DNA from: Candidatus Omnitrophota bacterium | GTDB taxonomy: Bacteria; Omnitrophota; Gorgyraeia; Gygaellales; Profunditerraquicolaceae | Reading direction: 5' to 3' | DNA: 64,000 bases | Assembly: GCA_963805065.1 (NCBI GenBank) | Contig: CAWDSS010000010.1 | Location: forward strand, 472,359-536,358 | Part shown: positions 1-64,000 of the stretch, piece after piece | Layout of the letters: each line of letters begins with the position of its first letter | Numbering within the stretch: position 1 is the stretch's first letter | Notes under the pieces: generated by a model | Seen by the model: only the letters and a program-made list of their open reading frames with translations | Told to the model about the DNA's origin: nothing | Database searches by the model: none | Position numbers and translations under genes: made by a program

Positions 1-249
1 CATGATGTCACGTATTGCATCCTGCCGGGCGACAATCTCTTCAGGGTCAAGAAAAATACCAGTTAATTGTTCAGTCACCCAATGAGGACCTAAGTTGTTA
101 TCGCACCGGCCCGCTGTGCCGTGCATGTGTTCTAAGGCAGCAAAATCCAGATCTTTTCTTGTTTTCTCAGATAGAATAGTTCGCGGGATACCATCTTCTT
201 CTAATAAAACTCTTTCTAAATTGTGAACGGTTGTATTTTCCTCCTCCAC
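1..249 (-). other. Truncated module at the C-terminal edge of the window; possibly a MutS-like core segment
   Basis: Translation is ...LSEKTRKDLDFAALEHMHGTAGRCDNNLGPHWVTEQLTGIFLDPEEIVARQDAIRDIM. It resembles the MutS pattern LDxxTxxxLE...W...P..D...I..RQdaI. Only about 80 aa are visible. Confidence 0.3.
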
Positions 250-3200
250 CGGCGAACTGGATTCGGCTTCCTTGTTGTTAAGCACCGGCGAGGCGGCGGT
301 ATTTTTTCTACCGGGAAACTTAATTGCCACCAAAAGTTCATTTAATTCTCCTGGGTTAGTAAAAGCGCTAACACTATACTCTCTAATCTTAAGTCCACCG
401 CTTCTTTTAAAAAGGATGTTATACAGCGGCCCACAGGTAGCATGAATATGAAAACCTCGTGTTTTTAATACCCGCGTAAGTTCTTTTATAATTATAGATG
501 CATCATTTTCCGATAGGTGCAATCCTTCAAAAAAACGGCTGCTGATTACTGCATCAAAAACTTCATTAGCAAATTTTATATTTTTGGCATTTCCGCAATG
601 AACATCCAAATCCCACTGCTTAGCTGTTTCCACTGCAACATGGGAAATTTCATAGCCAGTGACCTGCGCCCCAAATTCATCTCGCAAATATCTCATTAAT
701 TCTCCGTAACCGCAACTTACTTCCAAGATTCTTTTATTTTCTAGATTAGTCAACTTTTCTGTCAAAGCATAAATAATAGGATAATAAAAATATTTGATCT
801 TTTCGGGTTCATAGTTAGGCTTTCCTCCCTCTTGTCCTAAACGTCCTTGCCAGTAGGCATCAAATTGATTATTTGGTTCGCCTTCCTTATTTAAGTCTCT
901 AAAATAATGAAGGGTTGTTACCTTATCGTTTTCTCTAGACATCGGCGAGGCGACGCGAGTTTTCTCACCCATCGGAGAACTGGGTGATGGTTGAATCAAT
1001 CTGCAATGAGGATATTTTAAATCCAACACCGGAAAGTCCGATGAAAAAACTTCTTCCAGCTTATCCTTTGTGTAGCCGCGCGATTCATCGTGGTTAATAA
1101 GACGTGCTACGGACACAACGCCTTCGGTCTTTGCGAATATTTCTGAGTGGGCACCACGAACCAAATGTCTCTTAAGTTCTCCGAGCGTTCGATAATTTAT
1201 ATTTTTTCTTTTCGCTCTCCAAATCAGTATGGGAAGATGCATTTCTGTTTTATAACCGCTAGCAACGTCTCTTGAAAAGCAAGCGAGGATATTTTCCTTC
1301 GGCACGCGGTAAACTGTGCCCGTTCCCCGTAGTGTAGAAAAATGTTTTTCGGTAATAAGTGCAAAAGACGCGAATGCCTTCCCCTCGAGATCCATGCATT
1401 TCACAAGTAAGGAGAAATTGAGAGGATCAAAGTTATTAATGTCGCTCAACTCTATCTCGCTTTCGGGACTTAAGGGCCCCAACTTTTCCATCTCAAACAG
1501 GCACACTGTTTTCTTCATAAAGATGGCGGTGATTTTCTTTCTGACATGAGGATCATAAAATGCCCAATCCGCCAATACTCTGCCGCAAATAATCTGCACT
1601 GCGGTATCATGCGGAATCCAAATGCTTTGTTCCCAATCAACGAATTTAAAGAGCCGGCTCGGCTCCGTTATCTTGAGTTGCTGCTGCCATTGACTGCATA
1701 TGTCTTTTAAGGCATTCGCTAATTCACCGTCTATTTTATTGCACCCGATACTAACGTCGCCCCCTGTCCATTCATCACTTAACGCACTGTAATCCTTGGG
1801 GTTATCAATCGTGCAATTAAATTGCCTTAGTGGGAATTTGTCCCTAAGAACCCTTAGAATAGAAATAGCCATCAATGAATGAAGCACCACATTGATATTC
1901 TCTCCCCAACGAGTTACTTTTATAGATCCCTTAGGGTACGCAGGGTACCCCCCATATGTTGGTAAGTTAGCCACCTGTTCTGCTAAATCAAGTTCAACTT
2001 TTAAATGCCTGGCTTTAATTTTCACCGGTGAGCTTCCGCGGTAGGCGGACCAGCCTGTGGCTGGAGAGGGATCAGGCGCCACCGGCGAGGCGGCGCCATT
2101 AGTTATTTTCCGCAAATCAGTCTCTTTGCGCGTAATATTTGTACATATAGCAATATTTCCTCTACACGCCATAAATAATAACTTGTTATACAGAGACATT
2201 AATCTCCAGCTGTCTCTTAGAGGTGAAGAGGCCTTATGTTCTGATTTTATTTTTACATTCAAATCTTTTAATCGGGATGGAAGATTTGCTATCAAATCAT
2301 CCGGGCCATTAGCAAGAATGGCCGGCATACCAATTTTACCCGCGGTATCTATATCAACCTTGGGACGGTCACCAATTGATACTGCCAGCTGGGGTTTACA
2401 GCCAAAATGTTCGCAAATAACTTTAAACATCTTAGATTTTCCTTCCGGCACATCTTCCTGAGTAACTACAAAATTAAACAGATCATATATATCAAGGGCC
2501 TCTAAAATACCTTTAGTCAACAGACGGCCATTATTGGTGGCAATGGCCAAGAAATATCCTTCATTTTTCAATTCGTTAAGTAACTTCCTAAGCCTCTGAT
2601 TTCTTTTAATCAGCTCAGGCGTTTTACGCAAATAACGCTTTGGAGCATCTTTCAACATTTCTCCCTGATAAGCAAAATACGTGACTAAATCAAGCCCGAA
2701 GAATCGTAGCATTGCACTCATGCTGTTTAATTCTTTCTTTTTGCTACGGAATGCTTCGGTACCTATACCGCCAAATTTCATCGAGGCGTATTCGCAGCAT
2801 GCATTCTCTTGCGCTAAAGAAAGTGCTCTGGAATCATGCAGCGTATTACCTACATCAAAAATAAGCACTTTTATGTGATTAACGAGAAGATCTTTAGTTT
2901 GCATGGGCGAGGCGGATGTAATTGTTTTCTCAAGAACTTCTTTAATATTTTTTGCTACTTCTTCAAAATCTTGCAACCTACGGCCTTGCAATGAGCGTAC
3001 ATCTAGAACCATAGCTTGAACATTGGCTTGAGAAAAATCGATATTATGGGCTTCACGCCAAGATGTAATAATGTTTGTTCCTGAACCAAACGCATCAAAG
3101 AAAATAATATAATTGATTTCTACTGATCCTTCTTCGGGCATAATATTTGTTTCTCCTATGAAACGGGAAACTAAATACTTGTGGTTAATATCTGTTGAGC

Positions 3201-6200
3201 CGATAAGCCTAAGAGAACCTTCGCTTTTTATAACATTAACAATTGAGCTGTCGATTGACAAAATCTTCCAATCCGTCTTTGAGGCATCTTTATCCTTATA
3301 TTCACTCTCTTTTGCACCGATAAGCATAGCTGCAATTGCGCTTTTGCCTACATTTATACGGCCGAGAAAAATTATTCCTTTGCCCTTAAATGAAAGAAGC
3401 TCTCCGACCCCTATCCAGCTTTCTCCTTTATAGCGAGGCTGAGTTAAGAGCAAATCTCTCATCGGAGAAGATGATTGAGAAGGCTCATTGGAATCCTTGC
3501 CAGAAACATCAAAATGTATTCGTGGGCCGACTCTCACCAGCTCCTCAAGGCGAAGCAACGCCAACATCTCGCTATTATAAAATAAACCGATTTTTTCATA
3601 AAAGAACGGTATGAAGCCTTTTAAGTAATTTGACATTTCCACGTATCTAGAGGTATCCATAACAATACGGCGTGTCCTTAAATCACTCCGGCAAAGTTGA
3701 ATAATATCTTCCTTAATCATCGGCCGTTTCTGTTTGATGATTTCACATTGCGCTTTAACGCCCTTAACAAGATAACCCAGCAAATCAAAAATCTCTGTTT
3801 TGTTTGCTTCGACAGGAAAGATAAAATACCCGCACGTACTAAAAATTTGTTTCAAGGACTTACGAAACATACCGAGGTACAGGAGAGAAAAAGCACATTC
3901 CATATCAATCGGCACAAGGCGACCTCCTTCAACAAACAAGATGTTCTCAGGGCTAATATCTGTATGCCCTATTAGATAATAAATAGCCAAGATGCGGCCT
4001 AATTGTTCTGCCTGATAGGGGTCAGATATCAGAGGACCCTGGGCTTTAATTCCGCTATGCTCAATATACTCCGACCACCCAAACGTACCAACCACATCAT
4101 GCTCCAAATGGAATTTTAAAGGCAGGGGATATTCGAGCCTTTCGAATAGATTTAATAAAGCCTCCTCCAACGCCACCGTGGGTGATGGTTTATATACGAT
4201 ACGACCCTCCTTACCTGCGCTATCTACAAATCCTAAAAGCTTTGTTCCGTCCGGCATATATTGCCTTTTTTTAAGACTACCACTTTGCAGCATATCGCAC
4301 CCTGCAGTATTAATAGCCATTTCTAAATTTATTTCTTTACAAAAACCATATTCCGCCGCTAAATTAGGAATTTGTCTCTGCCATAAATAGGCTTCAGGGC
4401 CCCTTGTTTTAGAATTAATAAATGTCTTCAAACCTACGGTTGTAGTCTCCTGTCTTGCGTTTGCGCTTAAAAGATCCGGAGAAAGATTTGTGAGTTCAAA
4501 ATACACATGCCTGTCCCCTATGCCTTCAATACTGTGCAAAGTCACATTTTTGTTAAACCACGGCAGGCTGCCATTCTCTAAAGTTCTTTGGAGGCGTCTG
4601 TAGAAAATTGAGCCTTTGCTCACTTTATTCTTTAGATCATTATTATTGGTAATCCTAAAAGAAGAACCCTCGGTGTCCACCGGCGAGCCGGAAACACCAA
4701 AGAGTTGTTTTTTTAGTAAGAGGGCTTGGGCTTTCTGTATTTCTTTTTCAAACACATCCGGAGCTCTTTGAGGCATGATACCTATCTTCCTACCCATTTC
4801 TCTCCAATACAGATATTTCTCATAAATCAGTTCACCTTGAAGAATTTTTCTCTCAAAATCCGTAAAAGAACTGTTTCTCTCAATAAAAAGCCGCGGTTCA
4901 GTGGAAAGCTGATCATTATCAAGAATACAAAATCTTCCATTCTTGGTTAAGCCATAATTCCAATACCATCTTTTGGCATCTATATCGTGAATACCGCGCA
5001 TCCACATCCGATGGGTGTAATCTAGAAACATTCTGGAATACGATCCGTAAATTCGATCATAAATATACTTCACTTCTTCTTTCCCTAATGCGCGCTCTCC
5101 AATTTTTCGTCTTAAATCTTCAATAACCCTATCATTAACAATCTTTCCCGCCTCCTGAAGAATAATATGACGATTAAAATGCCACGGTCTTTTTTCTATT
5201 AAAATGGCGGAACCTTCTAAAATAGACAATGCCAGATATCCCCCAAGACATTCTTTAGCCAAAATATAACCGCGCAAGACATTGTCTTCATCCCTGGACT
5301 GCGGAACCTTAACAAACACTCCCCCTGTTTCATCAGAATAATACAAATCCACCGCGGGTGCGATATCCCCTGAAGGAACAAAATTAAAATTAGCCTTTTC
5401 TATTACTCCACGGATAACTCTGTCACCCTCTTCCTTCAGGGTATGTTGTAGTTCTTCTATATCAATGCTCCATCGGGCCAATTTTTCCTTGCATCTAAGT
5501 AGGGCACCGGTCCTATACCAAAAAAGAATCTGAGAAATTCTAGATTCCATTTCTTTGGCACTCAAACCTGAAGATATTCCTTTTTCTATCACCGGTGAGC
5601 TAGTGAACTTTGTTCTAAACTGTATTCTAAAAAGAGTACCGTTAACTATATTCAAACGCTTGCTATACCTTAAAAGCCTTAAAAGACGTCCGGAATTGTC
5701 ATCTGGCCAACTATGTCTCAACCACCTTTCATAACATTCCCAGGCTTGGGAATCCTTATCTTGGTAGAAATAAATATCCCCTTTGATCTTCCATGCTTCA
5801 GGGGATAATGGATTATACTTAATGGCTTTGTCAACCGCTTCCAAAGCCCTATAAAACTGATTCAAGACTACATGGACTATGGCTTTCTCGCAATACAACC
5901 TACATAAGTCATTTTTCCTATCAGGCTTCGTTCGCATAATTGCCTCTTCAAGGCAATCTAGGGCTCTATTATTGCCACCGTGTTTACGATAAATTTTTGC
6001 AAGGCAAGATATTGGCTCTGGATTGCCCGGATCTTCTTCTTTATATTCATTGGCAATTTTCTCTGCAACATTGAGAAGTCCGGCGTTAAAGGCAGCCCAC
6101 ATGTCATCTTTTCTATATATCACGAGGTCTTGGATTTTTGTTATCGGCAAGGTGAGATAAGGAGCAGCCTGAGCACAAAAAGCGTTTCCTAAACTGATTA

Positions 6201-9200
6201 ATATCGTTTGCGCCAATTGATCAAAGGCCCGCTCTTTTTCTTTGAAGCCAGATGTGTTTTCCCTGATATGATCCAATATGCCCAAGACAGGCTGTTTCTT
6301 ATCAACATCATTACAGGCTTCGTTAATAAGAAATTTAAGGAAGTCAAAACAGCCATTATAAACGTAGTACGCCTCTATGCTGGCTATGCCGCGAGTTTCT
6401 TTTGCTTTCTTGTTCGCCAGCCATAAACCAACCAAACCCTGCACGAGCCATTCAACGACGTGAGTAAAAGGACTCACATAATGGCCGAAAAGAATTGTCT
6501 TAATCTGCTCTATGGTTAAAGATCTGGCCCAAGAAGCAATTATTTCAGAAGCCCAAGCCCTATCAGCCTCTACTATTACAGGTGATCCGGAATACGCATT
6601 GCCGTCAGAATCATCGCCCTCTTTTATCTTACGCCTAACTTGGTCATAGACCTCTGTTGGCACTGAAATCATGAGCCGGTAGTCAATAGTTACAGCTTTT
6701 ACAAATTCCTCGATGGCTGAGTCAGTCTCTTGGATATCTAAATAAGTCAACCCAAAGTCACGGTGAACCAAAGCAAAATCATCCGGTATAGAAAAATGGC
6801 CACTAGCACAAGCTTGTTTATAATGGCTGATTGCCTTCTGATAAAAACCCTTGTCAGAATATACATTTCCAAGATTCGCGTGCGCATCAGCACAATAATA
6901 ATTCAGACTGACAGATTTTTCTAATTCTCGAATAGCCGCCTCAAGATCAGCAAAAATAATTCCGCAAAATGTCCCCAATTGTAAATGATTGTCATAATCA
7001 AAAGGGTTTATTTCGCAGGCTTCCATGTAATGTTTCAATGCCTGCTCGCTGTAATACTTTTTCTCATCTTTGTCGGATATCTCATCCAAAAGCTGATAAT
7101 ACAAGTTACCAAATTGCTTATGGATAAAGGCCCTCATGCCGGAAGGAGACACTATCTGCATGGTAAAATAGATCAAGTCGAAAATTGGTATTCCTCCTTC
7201 TTTATCCGGCAATAACGAATCCTTATCTAATTCATAACTAGCCCTCTGCTTCATAAGATTTAATAATTTGTCCTGGGGAAGCCAATATTTTTGATTTAAC
7301 ACATGAGGCTCAAGAGGCAACCCCGTAATATCTCTAATTACTCCGCGCTGTTCCTCCAGACGGAGCCCTACACGCAGGTCTTTAAACCCTATTTTCCCAT
7401 TCATTCCGTTAGATGAGGTCGTTGGGTAAAAATCTGATAAATTTATTAGAAATATTTGTGCTATGCTTAAATCCACAAATAACACCAGATCTTTTGTTAT
7501 AGGAACAACTGTCCAGGCATGATTCTGCGAAATAGCAAATCTGATATCAACATCTAACAATTGTAAAAGAATATACGTAAACATGGGGATGGCTAAGGAA
7601 TCCAAGATTCCTCTTTTATATCCTTCTTTAATTTTTTTATCGCCCTTTAACTTATCCACGAGATCAAAAATATCATCTTCGGCAAATACATTAATTAGCT
7701 GCCGGGCAAGCGAATCTCCGGAAACCATACTATTTTCGTACTGGGACCTTATAATCGGATCCAAACCCAAAATAATCTTCATTAATTTTGTAATATCTTT
7801 GGATTTTATCAGGGGCGCCAATCTTTCCTGCATGGTTAAGAGTTTCATTTTTTCATGACTCTCTAATAATATTTCGTCAAGCATAGGAATTATCCTAAAC
7901 AAAACAGGCTGAGGGAAACCGATGGGCTTCAAAATCGAAAACAATTTTCTCATGCGTAATTCTTTATTCAGCAATCCAGTGCCCCCTACAGGCGAACCGA
8001 CAGATTGCCGTAGGAGAGGAATTTCTATTTCTACTACGAGACCAATTTGCTTCATCTTTGCCCTAACGACCATAGTATTCCAGCCCTCCGGGTGTTTCTC
8101 GTCAGCTAACAATATCCGCCTGTATTCACCGGAATGATAAACAATAAGCCCTTGACGCTTAAGAACTATCTCCTGACAAGCTAACCAGGCATTATAAGAG
8201 ACAGAGGCATCAACATCTTTTTCTTGTTCTATCAGAGGCCATCGCGGCATCAGTTCACGCACATCAATACCAACACCACGGTCTTGAATAATAATACGGA
8301 CCTTATCTTCTTCAAACAAAGTAAATTTAGCAACAACAACCCTTTTCTTTCCCTGCTCTAAGCCGTTTTTCGTCAATTGAGCCAAACATTCTATGAATCC
8401 TTCATCGCCACCAATATCCTCCCATCCTATTGATGAGATATCTTCTTTAATTGTGTTCAGATCTTTTTTTCCTTCAAATCTGACAGCCCTTACTCCAAAT
8501 AACTCGTTTAATTTTTCTATTGTATGCGAATTATCCAACAATACCTCACCCATAAACACTTCTCTTCTCGCTTGGTCATTCAAATAATTCTTGTCGGATA
8601 AAATAGCAATAAAATCGTCTACGATTTCCGGATCAAGTTGAGTCCCTTTAACCTTAAAGAGTATCTGTATCGCCTTCTCAATGGGCATTCCTTGGCGATA
8701 AGGCCTGTCAGAGGTCATCGCATCAAAAGTATCTGCGACAGCGGTTATCCTGGCGAGTAGAGGAATTTCTTCGCCTTTCAATCCATCCGGATACCCCTTG
8801 CCATCGTAACGTTCATGATGATAGCGTATGATTGACCTGATAATATCATTTGATTGTTCTCTCCATGGGTTCTCAGAAAGAATTTGATCGCCTTTAACAG
8901 AATGCTCTTTGATTTTCTCAAACTCATCATCTGTCAAGCGATCAGGTTTATTCAAAACTTGCTCAGGCACGCCAATCTTGCCTATATCATGTAAATCAGC
9001 CCCTTTCTCAAGAGCGTCTATCTCATCCATGTTCAATCCATACCTGAGAGCAAGCCAAAACACATACATCCTCACGCGATCCGTATGACCGCGCGTATAG
9101 GGATCTTTAGCTTCAATGGCATTGGCAAGCGTCGATATCAAACCAAAATCGGTCCGGAAATATTTCTGTTGCTCAATAGCCGCCATTCCTAACTGCACAA

Positions 9201-12200
9201 TTGGACCAAGGGCTTTAATATCTTCTTCTGTAAACCTTCCTTCTTTTTTATTAACTAGCTCTAACACGCCCATTACTAAACCTCTAGTTTTAAGTTTAAT
9301 AGGCATATACAATAAAGAATGCGGTCTTGGGCCTATAAAACTACTCAGCTCTTTGTCAAACGATGGGCCTGTTCCGATATTGTTAATGAAAAACCCTTTC
9401 TCTCTTTGTTCTTGGAGTGCTAAAGCGATATAGCCTTCTTCATGCTCCAGTAAGATCTTTTTCAAAAATTCTCTATGCGGGCTGGTCGAAGCTGCGCAGT
9501 AAAGATATTTAGCATTATCTTCTAAGAACAAAAACATGGAACCATACTCAGCACCTGTTGCCTCAAGAACAGCTTCAAGAATTTCTTTCACAAGATATTG
9601 ATTGCCCGAAGAGAGAAACCACTGGGCTATCTTTGTCAGATCAAAAGAAGAATTGTTGTAATTATTGGTGGGGGAACTGGCCAAGCGACTTTCTTGGTTA
9701 AATTTCGTGGGGATATTAAAATCCAAATTTTTAACTCTGTCTAATCTTCCTTCTTTCTCGCCAAATTTAACAAGTGCGATGCCATGTTTAGAAATCAGGA
9801 AATTCCAAAAAGGAAAATATTCTAAGTCCAAAGATGACTCGTCGTTACCATAAGTAATAATATTTCTTTGCGGAATGACAAACTGAGGCCTTAGACACCC
9901 TATCTCTTCTATCTCTTTTTTAACAATGGTTTCAATTCCGGCAGAGCAAATTACAACGCCTTCTAGGGAGAGATATAAAGAACTTAAATAATGAAGGAAA
10001 TAATTCTTTAAATTTGCTTCGCCACAATGCATGATTGCCAATAACCCTTTATTATTGGCCTTAAGTATCAGCATAGTGCAACCGTGGAACATAATGGAAG
10101 AATCTATAAGGTAATCGTGTTTGAATAAATACAACGGTTCTATCTCAAACAAATGAATATTCACGCGATATATCTTCTGCCTTCTTGCTCCTTTCAAGAA
10201 TTGGCACAAAACAGCACCATTGGTTCGCGCATATCCTCTATTCCCTATTTGAGACAGGTGAAAATGTGCATCTGTTAAAGCCAATCTATTCTGAGTATCA
10301 ATGACCGCCTCGGCATATTGTGCGACGATTATTTCCAGAACAACCCTATCGCCCCCCACAGCATCGCTGTTGGCGACACCTTCCGCCAATTGATGCATTT
10401 TGTCATTTTCTGACATTTGAATTCCTATCGGCGAACTTGTACTGAGTGTAGTCGAATTGCCGTAACGCTTGAACCACCTTGCCTGCTGAGATTCTCTTAA
10501 CGCTTGAACCGAATCATTGATGGCCTTTTCTTCGTCATCCAAGCTCTTCTCTAAATCTTTCCACAATTGAATTCCAAGAGCCGTCGGATTTTTCACAAAA
10601 TAGGACAGCACCTGATCAACCGCCTGCTTTCTGAAAAATAAAGTGATGATATACTCTGTATTACCCTTATCTAAACCTTCCAAGTGTACACCGCGTTCTT
10701 TAGCAAAATCGGAAATCTCTTGGGGAAGTTTATCAAAAGAAGAAAATTCAATATATCCCAGAGGAATCATGAAAGTGCTTGAAACTTGCAATATAGCGCT
10801 AATCATAAAATAATCGAGGTCCATCCCCTCTATATTGACTTCCAGATCATTCAAGCCAGGCCGATCCGCTATCATGAAATAGCCAAACCAAAACTGCGGG
10901 AACAAGGCGACGCCGATAACAATCTTCCACCACGCCAACAAAGGCAATAAAGATGCTTCATAAAAAACGACAAGCAACAAACCAACCCCTAAGGAAATAT
11001 TCATCAACGAAAACTTTTGCTGAGCGGATTGAATATCGAAGTCTTCTGGATGGCTTGGTGATAAAATTTCGTCATACTCTTCTGAGTCATTTTTGTAATC
11101 TAAGTATCGGTCAAACAGTTTTTCTAGATACTTTATGGATAAAATAATACCTGCGCCTAAAGAAACCTGAAGGCTGACTAAAATGAAGTTATGGGGTAGG
11201 AATAAAGCAAATATAGCGCCGCCGATTGTTACAAAAAACAGGCTCGATAACATGCTTACGGCAAAATACCGGATAACAAAGCTGGCCCTTGTAAAATCAT
11301 AAAACGAGTTCTGTCGCCTTTGCATTCTTTTTGCCTGAGCCAAGACAAACGTACTGACAACACCAAGCAGCGGCACAACAAAAGTGCTTGCATGAAATGC
11401 GATCGGAGAACTGCCTTTTTCTTGCTCTGTCTTGCCGTTTTTCTTCTGAACGTTCTTTGTTGCACTATTACTATTCTGAATAACAATTCGGCCTAGGGCT
11501 GCCCTTTCTCTCCCTGTTAAGCTCAGCGAGATTTCTTTTTCAATAATTTCAAAAAATGCCTTCGCATTTCTTTTAAGCTTAATTGCAAAATCACTTGCTG
11601 AAGGTATGTCAAAATGCGTTTTATTAACCAACATATATTGTTTTAATAAACTCACTGTTTCCTGACGATTAACTTTTAAGCCAATCAAAATAACCCTAAG
11701 GGACATCTGATCAATTATGCTGTCTTTATTAACGAATAGAAGGCCTTGTTTGATTATTTTTGGTATAAGAGAGGATAAAACGGTCTTATTTGTTGAAATA
11801 GCTGTATTGAGAATTTTGGGCTCCGTGGAATTTACCACCGCCAAAATTTCAGATAAACACTGCCTTAATTCTTCTTTTTCAGAAGCCACGGTAAATAAAA
11901 GAACATTACGGTATAACTTGTTAACTTTTTGCCTCATAGTAAAATCCACAAAAGCAGATGCTTCAAGGTGGGAAAATTTCTCGAATCTCTCTTGAGCTAA
12001 AAGCCTAAACAAAGTTTCTATGTGATCTGAGGATTGATAGGCATCCAAATGCTGAATCAGCGCTCTATCCCCAATCTCTTTGGCCACAAGACGCGCGGCA
12101 TTCAAAAATGGCACCTTTGCATAATGCGGATAAATATCTTTTACATTCCAGCCTATTCTTTTTAATAAAATCAAGGTGCGTTTAGCATCTTCCATTCTTA

Positions 12201-15200
12201 TTGCCTTGAGCACTTTTTTGATGGCACAACGTAATTGTTCTTCATTCTTATATGTTTTATAATAAAGAACCTTCCAAACAGCTTCTTCCATCTGCGCAAA
12301 GTTTTCCTGAGCCCTAGGAAACTTCAGGCCTAGGCGTGAATAAGTAAGCGCAAGAGCTGCGCGTATCTCCTTTATCGAGCAAGGTCTAGACAAAAGCCAC
12401 TCAGTCAATATCTTCTCTTCTGTCCTCCTGGCAATATACAATGCAGTGGCCTGCACATCACCTTTAAGTTCCGGATAGAGCTGCCATATAAAATTCGATA
12501 TGACGACAAAAGACTGGTAATAAAACTTATGCACACTCCTAAATTTATATTCTTTTAATTTAGCCAAATAATAATCAAGCCTGCCGGATAATTTTGTATA
12601 AATAAAATAGTAAGCCACGAAATCACCAACAGTATTCTCGTTCTGCAAAAATTTAGAGAATTTCATCCGATATTCAGTATAGAATAATACAAATGCGGCG
12701 AGAATATTGTCGTTTGAAAGATTTCGGCTTTTTCTTAAGAATCCTGCCAAAACAGACTCTTGGGTTTGCTCGGCAATAAAAAGCGCCGCAGCCTGCATAT
12801 CATTTTGCATCTGCGGATAAATCAAAAAAATCCTTTCCAAAATTCCAGGCAACACACCATATAGCAGAACATGCTTAGTCCTCTTGGATGATTTATTTTT
12901 TAGATTTCTTAAAGAGAAAATAAGGGATTTATTAATTTTCACAAAGCCTCTCAACGCAGTGGCATCTTTTAAGGCCTCTGCGCACTGTTTACGAAGAACA
13001 CTAAAGAACACCGCAAAGGCTATACGGATCTCTTGTTTTGCATACTTCTCATCCGAGCTAAAGAATTGTATCAGAACCGGCTCCTGTAATTTTTCTGCGA
13101 CCAAAAGTGCCAAAGCCTGAGAATCTCCTTTCTTCTCCGGGTGAAGTAAAGAAATCTTCCTAAAGATCTGAGGCAATATGCCATTAAAAAGCGTCTTTTT
13201 TGTTCTACCTGCTGGATTGTTTTTAAGATTCTCCAGTGAAGTTAAAAGTGAGTAATAATCATTAAAATTCTCCACTATCCGGCCGATATACTTATTCGTA
13301 TCGCAGGTCTTGTCCTTTAATTCCGGATAGGCCTCCCAAATCCTGGAATAAATTATATCTCTTAAAAGAGGCTTAAAAATTTTCACATTCATTTTTCCAA
13401 GATCATGGCTCACAAACTTAAGGCTTTTCCCAAGTGCCCTATACCTTTTGTAATCCTTAATAGTTCGCTCGATAAAATTAATATTTTTAAAAATATATTC
13501 GGGGAAAAGGCGCCTCTCACGAGAGAAAAACATTCTAAATAAATCCATAACCTTTTCCTCCTTCATTTCAGATTGTAAGTATTTCTTAAGCATTCTATTC
13601 TTTAATTCTTTAGCTAAGAAACGCGCCAAAGCCAATCGGCTATCTCCGATTTTCGCGGCTAAAAGCTCCTGCGCGCGGTACAGCGTCTTAAAGAGTACAT
13701 TAGGATGCCGTTCAGCAGGACGCGATTTAAAGTTATTAATGATCTTATCGATACGGGCCTTTTTCTGAGCTGCTTCATCGCTCCACCCCGGGATATAATC
13801 AGTAATAAGAATATCCTGTTTTTCTTTTTTATCTGTTGAGATGCTAGCGTTAGAAACACGCTGTTTATCATTAAGGTCGCGCAGATACCCTTCCTTATCT
13901 ATCAAGAATACCCAAGATTCATCGGTCCGCGTATTAACAAAAGCAAATCCTTTTGCAAAACCGTAAAATTTGATATAGCCATCAACAACCAAATCTTGAT
14001 AGTACTTATAGGCTTTATTTACGGATAGCTCCATCCTAATCTGGTTCCACGTCACATAAGCTCTGCCATCTTTTGAAAGTCGAACAATCTTACCTTGCCG
14101 CGCCTTATATGCCCGTTCTAAAAGATTTTCCAATTCCAGCATAAAACGGCTTCTGTTATACATTTCTCTCAACAATTCAGCTATCTCCTGAGGTGTTTTT
14201 ACAGGCTCATAGTTATATCCGAGCATACCTAAAGAACCATAGGTATAACCATAAGAAAGAACATTGGCGATATCTTCATCGAGTATGCCATGCTGTTGCA
14301 TGATTATAATTTCAGAAAGGATGTTTTTATAAAAATCTGCGATCGCAAATTCTGAATCTTTTTGATATTCAAGGCCGATCCCTAAAAGTTTATCGGCATC
14401 TGCTTTACGCCACAATTTATTTTCTTGATGGGCAAACCAGAAAAATTTGCTCTCCGCTGATTTCTTACCATTGGGGAATCTGAAAGCGTTTTTAATAATC
14501 TCTAGAGCAAAAGGATTAATTTCCCCTACTTCTTGCTTCAGCCTATTTAACGTATCCCTGACAAATTTCCGCCTGTTCTTTCGGACCTTTCTCTGTTCCA
14601 ATTCTTCTGCCCAATCCTTCACAGGACTACTCGTCTTGCGATCAAAGAGGGTCCCCAGTGGAACCGAACTGGGAGTTTCTGCATCAAGCGCCTGCCTGAT
14701 AAGCTCTTTATCGATAGGGCTGCCGGCGTCTTGCGGTCGCGCACTCTCAGTCGTATCTAACGGTAATGCATTGCAGTAATCCATCATCGCTCTCCGGATA
14801 ATTTCCTGAGTGATGGATGAACTGGCGCCGGCAAGCATGATCGATCTACTGGAAGACGCTATTTGGATGCTGGAAGGATTCCTGGATTCCGATATAACCT
14901 CTCCCACCATAAACCATGCATAGAGGTAAAGTGCCTTGATTTCTTCTAAGATCGGATAAGGTGGCCCCAAAGTTCTTTTTTTACCAAGCCTTTCTTTCTG
15001 AACCCATCCAGTTTCGTTATCCCAGAAACAATCCAAATAATAATCAGAAAATTTAATTTCAACCAACTTCGGATAAATAGAAGCAGGAAACTGTTCCTTG
15101 CGCTCTTTTGATATTTTTTCAAGACTAAAATAAGGAATGTAAGCCGTTGATGAGAAAAACTCAAGCTGGCGGGCAAATCGTTCCCAATCAACAGCTCTGG

Positions 15201-18200
15201 TAATCGCATTCTGCTGCCTCTTTGAAAATGCAGCAAATGCATTTTCATAACGACCTCTTAACAATGAAGCCAGCCAATTAATATGTTCCTCATTCTCCCA
15301 ATCAAAAGCACCCTGCTCCCAAAGACGTCTTGTAAGAATACGAGCCCAGGAAAATAGATAATCTCCTAAAAGGCTGACTAAAATGAAATTTTTCATGGCT
15401 TGGATAGGAACGTCTCCGATAAGGAATGTTGCCTTTGGAAAACGAGGTAAATGTCTTGATCTATTGTCACTATTCTCTATAATCTCATCCAATGTAAACA
15501 TATGTTCAAAATCAAAAGGCCCAGTATAGCTCACGTTTGGATATCCAGCCACCCCTAAGAAATCCCTTAACCGACCAACACCAATTTCAGCGCCATCGCT
15601 GCAAAACAAATCAGTCATCCACAAAAATCTCCGACCTGCGTGGAAAAGACTAATAATAGAAGAATGAATAATGCCATAGCGTGATAATTGAAACAAATCA
15701 TGCAAATTTAAATCCGAGGCCTTAATAAAATCCTCATCACTTATTCCCTTGTCCGTTAAATAATGAAGATAGGCAGGATTCGCCTCGTAAGCCATCGCTG
15801 TATAATAACCATCCGTATTATCTAACCTATATGAAAAACCTGAATTCTCTATCTGTTGTTCTAATGTTTCTTTGATCTGCAAAGGAATAGAATCAATCGC
15901 AATGCGCACCATCGCCTTATTGTCAAACCGGTGTAGATTAGGATATTCTGCTTTGAGTCCAAGCGTTTCTTTATTAATTGCTAAATAATCAAAAATTCTA
16001 CACTCACGAAGCATTTCTCCTGGAGCATCTTCCTTTCTTAGAAGTCTAATGACGAGAATTTTATCTTTTTTGTTTGTATTAAAAAGAAGCTTCCTTCCAA
16101 CGACTCCTTGCAATACTAATTCATTAACGCTTGCAAGGTCATTCCAGCGATAAACAGATACATCAGTTAAGTTTATGCTTTCAAAAACAGGCCATACTTT
16201 AGGCGGCTCTTCTAATTGAATCACAGGAAAAGCATCTGCAATTCCCCTAGTAAACCCAGACCAATCACAAGCAGAAAATCCCGGATCCTTGAATAAAATC
16301 TTTGTAGGAATTAATTCCCTTAGGGCCCCTTGAATAACCTCTTCGTCCAAGAGAGAATCTGACATAAGGCTAATTCCGACTAATTCTCCAAGCTCTCTAA
16401 GAATTCTTACGTATTGCGCCCTACCATAGATTTTTCCCGCAGTAAACTCTTGCCTTGAGACTTGAAGCGCTGAACGTAAATCAGAAATTATTTGAATTTT
16501 TTCTTCTCTGGTCTTGTTCATGAAAGATTCTTTTGTATATTCCATCGGGCTGCTCGCAAGCGCTCTCTTTTCAGAACCAATAAAAATACTATTATGGTTT
16601 TGTCCAACGTCTATCGTCCATTGACCATCGGCTAATCTCATTGGGCTGCCGGCGAAAGCTTCGGAAGGAAATATATTTTTAGCAGGCAGTAACCCTTCTG
16701 ACTGCAAGATGTCGATGAGCTCACTGATATGTGCTAATTTCTGGTTCAATCCCTTAAAGCTTGTCAAAAGCCTCGTTTCAGGCCTATGTAAAAATTCGTA
16801 AAGAGCCATGTCTTGCGGACTATTGCTTTTTAATGTTCCTTGCGATACCTCATGGACAAACTGATCAACTTTTTTGCTTGAACCTCTCTGGTAGAACTCT
16901 TTTTTGATAGATAAAATCAGGGAATTCAGATGTTCATAAAGATTTGACAAATCTACAAGGTTTTGCACCCTATCAAGAAGAGACTCTTTGCCGTCTTCCT
17001 GGTTATTCTCATACCCCCGTTTATCTTTAATACTCAATGGAACCAATAAGGGGGCAACTATTTTAATAAATCTGAGCGCCTTAAGATGATAGTAAATCAT
17101 GTTGGCCAAAATATTCTCTTCCGTGCCTACATCCATTGTGAGAAATTTGGGATTAAACTTATCTTCAAATTGCTGGCTTAAGACATAGACTTGTTTAAAT
17201 GATGCTACCGGCGCCTCCGGCTTCAACTCATACAATCCGATAAGAAGCGCGTTATAAATACCCCAGAGTTCTTCCCATTCAGGGTCAGACTCAACATAGC
17301 ACCCAACAAGATTCTCAAGATACCCCATAAACCTTTCATACGACGGGTCCTTTAAAGTCTGCATAGGGCTGTTGGAGTTAGGTTCATCTGACTTCTTTAG
17401 AGTTAAATTTACTGTTGAGCCATGATATCCTTTATATTGTATTATTCCGCCTCTTTCCACGCTCTCTTTTGGTGTTGCAACCCAGTTTAGGTAACGGTTG
17501 AATTGGTTAATTTTCTCACGAGCTTCAGTAAAATTATTTCCTTCAATTTCTTTATATATGTTATTCAGCGCCCGCAATAAAATACTTTTGGTAACGTGAG
17601 CAGGCATTTTTGATTTGAGACGGTTGATGTTCGTTATCAGTATGAGAAAATCTTCTTGGAGCAATGCTGGTTCCTTTTCGATTATATCCGCCCTTCTGCG
17701 TAACCCATCTAACCTTTTTCGCAACTCATCCAAATAAATACTCAACGAGACAAAAGCAACTTCTATGTGCTTCCCCGCAATAATTGCGATGGCTTGCACT
17801 AATTCTGAAAAATCCTCTGCTCTATTGCCGGCAATAAAGCCGATTAATTTTCTATAATTCCTTGCCACCGGTGAGCTGGTGGTTCGAGTTTGCTTGCCAC
17901 GAGCAAACGCTTTCTTCTGGGGGTAAATAAAATTATCTGTGTCTAAGTGCTTATAAAGTTTTTCCAAAACAGTATCCTCCCCTCGTAACAAAACAGGGCT
18001 GGAACCTTTGCGTTTGCGGAGCTGCTTTTCAGATTTGATCTCATTCAGCCTGTTTAGGATTATTTCAAAATAATGTTGCGAATTATCAAAAATGTATTTT
18101 TGTGAGGGCTTCTCGGCAGGCTTTCTTTCTTGGGCTTTTTCTAAATTGGACTTATAATGCTCTTCTAAAAGAGAAAGCAATTTTGTACTATCTATCTCAC

Positions 18201-21200
18201 CTGATATAACAGGGCTACCTGACTTATTTCCTTTTTTAGTAACTAGCCAAGAAGAAAGTACATCATTAAGTTGTGTTAAATCTTCAAGCTTACTCTGTAA
18301 TACTTCGCTCCACAAGTCCAACTCGTCATTCAAGTGCATGATGTCAGTCATATAGGCTTGTTCCCAGTTCTCAATGAACTTGTCTTTACCAGCCAATGAA
18401 AAATATTGGCTCATTACATCAGATAAATCTTCCTGTAGTTTCTTTACAAGAGCAAAAGTATTTTGAGCGTCTTCTAATAATATATCGACTTGGTTCAGTC
18501 TTTCTTTTCTCTGTTCCGATAAAGAACGGGCGTATTTACCTGATTTTAAAACATCTAACTTGTCTTGTACTTCTTTCATCCGCAGTACTACATTTATCAA
18601 AAGGTCAGTAATATTAACGTGTTTAACCGGGCTACTGCCGGATAAATTATCCAATAAATTATAATCGGTTGGTGGCTGGAATAGTTCAGTAGGAAGATCT
18701 TTTTTATAATATTGACTATATATATCCTCGGCAAATTTTTTAATTCTTACCTTACGCTGCTCTTGTGGTCTTTGCTGTTGTTCTTCATCAAACCTATAGT
18801 AATTATCAGGAATAAATTCTCTATGCTTAGGATTCCTTTCGCCAGGATAGTTAGATAAATCTGTCGCATACTTGATGCAAGTGTCTAAAGATGCTGCTCC
18901 TGCATAACCTTTATTCTTTGCCTCTGTGCCTGAAGGCCTAATCTCTAGCCAACCCCAATCAAACATAAGATATGTTTCATCTCCTACAAATAAAACGTCG
19001 GTAAGACCAGAGAAATCTAAGCTATTAAATGCTTCGGAGAGAATATCTTTAGCTTGATCTAAATCAATTAAACCTTGTCGCTTAGCTAAAGCAATACCCA
19101 AGAAATAAGTATCATTGGTCGAACGGATGATTAGCCCTTGTTTCTTGTCTACCTCTAACTTGGCCTTATCCGGCTCATTGGGATTATAATAAACTACATC
19201 GGATCTAAAATCACACCTACTTTTGATTTTATTGTGCGTAAATATATCTTCCAAATATTCTGATAACAATTTGTCTTCTTTTTCTATAAAGCCGGCTAAG
19301 GCGGCGGTTAATACTATTGCCTCTCCTGCGGATTTTTCTCTCATGGCAATGGCTTTCCTCTTTAATATCAGGCTCTCGATAAGTTCCACAGGGCCAAATA
19401 TTTCTCCTCCGGATTCTTCGCCAGCAAATAGCAATCTTGGATTTACGCCTAAATTAATCTTGTTGCCATATACATCTTCTATAATTACAACTTCGCCATG
19501 ATGTTCACGCATGTTCTTCTCTATTTTTCTCATAATTGCGGCGATTTCCTTAAAACCAACCGGCACATTGACAACAGGAACGCCGTTTGCTTCTGCCCAC
19601 TCATCCCATGAACGGCTTGATGCCGTAGTTTTAATAATAAACCAATTGTACTTCTGCCAATAACCTGCTTCCTGTAACGATTTTGCCTGATAATCAATAG
19701 TCATTAAGAAAGACTGGTTGGGGATATAAACAACCAGCATCTTTTCATCATCTATCGGCATGTAAACAAGCCCAAGTTTCTTAATACGCTCCATATTGCT
19801 TAACGATTCAATCTGAGCTGTAACAAGTCTGTCTCCATCGGGATCAGTAATTAAAACAACTGTGCCTACCGGCACTCTTCTTAGGGTCTTTTGGTACCCC
19901 ATTGTTTCAATTACGGGAAGGGTAATTCGAGTTGTATCTATAACTAAAATCTTATTACCTAAGCTTATATAAGGAATATTTTCTTGCTTTAGACGAAGAA
20001 TAACTTTCTTATTTTCTATTTTTGCAACAACCTTACCAATGGGGGGCTGATTAATAAATATGATACTGCCAGCAGGTACATTCTTAAATAATTCAATAAA
20101 CATTTCTTCCTTGGACTGAATCAGTTCCATGATCTTTGAAGCAACTTTTTCTTTATTGATAGCCACCACTGTGGCATCACAAGAAAAATCATAAAATCTC
20201 AAAGAAGGCCTATTGTCGGATTCACCAATTTTTAATTCATAACCTTTGCCGATGCCATGGAAGAAAGAATCTTGTTTAGTATGCAGGAAACGGAATGACT
20301 TTCTTATGCCTAGATTACGGAAAATGCCGTTCATAATCTGGTACGTACAACCACCCACGCAGTCAATAATGATTGGTTTTCTTGCCCCCCTGATTAAACT
20401 AAGGTTAATTTTTGTAGCGACGCCCTTCTTAAGGTAAGGTACATAGAGTTTTATGCCGCCGTCAAGTTGTTCTAAGATATCTGTTCGAATAAATTTGCTA
20501 TCAACAGAGGCGATGCGGATTTCATAAAAACCTTTTTCATCGATAATCGCAAAGATCTTCTCTATCTCATCCAAGAATTCCTTGGATTCATTGGGTAGAT
20601 ATTGGCTTCCTTCATTATTGATATCTTTTGTAGCTGTGGTGGTAGCGATCGCGTGGCTGGCTGTAACATATTCTGCTCCCAAGAGATCCAGCATAAAAGC
20701 ATCAAAACAGGCCAACCAGATAGAGGTCTTTTTCCCTTTTATAGGCACTAAAGTTGTAATACCGTAGGCGGCTTGTAACCTTGCGATGAGCTCTACGAAT
20801 AAATCCGAATTGTAGCGCACTTCAGAAGAAACAAGCTTATAGAGTGTTCTCTCTTGATAATTCTTTTGGGCTGCTAAAATTTTTCCCAAGGTAGCTAAAA
20901 GTATTGAGAAAAGATTAATCGGATAAGAGATTCCTTTTGGGGTAACTCCCGGATAGTAAGGGTAGAGTACATTTTGATCCCCTCTGGTACCCGCAGTAGA
21001 AATTTCCGTTTCCGGTTTAAATTTCTCATAAAACCATCTTCTTAACCCTAATCCGTGAGGATTGTTCATCTCATCATAATCTTCAAGATGTTGTTTATTT
21101 AAGGTGATACTGAATTCTCCTTTTTCCGAGAGGTTTATAATATTTGCTAAAACTTTATCTTTAACCCAGTCTGGCGTAGATTTATCTATACTATCAAGCA

Positions 21201-24200
21201 ACATCTCTTCTAATCTACTCGTGGGGCTACTAGAGGCCGCTAATAATATTGCGCTATTATTTTGGCCAAGTTTAGTTATCGCACTGCTGCCTGAACGCAG
21301 GAACACAGACTCAGGGAAAAAGTCTCCGGCGCGCAGAACAGCGACAATCGCGCTGATTTCACGGAACTTATCTATATCAGTATTATCGGGGCGCCGCGTG
21401 CCGCCCATAACATTCATCAGTATGTCTCTTGCAGTTTTCTCAACTTTACTAATCAATTCATGAAGTCTTTCAAGTAAAGGCAAAGCATATTCGTCTAAAT
21501 TATCTTTCTTAATGACAGGGACATCAGAAAATAATGGGAATAAATCTTTAAGCTTGAATAAAAGTTCTAGCTGCAGTTTAATGGTAATCAAACCATCTAT
21601 CATCTTTTTATCTTGTTGCATCAGTACGATAACATCGCCTACTGATTCCAATAAATAGTTGAGCTGATTGCGTACTGCATTAAACTTATGAACATCGTCC
21701 GTAGGCTTAAGCAGATAAACTGCCTGTAATATTGCCAAATAACTTTCCCGGATCTCTATGGTATCCAAACCCGCCTTATCCAAATCTATTACTAAACTTT
21801 CAAACAAGTTGTTCATTTTCTGGTAAGATAGGTCATTACGAATATCCATCGGGCTGCTGCCGGACAAAGAAACAATAGTTTTTAGAGAAAGGGCTGCTGC
21901 GAGATTCGAATCCCAACCTGCCACGGAAGATGGATTCTCCCGAGCAGCCATTCTCATGTCCTGTCCAGCCAAGAACAGAAATAATCCTTTCAATAAAGCA
22001 AGCGCCGCTGCGGAAAGGGACTCCACCAGCCACGGAAGGAAATCCACTTTTATATTCCGCAGCGACGCTAATTCTAAACCGCTTTCTATCTTAATGGGCG
22101 AACTGATGCTGCATAAGATAAGTCTGGAATTTGCTACGGATGCTGAAACTGAGTTCGGGCCCAAGATCAACCCAAGAACCCGCAGAACTCCTTCCTTGAA
22201 CTTTACCATTATGCTGAATAAAGAATTTGTAGCTGGAACCCCAGTCATGGTATTTCGCAAGTACAAAAATCCCCGCTTTGCTAAGCTTAATCCTATCGAG
22301 TTCAAGCATCTGCCAATTAAACATGGGACACCTCCTGTTTGGTCTTGCTGCCTTAAAGGCGAAGAAACTTTGTTTTCTGACGGTGGCTGGACGGCAATCT
22401 TGGTAAAGCTATCCTTATCCACCTCAGCTTGCGTAAATTGTAACTTACTTATTTTATAGCCGTTATCTTTGAGAATTCCTATGGCTTGGTTTAGACAAGC
22501 CTTGGCTTCCTCAATAGACATGTCAACACTCTCTGCTAACCGATAAAATGTTACCCATCTTCTAATCTCTCCGGTATCATCTTCAACAGCCTTGGACTTT
22601 AAAATGATGTAGTCTATGAACTCTACAATTGCAAGGTTATTGCGGAACTCTTTAATCTCATCCAAAATACCTTCAGCTATTCCTTTAACGTTATTTAAAT
22701 AATCATTTAATCTTTTTATCACGCTTTTACGATTTTCGTAGACATATAGCAGGAGCGCCTTGAATTCATCAGAGTGTTTTAATGCTCTGATACCTCCTAA
22801 TGCCCGGTTTTCGAGTAGATACTCAAAGGACCTTCTACCATCTTGTTGGTGTTCTTTGCTAAGCTTAGAGTTGTATTTTTTGGCTACTGCCGATATGCCT
22901 AAAGCTTTACGTAAGTATCTTACGCGTGGAAGGGGCTTATCTCTTTTACCTATCCGGATAATCCCCTTTTCATTGCGGCCCATATAGCGTTGCGAAGTAA
23001 AAATTCTCATTACAATATCTGCCAAAGACTGACGGAGTTCCTTCATGGTCGGATTATTTTCCAGAGGAGAACCGGTGACTGAGAGCTCTTTTTCTAAATC
23101 CCAAATCCGTTCCTTAAGATTTATATTGCGGTCACGATAAGACAATATTCTAAGGATTAGCGTGTCTTGGACAGAATTAAGCGCCTTTTTTCCTTTGCTG
23201 CGCTTAAAATTAGCAGCCAACATTTTTCTAATTTCTTTGTTCCTTGCAATTTGATATTCGTAATACTTTATCCAAGCTCTTATATATTCAGCGGTAATGG
23301 GTTCGGGGGTCTTTTCAGCAATGTATTCTAGTAATGCTTTATTTACGCGCCGTTCATTTTGTTCTTTAATACTTTTAAGATACTCTGCAATCTTGGCCGC
23401 TTCAGCCGGTACAGTATTGGATTGTCCTGTTGTTTCTTCATTTACAGGAGAAGATGATATTTCTTCATCTAAGCTTACCACTTCAAAACTGTTTTCATAA
23501 ACGCGGACAAGGTTATGTTGCCGGTCAAACAATGCTCCTACCTGCCTGGCGCAACGAATTTCTTGTTCTGTGTAAGGGCACACATCGCATCTTATATAGC
23601 CACGGTTAATCAATGCCGCCTTTAAGGCATGTCTTTCAGCCTGTATTTCTTTATATATAGAAGAATAGTGAGGTTCTTCCGGGTCTACTCCGGGAAATTG
23701 TATTGATACATCTAAATCAGATCCTTGCTTTTCCCTGCCATCAGCATAGCTGCCAAGGACTAAAACCGGGATTGGAAAGAATATGCCTTTTAGTTCTAAT
23801 TCCTCAATCGCATCTTGAGTATTTCTTACAATATTCTTTATACGCTTCGAAGTTACTATTATCTCCGTTTTCTTTTGAGCCGGGGAGCTGGTCTGATTTT
23901 TTCGATAGGGCCTGCGCTTATGCTCTATCCTGCCATTTCTTACCTGATGCTCGATACTCTTTACTGTCCAAGGATTGCCCCTCCTGGTTTTATATCCTAG
24001 TTCATTAAGCTTATCTACAATCTGCTGAGACGTCTTTCCTTTCTTACCTTTACCTTTTTGGATTGGTTTACGTATTGATGATATTAGTGCAAGAGTTTCA
24101 TCTAATTTAACAAAATCTGCCCTATTCCATTCTAGTTTACTTAATTCAAAGCGCACAGTTCCTTCAGTTATCTTTTTTGACTCTTTTAATTCACCTCTTG

Positions 24201-27200
24201 ATTCTTCTGCAATCAAACCTGTAAGTACGCCTGCCAGCTCTGCATTAGTCATCTCTATAAAGTTCTCTAAGAGAAAACGCAATCTCCGGCCATTCCAAAT
24301 CTTAATTCCTATAAGAAAGCCTTCCGCTTCCAAAATTTCAAAAGCCATTACATACTGTTCAGGCGTATATTCTTTCCCAATAACGCGCCTGAGACATTCA
24401 ACTGTAAACTCATGCGCTCTTAATTGCCATTTGCCTCTGGCTCTTGATACTTCATGCAAGGCTTTACCTTGGACCAGAATACTTCCCCCAAAATTAGAAT
24501 CAAGCACGCCCCCAAACTCCTTGCTGTTATTTAACCTTTTAGCTGGTGAGCTGGAGCCCCGGATAATTGGCTCAGAAACATTAGATCCACCTGCAATGCT
24601 ATCTTTCTTACTACGAGTCTTATGTTTTAACATAGCCTTCCAGATAATTCCTTTGTATGGATTCATCAGGATTATACTAATGGGAGGTACGAATAACAAA
24701 ACCACAGTCAATATAATTATGTATGAGGGATTTCCGCCCGTCAGGAATGCATAATCTCTGGCCTGAATGTCATAAGCCAGATACATGTGCAGAAAATCCA
24801 TCATATAATAATGCCCTAAGGAAAGACCAATGATAAAAGCAGAGAGATATGTTCTGGTTTTTCGCAACTTGTAACCTATTAAGAACAAAAGGAAACTGGA
24901 GGCAAGGGCCTTGAGGCCACTAAAACTCACCATAAACTCTGCCGAGAATCCACAAACAACTTCTAATAAAGGTATCTCGATACGTGCTATGGAATTTCTT
25001 AAAATGGCCAGGGAAGCAGGAAAGAAAGTTATAATACTCATCCATGCAAAATCTGCAACCGCTACACTCCACACGCCAATGATTTCCCACATAGACTTCT
25101 TTCTCATGCGCGTTAGCGACGCATAATCATAGATGTCATTCTTTTGATTATCTCTACTCAAAACACTGGAAAGCAGATGTAATACTAGAACAGAAGAGTA
25201 AACTGTAAACAGTAAGGTGACGCTACCAATGAACGCCCAAGAACTGTAAGCTGCTGCGCCCATAAGGAGAAGAGGCGAAATAAAGAGTGCCGTCAAGATA
25301 ACCCCCTGCAAACGGCGAGTAATCATATCTTCACGTAATCTATTGTTTTTAACTCCGGGCGTAAACTGCTTATCTGAAAGTGTCTCCCCAGATGTAGATT
25401 TCATATCTCTTAATGCAATATCTAGTTTGGTTTGTATGTATGTTTTGGATTTTATTAGGATAATACCCAAGGGAGGTATAACTAATAAAGTTAAGCTCAA
25501 CAGTAGACAGTAAAATAAATCGTTGCTTGTTAAAATTTGGTAGTCTCCCCATCCAAAATAACTGTAAATAACAGTTGAAGACATTTGCATAAAATTCATA
25601 ATATAATAATGCCCCAGAGAAAAAGCCATCAAGAAAACAGAAAGACGTGACTTGGTTTTTTGCAACTTGTAACCTAGCAAGAATAAAAGTAGGCTGAAAG
25701 CCATTGTTCCCAGAACCCCAGGAGCTATCCAGAATAATTTCATAACGGTATTATGGTCAAAAATGCTAAAAATCCTATAGGGGTGTTCAAAATCACTAGG
25801 ACCAGCTCCCCCTCCTGCATCCTCAATTAGGTATTTATAAAGAGCCGTTATTATATCCTGTCCTTTGATTCGCGCTTCTTTATATGCATCCAGTTTCAAA
25901 AGGAAAAGGTCTATGGGAGGATGATACGCAAGACTCGAGCCCAACCAATGTCCTAATTCATGGAAGAAAACCCCAATCCCTATACCCAATTGGTCAATTC
26001 CTACTGCTAACATCCCCAAGGATGCCCAGATATATTTCTTTTGCGATTTCGCTATTCCATGCTTTCCGGCCGTGCTCTCTAAGGTAATATTTTCTTGATA
26101 ATTATTTTCAAATTTGAAAAATGCACGTAACGTCAAATAAGAAAATGGAATCATCATAAATAACCCAATACCTTCAGCATAATGCCACATACTGTCAAAT
26201 GACCATCCGCAATAAGTATCTACAGCGGACACTATAATCTGAGTTACTATGAATGCCATAACAGCATAAGTCCACTGACGCCAAGGCGGAATAACTTCAT
26301 TTAGGCTTAGGTATGGGGATTTCTGGAAGATGCTCTTTAATTTTGCATATTTGGCCGGAGAACTGGAGGACTGCGCCTCTTGACTTTTGTTTAGATTAGC
26401 CGCTGCAGCAGAAACTACCGCCACCAGCCACGGAAGGTCAATAGTTCCCTCTTCCTGCAGCGGCTTAACCAAAAATAACCCGCCAGAGAGTAGAATAATA
26501 TACTCCCCACCAGCCACGGAAGGTAAAGTATATATCTCGATAACCTCTCCAGCGGGTAATCTGATACGTATAAATAATTCTAAAGGCGAACTAGAATTAT
26601 GTATTTTTAACGTAAGCCTCTTGCCTTCCAAAGTGTTGAACGTCACATCATAAATCTGGACAGCAAGGTCTGTGAGAATACGCTTATATAGGTATTCTAA
26701 TGAGAGGCGGCTACGGTATCCCTCAAGGTATCCTCTCCATACGTTAGAATTTGAAGTAAATAAATCTAAGTACCCCTGAACCGTCTTTTTGGGATAATGC
26801 AGGCTATACCATTCAGCAATCTTTGTCATTGCCCCTTCGCCAGTTGGCACAAGGAACTGACCCTTGGCAAGTTTTTTCAAACTTTCATCATTGTCCGCAG
26901 CATCTTTTAAAACGTTGCCCCAATCAGGATTACCCGAAGCATCGAATCCTCCAGCAAAGTTAATTTCGACTGTCATTTTAGAAATTACTAATTCTATTGG
27001 CGTTATTTCAGATAAGAAATTAATTATATTGGGCCTTATGGCCGGCGGGACACCCCTACGCCACTGATAATTCGCTACACCGCTAAGCAAATGAAGTAGC
27101 GTTTTTTCTTCAGACGAAATTATTCCTTTATCAGAAAGCTGGGAGATAAATTGTAATTTGTCCCAGGCGCTTAGGTTTTCAAATTTGAGGTTTTCAATAA

Positions 27201-30200
27201 GGAGGGAATCAATGAGGCTGGCAATCTGCGCAAATTCTTGTAAAGAAGGTACATTTTTTATTTCTTCCAGAGTCGGGGGAGCACGGCAGTCGGTTGTTAA
27301 ACGTTCAATATAGAAAAGAATAATTGCTCTGTCCGCAGTAAGCTTACGCCTTTTACCCATCACCAGATCAAAACCATGCTGCCCAAGATAAATAGCGTAA
27401 TCCTTTAAAAGGCTTTGCGATGGATTATCCAAGCTTAGCCTACCAGCTGCTGGCTTATTTTCTTCTCTAAGAGGCTCTTTATTCCTCTTATTTACAAAAC
27501 CTCTAATAAAATTATTATTATTAGCTATTTGTTTATTCATAATCTTAAGATAATCCTCTAAAATTTCTTTAATAGCATTAAAGCCTTTATTAATAAGACT
27601 ATTTCCAACTTCCAGAGCAATTTTTACCGTATCAAATGGTGATGTTAGGTCTTCCTTACGGTAAAAACTATGCTTCCCTGTTAATCCTAATTGATTTTCT
27701 AAGGCAGCTATTGAATTTAAATCAACTGGAACTTGATTAGAGATTATTTTATCTATATTTCCCAAGGCCGCTTCCACTTTGTGAATTCGCATGTAGGTAC
27801 TGTCTATAATGTGAGCGGCCTGTCTAATTTTCGGCACTAATTTCACATCTTCTTCGCCCAAATTAAAGGACTTAAGTATATCTAAATATGCCTCTGGAGT
27901 TTCAATCGGGTTTGGCATAGTTTCATTTATAGGGCTGCTGGTTCCGAAGCCAGCCTCTTTTGATTCAGGATTATTGCTGCCGTTAGCAGGCACCTCGCAA
28001 GAAAATACGCCATCCACAACCTGCTCTAAGAAACCAATCGCCTGGAGAGTTATCAAGGCCTTTTTCTTTATATTGGGCTCTGACGTGGCATATTTTGCAA
28101 AAGTGGCTATCTGTTTTTCAAGCCGTTTTAACCCTGTGGCAGCCACCAATTCCTTAACATGCCTCAAAACATCTCCCTCGCGATAGCTACTGGAATGATG
28201 GAAGAATATACTCCAAATCAAAAACCTTCCTTCCTCAAGAGCGCGTATGGATTTAACATTGTTCAAGAAAGAGACGATGCTTGTCTTATTACTGCTATTT
28301 CCCCATATGGGTTTTTGTACATGCACCCAAGCCTTATATTTCCATTCAAACTCACCAATCACGCGATCACCGATATAACTTTCTTTAGCAAAAACAGTTT
28401 TAAGATTTTCTTTGCTGTCTGATCTCAAAGCCTCGATAAAATCGGAGAGTTCCTTTCTGGCGATAATGGCTCTTTCCCACAGTTTGATATGGGCTCGCGA
28501 CTGGCTCCTCTCAATATCCACCTTAGGTGTGGTGGCAATAGCTTGATACATAGCTTCCCTGCGTGATTCCTCTGTCTGATAAATCCTGCCTAACCACAAG
28601 AAAGATTCATAAAGACTCTTGACCTCGAGGTTCCGTCCTCCCATATCCGGATCTCTAGGGTCAGTATCAGAAAACTCAACCAAATGTCCATTGGTAATTT
28701 CAAGCTTATCAGCCATAAGACCTTCAACAATTTTATCGTGGAGTTTGCTTGTGGTGACCCTAGATTTAAACACGTCCAGGAGTTTCTTCGTTCGCTTTTT
28801 AACAATGTTAAACAATTCGGGCATGGCTCCGCCAAATACTCCGATTAAGACCGCAGCATTCACCAGAGCCTTCATAATGCTTGTCGCCGAGGCCTCAAGT
28901 AATTCAAAGGCCAACATAATAGCCGCATTGACTGCTTTAAAAATAATCTGTGCATCTTTAATATTGTAGTTTTCTATAAAAGCAACCCTGTTTTCTAGCC
29001 CTAATTTTTTCGCGAGCCGCTTTAACTCATCAAATAAATCCTTGGCCTCATCATCGAATAATCTGCCGCCGATAATCAGACGAGTGCCGGACTTTTTGAG
29101 CTCATCCAATGCCGAGGCGTCATTTTCAAGCCATTTAAACATTTCCTTATATTTCAACGGCCCCTTATACTTAACCTGGCGCCTGACATTTGCGGCAATA
29201 GGATGTTTCATTAAAATATCCACAAGTGTTGAGAACGTATCAAATGCATTTTGCCATTGAGATTCATCTTTGATGCCTCTTCTTATAAGTTTTTTGAAAT
29301 AATCGCGCACAGAATTTATATCCATGAGGCCATACGGCGTGTCCTTAAATATCTCTCCGAGCCAAGTGGCGCCTCCCATATCCTGCGTCTGATAAGTATT
29401 CAACCATATCAAGAACTCAAGCATATAGAGAGCCTTAATCATCTCGAGACGTTTTTTAAATTCTTCCTTCAAATCACTGTTCCGCTTTTTGGCAAAAGCA
29501 GTAAAAAGTTTCTTGTCTTCCACTTGCTCCTCAAGGCCTAACTTCTTTTTAAACTGCTCAATCAATTGTCGAAACTCTATCCCTTGCCATTTATCAAGAA
29601 GAACGCCGTTGGTGTTACGAATACTATCCGTTCTATAACTCCATACCTTATGCAACCAAGCTGGTAATACCTTTTCTCTTAAAACAGGCGTATGCTCAAA
29701 TAACCCCACGCCAGTTGTAAAATCAACGCTTAGGAGAGCGTATTCAGCAATATCTATCTCTCTTCCTTTTTCTCCTAAACGCACGATGTAAGGCCTGTAA
29801 GACTCATCAAAACCCAGCAATTCAAAAGAGTATTCCCTTGGCCTATACATCCCGTGTTTCCAGACCGTATGATTGATGTGCTGACGAATGGGCTGACGTA
29901 GTAATATGGCATCGCAAAAATGTTTTTTAGGAAGACTTACGTAAACTTCATTTTCCAGGAATATGATCTTCTCTTTTGCTGCACCTCTTTTTTGTAGTTC
30001 TTTGACTAATAGTTGCTCGGCTTCGTTATAAACTGCCATCTGGACATCGCGCCAATCATTGTCCGGATATAACTCATTAAAAATATAGATTTTCTCGTTC
30101 TTCTCATTGTAATAATAGGCATCCTGATAATAAATAGGGAACTTTCCATAGAGGCTTTGGGTCCTGTAGATGTCCACCTTTATCGGCTTTCCGATAATCT

Positions 30201-33200
30201 GGCGAGCGGCTTCCACATTGGCTTTTTGCTTAAACTCTTCTCCTGTAAGCGTAATATCCGGTATTTGAATGTCTGTCTTTTCTAAGGCTGCTCTGATAAT
30301 GTCTCCAAGAAGATTTCCATGAAGAATATCCTTTATCATTGGCTCTGGTAATTCTTTTGGCAGCTCTCTTACAATCCCTTTGATAAGATTATAAATAGAA
30401 TTAATGGAAGTTATGTCAACGCCGTTTTTGGCATCGCCATCCGTTAAATCAGGCATAAGAACTCCCAAGCCGCCCGCCATAACAACCTGTGCCACAAGAC
30501 GAGCAAGATGTTCCAAGGTCTCTTTCTTCATTAATCCTTCCTGATAAAAATTAGCGTATTTTTTAAGAATGACTTTTTCTGTCACCTCTCCGAGACGTTC
30601 AATCAAACCCCTGTCTAAGGCATTTTCGAATTGTAAACTAACGACTGTGTATTTCCCAACGACAGGTGCATTCTTCTTCACCCAGCTACGTTTATCCTGC
30701 GCTGGGTTAACATTCCTCTCAAGCGGCGAAGATGATAACCTGGCCAGCTGCTTACTGATGATGTCTTCATATTTGGCTATCTTACCGCTGGTAATCCAAT
30801 CTGGATCAAACTTTTGAAGCTGGCGTAATAATTTTTCGTAAGCTGGCTTGTCATGGACATAGAGATTAAAAAGTTCTTTGGTTGCAACAAAAATAGCTTT
30901 GGCGCTCTTCATGCGCTCTCTCACTGAAACTTTATCATTACCAATTTCAAATCCAGGCACAAGCTTAAATGCCCCTCCCATATTATAAAAATCAACCAGC
31001 CCGCCCCTGGCAGTAACAATCATGGGTACTAAAAGTTCTGCCATCTCTTGGTCAAGCAAACCACCCGGTTCATCAATAGAAGGCATATCGCCACCTTCAC
31101 TACCAGCGCCAGCCTGCCCGGCCAAAGTAGTATTAAACTCATTTACAAAAACAAACTTTCCCTTATATTTCCCCTCAGCTACAATTGCATTAAGCTTTTT
31201 AACAATATCCTTCCCAATCACATCCCTCTCACCCGCGGTACCTTGAATATATAGCTGTAATTGTGCACCGGTTGCTTTATCTTTAATGGATAAAAGGGCG
31301 TCAATCAGCTTTGGCCCGCCTTTGTAAATCGGGGCAAACAAAATATTCAAGCCTTTTTGCTTTACGATTCGTCCGATAATTAAGTTTATAAAATTATCCG
31401 GGTTGAACGCATCAAGCCCGACTTTTTTCTGAAATGCGCGCTTATTGTGTTCTTTCCAGCCAAGAACATCTTCTTCAATCTCTGCGATAAATCCTTCCTG
31501 TTTCAACGCTTGAAGATTTTCAGGTCTGTATTTCGCAGCCCTTAAGCCGTTATAGACAAACTCTAATTTATCCCTCATAGACTGCAAAACACCATCTAAT
31601 CCATAACCTCTTGCAACTGTGAGAGCCTCATTCATATGGCCTTCGCTTACAAACACAATTTTATCTGCATAAATAAATGCGCCCTTCATTAAGTTGAGGC
31701 CTTCATTACCTCCCTTTGTTTGTAATTCTGCTCTTAAATTAGTCAACTTAAAAATCTCAATGGCAAGATTGGTTTCAGAAACATGGTAATAATTTGCTGT
31801 CGGGTCTGCGTAATGGGCATGGTGCTTCAAAACACCTCTTTCAAATAAATATTGCACCAGTTTATCATTCAAAGACTCGATCATTGTGCCGGGGAATAAT
31901 CCTTGATATTCAAGATTGTGAGTTGTGAACAATCTCATAGGCCTCCTGCCTAAAGGCCATTTTTTATTAGCATATAATTCTTCTAAGAATACTGGCCCAA
32001 ATCCTGTCTGCCAGTCGTTAAAATGATAGGCGTCAAACTGAACATTTAATATTTCGGGAATAATCAGAGAAGCCAAGGGCAAGTTAATCCCCTCCAGATA
32101 TCCTCCCAAAGAATCTGGATCAGGTTTAGCATAAAGATCAAAGAAAATATTTCCCGTGCTGTCATAAAGCAATCCTATGGGTACACCTTCCTGCTCTGCA
32201 TAGATAACTTTTAGTGGGTAGGTACCAAAACCCACAGGAACCTCAATATCCATAAGCTGCTTAGCACCAAAAGCCTCCATAAAATTATCAATGGTGCCAT
32301 ACGTTACTAACACATCATTGAAGAATAGAGGTTTCGTTACAAAGGAAGCAATGCCTTCTTGAGATGAAACGATTGGAACATCACCCATATAAACCGCCTG
32401 TCCTCCACCCTGACCGGAAGCCTGTTTTAATTTATTCCCAGTTTTATCAAATAAGGGCATTTCCATAGCAACAATATTTACAGCAAATTTTCCATTCTTT
32501 CTGGCTAATGCGATTCTGTCGACAATCTTCTTGTGTAAGGCAGCATTTATCTCTACCGGGTTAATTGGGCTGCTTGTACCAAGTTTTTTAGAAAGGGAAT
32601 ATTCTGAAATTATATCTATGTTCTTATCAGAACCTTTGAAATAATAAAGCGCGGCAGTTTTTGCTTTAAATCCTCCCCAAACTCTGCTATGTAATATATC
32701 CAACACCTGCTTTTCATTTTCTGTTAATTCTTCTTCCAAGTAGCCCATAGTAGCATGCGGTTTATATGTAGCATAAGCCAGTACAATTTCCGGAGCTATC
32801 TGCTCATGTAATGCAATTATTTCAACGAGGCGAGTGAAATCAGCATCGTTCATGTGCATCGGAACATATAAAGCTAAGTTAGGTTTAGGCATTACTCCTA
32901 AACCCCTGGCTTCAAAATTGACGATAGATAATCTGGCGGGCAATATCTCATCAGAGAGGATTTTGGCTTTCTTAATAAAATCCTGTTTAATCGGATTAAC
33001 GGATGGCTTAAAACCAACTATGGTAACGTGATTGGTTTTCGGATTATTCCAAGAAATTTTGTCTAATATAGCTTGTGTTAACTCCTGTTTCAAAACAGAT
33101 TGTGTTTCTTCCATCATTCTAGTCTCAATAGGAAATGCGGAATAAATACTGTATCGCTGAGCTACAATAGAGATTGTCGGGCTGCTGACTTCAGCCTTTT

Positions 33201-36200
33201 GAGCTAAAATATTATAGTTATCTAAAGTCGGCCTTCCTGGATTCACATGTTTGACCATAGGCTCGGCATACTTAATGACAAAACCCGATCTTTCCAGATA
33301 GAGCTTAATTGTATCAAGAGTAAAATGGAATAAATGTTCCATTAAATTCAAAGATGGGCCATCCTTGGGCGTCATGGGCACACGTAAAAATACAAATCTT
33401 TCTGGCTTCAAAATACTATGTATCTTCTTTAAGAAAACCAGAGGTTCTTTTAAATGCTCTATTACAGAAAAAGCAGTTATAAGGTCGAAATCTTTACTTA
33501 TGAAATTTGTCTCCAGAAAATCATTATTTATAACCTTGATGCCGCTCTGTCTTATTCTTTGGCAAGTTTTTTCGCTTAATTCAACAACAGTAATATTCCA
33601 ATCTCTTTCTTTTGCTTCTTCATATGTCAGGCTTACTCCCGGCCCGATTTCTAAATATTCTAATTTGGGTCCAAACAATATCTCGGGATCGGCCTGTCTT
33701 AAGGCAGCCTCAACAGTATCAAATTCCTCCTGAGCCCTTCTGCGTATTTCTTCTTCCGGCAACAATTTTGCATATCCAAATTGTAAACAATTGAGGCTCT
33801 CAAAATATCTATCACTATAAATATACTCAAAATATGTTTCCCCGGGTTGAGGGTTCATAAATATCAATCCCTCGGCATCGATATCAAAGAAAATTTGCCT
33901 TCCGTTGAGCACAATAGAGGTAACATGCGGATAATCACCCAGGTAAATGAATTCATCAAACACGCTTTCTGGTAAATCAGAAAGATTTATGTGGTCTGCC
34001 ACAGGAACTGCTGCATCAACCTCTTTAAACTGATAGATATTTGCTTTTCTATTTATGCCCTCCTGAACAGCCATCGGGCTGCTGACTGAACCCTCTACCT
34101 CTTCTTCATCATTCATGACATAGCGGTTAATAAACTCATCGGTCGTCATGTGCTCCAGAGGCTTAGTTGTTATGGTATTCCAAAACGCTTCTATTGCCTT
34201 TAATTTTCCCCAGCCGAATTGATGCAAAATCCCCATGGCTTTTTTAACATAATCATTTCTTTCTGTTTCCAGCCTCATCCATTTCCAAAACGCATCCATC
34301 GCTTCATAACAGGCCAAATCAAAGCTGTATTGCTCTATACATTTTTTTTCATCAAGAGGATAAAATTTAAGCACATCCTTTTGAGTAATCAGATACTCAA
34401 AAGGCCTTTTGTCTTTTGTTGTTTCCCAAAAATCATTTACTGACGGCATCAAGAAAATAATACCGCTCCTTGGATGCAGATGAGCTGCTACTTTGCATAT
34501 TTTTGAATCGAAAGGAGCAGCAAAAGAACATGTTAAATTATCTTCTCCTGTAATTTGATATCCCTTCCTAATCCACCATAAACCCGGCTCTTTCTTTAAG
34601 AAAGCATATTCACAATAACCATCTTTTAGAGCTAATTTGACAGAATCAGCAACGATCTTTCTGTCTTTCACGAAGACCCCTTCATTGGCTCCAAGACTAC
34701 TAAGTAATTCGCGAGCATTTCTTGCTCGGCTCGAATCTCTTACAAAAGAATTGCTCGATACATAAACGTTATTGAAATCCCCGGTAGCTTTTCCTATTGC
34801 TACAATGCCAACTATGAAAGCAAGCAATAAAGTAGAGAGCCATAATTGAGGCAAGTTCATAACATTAAAAATCAAAGAATAAAATGAAATCGAAATAACG
34901 ACTAAACTAACTGCAGCTATAACTCCATCTTGTGAAATAAGCTTAGCCAGTTTTTCATGGCGGGCTGAAAAATCCTCTACCGTTGTCTTCCATGACTCAA
35001 CTACTCTATTACGCGTCTCTTTTAAGCCTGAAACCATCGGGCTGCTACCCTGTCTATTAATCCTGTCTAGAATTTTGTTAATTCTATTATTAACTGAATC
35101 AATGATAACTGACTTAAGCAGGACTGCTTTGCGGTATTGCTCTAACAAGGATTGTTCATACGCCTTTGCGGATAGACTTGAATCAACCTCGGCCCTTGCA
35201 TTCTCAAACGAAATTCCTCCTTCTCTTACCTTCTTTGTAATAAATAACGGCCTTGCGCCTTCAGATATTCTGGATGGCTCATAAGGAGCCTTGGTTATCA
35301 ATTTTAGAATACCTTCATCCGTTCCATTAAACGCACCTAAATCAATCTTTTTAACATCAAATCCTGCCATGGTTAACATCGTGGCAAAGGTTATGTAATT
35401 AAAATGGATTAAATGATAAGAATGAATTTCGCCAAACTCTTTACCCTGAAGTACACCCAGTAAGCTCAACATATCTGGAGATTGTGCGATTAGGATTCCA
35501 TTATCCTTAAGGAGGGAATTTGCTTTCTTAAGCATGGCCAGTGGCTCTGTGGTATGCTCTAATACATCAATCAAAGTAATAATATCAAATGTACCGGCTA
35601 TATCAAATATAGTGCCTTGTTTAACCGGTATGCCTACTTCTGCAGCCCTTACTACAGCTTCTTCTGATATCTCTATTCCTTCAGCGCGCCAACCTAACTC
35701 CTGAGCTGCTTTAACCAGCCATCCACAGGCAGCTCTTACATCAAGCAGTCTTATTGCTTCATAATCCTTGATGCCAAATAATCTTTTTACAGGTTCCAAT
35801 ATACCTTCTTTAAGGTTCTGAGTGCTTTCTCTCTTGCCAAAATAGTCGTTATATCCTCCCTTCCCTTCGCCTTGCTGGAAATAATCAAACCCATACATCT
35901 TTTTAAGTTCGCTTTCAGTCGGGAATGGTTGATTAAATACTAATCTACATCTCTGGCATTTAAGAATATCAAATTTACGATTGATGCCCCTGTATAATCT
36001 ATTACCAAGGTAAACTTCTAATTCTCCAGATTTGCATAAAGGACATCGTATAGGGCTACCGGATAACCCATCCCTAGCTCTCTCCAATAACTCAAATACT
36101 CCCAGCTCTTCTAAATCTTTAATAGCATCCTTTTTATTTAGTGCAGATTTTAGAAGTTTTCCCATTCCCTTATCTACGGCTATGCCAACAGCTGCTCTTA

Positions 36201-39200
36201 AAGGCATCGTTTTTACAGCTGACCTCATCATTTCATATATATCCTTTTCAATCTCTAAGCTAAACTGATGCTTAAGACGCAATGCTCTTAAAACTGAACC
36301 TAAGAATAAATTATTGCCGTCACCAGCAAAACTAACTTTTCTTCTTAATAAATCTTCCAGGCTCTCTACATGGCCATACAAATACCCTTCGCTATCCATT
36401 GCCATATATAATAAAGAAGGTCCAGTATATGAGAGGTACATTTGTTTAGTACCAGCATCCACCATGAATTGCTTTGCGAAGTATTTTTCTCCTGTGCCTT
36501 CATATACACCCTCTGCTGGTCCGACATATTCCACAGAGGCGCCGCGGAATAAAACAATATTCTCTCTTCCGCTTTTGATTAACTTCTCTGTTTGGACGCC
36601 CATAGTTGCGGAAAGTTTAGATAATGCCTGCATGGCTCTGTCATTAATTGCTTTAGTTGCCCTGCTTCTTGTGTTAATAAGCCTTTCCCCTTCTTCCGGA
36701 GTGACAAAGATTTTTACTGTTATATCTATATCAGACACTGGCAAATTGAATAAAATGTCTCTAATGGTCCCTCCTATAATAACAATATCCGTTAATCCAT
36801 TTTTATTAAGCAATTCTAAGAAGGCCTTTAATTTCGAATCTCGCATTACTGCTGGATTGATTCTCTTCTCTTCGATAGCTTTCTTAACTAAAGCAATATC
36901 TAAATTTGGAACCTGACGCTTCCACAATCTTATCGGACTTGATGTAGCATTTAGCTCATTCAATTCTTTTCTAAGAAGTGTTAATTCGTTTTCTAGCTTA
37001 GTGGCTTTTTCTTTTGCTACTTTAAGATTGCTTTCTGCTTCTTTTTCCTGGATAAGGACGTTATTCTTACGGACCTGTATGTCATTTAACTTCTGAGCTA
37101 CTGTCTGTGCTTTATTTTGAATCGGTTTTAAGGCCTCATTCAGGGCGCTGACTGTATTTTGCCTATTTAACTTGGTGGCATTTTCAATATCTTCCGTAAG
37201 TTCCTTAACAACAGTATCGATATCTGACTTTTCTTTAACCGCGGCATTCAATTGTGTTATTAAGTCGTTTTCTTGGGTGAGTGCAGCATCAAGCTTGGGC
37301 TGAAGAGCTGCAACAGCTTGTTTAAGCTCTCTTAAGCTGTTTTCTTTCTCGCCAATAACTTTGTTCAACTCTACTATTTTCTCTAGCCTCTTTATTCTTT
37401 CTGCATCCTCTTTCTTCTTCTGCTCAATTGTTTCGGCTAAGACCTTGGCTGTATTTAGCCTGCCTTTTTCTTGAGCTTCTTTGAGGGATTGCTCGAGTTC
37501 AGAGAGGCTGGCTTGCAGTTTGGAGAGAGCTTGTTTGGGTTCTGGAGAGGGCTTCTTAGACACTTCAACTACTTCTAAATGTTCCGGAGAGTCAACTACC
37601 CATTCTTCCCATTCTTCATAACCCTCCCAGTACGGACCAGTGCAACTATATCTTGTTTCATTATGTCCTACTTCTGGTTTATATATTAGCTTGAAGAAGT
37701 CTAAGCCTTTTTCTCTGATTTTGACAGCCATAGGTAGTAAACCAAAAAGATAACCTTCTGAATGAAACTGAGTTTTTTCAGTAACTTGCATTGCCTGAGT
37801 TTTTAATTCAGAAAGAATGTTTTGAATGAACTTGGCCTTGGGACCACCGATCTTAATAATTGCCTCGGCCATTGTTTGAGGTAAGTTTCCGGAGCGCAAC
37901 TTTTCCATTAATGGCTCTATGGCAATCGGGTTACCCAGCTTGCCAAGAGCTATGCCTATGGCTTGAAGCGCATCGCCAGTTGAAGATTTTAAGGCTGCAA
38001 TCAAGGGTTCCACAGCTTCAACGTCAAGTAAATCACCTAAGGCAATAGCAGCTTCTTTGCGTACCACTAAATCAGAGCTCTTCAGAGCTTTAATGTTAGC
38101 CTTAACCAGCTTTTCTTTGCTAACTCCGATATTTTCTAAAGTTTTTCTTGAAGCCTGGCGAACGCTGATTGCTTTATCCTCAAAAAGCTCTAGCAAATGG
38201 TCTGTAGCTTTTGTGTCTCTGAGAATATCAAGGGATTTTACTGCTGCTTCGCGTACCTGCCACGTAGAATCTTTTAAAGCTCTAATCAAGAATTCTAAGG
38301 CTTTTTTATCCTTTAATTCACCCAAGGATAGGGCTGCATCAACTCTCACATTTGAGTCTGGACTCTGCAATGCCTTAATGTTAGCTTCAACAAACTGATC
38401 TTGAGTGGCTCCCAATTTTCTTAACACTGTGATTGCAGATATACGAACATTTCTATTCTCGTGAGAAAGTTTTTCTAAAATATCTCCTATGGCATTTTTT
38501 GCTGATAAAATTCCCAAAACCGTCATTGCTGTTATCTGTGAATCTGAACGGCCTTCTTTCAATACCTTTAATAAACTCTCTATAGAAATTTTCTGAATTC
38601 TCTTACTTTTAACCTTTTGCCATTTTTCAGCAAAACTGACAATCTCTGACTCAGTCGCAGGTCTTAAATAACGTTCGCCTTTTAAGATACTGAATACAAA
38701 AGTGGCATTGACTACCAAGCCTATCAGAGAACCGAGATATCCAACAACCAAACCTATCGGTTCCTCTATGGATACCCATGCGAAGAAAATATAAACGCCT
38801 AATCCGGCCAAACTCATTGGCAGAAAATCTTCGGGAGCGCCTGCAGGATCAAAAAACCCGCGATATAATATTTTGGTAATTATCGAAATTCTATTTCTAA
38901 TGCCCAAACCAAAATTCTTGGTAATTTTATTAACTTCATAAGCATTCTTGATGGGGTAAATGACAGAGAAAATCACAAAAGGAACTATATAGGGTAGGGA
39001 AATCCACAATGCAAATCGCCACCCAATAGGAATAGCGCTCAAGAAACTTGTTACAGACTCTAATAGTGGGACGATGTTGTTAAAAATTGACAAAATCGGG
39101 CTGCTGGATGGCACGCCATAAATGATTGAGGCAAGTGGACGTCCACCGTGATCCTTGAAATACTTTCCTGTTGTGCTATTCAGCCCTGGCTCACCCATTA

Positions 39201-42200
39201 CCTTACCGTAGCCTTGAACATATTGCTGTACATCAAGACGGCTGCCAAGCAAGATTGCGTCTTTGGCTCCCAGATAGCTCATTGCTTCAGCTATCTCTGA
39301 AATGCTCATTTCCAGCTTATCTTGTGGATATCCGGACATTGATAAGATGATAATATTTCCTTCTTTATTGGCTCCTATGGCAGAAAAGCTCATCGTATCC
39401 GCTTCAGGGTTCCAGCTAACGGAATTCCCGTCAAGACCCTTTATATTCTCTTTTAGTAAATGGTATTTAAATTCGCTGTTTTCAATCAGAAGCGGCCCCC
39501 CTATTGCAAATTTAATCCCGGAAATATTCTCCTGAGGAATGCCATTTGCAAAGTTAACGGCAAAAAGATGATTTTCTGCTTTCTCTAAAATGAAGAAGTA
39601 ATGAGTGCCTTCGAGTAATTGCACTGAATCCTGCATAAGGCCTGGCGCTGTCTTGGAAATAACTTTTCCATTTATGATTATGGCTGTATTCGCCTCCCAA
39701 AAGTTACTCTGATGGCCGTTAACCGCCAAAACCATATTTAACTTATACACTAGATTATGGAGTCTGACAAATTCATCTATTATATAGCCCGGGAAATGCA
39801 CAAAGCGCTTGTTAAGTTGAAAGGCTAGCTTTGGAGTCTGGGCCCACTTGCTGAAATCATATTTTGGCGCTACCAAGTTATACCAAAGCTTCAGGCTGAC
39901 TTTGTTCAAATCTACTACGATACCCCTTCCTTCAGCAAAAGTAGTCTTATTTTCAAAGATAACCTTTGAAACTTCTAAACCATTAATATGATTATCATAA
40001 GGATAAACTTTTAAGCCGGACAAAACCGGGCTGGATGTCTCATGCGAAGAGCTAAGCTTATCAAATTCAACTACAGCTTTCTGAAATTCTAATTTGTGCA
40101 TTGCAATTTGCTTTTGAGTTAATCTGAATCGTTGGCTCAGACCACGCGCTAATTTTTCCAAATCTTCTTTCTTAAAATACTGTTCTGCAAATGCTATGTT
40201 TAAGGGTAATAATTGATCGAATTGAGACATAACTTCGGTTTTAATCTTTTTGGTAAGAGATTCGTCTTCCGCTATGGTGTCCTCGTTTTTCAACCACATT
40301 AAAACATCCATTACAGCTTCTTTTCTGGCTTGAGTCTTTTGTATCTGGTCCAAACTAGTATATAAACTTATTAATTCTTCCCGAAGTTTGGCTAACCCAT
40401 TTTTCGTTTCCTTAATCGACTTATTAAGTTCTGCAAGCTTATTTGTCTTGGTTGCAATAATACGTCTCAACTCAGAACGCCTTAAACTATTCTGCCTCTT
40501 TTCATTTATTCTGCTGATTGCTGCCTTAATAGATAAAGAGATTTCTGTTGACTTTTCAGCCATCGGGCTGCTGCCCTGACCGTCATCTGTAATGTTAGGA
40601 TAGGATTTTCCAAAAAGATTAAATGCAATCATCGTTTTGGCCATCTCTAAGAATTCTTCATATCTCTTTAATCCTCTTTCTACCTGTCTTATGTATTCTT
40701 CTATTCCTTCTCCTTTATAAATACTGGGGTGTTTCAAATTAGCCAGGTTTTGTTCCGCTATCTTAAGACTATCAATAAAACTTGCCAACACCGCTTTAGC
40801 TTCCCCGATTTCAAGGGCAAATAACAATTCCTTTTCTAAAACAAATAGGTTGGGATGAGGAACTGCTGAGCGAAGCTCTTCATCCAGAAATCCATATTTT
40901 CTAATTAATGCTGCTACCGCATAGTGTAACAGGTTTGAGTACGCTCTATCGGCATAACTAATTTTCTTCTCATAACCAAAAATCATGGGCTTATGGAAGA
41001 AGATAAACCCGTAATCAGGCTCATACCAATTCAACTTCGTAAGTAAAGCCTCGGCTACTTCGCCGCCAAATTCGCTAAGCAGCCCTTCGTAATACTGTGG
41101 CGTAACAGTATTGGGTTGATGAGTCATGATATATATAATCAAATTATTTAAATAATTATTCTGTTTCTCTGTATTATATTGCGCACAAACAATTTTGGAG
41201 GCTTGATTGAATTGCTTTGCATTAAATTCAATAACTTTAAGCTCCAATAAGCTAGCCAATCTATGGGCAAACTCAGAAGAAGTAATTTTTCTATTCTGAA
41301 TGTTAATAATCCCTATTGCTTCAATGGCTTGGTCAATTCTTATCTCAATGTCGTCCAGGGTAATGGGGCTTGTGGCTTCCTTGCTTTCATACTTCTGCGG
41401 ATTAATCAGCATATCGAGGTAATCGGGATGATCCATGATGTAACGGTAGCCCACATAAGGCAGATAAGCAAGACCAGTTATAGGGCCTTCTTTCTTGACA
41501 AGGTTGGTAAGGGCATTACGGATATCGGTTGCTGAGGCAAGCCCTACGCCTTTTAAGAAAGCATGATCCACGGCGGTAGTAATAGGCACGGGTCTTTCTC
41601 CTCGCTGAATGAACAAGACTTTAATCGAATGAACCTCTTTGTTGAAGCCATATTGGTTAGCCTTGGACTCAGGCAATTCTTCAAACTTCTGGATAGTATC
41701 TAGCGTAGGCTCCACGCCATAGTAAGCCGCCCAATTCTTGTAATCCTCTGTGTCTTTACGCATCTCCTGGGGTGCCTGGATAGAGCCTTTGATAATCGTG
41801 CCGTCCGTAAGGACAAACGGTATATTTTTGCCGTTTTCATCCTTCTCCATTTTATTCTCAGCCCATCTGTTATAATGGTCACCACCAACAAGATAAAATG
41901 CCTTAATGGGTTGTTTGGGATTCAGAGATAAAATACGGAAGGTGTCATATTCGGCGTCGTAGCTGACGTTTTCAGAATAGCCGAATAACGGCGCAAAAAT
42001 TTTCATTTGCTGCTCGGAGAGTTCATAGCGGTAAGGCTCTGTTACTTTTAAAATTTTCTTACGCCAATCCTTGCCGCTCTGGATATCGTAGTAGACTTTG
42101 TCTACTCTTTGCTCTGCAATCGCCTTGAAGCCAATGAGAAAATGATCCCACTGCGGCGGATTAGCTGCAATACCGAAGAGGGCAAGGTTTAAGACTCTGT

Positions 42201-45200
42201 CAACCACCACAACATCTTTTTCTCTACCGGTGGTGTAAATATTCACCTGTGGATTAACTACGCCTTGGATAAGATTAGTAGCAATCTGCCTTAAGAAGTT
42301 TTCAGCATGGGACAGGCGTATTGCAAACTCTTTGTAGCTAAGATCGAGGCCGATTACTGAGGCCATGTGTTTCATGTCATCAACGATAAACTCATATAGA
42401 TCTTTGGTCACTGGGTGATCGTAGAGGGTAATGGGGCTTGTGGCTTCCTTGCTTTCATACTTCTGCGGATTAATCAGCATATCGAGGTAATCGGGATGAT
42501 CCATGATGTAACGGTAGCCCACATAAGGCAGATAAGCAAGACCAGTTATAGGGCCTTCTTTCTTGACAAGGTTGGTAAGGGCATTACGGATATCGGTTGC
42601 TGAGGCAAGCCCTACGCCTTTTAAGAAAGCATGATCCACGGCGGTAGTAATAGGCACGGGTCTTTCTCCTCGCTGAATGAACAAGACTTTAATCGAATGA
42701 ACCTCTTTGTTGAAGCCATATTGGTTAGCCTTGGACTCAGGCAATTCTTCAAACTTCTGGATAGTATCTAGCGTAGGCTCCACGCCATAGTAAGCCGCCC
42801 AATTCTTGTAATCCTCTGTGTCTTTACGCATCTCCTGGGGTGCCTGGATAGAGCCTTTGATAATCGTGCCGTCCGTAAGGACAAACGGTATATTTTTGCC
42901 GTTTTCATCCTTCTCCATTTTATTCTCAGCCCATCTGTTATAATGGTCACCACCAACAAGATAAAATGCCTTAATGGGTTGTTTGGGATTCAGAGATAAA
43001 ATACGGAAGGTGTCATATTCGGCGTCGTAGCTGACGTTTTCAGAATAGCCGAATAACGGCGCAAAAATTTTCATTTGCTGCTCGGAGAGTTCATAGCGGT
43101 AAGGCTCTGTTACTTTTAAAATTTTCTTACGCCAATCCTTGCCGCTCTGGATATCGTAGTAGACTTTGTCTACTCTTTGCTCTGCAATCGCCTTGAAGCC
43201 AATGAGAAAATGATCCCACTGCGGCGGATTAGCTGCAATACCGAAGAGGGCAAGGTTTAAGACTCTGTCAACCACCACAACATCTTTTTCTCTACCGGTG
43301 GTGTAAATATTCACCTGTGGATTAACTACGCCTTGGATAAGATTAGTAGCAATCTGCCTTAAGAAGTTTTCAGCATGGGACAGGCGTATTGCAAACTCTT
43401 TGTAGCTAAGATCGAGGCCGATTACTGAGGCCATGTGTTTCATGTCATCAACGATAAACTCATATAGATCTTTGGTCACTGGGTGATCGTAGAGGGTAAT
43501 GGGGGAAGAAACCTTTCCTTCTTCTATCACAAAATTACCAAACGGATTATTTTCACTGGCACGTCTGGAATTATCAGCATAGATCTTCCATGTTTCACCC
43601 ATATCGGTTGAAAGCCGAGCAGTAAGTTCAAGCCTCTGGCCTGCTTTAATACTAATATATTTCTTGAAGACAATATTATGCCCCTTCAATTCACCGGGGA
43701 ACATCTGTCCGAGACTTTCCATCTCTGTAGCTTGACTGCATCCTATAAGCTCAGCCTGATAAACACCACCCATTGCTAAAGACATCATTGAGGTATAATT
43801 GTAAATTAACGCAGGCGATACATACGCTTCGACTGTTACTTCGTAAACATCTGATTTAAATTCTGTGACGTGCATATTCCCTAGCCAAACATTTTCAGGA
43901 TTGAAAATCTTATTGCTTTCTAAAGTCCACCAAAATTCAATATTGTAAAGATCAATTTCCACTATATGGTCTGTCAATTCCTCATAGGCTATCTCTTCCG
44001 TGGGCTCTAGAATAGAATCTGTTCCACGCAAACCTATCGCAACCTTACCTAACAGGGTGTGAGAAATTATTCCACCGAACTTTGTCAATAATAGAATCTC
44101 TTCCGCACCAATATGGCCTTTCCCCCACTCATCTTTAACACTGTTTCTACCGTACCCGTAAACGAGATGGGCTATGACGCGGCGAATGCCGTCTTTTCTT
44201 AACTTTCTAAACAATTCAACATGAAGCTTAAAACCTAACCCCTGGCCTTGATAGTCGTTATCCACAGCAGTTGAATATAAATTGTATTCTTTTATGGCAC
44301 CGTGATAACCGAGATAAGTAGCGATAATATAACCTACCAGTTTACCTTTACCTGTACGTGCCGTAAATGTAACGGTATCATTGTGATCCTGCGTCTCGAG
44401 CAAATCATTGACCAAATTATCATTTTTGTCTGTTGTCGGAAGAGAGGCTAGCGCGGCATAATCTTTTGTGCGGTCTAAGCGTTCTGCTTTTATAATAATA
44501 TTTTCGGTGGGAGATGAGGCGGAAAATTCCTCAGGCTGAGCTCTGGTTAATGCGGTATTGCCTAACCCGCGCGCTTCCAGATATTGCTCTGTGCCTTGAA
44601 ACACTACTGCTGAACCGGATAAATCCTTACCTATATTATGTACTCTGTCATGTGCTATACGTTCTAAAATATTGGCTAATGCCAGCGAATTAATTGTGTT
44701 ATTAGCATTATCCTGCGCTGGAATCGTTTTTTCTTGTGTCTCATCAGCCAATGGGCTGCCGGATTTTCCTTCCCTTCCCTCTAATTGCCTCTTTAATTCA
44801 TCAATTTTCTCTGTGGCGTTTTCTGTAGTAAAACCATTAATGAAACTTAAAGCTTCAGAATAATGAGGAATAATTACTTCTATCCCCTTCCGAATTTTAT
44901 AGATATAGGGATCTGGTTCCATATGACTACCAATATAGATTTGTCTATAAATAGGAATTTCCTCACCATAGTAACAATCAGCAGAAGTTCGATCGTATCC
45001 AATAAATTCGCCATTTATATAATCCTTTACTTCTCTTTCACAGCGTTCAGGTACTTCTATAAAGATTCCTTCAGAATCTTCTCGGAGCAATTTACTAATA
45101 TATTGGATCATCGTGTTGATATCGACGCCTTTTTTCTTAAGTTCAAATAGTTTAGGAATAGAGCACCTTAGAAAATCCTTATAACCAAATTCATAACAAT

Positions 45201-48200
45201 ATTTCTTATGCTTTTTTTCTTCGCTGTATTCTGTATGTAAGTCTTCTAGTAAATCTTCATATCTTAAATACCATACATCTGCTATGCCTTTGATTAATTC
45301 TAAATAACCTATCAATTCTTCAAGTGTTTCTAATTCAGCTAGTAATGCAGGTATAAAACCTCCCTGGAAAGTAATCCGGTAGAAGAAAGATTGATATTTG
45401 GCTAAATCAGTTGCAAAATCTTCGAGCTTATCCAATCCTTGAGCATATTTAGAAATATTGTCTTTTGACCATTTAGCTAGGCTAGGTACGGCATGCATTA
45501 AGACGCAGCATGGCAATAGCCCTTTATCTATTAATTTAATACCCAAATTAAATGAAAGTTTTAAAACCTCATTACTTTTTTCAAAATTACTACTAACTCT
45601 TATCAATTCTTTAACTATTATTGTAATATTATCTAAGGAGAATTTCTTTTGCTCGAGTTTCTGTTTAAATAAAGCCAAGATGTTCAAAGGCTCTCTGTTA
45701 TAATCTAATTCTGCTATCTTAAGTAATGAGTCTGCTGCGTATAAATCCTCTGTTTCCACTGTTATTTTAATCAAGGAATCTACTGAATCATAACCAATTG
45801 CAGTTAATACATGAAAAACTCTATTAGGATATCGACAATTCTTTGATTTGAGTGCACTTATGAGTGGATTGATTGCGCGTTTCCTTTGTTTAATAAGAAT
45901 ATTCGTCAGATCTGAGCGATTCCCTTCAAAGTCATTAACCATGTACTTTACTAAAAACTCTATATCTGGAATCGAGAGGTTCTGATATTCCATACGAGAG
46001 TAATAACGTAGTATTTTGTTAAGTTTCTTTTGTTCTTTTCTTCGTTCTTTATAATCTTTTGGTTGCAATACAACATCACTAACTATAGCTAGTAATATAC
46101 CTGTAACAAGAGTTAGTCCTAACCCGGAAGAAAGTACTATATCATAAGTTGAACATCCTCCAATTAAAGATAATAAACTAAACAAAAGTAAGATATATAT
46201 ACTTCTATAATTAATAATTTTATTTAATAAGCTTATTTTAATTGACTTGCTATAAGATTTATTAATCAAAGCGCAGAGCGTTTCCTTAGCTTTAATTTCA
46301 TCATATCCGGCTTTATAAAGCAAGGCTTCTTTGGCTAAGTCAGGTTGAGTGGTATATAGTGCTACGGTGAGTTCTGTTTGCTTTTGTGAAGCTTCCCGGT
46401 CTTTCTTTTGCGCTTTGAGAGCAAAGATTTCTTTTAAGGCTGCATGATTAGCTTTGGCTAAGTCTGGGGCACGGACTTTAAGATATACTAATTCATTCTC
46501 CAATACCTTCTTATATGCTTCTTTGGTCCAATCGTATAACATCTCTTTAGCTTTGGCTTCATTGTAACTGGCTTTATAAAGCAAGGCTTCTTTGGCTAAG
46601 TCAGGTTGAGTGGTATATAGTGCTACGGTGAGTTCTGTTTGCTTTTGTGAAGCTTCCCGGTCTTTCTTTTGCGCTTTGAGAGCAAAGATTTCTTTTAAGG
46701 CTGCATGATTAGCTTTGGCTAAGTCTGGGGCACGGACTTTAAGATATACTAATTCATTCTCCAATACCTTCTTATATGCTTCTTTGGTCCAATCGTATAA
46801 CATCTCTTTAGCTTTGGCTTCATTGTAACTGGCTTTATAAAGCAAGGCTTCTTTGGCTAAGTCAGGTTGAGTGGTATATAGTGCTACGGTGAGTTCTGTT
46901 TGCTTTTGTGAAGCTTCCCGGTCTTTCTTTTGCGCTTTGAGAGCAAAGATTTCTTTTAAGGCTGCATGATTAGCTTTGGCTAAGTCTGGGGCCTTAGCTT
47001 TGATGTTCCCTAGTTCGCTCTCCATTAATTTTCTATATGCCTCTTCAGTCCAAGTGTAGAGCATTTCTTTGGCCTTAGCTTCATCATAGCCGGATTTGTA
47101 GAGCAGGGCTTCCTGGAAAAGCACGAGTTGATCTTTCAGGTTATGTATAGTTAAAACCAATTCATAGAAAAGCTTTTTGGCTTTATCTAGATTGTTATCA
47201 GCATTGTCCAACATAAGCGCCTGAGCGGATTGAGAAGCTTCATTCCAAATCTCCTCTATGAGCGCTTGTTTATATTTATTGAGGGCGTCTTTAAATACCT
47301 TTTCTTTTGCTTTCTTTTGATCATTATTTGTAGCTTCTAAGGCAGCGGCTTTGGTATTTTCGTCAGCAGTATTCCATGTTTGGTCTATTAAGCCCTGAGG
47401 TGCTTTTTCTCTATCAAGAGCTTCTTTTAATTCCCTTGCGTGCGTCCAGGCAAAATTGTGGGCATGGTTAAAAGCAGCTATCAATTTAGTTTTCTCAGAT
47501 TTGTTTAAATCTAGGAGTTTATTCCTAAAAGCGGCCATAAAGAAGATACCATTATCCCAAAGTTGAGTAGCAACTTCTTGTTTTTGGACAGTAACGTGCT
47601 GTTTGTTTTCTTTCAGGCTAAAGATTTTCGCTAAGCTGGCGTGATTTGTTTTAGCCAAGTCTAAAGTTTCATCTATAATGTTGTCTAACTCATCTTCCAT
47701 CATCTTCCTATATGCCTCTTCAGTCCAGGCATAGAGCATTTCTTTGGCTTGAATTTCATCATAGCTGGATTTGTAGAGCAGGGCTTCTTTGGCTAAGTCA
47801 GGTTGAGTGGTATATAGTGCTACGGTGAGTTCTGTTTGCTTTTGTGAAACTTGCTGATCTTGCTGTTGCGCTTGGAGAGAAAGGATTTCTGCTAAGCTGG
47901 CGTGGTTTTTACTAGCTAAGCCTAAAGTACGCATCTTAATATCAAATAACTCATTCTCCATGACCTTCCTATATGCCTGCTCAATCCAATCGTATAGCAT
48001 TTCTTTGGCTTGAGTTTCATCATAGCCAGCTTTATAGAGTAAGGCTTCCTGGGATAAGAGAGTCTGGATGTTATATAGTGTTTCAGCGAGTCCTGTTTGC
48101 TTTTGTGAAGCTTGCTGCTCCTGCTTTTGCGCTTTGAAAGAGAAGATTTCTTTTAGGGCTGCGTGATTAGTCTTGGCTAAGTCTAGGGTTTTAGATGTGA

Positions 48201-51200
48201 TGTTATCTAGCTCACTTTCCATTAACTTCCTATATGCCTCTTCAGTCCAAGTATAGAGCATTTCTTTGGCTTGAGTTTCATCATAGCCGGCTTTGTAGAG
48301 CAAGGCCTCTTTGGATAAGACAGCTAAATTGTTGTATAGTGCTGCAGTGAATTCTGTTTGCTTTTGCGAATCTTGCTGGTTTTGCTGTTGAGCTTTGAGA
48401 GAGAAGATTTCAGCTAAGGTGAAATGATTTGCTTTGGCTAACTTATCAGCTTCAAAGCGGATAATATTTGCTTCTCTTTCCATATGAATTATATATGAGT
48501 TATAAATTAACGTGTCCAAATCTCCATAATTACCTTTTAAATCCTCGAACAACTGTTCTTCCTGTGTGGTTAACCTTTCTTCAATATGATTCTTAAGATA
48601 ATCTCGCACTTCACTAACTCCCAGACCCACGAGGTTACCAAGAACTATATTGTCTATTTTTCTATAAATCGGCAACTCAGTGCCATAACCAAGATATTTG
48701 TACACAACACCTATCTCTTCTTCTTTGCCTGGGAATAAAGGAGCTTGCTCTTTAACTAAAACCATGCCTTTTCCGTCATTCCAATGCGTTAATGTATCTA
48801 ACGCCTCTATAAACGCCCTTTCAGTTTCCTTTTGACTGATATCAATACCCAGCTTACCGGCAAGCTGCGCTATTGTGTAAACCATATAAATTGGAGGATG
48901 CCTATTAAAATATTCATCGAGCTTGCCTAATAATTCATTCTTGAGCTTGCTGAAGCGCCTTGCCTTTAGAATGCTACTGATTGGGCCAATAGTTAATAAG
49001 CCAATCCATAAATAGGAACTCCAAATTTCATGGATACCCAAGAAATTAATGAGATTTGAGCCGAAAAGCAAGGCTATAACCGATACTAAACCAGACCATG
49101 CATACCATTTATATTTTCCTGCATTTTCAACAATAGGATTCCAGACTGCATCAATAGTTGCCATTCCAACTTTACCGCCTTGGATATATGCCCGATAAAC
49201 GTTGCTATCAGGGAAGTATTTTCTCTTAACTGGTTTTAATGGTATTAAACCAAATAACCTTACGCCTTTATAAGCGAAGGTTTCTTTGCCTACTTTTAGC
49301 TCTTCTCCACTCCCTGTCTTTACGCCAAATCCTAAAATAAACAAGTCCTTCATAGCTTTTCTGAACATAAACCAACCACCAATAACCATCTCTATAACCC
49401 TCTCTCTGCGGTGTGCTTCCAATACCAACCAGCTAGCCAGTATCAATAAAGTAGGGATAGGCACAAATAAGCTATAAACACTTAATAAGAGAATGGTGGC
49501 AGTATCAGCAGATGTTTGCCTGCCGGTTAATGCGCTGCCATTTATTAAATCTTTAACCTTCAATATAAACCATACGCCTAATATGCCTGCCAAAAAGTAA
49601 TATCCTAAAACTAGGGATACTATTAAGCCTGTGGTACCCATAACCAACGGGACTACCTTACTTGAAGTGCGTGGTTCGGTATCCAGAGGATTATAAATAA
49701 ACATACCGCCGACCCAGTTATACATCATCAGGATGAACAAAGGAGCAACAAATAAGAATAGACTAGGTTCGTATGCCGCGAGCGTAAAAAGTAGTAGTAA
49801 AACGGGGGCTGCGGGCCGCGCTCCAAAGATATGGCGTAACAGTAAAACTCCATAAGTTTCTTTCTTGCTAGCCGGCTCTCTTGTTGATACCCTGAAATCA
49901 AAGAAACCCTTGAGGCCTCTTCTAAGGGCTGAATTGTCATACATCGGGATAAGCAGGGTAAAAATCCAGAAATAACCCGGATCATAGGCAGTGCCTTTAA
50001 TGAATGACAGTAGCCCTTTAGGTGAGCCATATTTTAAATTAAGCATGGCAACAGTTGCAAAGTTGATAGCCATAGCCATGCTGTAACCGGCTAATACAAA
50101 CATCCAATTAATTGGGAACGCATACGCAGGATTAATAGGCAAGACAACTGCAAATATATTAAATATGACATTAGTAATAAGGACTGCCAATTTCAAGCCA
50201 TAGAACGAACCCGGGGTATTTTGGTTATCATATTTTTCATTTAAAGGAATATTCGGGCTGACATTGAAACGCACAGCGCCTAACATATCCTCTAACTCTT
50301 CCTGGTCGGCAATATATTTCTCTTCCGGGTCAGCATTAAGGCCAACACTTTCACCCTTGCCGCCATAGAAATTAATCGCCTGAGTATAATACACTGAAGG
50401 GCCTTCGTTACGCATCATCAACACAAAATAAGCATCTTCTGCTACCAATGTATAAGGCAGGCAGATTGCCGGCATATTCCAAACATACTTATAGTCTGAG
50501 GCTATATTGGCTTTGGGTTTACGCGGCCTTACCTGTAAATCTACTTTAGCGCCGCCGCCTCTCCCGTAGAAAAGGACCATACCTTTCAGGGACTTCACCA
50601 ACTGCACCATAAAAGTCCAGGTAGTTTCAGAGATTTTAAACCCTCGCCTGACTATGGTGGCATCCGGGCTTATTACATCCATTGCCATAAGTAACACGCC
50701 ATATTCAGGATGATTAAAATGAGAAATAACATTCGGTAAGAACATACATCTACTAAATGTACGGTGATGTGCTGCGTCTCCATAAAGCGCAAACGAAGTT
50801 AAATACCTTAAGTTCAATACCCAGCCCATGGCTTTGTATTGTGCATTTGCCTCTCCAAAACGTAACCTGCCGGTCATCATTGCTGCTCGCCAGGCGTCAG
50901 ATGCTTGAGTTGGAAAGCTATCAAAATCAGGATGAATATTTGCCCATAGTATCAGATGCTTTTTTAACAACTCAGATATGCCCGTAAGATTACCTTGAAG
51001 CAGATTATCAATCTTAGTGCCATCTTGAAGTTCTTCTTGTAATGATAAATACTCCTCTTTTTTCTTTTCTAATTTTTCTCTATCTTCGGGTTTTTGTGGC
51101 TTTGCTAAGGCTTTATTACATTTTTCTATCTCTTTATTTATTAATCGAGATAATTCTTTTTCTCCCCTATATACCCGGATTAAACTCTCCAACAAAGTCA

Positions 51201-54200
51201 TTCCCGGAATCTTATAGGGATGAACAAATTCTTTATCATTCAAATCTTCCCATGAACATTCAGGGAAAAGCCCTCCTAATTCAGGGCCATTGAGATTAAT
51301 AATATTAATATTTTCTGGCCTAGAAGTATATTGTATCAATTGGTCTTTAATGTTTCCGCCAAGCCCACCCCAACCCATAGCATTAAAATTAATTTTATGG
51401 CGTTCGTCTATCAATTGCTCCAACAATCTATCAGCACGTAAATATGTTTCTTCGTCTTTGTCAAATTTGCCATACCTTAAGAAAGATTCAAACTCATCAT
51501 CCAGAAGGAAACTCAAAGAAACCCAATGTCGTCTCTTCAATTCTCCCAACAAAGCAATATTCTTGCCATCAACTTCCTTTGCAATGTCAGCTTGATTTAG
51601 AACAACTTCTATCTTATTCCTCAATGCAATCCTTTCTTGTGTTTCTCTACCGGTATTTGTATCTCTTTGCGACCCGAATGTCTCTTTCAGTTTCTTGTAA
51701 GTCTTAGGTAATTCTTCCTCTCTGGCCTCACCTTCCGGCATATTTTCTGACTTGTCCTCCAGCCCGCTTTCTAATTCATCTTCTAACCACAAACGCAACA
51801 CTTCTCTATTAAGCTTGCATGATTCGACGCTTCTTAAGATGACCTGCTGCGTAAAATAAACCCACTCGGAGATTTTCTCTAGTACCAAATCCTGCTCTTC
51901 CTTATTAAGAGATAAGCTACTTAGGATATCATTTGCAGCTTTAGGTGATTCAAACTTAGCTGCTAAAAGCTTGGCTTTATCTGCCTCTGTTTTGATATAG
52001 CCGTCTATAAATAATAATTCCACAAAGTATTTCCATTCTGCGCTATAGGTATCTATAAGATTATATAGCAAGGTAGGATAAGCCACTGACTTTTTATCAG
52101 ACTTGCCTGTCCCTTTTCCTTGAGAATCAGTTAGTTCTTTTACTAAACCAACAATGCTGTTATTGCCTACCCATGGCGGGCCAACCGGCTCTTGATAACC
52201 GGAAATCTGGTCTGTTATATGAGGCGCTTCTTCAAAATACATCTCTAAAGCCGGGATTCCTTCAGGAGCATTCTTGGTGAAATAGGTATTCAAATACCAC
52301 CTCAGCTCATCCCGCATCTCTGAAATTAAATTACCCGGCAGCCGATACTTAGAAAGTTCCCTGTATTGCTCAACGCCAATCTTACGCGACAATAGCCATT
52401 TATTTAAGTTTATCTGATAACGTGCTAAACCACGCTCTCGTAATTTCGCATTATCTGTCTCTCCCTTGAGGCGGAAAATGTTGAATCCCAACCTGACTAT
52501 AATTTCAGTAAGTTTATAAATATTTTTTAACAAATAGGAAATTATAGAGGCTATGATAAGACCTTTCGCCATCTGAGATACCAAAGCCGCGCCAACCAAT
52601 GTTGCTATTCCAAAATAATTATTCATTAATAGGATTGCCGTGTTAATCCCTATGGAAATAAACTCTAATGCACGTATCCTAAATAATATAAATTTAGCTG
52701 AATATAATATAAGTTTAGCTAAATCCCAAAGGGAAGCAGTTCTGCCCATTAATTTAAGCCCAAACTTAATCTCGCTATCAGTACTAAGAGTGTAGCGACC
52801 TACTTCGCGATGGGCCTTGCGTGACACTAACCAAGTGCCCCAGGAATTAACCGCACGGACCATAAGGAAACTGAACAACATCCATATAGAGTGCATTAAG
52901 GGTATTATCAATGCCCAGTGAAGGAAGGTATCCAAGCCCACAGCTAATCTTTCTGGAGGCATGCTGAATATCCACATGAATACCAACATCAATAAGGAGA
53001 GGCGCGGGACAATCCACATGTACATCCTGGTATAATACTTGACGCCTTCCTTAACCTTTTGCTTATCTTTCTCCGATAGCTCATTCCATTGCTCTTCGGA
53101 CATGCCTGTATGAATCTTATGCTTTTTATCATAAAATCTCGTTACACGCGGATCATTAAGCTGTTCAGCAAGAACGTTAAGGAAACCTGGTTTGCCTTTG
53201 GTATGTTCTTCAATAAAAGCCTTAATGCGCTTATTCAACCTGTGATAAACTATTTTATTAATCCCCACCCAAATAAATCCAACTAATGCCGCGATTAATA
53301 ATGTGGGGCCTGCCAATAATAAAGTAATGGCAAAAATATTGAATGACTGCGAAATCAATAGTGAGCTGGTCATAAAAGAACCCAACACTTGAGCCACCAG
53401 AGGAATTATAAGATTGATGCCTGCTACTACATATCCCAACATAAAGTACTTAGCCGCCAACACTGCCGAGATACCGATTAAAACCCACTTTATGGTATTT
53501 GGCCAGAAATGAAGCAAACGCAGAGGCCGCAGATATTTCTTGGGGAACGTTGAGATAAATATTGTTTTATTCTGTCTAACTTCTTCTATCTCTTTGGCTA
53601 AGGCTTCATCTTCTGCCTTGAGCGAATCCATGATTTTATCAGGAACGATTTCATAGCCAGAGAGAGAATCAACCCTGTTAACTAAATGCGTGTTTTGTGT
53701 TCTTTCCAGGGCATGCTTTAACTCATTAACAGTGAGCTTGCCCTTAAAATGCGCAAGTAAGTAGGAAACGAATTTCGAATCCACCAATTCATGCAACAAC
53801 ACAGAACGTTGATTATGTTCGAGCGCAATCAAAATTTGCACTAAAAGCTGTTTGGAAGGTATATGTTCATCCTGCAAATCGCGTAGCGAAACGCCGTTCT
53901 TTTCTTTAAGCAATTCTGTATTTATCTTTTGCTCAAGCACATCTTTCAGCTTGGTTTCCTGACCACTGGCATCCCGCTTAACAGCCAAATTCTTTAAATG
54001 GCCTAAATTGACCTGCAATACTTCAAACGGATCATTGTAATCACAATAAGCGTAAAGCAAGTTCCAGCCCTCTTCTTGCAAAGTGAATCTCCAATCAAAC
54101 CCTTCGGTCTTTCTTATCCTATCGCTAAGTATTTCATTAAGTTCAACTTGAAGCAACATGTTTGCCAAGACAGTTTCGTCTCTGAATAACTCTACAATTT

Positions 54201-57200
54201 CCTTAAGCCAGCCGGTTTTGGGAGCCTCGCCCCTTGCCTTCTTTTGGGCTTCCATTTCTTTTGCGGTTTTCATGGCATATTCATAGAATCCCTGTTGTGC
54301 CTGCTGGCCACCCGCGGCAAATTGCATGATAAATGTAAGTGCCAAATCTCTGGCTGGCATGTCCGCCCAGCCGCTTTTCTTATCCAAGGTAGAACGCCTA
54401 ACCCTAATATACAATCCATCGGCTGCTATTGCATCCTCATCAACCTCAGCATCTCCTTCTACCAAAAGCCCTTCCCTAGTTTTTTCCAGCATTTTTGCTA
54501 CAATATATTTACGAGTATCTAATTTATAATTCTTTCTTGTGGTATCTATTTTTGCCAAGCGCAATGCTTTCCAATCTTTTTCATTATCTGTTAAGCCATA
54601 TTCATCAAGGTAGGAATAATATTGTTTTTTTCGTGCTGCTATTATCGCTTTAACGAATACCCGGTAGCCAAGTAAGCGATTGCCAAATAGATAGTAAAGC
54701 ACGCCTAAACCATCCTTGACGTCTTTTATTATTTCCTTCAGCTGCTCAATATTAAAAGTATTTCTATTAGCGAGCAATCTCTTTAAACCTAAACTAACCT
54801 GCGGGAATATAGTTTCTAATCTATTCTTAAACTCTTCCTCATCATTGATATTCAATAGTTCCTCCAGCCTGGCTTTGCTATTCTTATTAACTGGGGAGCC
54901 GGCAGACGGAGGATTAGTATTCGATTGCCTATCTCTAGTAGCAGCGGCCTGAAGATTATTCCTCTTTGACTTCCATAACTTGATAAAGTTAAGAACAACT
55001 TTTATAATGCTTGCCAGCGCTACGATAGAAAACACAATGAAGACAGTGGCTATTAATATCGTATTATTGGCTATAGCAAATTGAGATTGCCCTGCATCAG
55101 TTTTTGTTTCACTCTTGGAATAAATGGAGCGTTGGTTATCTATATCGTTGTTAACTTTTCTCTCAACATTGACTCTTTCTTGTTTGGTTAATAAGCCCAA
55201 GGCTCTGTCTGTGAAATCTAACCAGCTAGTTTTCGTTCTCTTCCAATAATTACTAATTATGCTGTTATCAACCACCCTATCCCTAAATCCCTTGTTAAGA
55301 TAATGCTCTCCTCCTTTTGTTTCAGTGCGGTATTGCGTCTCATGTACTGACATAAGCTTTCCGTTAAAATAAACTCTCCAGGGTGTGCCGCTTGAGAATG
55401 GCACATTAGGATGTTGTTCTAGCCACCGCGAGGCATCTCCTTTTAAACCAGCCCTTGCATTTGATTCATAAACAAATACCCAGCCAAGCCTATTGTCTGT
55501 CGTTACAATCAAGTCCTTATCAGGCACAAGAACAGATAAATTAAAGTCTAATTGGCTTAGCCTTAAATAAAGCCTGTCTGGTAATTCAAACTGGTCATAA
55601 GCAAGCGCGGATTTACGAGGGAAGAAGCCCTCAGTTTCATAACCCCCAAAGAGACGCCTTCCGTCAAATCTTAAGCCTATGGTTCTTAAAGAATCTTCCC
55701 TCGTGTCAACTGTATCATAGACTATGTTGCCATTCTTAAACCTTAAATTAGCAACATATGCTACCCAATCACTATCTTGCCAATCATCTATTGAATTTTT
55801 AAACGGATTGTTTCTTGCCCACCATCCAGGCTGTGCATATTTTGTAACATCGGTGGATTTACGTGGCTCATATTTATATGTATAGTTCTTTTCAGCGATA
55901 CCTAAGTGAGACGGCCCGATATCAATAATAGAAGCGGGGCTTCGTTTGTGAATAAAGAAGGAAATATAGGAAGGTACACCTTCTGATCTGCCTGTTATTT
56001 CATTAATCTCAGGGTATTCTGAGAAAACATAGGACAATCTTCCTTCCCCATCTTTTACTTCGCGAGTCGCATCTACTATAGCTCCAAAAGCAAAGTAAGG
56101 CCTTATTTCAAAATAAGAATGAGGACTATACTCTCCAAGTTCTCCTCTAATTACATCGTTCGTAAATAGCCCGGGATTAATATTCCTTAAATAAGAAGCT
56201 TTATAAACTTGCTCGATGGCGTTTGCAAATACAGAGGTAACACCTCTGATGCCAATACTATATTTACCCCATAAATCATCTCGATAGAAGGTATAACCTT
56301 TTAATTCCGGATTTTGATTAAGATCAAAAAATTCCGTGAGTCTAACCCTGCCGCGCCAATCTGAAGTCCTTTGAATATCTATTTCTTCTTCTTGGGGTAA
56401 GATATAATTAACCCGATGCAGACTAGTGATATCTTTATAATTAATATCCTGTAGTTCAGACTTCTCAACGGGATGGCTATTAAAACCTTGAATGGCCAAG
56501 AGATAAGGATAAGTTGATACAAATGCCTGAACTTCGACATATTTTAAGTATGCGGGGTTGTAAGGGACTTCATTCTCATACTTCAAATCAAGGAAAGCCC
56601 TAAGCATGAAGTTGTCGTTCATAAACTGCTCGACTGCGGATTTGCGTTGCACATAATCCGGCTTGGCAGCGAGCATGTCGATGGTGCCTTCAATTTCCTG
56701 GCGCGTAAAATAATGTTTCTTGGAGAGTGTATATTTTTCTCTTAGATAAGGAATAAGATAGGCCTTGTTATCGGTGTCAACTCTCAGGTAATCCCTGACT
56801 TCAAGCAAGCCTATCTGTTTGACGTAATCCAAAACAAGGGTCTTTTGCGGTGAAATAAACAAGCTGTAGGCAACTTTTTCATTAAGCGCAATATCAAATC
56901 TCACGCTGGCATAGACGCCGGCGAGATCTCTTAACACGATATCCATAAAGCCGTTGCTGATGCTTACTACCGGCATATCCTCTTCAGGCACAAAGCCCTC
57001 AATAATTTCTTTGACTCCCACTCCCTCGGGTGAGAGATATGTCCTCTTAAAGAAGTCTATCCTCTCTGTCTCAACGCCCTGCTGTTTTAAAATAGCGAGG
57101 GCATCTTCGCCTAAGGTAGATTTATCAACTTTTCCGGAATAACCGATGAGCTGTCCATTTTCTTTTAAGTAATCATTCTGGCCGGCCTTATGGCCTCTGT

Positions 57201-60200
57201 AGTATACAATTTCTGTAACCACGCCTTCCCTGTCTTGTTTAAGCTCAAAACCTTCTCTGTTCAGGTCTCTTATGCGTGCAAACAAATCTGCCTGTTTAAA
57301 AGTATTAAGTTCTGCATTTAGCTCGCCAGCCTTCCATTGATAATCCCTGTAATATTGATACAGGGTATTGTAATCACCACTTTCGTCTTTCTTAAATACC
57401 TTAGCTTCCTGTTCAACTCCGCCAATGCCATAACCCGGGATAGACTTCAGCAGATAATCAACCGTGCCATTCTTCTCAATACCCCTATATTCGTCAATGA
57501 CATTGCCCCAGACGTTAGCGGTTTTTTGCACGTAGTAATCAACAAGTCCGGCATTGAAATCCTTATACCATGTTTCATTAATGCTCATGGTTTTTGTCTC
57601 ATAATCATAGAGGGCTGTAAATGGCGCGAGAACTTCCAAAGTATTCTTTTCTCTAATTACTCCACCTATGAGCACGCCGTTTGCCTGATAGAATTCCTCT
57701 GCGTCTTTCAAAATGCCTATCTGTCTTCTGACGCGGCCGATAACATTATAGATTTCAGTAATCTCCTCGCCACCATGCATCCAGTTAAACACTTTTTGTT
57801 TGCGGCCGCTCTCTGAAATAGCTTGTGTAGTAATAATATTTTTCTTTAATGCTTCGCTGTAAATAGCGCTATTGAAAAGGGTGAGCCTGTCGCTATAGCC
57901 CATAAATACTCTGCGAGTATCGAAGATGCCGGGCACAATCTCGATATTATTGAATTCATTAATCCTATTGAGGCTGGACTGCGTATCAACAAGAGTTGTG
58001 CCCTCTTCGCCCCATGCTGTGGTGTAATCTGACTTTTGAGTGTGTTTGGCAAAATTAAACCCATTCTTCTGCTCTTTGGAATCTATAACAACTTCTCCCA
58101 GAGAATTCTTGGTAATCCTGCCGATTTCCCTTAGATCAACGCTAAGCGTGATATTATATCCGAAGGTCTCAAATAGGCCTTGTCCCATGTCAATGTCTTC
58201 TATGGTGCCTGAGAGTTCTTTACCCACGAATGTGCTGATGACCATCTCTCCGGTCTGCTCATCTGCCCTCTTATAGCGGAAGGTGGCTGTTTGATTAATT
58301 TTATCAAGGGTGCCGGCATCAAGGGTATCTCTCCATGTGCTCATTACCCACAAGGATAATTCACTTGCATCAACCCTGCCATTATTATTAGCATCAACAT
58401 ATGTGTCGCGTCCTGCTTCAATGCCTAAGGGAGCAAACCTTGCCAGCACCAGTAATGAAACCTTCCTTCCCTCCCGAGGCTCAATCACATACTCAAACAT
58501 AGTGAACAAGCCTGTCCTTACATCTAAAACAGCTGTCTCACGGTGGGCATTGGACCAGGTAAACTCATAACTAATAGTCTTGTTTTTGGGATTGGCAATT
58601 CCGTTCTTGCTTTCAAGCACCCAAATATCCTCGGCTCCGTCCAGATACATCTTCCAACCAATAACAACCTCTACGCTGTTATAATCTCTCCTAATGTCAT
58701 AGGTCCGCTCATGGCCATTAATCTTACCGTGCATCTTAATATTACTAAGCAAGCCGTTGTAAGCATTCTGGTCGTATTCCTGCCAGTTGCCCAACGCAAA
58801 ATATTCTTTCTTAAATAATTTGGCGTCATGCGCATCAGTAGTAACCGTATGCTTAACCTCTCCGATTTGGCGGCCGAATCTAAATTCTATTGTTATAGTC
58901 ATCTTTTCAATTTCATCTTCGTCATATTCAATCTTCACCTGCCATACCACGCCTTCGCCTAACACATCAGGCGACGTAATTAAGACAAACATCGCCAGGC
59001 CGTTGTCTAAGCTTTTGATAATCTGTTTTGTCTCGCCTGTATTGGGGTTATAATAATCTTCGAGCAGGCTTGCCCTTAACACATTACCGGCTGCATCTCT
59101 GACTTGCTTAGGCCTGCCCAAGTCATCCAAAACGCTGGTTGTCCCATCAATCAGCTGGCCGGATAAGTTGGTCCTCCTGGATGCCTCTTCAATGTCAATA
59201 GAGTTAAACCCGATATCAATAACATTGTAAGGGGTCATGTAACGCACAGGTGCGCCGTTGACAAGGTTAACAAAGATGGACATCTTCATACCGACTTTTG
59301 GCCTTGTCTCTTCAACCTCCAAAACCCTGTAGTGGCCGTAGAAGGTGTCCAAATCCACTAAATTCTTTGGCACGGATACGCGGCTAACCCTGTCTCCGGC
59401 AGTCTGCGTGTCTGAATTCCAGAATAACCTTTCTACCCTAGATGCAATTCTTCTGGCTCTCCAATAAGCATCATCGTAGGAATACTTGTTAACAACACTG
59501 GCATAGATGTGGCCGTTTTCGTATTTAATTTTACCCTTATCTTCATAAACTTCTCTTACCTTGCCCTTACCGTCAAAAACCCAGATAGACGCGGTTTCTT
59601 TAACCGTCTGGGGTATTTCAAAGGTAGTGCCGCCAAATTTATTGAATTCCAAGAAGTTGGATTCAGAAATCTGTAAACCTGTGATGAGGTCAACGTCTCT
59701 TGAGTGCATGGCTGCGCCAAATCCGGCCCTGAATGCATCTGTATAATCAAATGTCTTCTCGCGATGCACCATATGGTTCCTGCGGATTTCTTTATAGAGT
59801 AAATTAAACACGTCTTTTTCCTGTGTAATCTTCAATGCCGTTACCTTGTCGTCAACTTCCAGGATAAACCGTACCCCATATATCGTATCTTTAATGCCGG
59901 TCTTCTCATTGAATGTTGTTTCGCCAAGAGTCTCACCGGTATTCAGGTCATCTTTTACGCTCTTGGCAGCCATGCCGATAAACTCCATAAATGCTGACGT
60001 ATAGGTGTTTTCTGTGCTAACACCGTCTTCTCTATCGGTTTCTCCAAGAATGTCGCCAGCGCCCAAATCAATCAGGCGGTTCACGGTATAAGACTCAATG
60101 CGATCAGGCGTATAATAGGTAACTTGCTGGCTCGTTATCTCCCGTGGGATATCAACCGCTTTGTTTTCAACTCTGCTATAGAGAGCTCTTCTATCCGGCG

Positions 60201-63200
60201 TCTCAATAAATGTATTGATGTATTTGGGGATGAAGAAAGGTTGATGGGTAGCATCGTAATATACCCAATTATTATTTCCATACTCATACTCTTTAACCTG
60301 GCTGTAGCCGATACGGGAATCTAATTTCTCCCTGAGAATTCTGCCGTTATCAGCTGCAAAGGTTTGCTCTGTGCTGTATAAAAGCCTTCCGTCCGGCAGG
60401 AATAAATATTGCCTATGGGTAGTCTCCTGATCAGCCTGATTTATGGGCGTTTCTCTGACGCTTATAGAGCCAATCTTACTGGCAAACGCTATGAGATCGC
60501 TTTCATGCGCGAATTTGCTTCGAAGCTCTCTTAAATTATTGGCTTCGCCGATAAAGCTCACGCTCAAACGGGCAACACCATCTGGTTGCATCTTTGTTGA
60601 TATGCTGTAGCCGTCATAGAAGAAGATGGTTACTACACCGTTTATAATCCTGTATGAGAAGCCGACTTTTTCTGCCAAAGGATTAACTCGTGATTCTCCC
60701 AATTTCTCAAGCCTGGCCTGTATAGTTTCCCAGTTTGCGCGCATCTTATATACCACTTCTAAATATGTAACTGCATCCGGAAATCCTGCTTTGCCTTCAG
60801 CTCTCTGCCGGATAAGCCCAGAGATATCAAGTAAGAAATTTTCTACTCTTGCCAGGTTCTTGCCTTGAGGATGTTTAAGATCAATGCCGAAACGGCCATC
60901 ATAAGTAATGCCTAAGTTATAGAAGAAGTTAACAGCCTCGGCATAATAATAATTTGAGTTAATTTCTCTTAAGAGCTTAATCATGCCATTTAAAACAGCA
61001 ATATATTCTTGCGGCGTCTTCCAGAAATCGGTTGATTTCGAGCCAATCTTATCTGCGACATCAGCAATCTTTTGTCTTAATGTGGGGGAATATCTGGCAT
61101 TGCCGCGATAAGGAATGCCTTGCAAACCATAAACCTCTCTAATCTTGTCAAAGGCTCCTCCTTGTTCCATTGCTATCTGAATCTTGAGATTATTTAATAC
61201 ATCCTGGATAGTCTTGGGTTGGCTTAAGGTATCAATAACTGTACAGCCGGTAAGCACATCCAAACGCTTAACCTGTGTCTTGCCGATGTTGGCCACGGCA
61301 TCAAACACGATCTGCCTTAACACAGCGCTCTTGGTAGAGACGCCGATTTTCTCATCAGTGGTGCCTAAGAATTTCACGCCTGCTAAGTCTGTGTAGAGTA
61401 AACGTACGGCATCCAGGCCGCCCTGCTGATTGAAGCTGGCAGCATTCTTGTAGCTATTGATGATATCCTGTAAGGTCAGGGCTGTATCTAAGGTGGTAGT
61501 GATCACAGCGCCGGTGTCGATGTCTACACCCTTGATGGAGGTCTTGCCGATGTTGGCCACGGCATCAAACACGATCTGCCTTAACACAGCGCTCTTGGTA
61601 GAGACGCCGATTTTCTCATCAGTGGTGCCTAAGAATTTCACGCCTGCTAAGTCTGTGTAGAGTAAACGTACGGCATCCAGGCCGCCCTGCTGATTGAAGC
61701 TGGCAGCATTCTTGTAGCTATTGATGATATCCTGTAAGGTCAGGGCTGTATCTAAGGTGGTAGTGATCACAGCGCCGGTGTCGATGTCTACACCCTTGAT
61801 GGAGGTCTTGCCGATGTTGGCCACGGCATCAAACACGATCTGCCTTAACACAGCGCTCTTGGTAGAGACGCCGATTTTCTCATCAGTGGTGCCTAAGAAT
61901 TTCACGCCTGCTAAGTCTGTGTAGAGTAAACGTACGGCATCCAGGCCGCCCTGCTGATTGAAGCTGGCAGCATTCTTGTAGCTATTGATGATATCCTGTA
62001 AGGTCAGGGCTGTATCTAAGGTGGTAGTGATCACAGCGCCGGTGTCGATGTCTACACCCTTGATGGAGGTCTTGCCGATGTTGGCCACGGCATCAAACAC
62101 GATCTGCCTTAACACAGCGCTCTTGGTAGAGACGCCGATTTTCTCATCAGTGGTGCCTAAGAATTTCACGCCTGCTAAGTCTGTGTAGAGTAAACGTACG
62201 GCATCCAGGCCGCCCTGCTGATTGAAGCTGGCAGCATTCTTGTAGCTATTGATGATATCCTGTAAGGTCAGGGCTGTATCTAAGGTGGTAGTGATCACAG
62301 CGCCGGTGTCGATGTCTACACCCTTGATGGAGGTCTTGCCGATGTTGGCCACGGCATCAAACACGATCTGCCTTAACACAGCGCTCTTGGTAGAGACGCC
62401 GATTTTCTCATCAGTGGTGCCTAAGAATTTCACGCCTGCTAAGTCTGTGTAGAGTAAACGTACGGCATCCAGGCCGCCCTGCTGATTGAAGCTGGCAGCA
62501 TTCTTGTAGCTATTGATGATATCCTGTAAGGTCAGGGCTGTATCTAAGGTGGTAGTGATCACAGCGCCGGTGTCGATGTCTACACCCTTGATGGAGGTCT
62601 TGCCGATGTTGGCCACGGCATCAAACACGATCTGCCTTAACACAGCGCTCTTGGTAGAGACGCCGATTTTCTCATCAGTGGTGCCTAAGAATTTCACGCC
62701 TGCTAAGTCTGTGTAGAGTAAACGTACGGCATCCAGGCCGCCCTGCTGATTGAAGCTGGCAGCATTCTTGTAGCTATTGATGATATCCTGTAAGGTCAGG
62801 GCTGTATCTAAGGTGGTAGTGATCACAGCGCCGGTGTCGATGTCTACACCCTTGATGGAGGTCTTGCCGATGTTGGCCACGGCATCAAACACGATCTGCC
62901 TTAACACAGCGCTCTTGGTAGAGACGCCGATTTTCTCATCAGTGGTGCCTAAGAATTTCACGCCTGCTAAGTCTGTGTAGAGTAAACGTACGGCATCCAG
63001 GCCGCCCTGCTGATTGAAGCTGGCAGCATTCTTGTAGCTATTGATGATATCCTGTAAGGTCAGGGCTGTATCTAAGGTGGTAGTGATCACAGCGCCGGTG
63101 TCGATGTCTACACCCTTGATGGAGGTCTTGCCGATGTTGGCCACGGCATCAAACACGATCTGCCTTAACACAGCGCTCTTGGTAGAGACGCCGATTTTCT

Positions 63201-63999
63201 CATCAGTGGTGCCTAAGAATTTCACGCCTGCTAAGTCTGTGTAGAGTAAACGTACGGCATCCAGGCCGCCCTGCTGATTGAAGCTGGCAGCATTCTTGTA
63301 GCTATTGATGATATCCTGTAAGGTCAGGGCTGTATCTAAGGTGGTAGTGATCACAGCGCCGGTGTCGATGTCTACACCCTTGATGGAGGTCTTGCCGATG
63401 TTGGCCACGGCATCAAACACGATCTGCCTTAACACAGCGCTCTTGGTAGAGACGCCGATTTTCTCATCAGTGGTGCCTAAGAATTTCACGCCTGCTAAGT
63501 CTGTGTAGAGTAAACGTACGGCATCCAGGCCGCCCTGCTGATTGAAGCTGGCAGCATTCTTGTAGCTATTGATGATATCCTGTAAGGTCAGGGCTGTATC
63601 TAAGGTGGTAGTGATCACAGCGCCGGTGTCGATGTCTACACCCTTGATGGAGGTCTTGCCGATGTTGGCCACGGCATCAAACACGATCTGCCTTAACACA
63701 GCGCTCTTGGTAGAGACGCCGATTTTCTCATCAGTGGTGCCTAAGAATTTCACGCCTGCTAAGTCTGTGTAGAGTAAACGTACGGCATCCAGGCCGCCCT
63801 GCTGATTGAAGCTGGCAGCATTCTTGTAGCTATTGATGATATCCTGTAAGGTCAGGGCTGTATCTAAGGTGGTAGTGATCACAGCGCCGGTGTCGATGTC
63901 TACACCCTTGATGGAGGTCTTGCCGATGTTGGCCACGGCATCAAACACGATCTGCCTTAACACAGCGCTCTTGGTAGAGACGCCGATTTTCTCATCAGT
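1..63999 (-). CDS. Interior of a single giant ORF (21,333 codons in window, truncated at both ends). Multi-module, membrane-anchored mega-protein.
   Basis: In the frame whose codons start at plus-strand positions 1, 4, 7... I saw no TTA, CTA or TCA triplet (reverse complements of TAA, TAG, TGA) anywhere in the window. The same frame gives recognisable catalytic motifs from 0.3 kb to 44 kb and coherent repeats to 64 kb. The ORF track shows no long ORF on either strand, as expected if the real ORF has no ends in the window. Confidence 0.93.
286..942 (-). other. Class I SAM-dependent methyltransferase module (MTase I)
   Basis: Motif I-like ILEVSCGYGEL lies at about 697-729. It is followed by VTGYEIS, then FDAVISSRFFEGL and LTRVLKTRG. 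The module is bounded by junction motifs at 940/970 and 283/247. Confidence 0.8.
973..2025 (-). other. Unassigned module (about 350 aa)
   Basis: The stretch is stop-free and bounded by GSSPV (2023) and PSSPM (970). I could not recognise a family signature. Confidence 0.4.
2083..2904 (-). other. HAD-superfamily hydrolase module
   Basis: Motif I is LIFDVGNTLHD (about 2836-2868). Motif II is AIATNN. Motif IV is SIGDRPKVDIDTA (about 2345-2383), with a Lys-containing segment between. Junctions lie at 2902 and 2080. Confidence 0.75.
2905..3462 (-). other. P-loop NTPase or kinase-like module
   Basis: Walker A GRINVGKS lies at about 3341-3364, in the context FLGRINVGKSAIAAML. Junctions lie at 3460 and 2902. 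Confidence 0.55.
3463..4176 (-). other. Protein-kinase-like fold module (aminoglycoside-phosphotransferase or LanM-dehydratase-like catalytic loop)
   Basis: IGHTDISPENILFVEGGRLVPIDMECAF lies at about 3900-3983. It fits the HxDxxxxN catalytic loop followed by an xID metal-binding element. Confidence 0.45.
4177..5592 (-). other. Two unassigned modules (4177-4680 and 4681-5592)
   Basis: They are delimited by junctions at 5590 (TSSPV), 4678 (SGSPV) and 4174 (weak PSPTV). No signature was recognised. Confidence 0.35.
5593..7989 (-). other. Two TPR-containing modules (5593-6579 and 6580-7989)
   Basis: TPR-like helices lie at about 5720-6010 (LAKIYRKHGGNNRALDCLEEAI...AWKIKGDIYFYQDKDSQAWECYERWL). 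A second set lies at about 6690-7075 (YYSEQALKHYMEACEINP...AHANLGNVYSDKGFYQKAISHYKQA...AIEEFVKAVTID). Confidence 0.7.
7990..8599 (-). other. Possible GHKL (HATPase_c-like) segment following HD-GYP
   Basis: LAQLTKNGLEQG is N-box-like and VRIIIQDRGVGIDV is G1-box-like. The resemblance is weak. Confidence 0.3.
8600..9130 (-). other. HD-GYP domain (c-di-GMP phosphodiesterase family)
   Basis: AIEAKDPYTRGHTDRV lies at about 9073-9120. ADLHDIGKIGVPEQVLNKP lies at about 8944-9000. HHERYDGKGYPDGLKGEEIP lies at 8761-8820. Confidence 0.9.
9150..9669 (-). other. GAF-like sensor domain
   Basis: Translation is ATGAEYGSMFLFLEDNAKYLYCAAS...SLLYMPIKLKTRGLVMGVLELVNKKEGRFTEEDIKALGPIVQLGMAAIE. This is a typical GAF C-terminal pattern. 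It starts right after junction 9667 (ASSPT). Confidence 0.65.
9670..10428 (-). other. Unassigned module (about 250 aa)
   Basis: It is bounded by TSSPI (10426) and ASSPT (9667). No signature was recognised. Confidence 0.35.
10429..11403 (-). other. Polytopic membrane module (about 6 predicted TM helices)
   Basis: Hydrophobic stretches include TFVVPLLGVVSTFVLAQA, FAVSMLSSLFFVTIGGAIFALFL, ILVSLQVSLGAGIILSI, ISLGVGLLLVVFYEASLLPLLAWW, IVIGVALFPQFWFGYFMI and YFMISAILQVSSTFMIPLGYI. Confidence 0.7.
11404..14622 (-). other. Large alpha-helical repeat module (ARM/HEAT-like) with internal repeats of about 110 aa
   Basis: Related units recur: LYPELKGDVQATALYIARR (about 12430-12480), IYPQMQNDMQAAALFIAEQ (about 12775-12825), LLHPEKKGDSQALALLVAEK (about 13090-13150) and EAYPELKDKTCD (about 13290-13340). 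Confidence 0.55.
14716..16545 (-). other. Unassigned module (about 610 aa)
   Basis: It is bounded by ASSPM (16543) and AGSPI (14713). A Ser-rich tail (SSIQIASSSRSIMLAGASSSI) lies at about 14800-14880. Confidence 0.35.
16642..18627 (-). other. Five short, mostly helical or coiled-coil modules (42-240 aa each)
   Basis: They are delimited by junctions at 18625, 18208, 17992, 17866, 17362 and 16639. The sequence is rich in heptad-like E/K/L/Q stretches, for example KEVQDKLDVLKSGKYARSLSEQRKERLNQVDILLEDAQN. Confidence 0.5.
18628..21222 (-). other. Alpha-D-phosphohexomutase (phosphoglucomutase/phosphomannomutase family) module
   Basis: Four signatures appear in the canonical order. The Ser loop is YVTASHAIA (about 20651-20674). 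The metal loop is ITDPDGDRLV (about 19823-19852). The sugar loop is GEESGGE (19402-19422). The phosphate loop is IRPSGTEAK (about 18919-18945). Confidence 0.85.
21223..21849 (-). other. Unassigned helical module (about 210 aa)
   Basis: It is bounded by GSSPM (21847) and SSSPT (21220). Confidence 0.35.
21850..22095 (-). other. Small twin module B (about 80 aa), related to 26356-26583
   Basis: It contains DFLPWLVESLSAAALA, KGLFLFL and PSSVAGW. It is flanked by junctions on both sides (22093 and 21847). Confidence 0.6.
21915..22039 (-). repeat. Copies of a roughly 17-nt direct repeat (plus strand CCACCAGCCACGGAAGG)
   Basis: An exact copy lies at 22023-22039. A degenerate copy (CAACCTGCCACGGAAGA) lies at about 21915-21931. 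Confidence 0.8.
22096..23445 (-). other. Three unassigned modules (22096-22356, 22357-23064, 23065-23445)
   Basis: They are delimited by SSSPV (23443), TGSPL (23062), VSSPL (22354) and ISSPI (22093). They are mostly helical and no signature was recognised. Confidence 0.35.
23446..23880 (-). other. Minimal nucleotidyltransferase (Pol-beta fold, MNT-like) module
   Basis: VLVLGSYADGREKQGSDLDVSI lies at about 23701-23766. It fits the GS-x(9-10)-D-x-D signature. Confidence 0.8.
23881..24543 (-). other. Module with a recombinase/resolvase-type helix-turn-helix segment; no catalytic domain seen
   Basis: GKTSQQIVDKLNELGYKTRRGNPWTVKSIEHQVRNGRI lies at about 23935-24040. It resembles the IAxxLNxxGxxTxxGxxWxxxxV pattern of serine-recombinase accessory domains. 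Confidence 0.4.
24544..26355 (-). other. Polytopic membrane module with an HExxH motif (zinc-metalloprotease-like) and an internal duplication
   Basis: GIGVFFHELGHWLGSS has HELGH at 25948-25962, set among many hydrophobic helices. Duplicated units are LLLFLLGYKLQKTKSRLSVFLMAFSLGHYYIMNFM (about 25590-25690) and FLLFLIGYKLRKTRTYLSAFIIGLSLGHYYMMDFL (about 24793-24893). Confidence 0.6.
26356..26583 (-). other. Small twin module A (about 75 aa), related to 21850-22095
   Basis: It contains PSVAGGE, GGLFLV and DLPWLVAVVSAAAA. It is flanked by junctions at 26581 and 26353. Confidence 0.6.
26421..26523 (-). repeat. Two exact copies of the 17-nt repeat CCACCAGCCACGGAAGG, 86 nt apart, read in two different codon phases
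   Basis: The copy at 26421-26437 is translated as LPWLV. The copy at 26507-26523 is translated as PSVAGG. The start positions differ modulo 3. Confidence 0.85.
26584..27930 (-). other. Unassigned module (about 450 aa)
   Basis: It is bounded by TSSPI (27928) and SSSPL (26581). No signature was recognised. Confidence 0.35.
27931..30723 (-). other. Alpha-glucan (glycogen/maltodextrin) phosphorylase-like GT35 module
   Basis: The N-terminal VMAGGLGVLMPDL lies at about 30445-30483. The PLP-lysine region LEASATSIMKALVNAAV lies at about 28855-28905, comparable with the EASGTSxMK signature. The length of about 930 aa is appropriate for the family. Confidence 0.75.
30724..32565 (-). other. Glycogen/starch-synthase-like GT-B glycosyltransferase (GT5-like) module
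   Basis: AYHFNDWQTG is present. TTHNLEYQG lies at 31901-31927. IGRIVKQKG lies at about 31351-31377. DMPSIDEPGGLLDQEMA lies at about 31039-31089. ARGGLVDF is present. These occur in the canonical GlgA order. Confidence 0.8.
32566..33177 (-). other. 2H phosphoesterase (LigT / cyclic-phosphodiesterase-like) module
   Basis: There are two H-x-T-x motifs: NHVTIVGF (about 33010-33033) and PHATMGY (about 32741-32761). They are separated by about 90 aa within a module of about 200 aa. Confidence 0.6.
33178..34074 (-). other. Class I SAM-dependent methyltransferase module (MTase II)
   Basis: Motif I YLEIGPGVS lies at 33631-33657. It is followed by VVELSEK, FDLITAFSVIEHL and ILKPERFVFL. Confidence 0.8.
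34075..35037 (-). other. Module with 2 TM helices plus a soluble domain of unknown function
   Basis: The TM helices are VIAAVSLVVISISFYSLIF and LWLSTLLLAFIVGIVAIG, at about 34800-34930. Confidence 0.5.
35038..36051 (-). other. Class I SAM-dependent methyltransferase module with an N-terminal Cys4 zinc ribbon (MTase III)
   Basis: The zinc ribbon is CPLCKSG...CQRCRLVF. The motif I variant LLDVRAACGW lies at 35719-35748. FDIITLIDVLEHT and LLKDNGILI follow. Confidence 0.8.
36052..36933 (-). other. CCA-adding enzyme / poly(A) polymerase family nucleotidyltransferase head-domain module
   Basis: IVIIGGTIRDILFNLPVSDIDITV lies at about 36715-36786. It matches the GGxVRDxLLxxxxxDxD signature. Confidence 0.7.
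36934..39096 (-). other. Composite module: 3-4 TM helices, PBS-lyase-type HEAT repeats, then a long coiled coil
   Basis: The TM helices lie at about 38650-39090 (FLSAIPIGWRFALWISLPYIVPFVIFSVIYPI and others). The HEAT repeats lie at about 37870-38530 (NVRISAITVLRKLG, SNVRVDAALSLGELKDKKALEFLIRALKDSTWQVREAAVKSL, DLVVRKEAAIALGDLLDVEAVEPLIAAL). The coiled coil lies at about 36950-37560. Confidence 0.7.
39097..40026 (-). other. Possible phosphodiester glycosidase (DUF2233/NAGPA-like) module
   Basis: LAVNGHQSNFWE, AIGGPLLIENSE, FSAIGANKEGNIIILSMSG and GAKDAILLGSRLDVQ follow the order typical of that family. The assignment is by eye only. Confidence 0.35.
40027..40563 (-). other. Coiled-coil module (about 180 aa)
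   Basis: It shows heptad-like K/E/L/Q-rich sequence and is bounded by GSSPM (40561) and TSSPV (40024). Confidence 0.55.
40564..41364 (-). other. Unassigned module (about 265 aa)
   Basis: It is bounded by ATSPI (41362) and GSSPM (40561). Confidence 0.35.
41357..43504 (-). repeat. Perfect tandem duplication of a 1,068-bp (356-aa) module: 2 full copies plus a 12-nt third start
   Basis: 41357-42424 and 42425-43492 were identical wherever I compared them. The track ORFs 41700..41891 and 42768..42959 are also identical. Copies start at the junction codons (AAT GGG GCT, = SPI) at 41362, 42430 and 43498. Confidence 0.9.
43501..44508 (-). other. GNAT N-acetyltransferase domain followed by a beta-rich domain
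   Basis: The GNAT motif A, LYSTAVDNDYQGQGLGFKLHVELFRKLRKDG, has its core at 44224-44253. The module is bounded by ASSPT (44506) and VSSPI (43498). Confidence 0.7.
44509..44751 (-). other. Short module (about 80 aa) between junctions 44749 and 44506
   Basis: Translation is ADETQEKTIPAQDNANNTINSLALANILERIAHDRVHNIGKDLSGSAVVFQGTEQYLEARGLGNTALTRAQPEEFSASSPT. Confidence 0.4.
44752..46308 (-). other. Unassigned region with 2 TM helices at its N-terminal end
   Basis: The TM helices YILLLFSLLSLIGGCSTYDIVL and GLGLTLVTGILLAIVSDVV lie at about 46080-46215. The rest is a soluble region without a recognised signature. Confidence 0.4.
46309..48480 (-). repeat. Family of 87-aa (261-bp) helical repeats: about 2.6 identical units plus about 4 diverged units and one insertion
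   Basis: The unit is SYNEAKAKEMLYDWTKEAYKKVLENELVYLKVRAPDLAKANHAALKEIFALKAQKKDREASQKQTELTVALYTTQPDLAKEALLYKA. Identical DNA starts at 46309, 46570 and 46831. Diverged units lie at about 47700-48480. A non-repeat insert lies at about 47100-47700. Confidence 0.85.
48481..54891 (-). other. Junction-free mega-module of about 2,100 aa with several clusters of TM helices and large soluble loops; function unknown
   Basis: One TM cluster lies at about 52500-53540 (for example VLIGISAVLAAKYFMLGYVVAGINLIIPLVAQVL and FAITLLLAGPTLLIAALVGFIWVGI). Another lies at about 48960-50250 (for example LAVLITNVIFNIFAVVLPI and LIVSLVLGYYFLAGILGVWFIL). No SSP-type junction lies between 44749 and 54889. Confidence 0.55.
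55003..55059 (-). other. Single TM helix (candidate membrane anchor) followed by a basic stretch
   Basis: ILIATVFIVFSIVALASII is followed by KVVLNFIKLWKSKR. By the positive-inside rule, the downstream (lower-coordinate) part would be cytoplasmic. Confidence 0.65.
55080..61090 (-). other. Beta-rich, Tyr/Asp/Gly/Asn-rich region of about 2,000 aa, possibly extracytoplasmic (weak YD/RHS-like flavour)
   Basis: No junction motifs and no TM helices were seen here. Segments such as YEYGNNNWVYYDATHQ, KYENGHIYASVVNKYSYDDAY and LFLPDGRLLYSTEQTF recur. The family assignment is not secure. Confidence 0.35.
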
Positions 64000-64000
64000 G
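61090..64000 (-). repeat. 88-aa (264-bp) tandem repeat array: at least 10 identical units plus one degenerate terminal unit, continuing past the window end
   Basis: The unit is TLQDIINSYKNAASFNQQGGLDAVRLLYTDLAGVKFLGTTDEKIGVSTKSAVLRQIVFDAVANIGKTSIKGVDIDTGAVITTTLDTAL. DNA identity with period 264 runs from 61277 to 64000. Nine identical antisense shadow ORFs in the track, spaced 264 nt apart, confirm this. The degenerate unit lies at about 61090-61276. Confidence 0.95.

Follow-up and report, generated by a model that had tools for sequence, protein, structure and literature searches.

A giant reading frame encloses a 604-residue membrane module

The minus strand of the window (the whole 64-kb stretch of DNA that was analysed) is occupied from end to end by a single giant ORF. 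Its frame contains no stop codons, whereas the two other frames of this strand have 2,072 and 1,543, and no ORF longer than 200 aa was found in any other frame of the window, nor were rRNA, tRNA or marker genes found within it. A preliminary description of this DNA had proposed a polytopic, HExxH-containing module of about 600 aa without giving its strand. Such a module is present on the minus strand, with 604 aa and 12 hydrophobic segments; a plus-strand reading of 24544-26355 was rejected, as its translation has many stops. The features of the locus are as follows.

1..63999, minus strand: giant multi-enzyme, multi-TM ORF; 0 stops in at least 21,333 codons, running off the window at either end
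26356..26370, minus strand: upstream junction SSSSP, followed by AKYAK
24544..26355, minus strand: membrane module of 604 aa (aa 12549-13152) with 12 predicted TM helices, predicted N-in/C-in
25420..26355, minus strand: first 6-TM half, with HExxH, aa 12549-12860
25936..25968, minus strand: FFHELGHWLGS, zincin-type motif (H12680, E12681, H12684) at the outer end of TM3
25732..25962, minus strand: loop 3, 77 aa, net acidic (K+R 7, D+E 10), predicted periplasmic, contains HExxH
25441..25734, minus strand: repeat copy A, aa 12756-12853 (TM4, GYKLQKTKSR, TM5 with SLGHYY, GWGDY loop, TM6)
25303..25452, minus strand: central loop between the halves, 50 aa, K/R-rich (K+R 11), predicted cytoplasmic
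24544..25419, minus strand: second 6-TM half, without HExxH, aa 12861-13152, collinear with the first half
24652..24939, minus strand: repeat copy B, aa 13021-13116 (TM10, GYKLRKTRTY, TM11 with SLGHYY, ARDY loop, TM12)
24544..24558, minus strand: downstream junction GSSSP, followed by AKRLN

A Pfam scan of the window showed that about 15 distinct domains tile the ORF, with a repertoire of PF08241, PF00583, PF13419, HD, PF08323, PF00534, PF02880, HEAT and TPR. Its enzyme modules are of the SAM-methyltransferase, GT5/GT1, HAD, HD-GYP and GNAT types; sugar-metabolising enzymes neighbour the membrane module, and SAM- and sugar-nucleotide-dependent enzymes lie upstream. At least eight further TM clusters occur in the ORF, none of them related to the HExxH module in a self-comparison. 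The best-conserved part, GAF-HD-GYP, matched only ordinary proteins of 1-2 kaa from mixed phyla (31-53% identity), and no giant relatives were found through this region. The ORF combines the features that define an Omnitrophota-type giant protein, namely a length of at least 10 kaa, many enzyme Pfams and TM helices between them. In Omnitrophota giant proteins, TM clusters typically make up ~2% of residues and the chain is mostly predicted to be cytoplasmic, peptidase modules are a recognised component, and 80% of the multi-enzyme members are sequence-unique (Nielsen & Lui 2026 / West-Roberts et al. 2023 preprints).

The module is a tandem of two six-helix halves

The charge bias between the loops of the module was strong and perfectly alternating, with K+R accounting for 42 of 191 residues in the in-loops compared with 10 of 160 in the out-loops. 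Because alternate loops are biased in this way, we infer from the positive-inside rule that the module is N-in/C-in and that its HExxH lies on the periplasmic face. AlphaFold (AF2) models of the whole module (pLDDT 42.8) and of the first half, for which the second half served as the alignment (42.7), were both unusable, and a Foldseek search of the PDB with a low-confidence model (pLDDT ~43) returned no match at E < 0.8 and no protease.

An internal duplication had been reported for a unit of about 35 aa. The repeat is present but larger: over their final 98 aa, the two halves share 41% identity (BLASTP E 2e-20). GYKLxKTxxxLSxFxxxxSLGHYY has exactly two matches in the translation, one at aa 12776 and the other at aa 13042. 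The 6-helix halves were collinear along their whole length when aligned with MAFFT, with only weak alignment of their N-terminal thirds (z ~3.1, a value also seen among the best shuffles). Best kept between the copies are GYKLxKT, SLGHYY, DY and PP, and the invariant polar residues are a His in TM5/TM11, an Asp in the outer loop and KxxKT in the cytoplasmic loop. HExxH is not among these motifs and sits in an indel: copy 2 lacks it and has a 15-residue gap opposite HELGHWLGSSLAYHP of copy 1.

Two 6-TM repeats with N-in/C-in topology and a basic central loop are the classic layout of secondary transporters, and the layout of the module is analogous to that of MFS or dimeric CDF/ZIP proteins. 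The 12 TM segments, arranged as two parallel 6-TM repeats in the predicted N-in/C-in orientation around a long basic central loop, the invariant polar residues within TM5/TM11 and the sugar-metabolising enzymes around the module would all suit a 6+6-helix transporter-like or metal-binding module, in which a non-hydrolytic site for a metal or substrate on the periplasmic side would be made up of the His/Glu/His of the motif, the His of TM5 and the Asp of loop 5. However, MFS, Cation_efflux, ZIP or any other transporter model gave no match at E up to 10, and the metal-type motif is present in one repeat only. We consider this reading unlikely.

The HExxH motif fits an extended zincin signature

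The FFHELGHWLGS motif had been placed at a helix boundary and was indeed found directly after the hydrophobic helix ASLGMLAVGIDQLGIGIGVFF, with HELGH at the outer end of TM3 and not inside it. No other HExxH occurs in the 21,333 aa of the ORF. Given the ORF composition, 0.36 bare HExxH motifs are expected per ORF by chance, and the bare motif is therefore not significant alone. The longer VFFHELGHWLG fits the extended zinc-protease signature beyond chance level: the pattern [GSTALIVN]-x-x-HE-[LIVMFYW]-x-H-x-[LIVMFYWGSPQ], which we take to be PROSITE PS00142, matched once compared with 0.016 expected per ORF, although this estimate is post hoc, 21 kaa having already been scanned for protease-like motifs when the site was picked out.

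In both AF2 models (low confidence, pLDDT ~43) the motif segment was helical and contiguous with TM3, in line with the general rule that the HExxH of zincins lies in an alpha-helix. Candidate third zinc ligands exist, since H12680, H12684, loop 3, H12797 and D12819 share the predicted outer side; these candidates are H12693, E12708, E12726, E12738, H12739, D12748 and H12749 in loop 3, together with H12797 (TM5) and D12819 (loop 5). None could be pinned down as the third ligand in models of such low confidence (pLDDT ~43). The extramembrane loop past the motif, at ~64 aa, is short compared with the classical zincin fold, which counts against a zincin.

The same observations bear on the possibility that the module is a plain membrane anchor or insertion module, a TM cluster tethering the giant polypeptide to the inner membrane. 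The HExxH would then be incidental and non-catalytic, and the GYKLxKT, SLGHYY and DY motifs would serve helix packing or interaction. A bare HExxH in 21 kaa is within chance (0.36), copy 2 shares the architecture but has no such motif, all homology and family searches came back empty (below), and the ORF has at least eight other TM clusters, which at ~2% of residues are usual in mostly cytoplasmic Omnitrophota giant proteins. On the other hand, a pure anchor would account neither for a match to the whole extended zincin pattern, hydrophobic flanks and the characteristic Gly of HELGH included (0.016 expected per ORF), nor for a duplicated 6+6 unit with invariant polar residues, which it would not need. 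We place this explanation second, as nearly as likely as the divergent zincin that we tentatively prefer.

Searches for related families and homologues

Pfam was scanned with the whole module and five sub-pieces, and NCBIfam, PHROGs and PADLOC were also searched. Matches in Pfam and NCBIfam were sub-threshold and confined to 16-20 residues around the motif. With a 71-aa piece, Metallopep, Reprolysin_3, Peptidase_M50 and M6 were matched at E 0.07-0.14, all at zinc-site positions. The Peptidase_M50 (PF02163) match, obtained with this piece only, scored 12 bits against a cut-off of 27.2 (E 0.14, profile positions 4-19 of 221), and PF02163 was not matched when the whole module was the query. Other HMM matches were noise (holin, DUF4325, acetolactate synthase), and no protease family was matched in PHROGs or PADLOC.

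No homologue of the module, or of the 1.5 kaa around it, was found in a word-indexed search of 5.8 billion proteins, and none of the module in an exhaustive phmmer search of 1.84 billion representative proteins; the databases searched exclude the giant-protein catalogue of Nielsen & Lui 2026 (5,761 proteins, each at least 10 kaa long). PDB sequences gave no match to the module or to a two-copy profile, and the motif piece gave two chance matches, neither of them a protease. Likewise, tblastn against plasmids and phages returned nothing, peptide-pattern scans of genome and metagenome contigs with the module and the two-copy alignment as queries found no related locus, and a literature search on the HELGH motif yielded nothing relevant to the module.

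A recurrent SSP motif flanks the module but lies on the opposite predicted face

The module is bracketed exactly by the SSSSP and GSSSP junctions. SSP occurs 35 times in the ORF compared with 2.7 expected, and 0 of the 35 fall inside the 15 Pfam envelopes (4.8 expected). In most cases SSP is followed by M, V, I or L. The SSP junction motif is thus real and striking.

Whether bacterial giant proteins (10-150 kaa) are single chains or cut pieces is an open question, and the giant-protein literature knows no cleavage points; a protease encoded within the chain, together with a junction motif that recurs along it, would make the question testable. The preliminary description had offered such a pair, with the HExxH module as a cis-acting protease and the recurrent SSP junctions of the giant polypeptide as its cleavage sites. 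The enrichment of SSP and its exclusion from Pfam envelopes agree with this proposal. Thermolysin-like enzymes prefer a hydrophobic P1' residue, a preference common among zincins, and the M, V, I or L that mostly follows SSP would suit it. In addition, cleavage of giant proteins and its sites are open in the literature, and we found no other protease family in the window with Pfam, as had been noted before.

However, in the predicted topology the HExxH faces the periplasm, whereas the two flanking junctions lie in K/R-rich cytoplasmic segments. Cis cleavage is argued against because the motif and these junctions fall on opposite predicted membrane faces. Junctions next to the SAM-methyltransferase, GT5/GT1, HAD, HD-GYP and GNAT modules should be cytoplasmic too, and cleavage at the junctions is itself hypothetical. 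Since the ORF runs off both window ends, other proteases may lie beyond the window, and the candidates that the literature proposes for giant-protein cleavage are C39 and S8 peptidase domains. We therefore regard processing of the junctions by the module as the least probable of the readings considered here.

A bolder version, which we rate as highly improbable, would make the module the founding member of a new pseudo-dimeric (6+6 TM) zincin family that processes the giant polyprotein, either at [GTS]-S-S-P/[MVIL] junctions (cut at the slash) or in exported loops. If true, this would be the first protease/cleavage-site pair for giant bacterial proteins. The proposed protease, however, comes down to a single short motif of an orphan membrane module whose HExxH probably faces the wrong compartment for junction cleavage. 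For these reasons the junctions and orthologues take priority over the module, which is not yet to be regarded as a processing enzyme.

A divergent, periplasm-facing zincin as a tentative model

Of the readings weighed, we lean, without regarding it as established, towards the module being a divergent membrane zincin that faces the periplasm and whose duplicate half is inactive. It would form a protein-sized integral-membrane unit of a giant multi-enzyme ORF anchored in the inner membrane, built of two tandem 6-helix units with both termini cytoplasmic. In the first unit, HELGH would lie on a helix that extends TM3 to the periplasmic membrane surface, and this unit may act as a highly divergent membrane-embedded zinc metallopeptidase with its active site open to the periplasmic face. 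The second would be a catalytically dead duplicate that serves as structural partner (a pseudo-dimer). Its substrates would be exported or periplasmic-loop proteins, and not the cytoplasmic SSP junctions.

In favour of a zincin are the sole HExxH of the ORF, the extended pattern match, the sub-threshold HMM matches at zinc-site positions, the low-confidence helix continuing TM3, the candidate ligands on one side and the occurrence of peptidase modules in Omnitrophota giant proteins. Against it, the case concerns ~10 residues, and family-level similarity to proteases is absent from Pfam, NCBIfam, PHROGs, PADLOC and PDB sequences. The homologue searches returned no sequence with which the H/E/H residues could be compared, and the HExxH sits in the indel missing from copy 2, outside the best-conserved parts.

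Comparison with known proteases and giant proteins

Kinship to M48, M50, M56 or CPBP, raised in the preliminary description, was not borne out: HMM searches were sub-threshold or empty, partner motifs are absent and the duplicate half has no HExxH. Judged by its sequence, the module is not a member of these families. Like site-2 proteases (MEROPS M50, PF02163; RseP, SpoIVFB), it is polytopic and has HE[LF]GH joined to a hydrophobic helix, and its sole Pfam alignment to M50 spans exactly the HExxH motif. The defining feature of S2P enzymes is a three-TM core in which HExxH and LDG (NxxPxxxxDG) occupy separate TM segments (PMC10202637). In contrast, the 604 aa of the module contain no LDG, DG or N..P....DG, its motif is predicted at a periplasmic helix end and not within the bilayer, and its layout is 6+6 TM.

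The module shares with M48 (Ste24/ZMPSTE24, HtpX; PF01435) a polytopic helical build, and its HELGHW hexapeptide is presumably identical to the ZMPSTE24 zinc site. M48 enzymes carry a third-ligand Glu on a downstream helix (ExxAD-type), whereas the module has its only E..[AS]D at aa 12872, within the central loop that is predicted to be cytoplasmic and not on the side of the motif. The predicted membrane side of the motif also differs from M48, and PF01435 was not matched at E up to 10. For M56 (BlaR1/MecR1), neither the module nor its pieces matched PF05569 at E up to 10, and NCBIfam gave none. CPBP/M79 proteins (Rce1, Abi) have EExxxR, FxxxH and HxxxN/D on successive TM helices; the module has no EE...[RK], one F...H and one H...[ND] that are not in the family arrangement, and no PF02517 match.

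Other enzymes were also compared. A desaturase/AlkB His-box reading, based on the resemblance of HELGH to His box 1, was dropped as HxxHH boxes are absent, and rhomboids were dropped as GxSG is absent. For GxGD/YD aspartyl intramembrane proteases, GWGD (copy 1) and YD (copy 2) are in loops of different copies, at chance level. As in the metzincins (M10/M12; Reprolysin_3 matched weakly), HELGHWLG reproduces HExxHxxG. Unlike in their HExxHxxGxxH, the second His is followed by the next one at +9 and not at +6 (HELGHWLGSSLAYH), the module has no soluble catalytic domain, and HMM support covers at most ~20 residues.

An HExxH membrane module and an SSP junction motif are described in neither Nielsen & Lui 2026 nor West-Roberts et al. 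2023, in contrast to the present ORF. In other respects the ORF resembles the Omnitrophota 'multi-enzyme metabolic cluster' giant proteins, being more than 21 kaa long and sequence-unique, with the same Pfam repertoire and periodic TM clusters.

One open frame spans the window

The minus-strand frame that encodes the HExxH module contains no stop codons across all 64,000 bases (21,333 codons); the two other minus frames have 2,072 and 1,543 stops in the same window. No other frame in the window contains an ORF longer than 200 aa. Since one minus frame is stop-free throughout, the window lies inside a giant gene, which continues past both window ends.

1-63999, minus strand: uninterrupted 21,333-codon frame that runs out of the window at both ends, with Pfam domains and transmembrane (TM) clusters

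Pfam matches in the ORF comprise ∼15 different enzyme, regulatory and repeat domains: GNAT, NAGPA, HEAT, four SAM-methyltransferase domains, Glyco_transf_5 and GT1, PGM domain III, GAF plus HD-GYP, TPR, DUF4135 and HAD. At least eight TM clusters occur besides the module (i.e. at least nine in all), and self-comparison of the ORF found no relatives of the module among them.

The last 6 kb of the window rises to a G+C content of 0.44-0.51. A tandem repeat with a 264-bp unit (61277-64000; 10.3 copies, 100% identity) encodes an 88-aa unit (…TDEKIGVSTKSAVLRQIVFDAVANIGKTSIKGVDIDTGAV…) and extends off the window end; its perfect copies suggest either very recent expansion or assembly collapse/expansion. 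Another repeat family, of 87 aa (261 bp), has ∼9 copies with 55-96% protein identity at 46309-46992 and 47621-48441 (aa ∼5165-5928). At the DNA level, 2.6 of the copies are 100% identical. The family lies directly upstream of a two-helix TM cluster.

The module consists of two collinear halves

The preliminary description of a membrane module containing FFHELGHWLGS was borne out on the minus strand; the plus-strand translation of the same interval has many stops.

24544-26355, minus strand: membrane module, aa 12549-13152 of the frame
25936-25968, minus strand: FFHELGHWLGS

By hydropathy analysis, the span from aa 12577 to 13112 contains 12 hydrophobic segments. An internal duplication of about 35 aa had also been proposed. 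Its pattern, GYKLxKTxxxLSxFxxxxSLGHYY, occurs exactly twice, but the duplication is larger, because the three C-terminal helices of each half, 98 aa, align with 41% identity (BLASTP, E 2e-20). MAFFT aligned the two six-helix halves collinearly over their full length, with a weak match between the first three helices of each (z about 3.1, a value similar to that of the best shuffles). In this alignment, 15 residues of copy 1, the first half (HELGHWLGSSLAYHP), lie opposite a gap in copy 2 (…GIGVFF|HELGH…|PIDL versus …SIITFF|–|PASL), and therefore the second half lacks any HExxH. The residues that are invariant between the copies are all outside HExxH: GYKLxKT in a short basic loop, SLGHYY in TM5 and TM11, DY…LT in the loop after TM5/TM11, and PP in TM6 and TM12.

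The motif resembles zincins, but no protease family was matched

Over the 21,333 residues, HExxH occurs once, in FFHELGHWLGS. As 0.36 bare HExxH motifs are expected from ORF composition, a single one is uninformative alone. The extended zinc-protease pattern (PROSITE PS00142) was matched once, by VFFHELGHWL, with 0.016 expected in the ORF, an estimate that is post hoc and based on about 10 residues. Many zincin families share a glycine in HE-x-G-H; the module has this residue (HELGH) and continues as HExxHxxG. Taken together, the HELGH signature is suggestive of more than chance.

Membership of the M48, M50, M56 or CPBP families was not supported by any tested feature: Pfam gave no match to the whole module at E up to 10, and partner motifs are missing. 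A 71-aa piece around the motif had only sub-threshold matches, which covered the zinc site in several metallopeptidase models unrelated to one another (M6, E 0.07; Metallopep, E 0.083; Reprolysin_3, E 0.095; Peptidase_M50, E 0.14, 12 bits versus the 27.2 cut-off, profile positions 4-19 of 221). The defining motifs of S2Ps are HExxH and LDG, each on its own TM segment (PMC10202637); the module has no LDG, nor even a DG. Also absent from the module were an ExxAD-type glutamate on the correct side of the membrane, the EExxxR/HxxxN set and HExxHxxGxxH. GxGD and YD are motifs of presenilin and prepilin-peptidase; GWGD of copy 1 (25546-25557, aa 12816-12819) and YD of copy 2 were rejected as a GxGD-type aspartyl protease, since both lie in loops, they belong to different copies and they are no more frequent than chance would give.

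The module has no detectable relatives: a word-indexed search of 5.8 billion proteins found none for it or its surroundings, exhaustive phmmer against 1.84 billion representatives gave 0 matches at E up to 1e-3, neither the module nor the two-copy alignment was matched when genome and metagenome collections were scanned for peptide patterns at the DNA level, and no relevant match was present in PHROGs, PADLOC, PDB sequences, plasmids or phages. AlphaFold2 models of the module alone (pLDDT 42.8) and of the first half with the second as sole aligned sequence (pLDDT 42.7) were all-helical and unusable; Foldseek against the PDB gave nothing below E 0.8 and no protease.

We tentatively read the module as a real membrane zincin that is highly divergent and faces the periplasm, its duplicate half being a dead partner. 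Almost as probable is a plain membrane anchor in which the motif is incidental. A transporter-like or metal-binding function appears improbable. The HExxH module was a reasonable lead that we were unable to substantiate, and its importance depends almost wholly on the junction motif and the surrounding giant gene.

Predicted topology separates HExxH from the junctions

Module loops alternate strictly between K/R-rich and K/R-poor, with 42 K+R in 191 residues of the assigned 'in' loops and 10 in 160 of the 'out' loops (seven of these in long loop 3). This bias suggests an N-in/C-in topology with a basic central loop of 50 aa on the cytoplasmic side. TM2 is less hydrophobic than TM1 and TM3, yet aligns with the strongly hydrophobic TM8. 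The ∼2,800 residues upstream contain SAM methyltransferase and GT5/GT1 glycogen-synthase-like domains, the cofactors of which are cytoplasmic, and no convincing TM helix. Both the TM2/TM8 alignment and these enzymes agree with the model. HELGH would then lie where TM3 reaches the periplasm and precede a net-acidic periplasmic loop of 77 aa, and H12797 (TM5) and D12819 (loop 5) would share that side of the membrane. The SSSP junctions that flank the module would both be cytoplasmic.

26356-26364, minus strand: SSP junction adjoining the module
24544-24552, minus strand: SSP junction adjoining the module

The module had been proposed to cut its own polypeptide at such junctions. This is disfavoured and, in our view, very improbable: the predicted topology places HExxH across the membrane from its flanking junctions and also from those beside the cytoplasmic-type enzymes, and there is no evidence of cleavage at SSP sites. 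For giant proteins, C39 and S8 domains have been proposed for processing, with cleavage points unknown (Nielsen & Lui 2026; West-Roberts et al. 2023; preprints). Pfam found neither domain in the window, beyond which the ORF extends.

SSP recurs at roughly protein-sized intervals

The SSP junction motif is real. It is over-represented more strongly than any other tripeptide in the ORF (35 observed versus 2.7 expected; shuffle maximum 10, n=200), and the broader [STGA]SP[MVIL] occurs 44 times versus 2.8 expected. All SSP sites lie within aa 6495-21248 (window ∼250-44520, minus strand), the first 6,494 aa having none. They are spaced 42-1,359 aa apart, roughly protein-sized, and none of the 35 is inside the 15 Pfam envelopes (4.8 expected). 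The consensus is [GTS]-S-S-P-[MVIL], with M, V, I or L following SSP at 28 of 35 sites. Methionine follows at 20%, compared with 1.8% ORF-wide, and the next codon is ATG seven times and GTG five times. AGC AGC CCG ATG recurs. The serine codons mix AGY and TCN, indicating constraint at the protein level. The pattern looks like whole proteins fused head-to-tail via a selected linker, or a cleavage/modification site.

Three consecutive junctions at the module (SSPAKYAK, SSPAKRLN and SSPAQKKT) are the sole SSPA(K/Q) forms in the ORF and represent a variant confined to this locality.

24544-24558, minus strand: SSPA(K/Q) variant
26356-26370, minus strand: SSPA(K/Q) variant
∼23881-23889, minus strand: SSPA(K/Q) variant (aa 13371)

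Elsewhere, a 356-aa segment is duplicated in tandem (41254-43524, aa 6826-7582; 86-100% protein identity). Both copies start at a (S/T)SPITLYDHP junction, which makes this a recent duplication of a complete module bounded by junctions. Some TM clusters begin right after a junction, at ∼39100 (aa 8299) and ∼11400 (aa 17530) (SSPILSIFNNIVPLL…, SSPIAFHASTFVVPLLGVV…), as if the junction lay ahead of the N-terminus of a once stand-alone membrane protein.

Comparison with Omnitrophota giant proteins

GAF-HD-GYP is the best-conserved part of the ORF; its matches are ordinary proteins of 1-2 kaa (31-53% identity), and no giant relative was found through it. In the Omnitrophota giant-protein catalogue, sequence singletons account for 80% of the long proteins and Pfam-dark ones for 15%, and TM helices recur at ∼2% of residues, with most of the chain predicted to be cytoplasmic (Nielsen & Lui 2026; West-Roberts et al. 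2023). For such genes, an orphan TM module is therefore nothing unusual. The same literature lists PF08241, PF00583, PF13419, HD, PF08323, PF00534, PF02880 and HEAT/TPR for the 'multi-enzyme metabolic cluster' class, and the domain repertoire of this ORF agrees with that class.

Follow-up and report, generated by a model that had tools for sequence, protein, structure and literature searches.

The window we analysed, a stretch of 64,000 nucleotides (64 kb), is one stop-free frame on the minus strand (0 stops in 21,333 codons, compared with 872–2,072 in the remaining five), and the five-module region described here therefore sits within one giant ORF, which is at least 21,333 aa long. We number the window protein such that aa i begins at plus-strand coordinate 64002-3i, and in this numbering the region is aa 9020–10475 (all features given below lie on the minus strand). 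An earlier note on this DNA had called five consecutive modules; these do exist and each call is right as judged by profile, motif and structure matches, with the protein order M1, M2, M3, M4, M5 running opposite to the plus-strand order of that note.

Multiple TM clusters occur across the window protein, and a long N-terminal part has no Pfam match and includes perfect tandem repeats. The Pfam and NCBIfam content of the window comprises GNAT, NAGPA, HEAT, Methyltransf_11/23, GlgA/GT5, phosphorylase/GT1, PGM, GAF-HD_5, HAD, TPR and a SidJ-like module, with HEAT repeats and glycogen enzymes flanking M1–M5. A further minimal NTase that had been noted in the window was recovered as a Pol-beta-type protein segment of 145 aa (aa 13371–13515; 23455..23889) which exceeds the cutoff for NTP_transf_2 (4e-5, 24.4 bits; GA 21 bits), also matches the MntA type (4.8e-4), and has the SSP motif described below on either side.

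Nucleotidyltransferase, methyltransferase and phosphoesterase modules

M1 (aa 9020–9313; 36061..36942) is a truncated class-II (CCA/PcnB-type) nucleotidyltransferase-like module which spans the head, the neck and the beginning of the body. It matches the CCA tRNA nucleotidyltransferase PRK13299 (8.1e-9) and pcnB (4.2e-4) in NCBIfam, PolyA_pol in Pfam (E 1.1e-3; 19.8 bits, not reaching the GA cutoff of 23 bits) and, weakly and over two collinear stretches, five distinct CCA-enzyme sequences in the PDB (E 0.076–0.099), with its score under every curated cutoff. M1 carries GGTIRD...DID, and NTase motif A, read directly as GGTIRDILFNLPVSDIDI (aa 9076–9093; 36721..36774), aligns with GGAVRDLLLGRPIGDVDI of 1miv. 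Class-II NTases (CCA-adding, PcnB; PF01743) share with M1 the GGxxRD...DxD of motif A, a motif-C-like G..DL..R stretch and a neck helix with an LRxLR pattern, but M1 differs from them in missing nucleotide-recognition motif B (RRD) and in having GS instead of the acidic pair ED of motif D (GSVLRALR in M1 and EDALRMMR in 1miv). It also ends at about residue 243–250 of a CCA enzyme of ~400–441 aa (~243 in the 441-aa 3h37 chain), which is ~150–190 aa early, so that it is without the tRNA-binding body and tail. These matches indicate that M1 is derived from the CCA/PcnB nucleotidyltransferase family and has kept the metal-binding motif A, and M1 would probably no longer build tRNA CCA ends.

M2 (aa 9314–9651; 35047..36060) combines a zinc ribbon, CPLC-x25-CQRC by direct reading (aa 9319–9351; 35947..36045), with a class-I SAM methyltransferase (Methyltransf_23, 4.7e-15; PDB 3cc8, 5.3e-11; UbiG, 2e-8) in which the glycine-rich motif I is atypical or degenerate (LLDVRAACG). 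M4 (aa 9973–10271; 33187..34083) is a second methyltransferase of this class (Methyltransf_23, 2.2e-14; Methyltransf_11, 1e-11; PDB 3mgg, 2.9e-5) with the canonical motif I LEIGPG and a marginal match to RrnaAD (1.6e-5; 24.6 bits, GA 24). The two align at E 1.4e-13 with 27% identity, and the stretch of M4 paralogous to the zinc ribbon has zero cysteines. The sequence comparisons identify M2 and M4 as paralogous class-I SAM methyltransferases of the Methyltransf_23 / UbiG-like type; their closest relatives are uncharacterised methyltransferases and UbiG (nearest entries 3cc8, 2p7h, 3l8d, 3mgg and UbiG), the named ones among them being UbiG-type small-molecule enzymes, and their substrates would be small molecules or glycans, not RNA ends.

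M5 (aa 10272–10475; 32575..33186) was missed by, or fell under the cutoff in, Pfam and NCBIfam, but its family profile A1 matches LigT-like 1vdx (3.6e-8) and 2fyh (6.6e-8) in the PDB. The AF2 model (pLDDT 89.7) was matched by Foldseek to 1vdx, E. coli LigT, AKAP18 and drCPDase (TMq 0.64–0.70 / TMt 0.64–0.77), with 0.70 / 0.76 for 1vdx. The first 2H motif, H-V-T-I (aa 10324–10327; 33019..33030), aligns with HITL of 1vdx and is conserved in eight of ten M5 homologues (Tyr replaces the first catalytic His in the other two), and the second, H-A-T-M (aa 10415–10418; 32746..32757), aligns with HITLG of 1vdx and includes the near-invariant H144 and T146 of A1. Profile and model show that M5 is folded like the LigT/ThpR-type 2H phosphoesterases and has both of their catalytic H-x-T motifs. 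The LigT/ThpR cyclic phosphodiesterases 1vdx, 5ldm and 5h7e likewise have two H-x-T-x motifs ~90 residues apart, a bilobed fold (TMq 0.66–0.70 / TMt 0.73–0.76) and a similar size (~185 of the module's 204 aa); in contrast, M5 shares merely 10–15% sequence identity with them, is part of a giant polypeptide and belongs to a family of only ten representatives in 1.84 billion proteins, most of which are long proteins or fragments of ORFs. Three homologues have a complete taxon in their source name, and each of these is from Candidatus Omnitrophota, as is the GTDB record containing P0011. M5 would act on nucleotides or short RNA fragments by hydrolysing their 2',3'-cyclic phosphate ends, and this may fit a nucleotide and phosphoester scavenging theme because the modules adjoining 2H in its homologues are HD, HD_3 (YfbR-like), Metallophos, PHP and uridine-kinase-like ones.

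Possible RNA 3'-end processing or module decay

Characterised members of the class-II NTase and LigT-like 2H superfamilies work on RNA 3' ends, and the interpretation offered in the earlier note was an RNA repair or modification toolkit. In a cassette of this kind fused in a giant protein, the task of M5 would be to open 2',3'-cyclic phosphate ends, that of M1 to extend or rebuild the 3' end and that of M2 and M4 to methylate it, resembling CCA-repair or Pnkp/Hen1 logic. The CCA/PcnB family membership of M1 and the LigT/ThpR-like M5 both speak for this, as does the E. coli CCA enzyme in which an NTase is coupled with a cyclic phosphodiesterase (HD domain), yet motifs B and D are missing from M1, as is the part that binds tRNA, and ~950 aa and three modules separate it from M5. 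Similarly, the marginal RrnaAD match of M4 has to be set against the UbiG and uncharacterised methyltransferases closest to both M2 and M4, and the P0005 order NTP_transf_2–2H–HD_3 against 2H neighbours which differ from homologue to homologue (a thin comparison, as there are only ten homologues and some are short fragments). The 1,456-aa M1–M5 arrangement is not repeated in the homologues and has no relative in 5.8 billion proteins, GTDB or JGI metagenomes, and its own neighbours are the HEAT repeats and glycogen enzymes. The earlier note would have taken small-molecule methyltransferases and an unrelated NTase family as evidence against its idea: the former is broadly what was found, whereas the NTase remains CCA/PcnB-type.

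The known Pnkp/Hen1 and RtcB-type repair systems also combine an end-healing phosphoesterase, an end-modifying methyltransferase and nucleotidyl-transfer chemistry, but no model for Hen1, Pnkp, RtcB or RNA ligase matched in the 10,000 residues of aa 6401–16400 or in any module, so that kinase, ligase, Hen1-type methyltransferase and RtcB are all undetected here, and the arrangement is not conserved. It should be noted that since M5 itself was missed by Pfam-level searches, more divergent RNA-repair modules could hide in unannotated segments, and that in P0005/P0016 an NTase (NTP_transf_2) lies directly upstream of the 2H module, with HD_3 downstream, so a loose NTase–2H association is possible. 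While the module calls of the earlier note stand, we consider a dedicated RNA 3'-end healing or modification cassette to be improbable.

We regard as more improbable still that the modules are decayed and non-catalytic, being relics or scaffolds with no enzymatic role within a giant protein whose function is structural or adhesive. The loss of motifs B and D from M1, the degenerate RAACG of M2, the Tyr substitution in two M5 homologues and very divergent sequences with few or no relatives would all agree with decay, but GG..RD and DxD are kept in M1, the canonical GxG motif in M4, and both HxT motifs and a confident fold in M5, and the stop-free 64-kb frame argues that purifying selection is still acting.

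The membrane hairpin and SSP punctuation

M3 (aa 9652–9972; 34084..35046) is a predicted membrane hairpin followed by a soluble domain of ~235 aa. Its two TM helices (aa 9693–9711 and 9718–9736; 34792..34923; Kyte-Doolittle peaks 2.48 and 2.14) are joined by a loop of ~6 residues, and both flanks should therefore lie on one side of the membrane, where the hairpin would keep the M1–M5 stretch. No family or homologue of M3 was found in Pfam, NCBIfam, PADLOC, the PDB or the homologue search, and the AF2 model, built without an alignment, has a pLDDT of 35. Direct reading found a JAMM/RadC-like string, HLHPRSGIIFLMPSVND (aa 9840–9856; 34432..34482), with the pattern HxHP-x9-PSxxD, which is a motif-level resemblance only: M3 has no match to JAB in Pfam and the BLASTP comparison with E. 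coli YicR was not significant (E 1.4). M3 could hold an activity otherwise missing from the region.

The most interesting by-product of our analysis is a punctuation motif, [TSG]-S-S-P-[VIM], with 35 occurrences in the window protein against 2.7 expected. All five modules have it on their borders, with one site where M1 begins (36934..36942) and equivalent sites at 36052–36060 (GSP), 35038–35046, 34075–34083, 33178–33186 and 32566–32574. The SSP sites fall outside all 18 domain intervals (P ~0.001) in a hydrophilic context with a median spacing of 304 aa, the SSP-bearing ends of the M5 model are disordered, and the serine codons mix TCN and AGY, which suggests selection on the peptide. P0005/P0016 and P0011 also have this motif on the borders of their 2H module, and in P0008 a different motif, LQTSSTRK (seven copies), has this role. 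The SSP motif could mark linkers or processing sites.

If the latter, the SSP sites would be where a giant precursor is cut into enzymes of ~300 aa, so that the five modules would work as separate proteins, one of which, M3, might be a JAMM-like peptidase anchored in the membrane. The excess, codon usage, spacing and module-border positions of SSP, its recurrence beside the 2H module of homologues, the LQTSSTRK equivalent and the HxHP-x9-PSxxD string of M3 all point this way, and cleavage has been proposed with the cleavage points stated to be unknown (West-Roberts et al., 10.1101/2023.11.21.568195). However, the searches of the window brought up no protease domain, the JAMM resemblance and the M3 model are as poor as described above, L003 and L004, which are distant relatives, lack SSP motifs altogether, and the same observations are accounted for by a conserved flexible linker or a site of Ser modification. 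We therefore judge a polyprotein unlikely, and note that it is compatible with our preferred explanation as far as the module functions are concerned.

Relationship to the giant proteins of Omnitrophota

Our preferred explanation, to which we assign a probability of about 0.6, is that the region consists of five autonomous enzyme modules in an Omnitrophota-type 'multi-enzyme' giant membrane protein and not a dedicated RNA-repair pathway. M1–M5 would lie in an enzyme-rich, presumably cytoplasmic part of the protein, each roughly as large as a typical single protein and separated from the next by hydrophilic disordered [TSG]-SSP-[VIM] linkers, and would work next to one another, either tethered or once cleaved apart, with no one substrate channelled between them.

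The earlier note had considered such enzymes unexpected in this protein, but there are already reports of Omnitrophota giants in which cytoplasmic enzymes form strings anchored to the membrane (10.1101/2023.11.21.568195; 10.64898/2026.06.07.730766). The window differs from the giants of both papers in having 2H/LigT-like and PolyA_pol-type modules, mentioned in neither, and an inter-module punctuation motif, described in neither. In other respects it resembles the 'multi-enzyme metabolic cluster' (10.64898/2026.06.07.730766) and Archaeovorin-type (10.1101/2023.11.21.568195) giants: the ORF is more than 20,000 aa long and encodes many TM helices, the long N-terminal part has perfect tandem repeats and no Pfam match, and the sequence is essentially unique, like 80% of such giants as reported (10.64898/2026.06.07.730766; 10.1101/2023.11.21.568195). 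Most Pfam families of the window, moreover, are those which Nielsen & Lui 2026 (10.64898/2026.06.07.730766) list for Omnitrophota giants, namely methyltransferase (PF08241), GNAT, HAD, HD, starch synthase (PF08323), GT1, PGM and HEAT, which we count in favour of the multi-enzyme explanation. A giant membrane-anchored protein with enzymes strung along it like beads is thus of a kind already described in Omnitrophota.

One open frame and its surroundings

The window is occupied by a single minus-strand frame of 21,333 codons with 0 stops (1–64000, open at both ends), while each of the remaining five frames contains 872–2,072 stops. Only three ORFs of at least 150 aa are listed because this one frame is open from end to end, and there are no ordinary genes in the 64 kb; GC skew is negative across nearly the whole window, consistent with a single long gene on the minus strand. 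The five-module region at 32566–36933 is therefore a stretch of ~1,456 aa (window-protein aa 9020–10475) within a giant ORF, and eight transmembrane (TM) sites or clusters are present in the part of its product encoded here. In translation, modules start at [T/S/G]-S-S-P-[I/M/V/L/T] sequences at aa 9020, 9314 (GSP), 9652, 9973, 10272 and 10476, and we used these SSP and GSP sites as cut points to define five modules, M1–M5, in protein order. The limits that the earlier note had set for the region match the outermost two SSP sites, and its observation of five consecutive modules was confirmed by translation combined with domain, profile and structure searches.

The region is directly preceded by HEAT repeats and a coiled coil and followed by GlgA-like glycogen synthase (1.4e-34), α-glucan phosphorylase-like and phosphoglucomutase (PGM)-like modules. 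The latter three lie in one polypeptide at ~19240–32300 (aa ~10570–14920), with a multi-TM cluster (aa ~12580–13110) and a minimal nucleotidyltransferase (NTase) sitting between the phosphorylase-like and PGM-like modules; together they would make a fused glycogen-metabolism set. The minimal NTase, which had been suspected at 23.4–23.9 kb, was borne out by an NTP_transf_2 match above the gathering threshold (23455–23889, minus strand, 4e-5) and is of the MntA-like type.

Several other features of the window were noted in passing. These include a stretch like SidJ-related pseudokinases/polyglutamylases (~15484–16122, aa 15960–16172; NCBIfam NF033874, 1.7e-16), modules which to our knowledge are unusual outside Legionella-type effectors, a signalling module that joins GAF to HD_5 (HD-GYP-like; 8623–9594, aa 18136–18459; 2.1e-36), and a DUF4135 module associated with lanthionine synthetases (3886–4209, aa 19931–20038). 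A 264-nt (88-aa) tandem repeat at 61277–64000 runs off the window after 10.3 copies of 100% identity and lifts the local GC to ~0.5; such perfect identity could mean that the array expanded very recently, or it could be an artefact of the assembly. Two further tandem-repeat arrays, each with a unit of 261 nt (87 aa), are found at 46309–46992 (2.6 copies, 100% identity) and 47621–48441 (3.1 copies, 75% identity).

The five modules

The last module, M5 (32575–33186, minus strand), is a LigT/ThpR-like 2H phosphoesterase with two motifs of the form H-x-[TS]-x, HVTI (aa 10324) and HATM (aa 10415), which have hydrophobic residues on their flanks. As a single sequence it had no match in Pfam or PDB and reached only 0.049 against TIGR02258, and HMMER, run exhaustively over 1.84 billion representatives, returned 10 relatives, seven of which are longer than 1,600 aa with the others being short and apparently fragmentary ORFs. 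The homologues for which a taxon is legible come from Candidatus Omnitrophota MAGs (MCX5704069.1 and MCQ9208145.1, the latter referred to here as P0008), and another, P0011, is located on the Omnitrophota chromosome OY759724.1. The family alignment conserves NHVTIxGF and PHxTxGY, with the second HxT motif nearly invariant and the first kept in 8 of the 10 homologues. In two members, P0010 (~488–625) and P0011/L002 (~2483–2621), the first His is replaced by Tyr (TYGT and PYAS), and these proteins, which retain the second HxT, may be inactive or altered variants.

A profile built from this alignment matched LigT-like structures in the PDB (1vdx, 3.6e-8; 2fyh, 6.6e-8), AKAP7-type 2H domains (AKAP7, 9.8e-4) and the Deinococcus RNA 2',3'-cyclic phosphodiesterase, and both HxT motifs aligned in these matches. 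The AlphaFold2 (AF2) model of M5 has the bilobed α+β 2H fold (pLDDT 89.7, pTM 0.85), and a Foldseek comparison with the PDB gave 56 matches at E ≤ 0.001, the top 50 listed all being 2H proteins, including 1vdx, E. coli LigT, AKAP18, ASCC1, CPDase and Usb1 (1vdx was the best match with E 7.2e-9 and TM 0.70/0.76). The 2H phosphoesterase proposed on motifs in the earlier note is upheld by the family profile, the modelled fold and Foldseek, and we regard M5 as a well-supported LigT-like phosphoesterase which is probably active.

At the other end of the region, M1 (36061–36942, minus strand, 294 aa) is class-II NTase-like and carries motif A of this class (consensus GGxVRD-x(8-10)-DxD) as GGTIRD-x8-DID (GGTIRDILFNLPVSDIDI), aligned to 1miv. 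It matched Pfam PolyA_pol (PF01743) with an E of 1.1e-3 and 19.8 bits, under the 23-bit gathering score, and both of its NCBIfam scores were far under the equivalog cutoffs (CCA tRNA nucleotidyltransferase PRK13299, 8.1e-9 and 35 bits versus a cutoff of 290; pcnB, 4.2e-4 and 19.3 bits versus 305.65). Five distinct CCA-enzyme sequences in the PDB match M1 weakly (E 0.076–0.099) over two collinear stretches, and the alignment with 1miv covers motif A and the motif-C/neck region. The acidic pair of motif D, EDxxR, is not kept (GSVLRALR in M1 versus EDALRMMR in 1miv), and motif B (RRD, which acts with motif D in ribose/base recognition) appears to be replaced by YTG at the position reached by ungapped extension of the 1miv alignment. 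M1 ends at ~residue 243 of the 441-aa Thermotoga maritima enzyme 3h37, with an SSP boundary immediately after, and the tRNA-binding body and tail are therefore missing. No M1 homologues were found by word-based search. On this sequence evidence M1 is derived from the CCA/PcnB family yet fails several of its defining features, sharing motif A with the CCA-adding/PcnB class-II NTases and being without motif D, the body, the tail and apparently motif B.

M2 (35047–36060) and M4 (33187–34083), both on the minus strand, are class-I SAM methyltransferases matching Methyltransf_23 (4.7e-15 and 2.2e-14, respectively). They resemble each other as paralogues (27% identity over 210 residues, E 1.4e-13), as no other two modules of the window do. 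M2 has an N-terminal zinc ribbon, CPLC-x25-CQRC, where the matching stretch of M4 has no cysteines, and an atypical glycine-rich SAM loop (LLDVRAACG) compared with the canonical loop of M4 (LEIGPG). The closest solved structures are the uncharacterised methyltransferases 3cc8, 2p7h, 3l8d and 3mgg plus UbiG, which is also the top named NCBIfam model. No Hen1 model was among the NCBIfam matches of either module at E ≤ 1, and a marginal match of M4 to the RrnaAD model extends only over its N-terminal stretch, where SAM binds.

Between the two methyltransferases, M3 (34084–35046, minus strand) consists of a helical hairpin followed by a domain of ~235 residues. The TM helices (aa 9693–9711 and 9718–9736) are joined by a loop of ~six residues, so that the hairpin holds its two flanks on one side of the membrane. 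For the ~235 residues after the hairpin, Pfam, NCBIfam, PADLOC and PDB gave no match and a word-based search gave no homologue, and an AF2 model of this soluble domain made without an alignment was unusable (pLDDT 35). We note that the string HLHPRSGIIFLMPSVND at 34432–34482 (aa 9840–9856) resembles the JAMM/RadC HxHP...PSxxD signature. It reads HLHP-x9-PSVND, and its spacer is 10 long where the JAMM motif E...HxH-x7-S-xx-D has 7; the resemblance is accompanied by no JAB match in Pfam and no support from the PDB, and BLASTP against E. coli YicR (E 1.4) matched only the HxHP letters.

RNA repair and the neighbours of the 2H module

The earlier note had compared this set of modules to an RNA repair or modification toolkit. 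This interpretation is only partly supported. The module calls stand, but no Hen1, Pnkp, RtcB or RNA ligase was found in aa 6401–16400 (5,000 aa either side; NCBIfam, E ≤ 1e-3), and Pfam found none of these four in the whole window, it being understood that divergent modules could escape Pfam and NCBIfam searches as M5 did. Of the components of bacterial Pnkp/Hen1 RNA repair, neither the Hen1-type 3'-terminal 2'-O-methyltransferase nor Pnkp, an RNA ligase or RtcB was detected by these searches. An RNA-repair system here would have been notable, and the evidence does not support one. A role in anti-phage defence was also rejected, as PADLOC matched only a generic methyltransferase (mad2) and, weakly, an NTase.

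The neighbours of the 2H module also vary, being different in every M5 homologue compared. In P0005 it follows uridine-kinase-like, ARMT1-like and NTP_transf_2 modules and precedes HD_3, in P0007 it follows Metallophos and HD, in P0009 CofD and PHP, and in P0008 a B12-binding module with EamA and radical SAM after it, while in P0010 it is followed by GT4/GT1, epimerase and radical SAM modules. No methyltransferase recurs as a partner among these homologues, and an NTase partner occurs once only. The recurring theme is one of nucleotide and phosphoester chemistry, and this points weakly to a possible role of the 2H modules in scavenging nucleotides, and not in repairing RNA; the occurrence of 2H beside nucleotide phosphohydrolase and kinase modules in other proteins hints at such scavenging in the host-dependent Omnitrophota.

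The five-module arrangement has no relative in the collections searched, with the 1,456-aa region giving one weak HEAT-type match among 5.8 billion proteins, no match in GTDB genomes, and one match at the methyltransferase level in JGI metagenomes. The description that suits the region best, in our view, is a run of five modules, each autonomous, within a giant multi-enzyme protein of a kind already known. Besides M5 it contains a pair of generic methyltransferases (M2 and M4), an NTase of the CCA family that has degenerated (M1) and a membrane-anchored domain (M3).

Module borders and comparison with Omnitrophota giant proteins

The SSP sequence that separates the modules is the most over-represented tripeptide of the protein, with 35 copies versus 2.7 expected (13-fold). 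These span ~250–44520 of the window on the minus strand (aa 6495–21248), all 35 being confined to the enzyme-rich part beyond aa 6400, and include minus-strand sites at 36934–36942, 35038–35046, 34075–34083, 33178–33186 and 32566–32574. SSP is preceded by T, S, G, A or V in 33 of the 35 copies and followed by V, I, M, L, T or A in every one. Its serine codons are a mixture of TCN and AGY, which indicates selection on the peptide rather than on DNA and rules out a DNA-level repeat or signal as its origin. Recognised domains, of which 18 intervals were compared, contain none of the 35 (simulated P about 0.001), and the sequence on either side of the sites is more hydrophilic than the background, with a Kyte-Doolittle value of −0.67 versus −0.23 (~4 standard errors). 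The SSP-containing ends are the only disordered parts of the M5 model, and the median [S/G]SP spacing of 304 aa is approximately an ordinary bacterial protein size.

SSP also flanks the 2H module in the homologues P0005/P0016 (with SSA variants) and P0011, and is absent from two distant relatives of P0011 (L003 and L004, ~27–31% identical), so the motif is lineage-specific. The 3,331-aa P0008 (MCQ9208145.1) has LQTSSTRK seven times instead, at residues 51, 796, 1697, 1959, 2354, 2727 and 3224, bracketing its 2H module, and this too suggests that punctuation motifs are lineage-specific. The SSP sites may act as flexible linkers, mark positions of serine modification or be cut by a protease. It is unlikely, in our estimation, that SSP and LQTSSTRK are lineage-specific processing signals and the giant Omnitrophota ORFs polyproteins cut into ~300-aa enzymes, with M1–M5 released separately and M3 perhaps a membrane-anchored JAMM-like peptidase; if true, this would supply the cleavage points of giant proteins which West-Roberts et al. 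explicitly called unknown (10.1101/2023.11.21.568195). Of the leads from this region, the motif at the module borders most merits further work. It offers a handle for cutting giant proteins informatically before structure prediction and makes their processing, a question which the literature leaves open, testable by proteomics.

The giant gene itself is of the Omnitrophota type, and its probable assignment to an Omnitrophota genome rests on the M5 homologues that are named Candidatus Omnitrophota. The domain inventory of the window protein includes GNAT, NAGPA, HEAT, methyltransferases, GT5/GlgA, GT1/phosphorylase, PGM, the minimal NTase, the SidJ-like pseudokinase, GAF-HD_5, TPR, DUF4135 and HAD. 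This overlaps the set reported for 'multi-enzyme metabolic' Omnitrophota giants, the characteristic Pfam set of which is present (PF08241, GNAT, HAD, HD, PF08323, PF00534, PGM and HEAT; 10.64898/2026.06.07.730766), and that of the Archaeovorin type with its glycosyltransferases, methyltransferases and others (10.1101/2023.11.21.568195). As in the Omnitrophota giants, an ORF of at least 10,000 aa (here at least 21,333 aa) is combined with multiple TM helices, and for this class of giant protein enzymes alongside a large non-enzymatic N-terminal part are to be expected. Neither of these papers (10.64898/2026.06.07.730766; 10.1101/2023.11.21.568195) mentions 2H/LigT or PolyA_pol-type modules or a linker/cleavage motif. 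What the window adds to the picture of the Omnitrophota giants is a previously unremarked and very narrowly distributed family of LigT-like 2H phosphoesterases, together with a truncated module derived from a CCA enzyme.

Follow-up and report, generated by a model that had tools for sequence, protein, structure and literature searches.

The window, as we call the whole 64,000-nt stretch that was analysed, lies entirely within one reading frame on the minus strand, which runs through 21,333 stop-free codons and is open at both window ends. Because this 64-kb frame carries no frameshift in a frame scan, the base-level accuracy of the sequence is high. A single ORF of this length is a giant gene by the measure of at least 10,000 codons. 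It contains at least 13 domain matches above the curated Pfam cut-offs, belonging to about 10 families: HEAT, four methyltransferase modules, GNAT, NAGPA, a GT5 starch synthase, phosphorylase/GT1, PGM, GAF with HD_5, HAD and TPR. A crude Kyte-Doolittle scan also marks 21 hydrophobic 19-mers that resemble transmembrane (TM) segments, and Pfam detected no peptidase domain in the window, past both ends of which the ORF continues. The window carries no phylogenetic marker.

The unrelated enzyme domains are set apart by a short peptide, [S/T/G/A]-S-S-P-[V/I/M/L], that is found in relatives too. S-S-P occurs 35 times in the ORF where 2.7 occurrences are expected, and its codons differ synonymously from one occurrence to another. 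These junctions fall inside none of the 13 Pfam domains, against 4.7 expected, an outcome matched by 24 of 10,000 random placements. Directly after S-S-P, Met is enriched 11-fold. We considered whether the residues at this position are former start codons and rejected the idea: Met is indeed enriched, but the V, I and L codons are not confined to GTG, ATT and TTG, and an aliphatic preference is the safer description.

A perfect duplication of one module

Within the ORF, one junction-delimited module is present twice in tandem. The features of this region, in coding order after the ORF itself, are as follows.

1 to 64000, minus strand: the part of the giant ORF in the window
43501 to 43509, minus strand: junction J1, TCT TCC CCC (S-S-P), upstream of module copy A
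43493 to 43504, minus strand: 12-nt microhomology CCCCATTACCCT at J1, the coding-5' end of the repeated tract
42433 to 43500, minus strand: module copy A, ORF residues 6833-7188, 356 aa, ITLYDHPVT...ESKEATSP, NadD-like nucleotidyltransferase (predicted)
42425 to 42441, minus strand: hybrid junction J2, ACA AGC CCC ATT ACC CT (T-S-P-I-T-L), left flank as in J3 and right flank as in J1
41365 to 42432, minus strand: module copy B, ORF residues 7189-7544, same sequence as copy A
41357 to 41373, minus strand: junction J3, T-S-P-I-T-L, with the third microhomology copy at 41357-41368, followed by an unrelated 267-aa module

When positions 41357-42424 and 42425-43492 are compared base by base, 0 of 1068 positions differ, which places the 95% upper bound on divergence at 0.28%. 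Identity at period 1068 extends exactly from 41357, where it starts, to 43504, where the second copy ends, a tract of 2 x 1068 + 12 nt. The perfect 1,068-bp tandem duplication that the first-pass annotation had placed at 41357-43504, with identity reaching 12 nt into the next junction, is thus borne out in its extent as well as in its perfection. The period is a multiple of three (356 codons), the reading frame is preserved through the duplication, and the two encoded copies are identical over their 356 aa; the copy number of two is that of the assembled sequence. The same annotation had put the boundaries of the repeat at the junction motif, and this too is what we find, as the duplicated unit runs from one junction to the next, comprises exactly one module and has its breakpoints inside junction codons.

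On the coding strand, with the shared bases set between slashes, J1 reads ..GTT TCT TC/C CCC ATT ACC CT/C TAC GAT (V-S-S-P-I-T-L-Y-D), J2 reads ..ACA AG/C CCC ATT ACC CT/C TAC GAT (T-S-P-I-T-L-Y-D) and J3 reads ..ACA AG/C CCC ATT ACC CT/G GAC GAC (T-S-P-I-T-L-D-D); the AAT GGG G noted earlier at the junction is the reverse complement of C CCC ATT. J2 is the novel joint made by the duplication. Its specific string is GAAGCCACAAGCCCCATTACCCTCTACGATCACC, and the protein sequence across the junction includes EATSPITLYDHPVTK. The 12-mer CCCCATTACCCT, which spans the codons for S-P-I-T-L, lies at 43493-43504, 42425-42436 and 41357-41368 and has no further site in the 64-kb window, even with one mismatch allowed (three found against 0.23 expected; 0 of 100 shuffles reach three).

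The conserved S-P codons supply just the first four of these 12 bases (C CCC), while the remaining eight (ATT ACC CT, encoding I-T-L) are specific to the ancestral pair J1 and J3. With only these four bases in conserved junction codons, the microhomology lies at the junction without being the motif common to junctions in general. The proposal that the junction sequence acts as microhomology therefore holds in part: a 12-nt direct repeat does lie at both ends of the unit, with the hybrid J2 between the copies, but eight of its 12 bases are outside the conserved motif. With those eight bases outside the motif, part of the coincidence may be chance. Direct repeats of at least 12 nt are also common to other junction pairs in the ORF (33177/34074, 34071/35034, 39095/40562 and 14717/16643). 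A degenerate third copy in the downstream module (ITLDDIEIR...), as an explanation of the shared I-T-L, was considered and rejected, since BLASTP gave no similarity (best E = 0.42). The breakpoints carry no inverted repeat or hairpin that might promote slippage, the region from 40 to 45 kb contains no Rfam family, and alternative frames on either strand hold short ORFs only.

Two further perfect tandem arrays lie in the ORF, one of 264 nt x 10.3 and one of 261 nt x 2.6, and their units contain no junction. That a 64-kb window holds three perfect arrays may also be the result of near-identical repeats having been homogenised in the consensus when the sequence was assembled or polished. The junction-delimited module had been named as the unit of copy-number change; this describes the present case, where the unit is exactly one module, but as two perfect arrays are not junction-delimited, "the" unit is an over-generalisation. 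The association between junctions and breakpoints comes from one event in the window: apart from the duplicate pair, an all-versus-all comparison of the junction-delimited modules matched just two methyltransferase modules, which are 27% identical, and showed no second recent module duplicate. When all 21,333 aa of the ORF were searched with a profile for diverged extra copies of the module, copies A and B alone were recovered.

The duplicated module and its relatives

An AF2 model of the module has a pLDDT of 93.7 and a pTM of 0.92, with coil at both termini. The best 30 Foldseek matches to this model in the PDB are all NadD, with TM-scores normalised to the target of up to 0.73, and a PDB profile match to NadD 1kam has E = 2e-10. 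On this modelling, which displays a Rossmann-like nucleotidyltransferase fold, we confidently predict that the duplicated 356-aa unit is a complete fold and a divergent NadD-like nucleotidyltransferase. The divergence is considerable, as identity to solved NadD structures is about 12-14% and, compared with NadD, the module has an additional helical hairpin at its N-terminus and 40-70 inserted residues; the module family shares with NadD an ASSTxIR-like motif and an HWxH-type motif. An (H/T)xGH motif with both histidines is absent from the module, whose sequence there is P-Q-W-D-H. Where the consensus among homologues is HWxH, the module has Gln for the first His, as does the closest homologue, P0001_b. 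The module has no Pfam match at E <= 1, and its small homologues miss the PF01467 gathering threshold, with 16.8-18.7 bits against a cut-off of 21. Free-standing homologues of about 300 aa begin within a few residues of the junction position.

Relatives were found by full HMMER against 1.84 billion representatives. Word-indexed protein searches returned nothing, either with the module alone or with a reconstructed single-copy allele plus both flanking modules, and a search for related loci in genome, viral and metagenome contigs gave only a spurious match, to the word IVDDMKHM in a glycoside hydrolase signal peptide. The module is most closely related to partial giant proteins from MAGs of Candidatus Omnitrophota: of eight large homologues that were looked up, five are annotated under that name, and so are the best four matches. 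The best homologue is 51-56% identical, and the NadD-like copy b of P0001 is 56% identical to the window module. A module order shared with P0001, the closest relative, was considered and rejected, as P0001 has no match to either flanking module.

Related Omnitrophota giant proteins hold 2-5 copies of the NadD-like module. Within one protein these paralogues are 70% (P0002, adjacent copies) or 87% (P0003) identical, versus 30-63% to copies in other proteins, and in P0003 the similarity begins right at G[GS]SSP. Because relatives carry paralogues at 70% and 87%, module duplication is a recurrent process in this family, of which the window shows the youngest stage.

Origin of the duplication

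We consider it probable that the locus records a real event, in which one complete module of an Omnitrophota-type giant gene was very recently duplicated in tandem and in frame. The copies are head to tail and identical, the joint between them is hybrid, and a short direct repeat lies at the ends of the ancestral unit, as in duplications mediated by microhomology; the 12-nt repeat ends together with the hybrid J2 are what replication slippage or unequal exchange classically leaves behind. The mutational pathway is one that we infer. The ancestral gene would have held a single 356-aa NadD-like module, with ..V-S-S-P/I-T-L-Y.. upstream and ..A-T-S-P/I-T-L-D.. downstream, and thus two copies of CCCCATTACCCT at a spacing of 1,068 nt and in the same frame. 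Mispairing of these two short direct repeats, by replication slippage or template switching or else by unequal sister-chromatid exchange, would yield unit-unit with a hybrid middle junction. The product may have been tolerated because the breakpoints lie in an inter-module linker and leave both copies as intact folding units.

Zero divergence had been taken to imply a very recent event, gene conversion or an assembly artefact; all three are reasonable options, and the recent event is favoured. The two copies could instead stem from an older duplication and have stayed identical through concerted evolution, by gene conversion or recurrent unequal crossing-over, as in polyubiquitin genes, in which case zero divergence would not date the duplication. 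P0003 offers a precedent, since a block of about 225 aa is 100% identical between two of its module copies and the ends have diverged, a mosaic of the kind that conversion leaves, and the window ORF itself holds differently aged arrays of one repeat family, whose 261-nt units are 100% identical in one case and 75% in another. We nevertheless judge this unlikely. Identity in the window covers the entire unit without any mosaic and breaks off abruptly at the 12-nt repeat on either side, and conversion tracts would have no reason to stop exactly at the duplication breakpoints; moreover, relatives retain paralogues at 70-87%, which shows that copies of this module are not, as a rule, homogenised efficiently within the family.

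It is also improbable, in our view, that the assembly misstates the number of units, whether through a loop traversed wrongly or through copies homogenised by polishing. Short reads are unable to resolve a perfect 1,068-nt repeat, the copy numbers of the two other perfect arrays (10.3 units of 264 nt; 2.6 units of 261 nt) are equally hard to assemble, and no independent sequence of the locus was found in the protein or contig searches. The J2 joint, however, is clean, in frame and mediated by microhomology. A single-copy genome would lack it, and a 12-nt overlap should be shorter than any practical k-mer or overlap; since an assembler with k > 12 would need J2 to form a loop, the J2 sequence should be present in the reads. 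Assemblers mostly collapse, and seldom expand, perfect tandem repeats, and a period divisible by three in all three perfect arrays, in a 64-kb ORF free of frameshifts, further counts against an artefact.

That the duplication is real but met the junctions by chance, and is uninformative on modules as units, we regard as very improbable. In its favour are the single event, the eight microhomology bases out of 12 that lie outside the junction motif, and the roughly 33 distinct direct-repeat pairs of at least 12 nt within 3 kb that exist in the window, mostly away from junctions. Against it, junction codons make up a few per cent of the ORF, which puts the estimated probability of both ends falling on adjacent junctions near 1e-3, CCCCATTACCCT occurs at no other window site, the paralogue similarity in P0003 likewise begins at an SSP junction, and a selective filter for intact modules would yield the same association.

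Significance and comparison with known systems

A recent duplication of one complete module supports the view that a giant gene is a row of self-contained modules, each about as large as a gene, which can be gained, and presumably lost, by simple misalignment. A short motif recurs at the boundaries between folded units, as in a polyprotein, and it is possible, though less likely than not, that a bacterial polyprotein is processed here at its S-S-P junctions, with the modules as gene equivalents and the perfect duplication as the counterpart of a gene duplication. Complete folds, N-termini like those of free-standing homologues and the Met enrichment after S-S-P are consistent with this reading. 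If the protein were cut at S-S-P, each translation would release two identical 356-aa proteins; the dose of one NadD-like enzyme would be doubled, with the other products remaining at 1:1. On the same reading, recombination at junction codons would let giant genes grow and shuffle their content one module at a time. How Omnitrophota giant genes originate and change is left open by West-Roberts et al. 2023 (bioRxiv 10.1101/2023.11.21.568195) and by Nielsen & Lui 2026 (bioRxiv 10.64898/2026.06.07.730766). The locus offers a dated, breakpoint-resolved case of recent growth by one enzyme module, with breakpoints in the S-S-P linker, and an example of how a giant gene of more than 64,000 bases can enlarge by one whole unit at a time. 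Its concrete module boundaries can be used for cutting giant proteins for structure prediction and for seeking cleavage products by proteomics. The type of mutation is textbook and mechanistically ordinary; its value lies in the giant-gene context and the testable link to the junction motif.

Tandem duplication through misaligned short direct repeats, by slippage or RecA-independent unequal sister-strand exchange, is established in E. coli and Salmonella genetics. The window shares with those cases the head-to-tail copies, the 12-nt direct repeat at the ancestral ends and the hybrid joint; unlike them, the repeats here encode an inter-module boundary peptide, and the result is an exact whole-module duplication within one ORF. 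Polyubiquitin genes and viral polyproteins, such as that of foot-and-mouth disease virus with its three 3B/VPg copies, also carry identical or near-identical units head to tail in one ORF, where copy number sets product dosage within the polyprotein. Our case has just two units, each of the size of an enzyme, and cleavage at S-S-P is hypothetical. MARTX toxins join unrelated effector or enzyme modules in one polypeptide, recombine at module boundaries and are cut between modules. The string of unrelated modules in a single bacterial polypeptide is common to both, but Pfam detected no RTX repeats or cysteine protease domain in the window. The window ORF, about ten times as long, also has another junction motif, and its modules resemble cytoplasmic metabolic enzymes.

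The closest likeness is to the "multi-enzyme metabolic cluster" class of Omnitrophota giant genes described by West-Roberts et al. and Nielsen & Lui, with which the window shares a stop-free ORF of more than 21 kAA and homologues in Omnitrophota MAGs, and possibly, going by the candidate TM segments, membrane anchoring. The Pfam content of the window (PF08323 starch synthase, GT1, PGM, methyltransferases, GNAT, HAD, HD and HEAT) is that of the published modules 1 and 2. In these two studies, Omnitrophota giant genes reach 147,155 aa, 17% of them contain strict identical tandem nucleotide repeats, and most repeat architecture is ascribed to ancient duplication. Cleavage points in giant proteins are unknown according to West-Roberts et al., and a junction, linker or cleavage-site motif is absent from the text of both papers. 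Unlike the published Omnitrophota repeats, the duplication in the window comprises a whole 356-aa enzyme module, with zero divergence between its copies and with its breakpoints mapped.

The duplicated tract and its junctions

A direct base-by-base comparison of 41357-42424 with 42425-43492 shows a match at all 1,068 positions, bearing out both the coordinates and the description of the 41357-43504 tandem duplication in the first-pass annotation. The period-1068 identity spans precisely 41357-43504, a length of two units plus 12 nt. Identity of such length is far beyond what chance can yield, and 0/1068 differences places a 95% upper bound of 0.28% on the divergence between the copies. The two copies are bounded by three junctions.

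Junctions bounding the two copies, named in coding sense (slashes enclose the shared 12 nt)
J1, upstream: 43493-43509, coding (minus) strand, GTT TCT TC/C CCC ATT ACC CT/C TAC GAT
J2, middle: 42425-42441, coding (minus) strand, ACA AG/C CCC ATT ACC CT/C TAC GAT
J3, downstream: 41357-41373, coding (minus) strand, ACA AG/C CCC ATT ACC CT/G GAC GAC

The 12-mer CCCCATTACCCT is common to J1, J2, and J3, and the window contains no further site for it with one mismatch tolerated. J2 is a hybrid: to the left of the 12-mer it matches J3, and to the right it matches J1. Given the shared 12-mer and the hybrid J2, the simplest ancestor would be a single unit with a 12-nt direct repeat at each end, the two repeats being in frame and spaced by 1,068 nt. 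Misaligned pairing of these repeats would produce the present structure, possibly through replication slippage, template switching, or unequal sister-strand exchange, a pathway that we infer from the scar. An event of this kind is an ordinary tandem duplication mediated by microhomology.

The proposal that the junction sequence serves as the microhomology holds in part. The shared 12 nt do sit at the junction, but the conserved S-P codons account for just the first 4 of the 12 bases (C CCC); the other eight encode I-T-L. At J1, I-T-L forms the module's own N-terminus (compare ITYTSHPVT and ITYASHPVT in the homologous proteins P0001 and P0004, respectively), and at J3 it is the start of an unrelated module. 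Direct repeats of at least 12 nt, arising from junction codon usage, also occur between junction pairs 33177/34074, 34071/35034, 39095/40562, and 14717/16643. These repeats are in frame and 12-14 nt long (one is TCGGGCTGCTGACT, read on the plus strand) and could drive more whole-module duplications or deletions, which makes it plausible that modules are repeatedly gained and lost at junctions. Neither a profile search nor a comparison of every module with every other turned up a second recent module duplication in the window.

Identity of the module

The module has no Pfam match, and its small homologues fall below the PF01467 threshold. A word-indexed protein search with the module returned nothing, although proteins exist that reach 56% identity across a module copy, and no true relative emerged from contig scans. 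The relatives were recovered only by an exhaustive HMMER search against 1.84 billion cluster representatives, which gave 181 matches. An alignment of the module with these homologues (A1) reveals the conserved motifs PxAANPxHWxHL, DHY, and ASSTxIR, and its profile matches NadD structures in the PDB (1kam, E = 2e-10). AlphaFold2 run with A1 gives a single compact fold with coil at both termini (pLDDT 93.7, pTM 0.92), for which the leading Foldseek PDB matches are all nicotinate-mononucleotide adenylyltransferases (TM-score normalised to target up to 0.73). The module is divergent: relative to NadD it has an additional helical hairpin at the N-terminus and an insertion of 40-70 aa.

An HPVT motif lies six residues past the junction, and free-standing homologues of ~300 aa, one of which is named nicotinate-nucleotide adenylyltransferase at its source, start only a few residues before HPVT. 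This shared starting point, together with the single compact fold, means that the junction-to-junction unit is the equivalent of a whole protein. The first His of HWxH, nearly invariant in the family, is replaced by Gln in both window copies (PQWDH, about 43216-43227 and 42148-42159). Gln is also present in the closest homologue, copy b of P0001 (FQWDH); judged from sequence, these copies may form a catalytically altered sub-lineage.

The giant reading frame, its junction peptide, and other repeats

One minus-strand frame is stop-free through all 64,000 nt (21,333 codons, both ends open), and no plus-strand frame is open beyond about 240 codons. Along this ORF are Pfam domains of unrelated enzymes and scaffolds: GNAT, NAGPA, HEAT, four methyltransferase modules, GT5 starch synthase, phosphorylase/GT1, PGM, GAF+HD_5, DUF4135, HAD, and TPR. 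Between the domains stands the peptide [S/T/G/A]-S-S-P-[V/I/M/L], which recurs at some 46 sites from window 258 to 44760. Within the ORF, SSP is observed 35 times and GSP 11 times, each against 2.7 expected, and Met directly after the motif is 10.9-fold enriched. The motif codons differ synonymously (TCT TCC CCC, AGC AGC CCG, AGT TCG CCT, and others), and the motif is therefore conserved as a peptide and not as DNA. None of the 13 above-threshold Pfam domains contains a junction, whereas random placement gives a mean of 4.7 domain-junction overlaps and zero overlaps in only 24 of 10,000 placements.

The same peptide is enriched in several relatives; the remaining relatives checked for SSP enrichment lack the motif.

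Junction peptide in relatives
P0003: SSP, 20 observed, 1.2 expected
P0009: SSP, 25 observed, 1.5 expected
P0011: SSP, 8 observed, 0.5 expected
P0125: SSP, 16 observed, 1.6 expected
P0001: S-S-S-S in place of S-S-P, 9 observed, 0.2 expected

The junction peptide may be a processing site or an obligatory linker. The compact motif, the aliphatic residue or Met after it, its inter-domain position, and the whole-protein nature of the modules make the data compatible with S-S-P being putative processing sites of a bacterial polyprotein, in which module duplication would tune dosage. No protease was found within the window.

By a crude hydropathy scan, the ORF has 21 TM-like segments, none of which lies in the duplicated module. 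The stretch 44800-64000, the ORF's first ~6,400 codons in the window, has hardly any junction motifs; 10 of the 21 TM-like segments and each of the three shorter tandem arrays are found there. The giant protein seems to comprise an N-proximal membrane/repeat region followed by a C-proximal enzyme region split by junctions.

Shorter tandem arrays in the giant ORF (minus strand)
61277-64000, running off the window: perfect 264-nt (88-aa) array, 10.3 copies, ORF residues 0 to about 908
46309-46992: perfect 261-nt (87-aa) array, 2.6 copies, 100% identical
47621-48441: older array of the 261-nt family, 3.1 copies, 75% identical

One more, diverged copy of the 264-nt unit, which has no Pfam match, comes next in the protein, and DUF5749 gives a weak sub-threshold match in the region of the 261-nt arrays. 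The two 261-nt arrays are two generations of one repeat family. No junction occurs in the 88- and 87-aa units, which means that the module is not the only unit by which copy number changes in this gene. The earlier view of the junction-delimited module as the unit of copy-number change is thus right for the present tract, which is one such module, but too broad for an ORF that also carries junction-free arrays.

Age of the duplication and relation to known systems

The best HMMER matches are very long, mostly partial proteins (P0001-P0005 and P0009), five of them source-named, all as Candidatus Omnitrophota MAG proteins. Several giant proteins hold more than one module copy: two in P0001, two adjacent in P0002, three in P0003, five in P0008, and two adjacent in P0014. 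Copies within a protein (70% identical in P0002, 87% for P0003 a/c) are closer than copies between proteins (30-63%), which indicates, at the level of sequence comparison, that these duplications are independent and lineage-specific. The 100%-identical pair in the window is the young end of this series.

The duplication is probably both real and recent. It is unlikely to be an older one kept alike by concerted evolution, a process suggested by copies a and c of P0003 (MDD5195091.1; residues 3063-3387 and 4139-4463, non-adjacent, with similarity starting at a G[GS]SSP junction). There, a central block of about 225 aa is 100% identical and the ends have diverged, a mosaic that looks like gene conversion or is possibly an assembly chimera in the MAG. 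The window pair is unlike this one: its identity is uniform, shows no mosaic, and stops sharply at the breakpoints, and for this reason a fresh duplication is favoured over conversion. An error of copy number or assembly is quite improbable. Counting perfect repeats of ~1 kb does require spanning long reads, and consensus polishing can wipe out small differences between copies; however, the J2 joint would be absent from any single-copy genome, and we infer that a 12-nt overlap is too short for it to have originated in silico. The joint is also clean and in frame, the periods of all three perfect arrays (1,068, 264, and 261 nt) are divisible by three, and the 64-kb frame has no frameshift. That a real duplication fell at the junctions by coincidence is very improbable.

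The layout of the ORF is that of the 'multi-enzyme metabolic cluster' class among Omnitrophota giant proteins (Nielsen & Lui, bioRxiv 10.64898/2026.06.07.730766), a study that reports strict tandem repeats for 17% of such giant genes. It is also consistent with the giant genes described by West-Roberts et al. (bioRxiv 10.1101/2023.11.21.568195), who expressly call the cleavage points unknown. Neither a junction motif nor a linker motif, S-S-P included, came up in a text search of both papers. The host gene is a member of a described class and the type of event is already known; what this locus adds is a duplication resolved to its breakpoints, whose unit is a single complete enzyme module with the S-S-P peptide at its borders.
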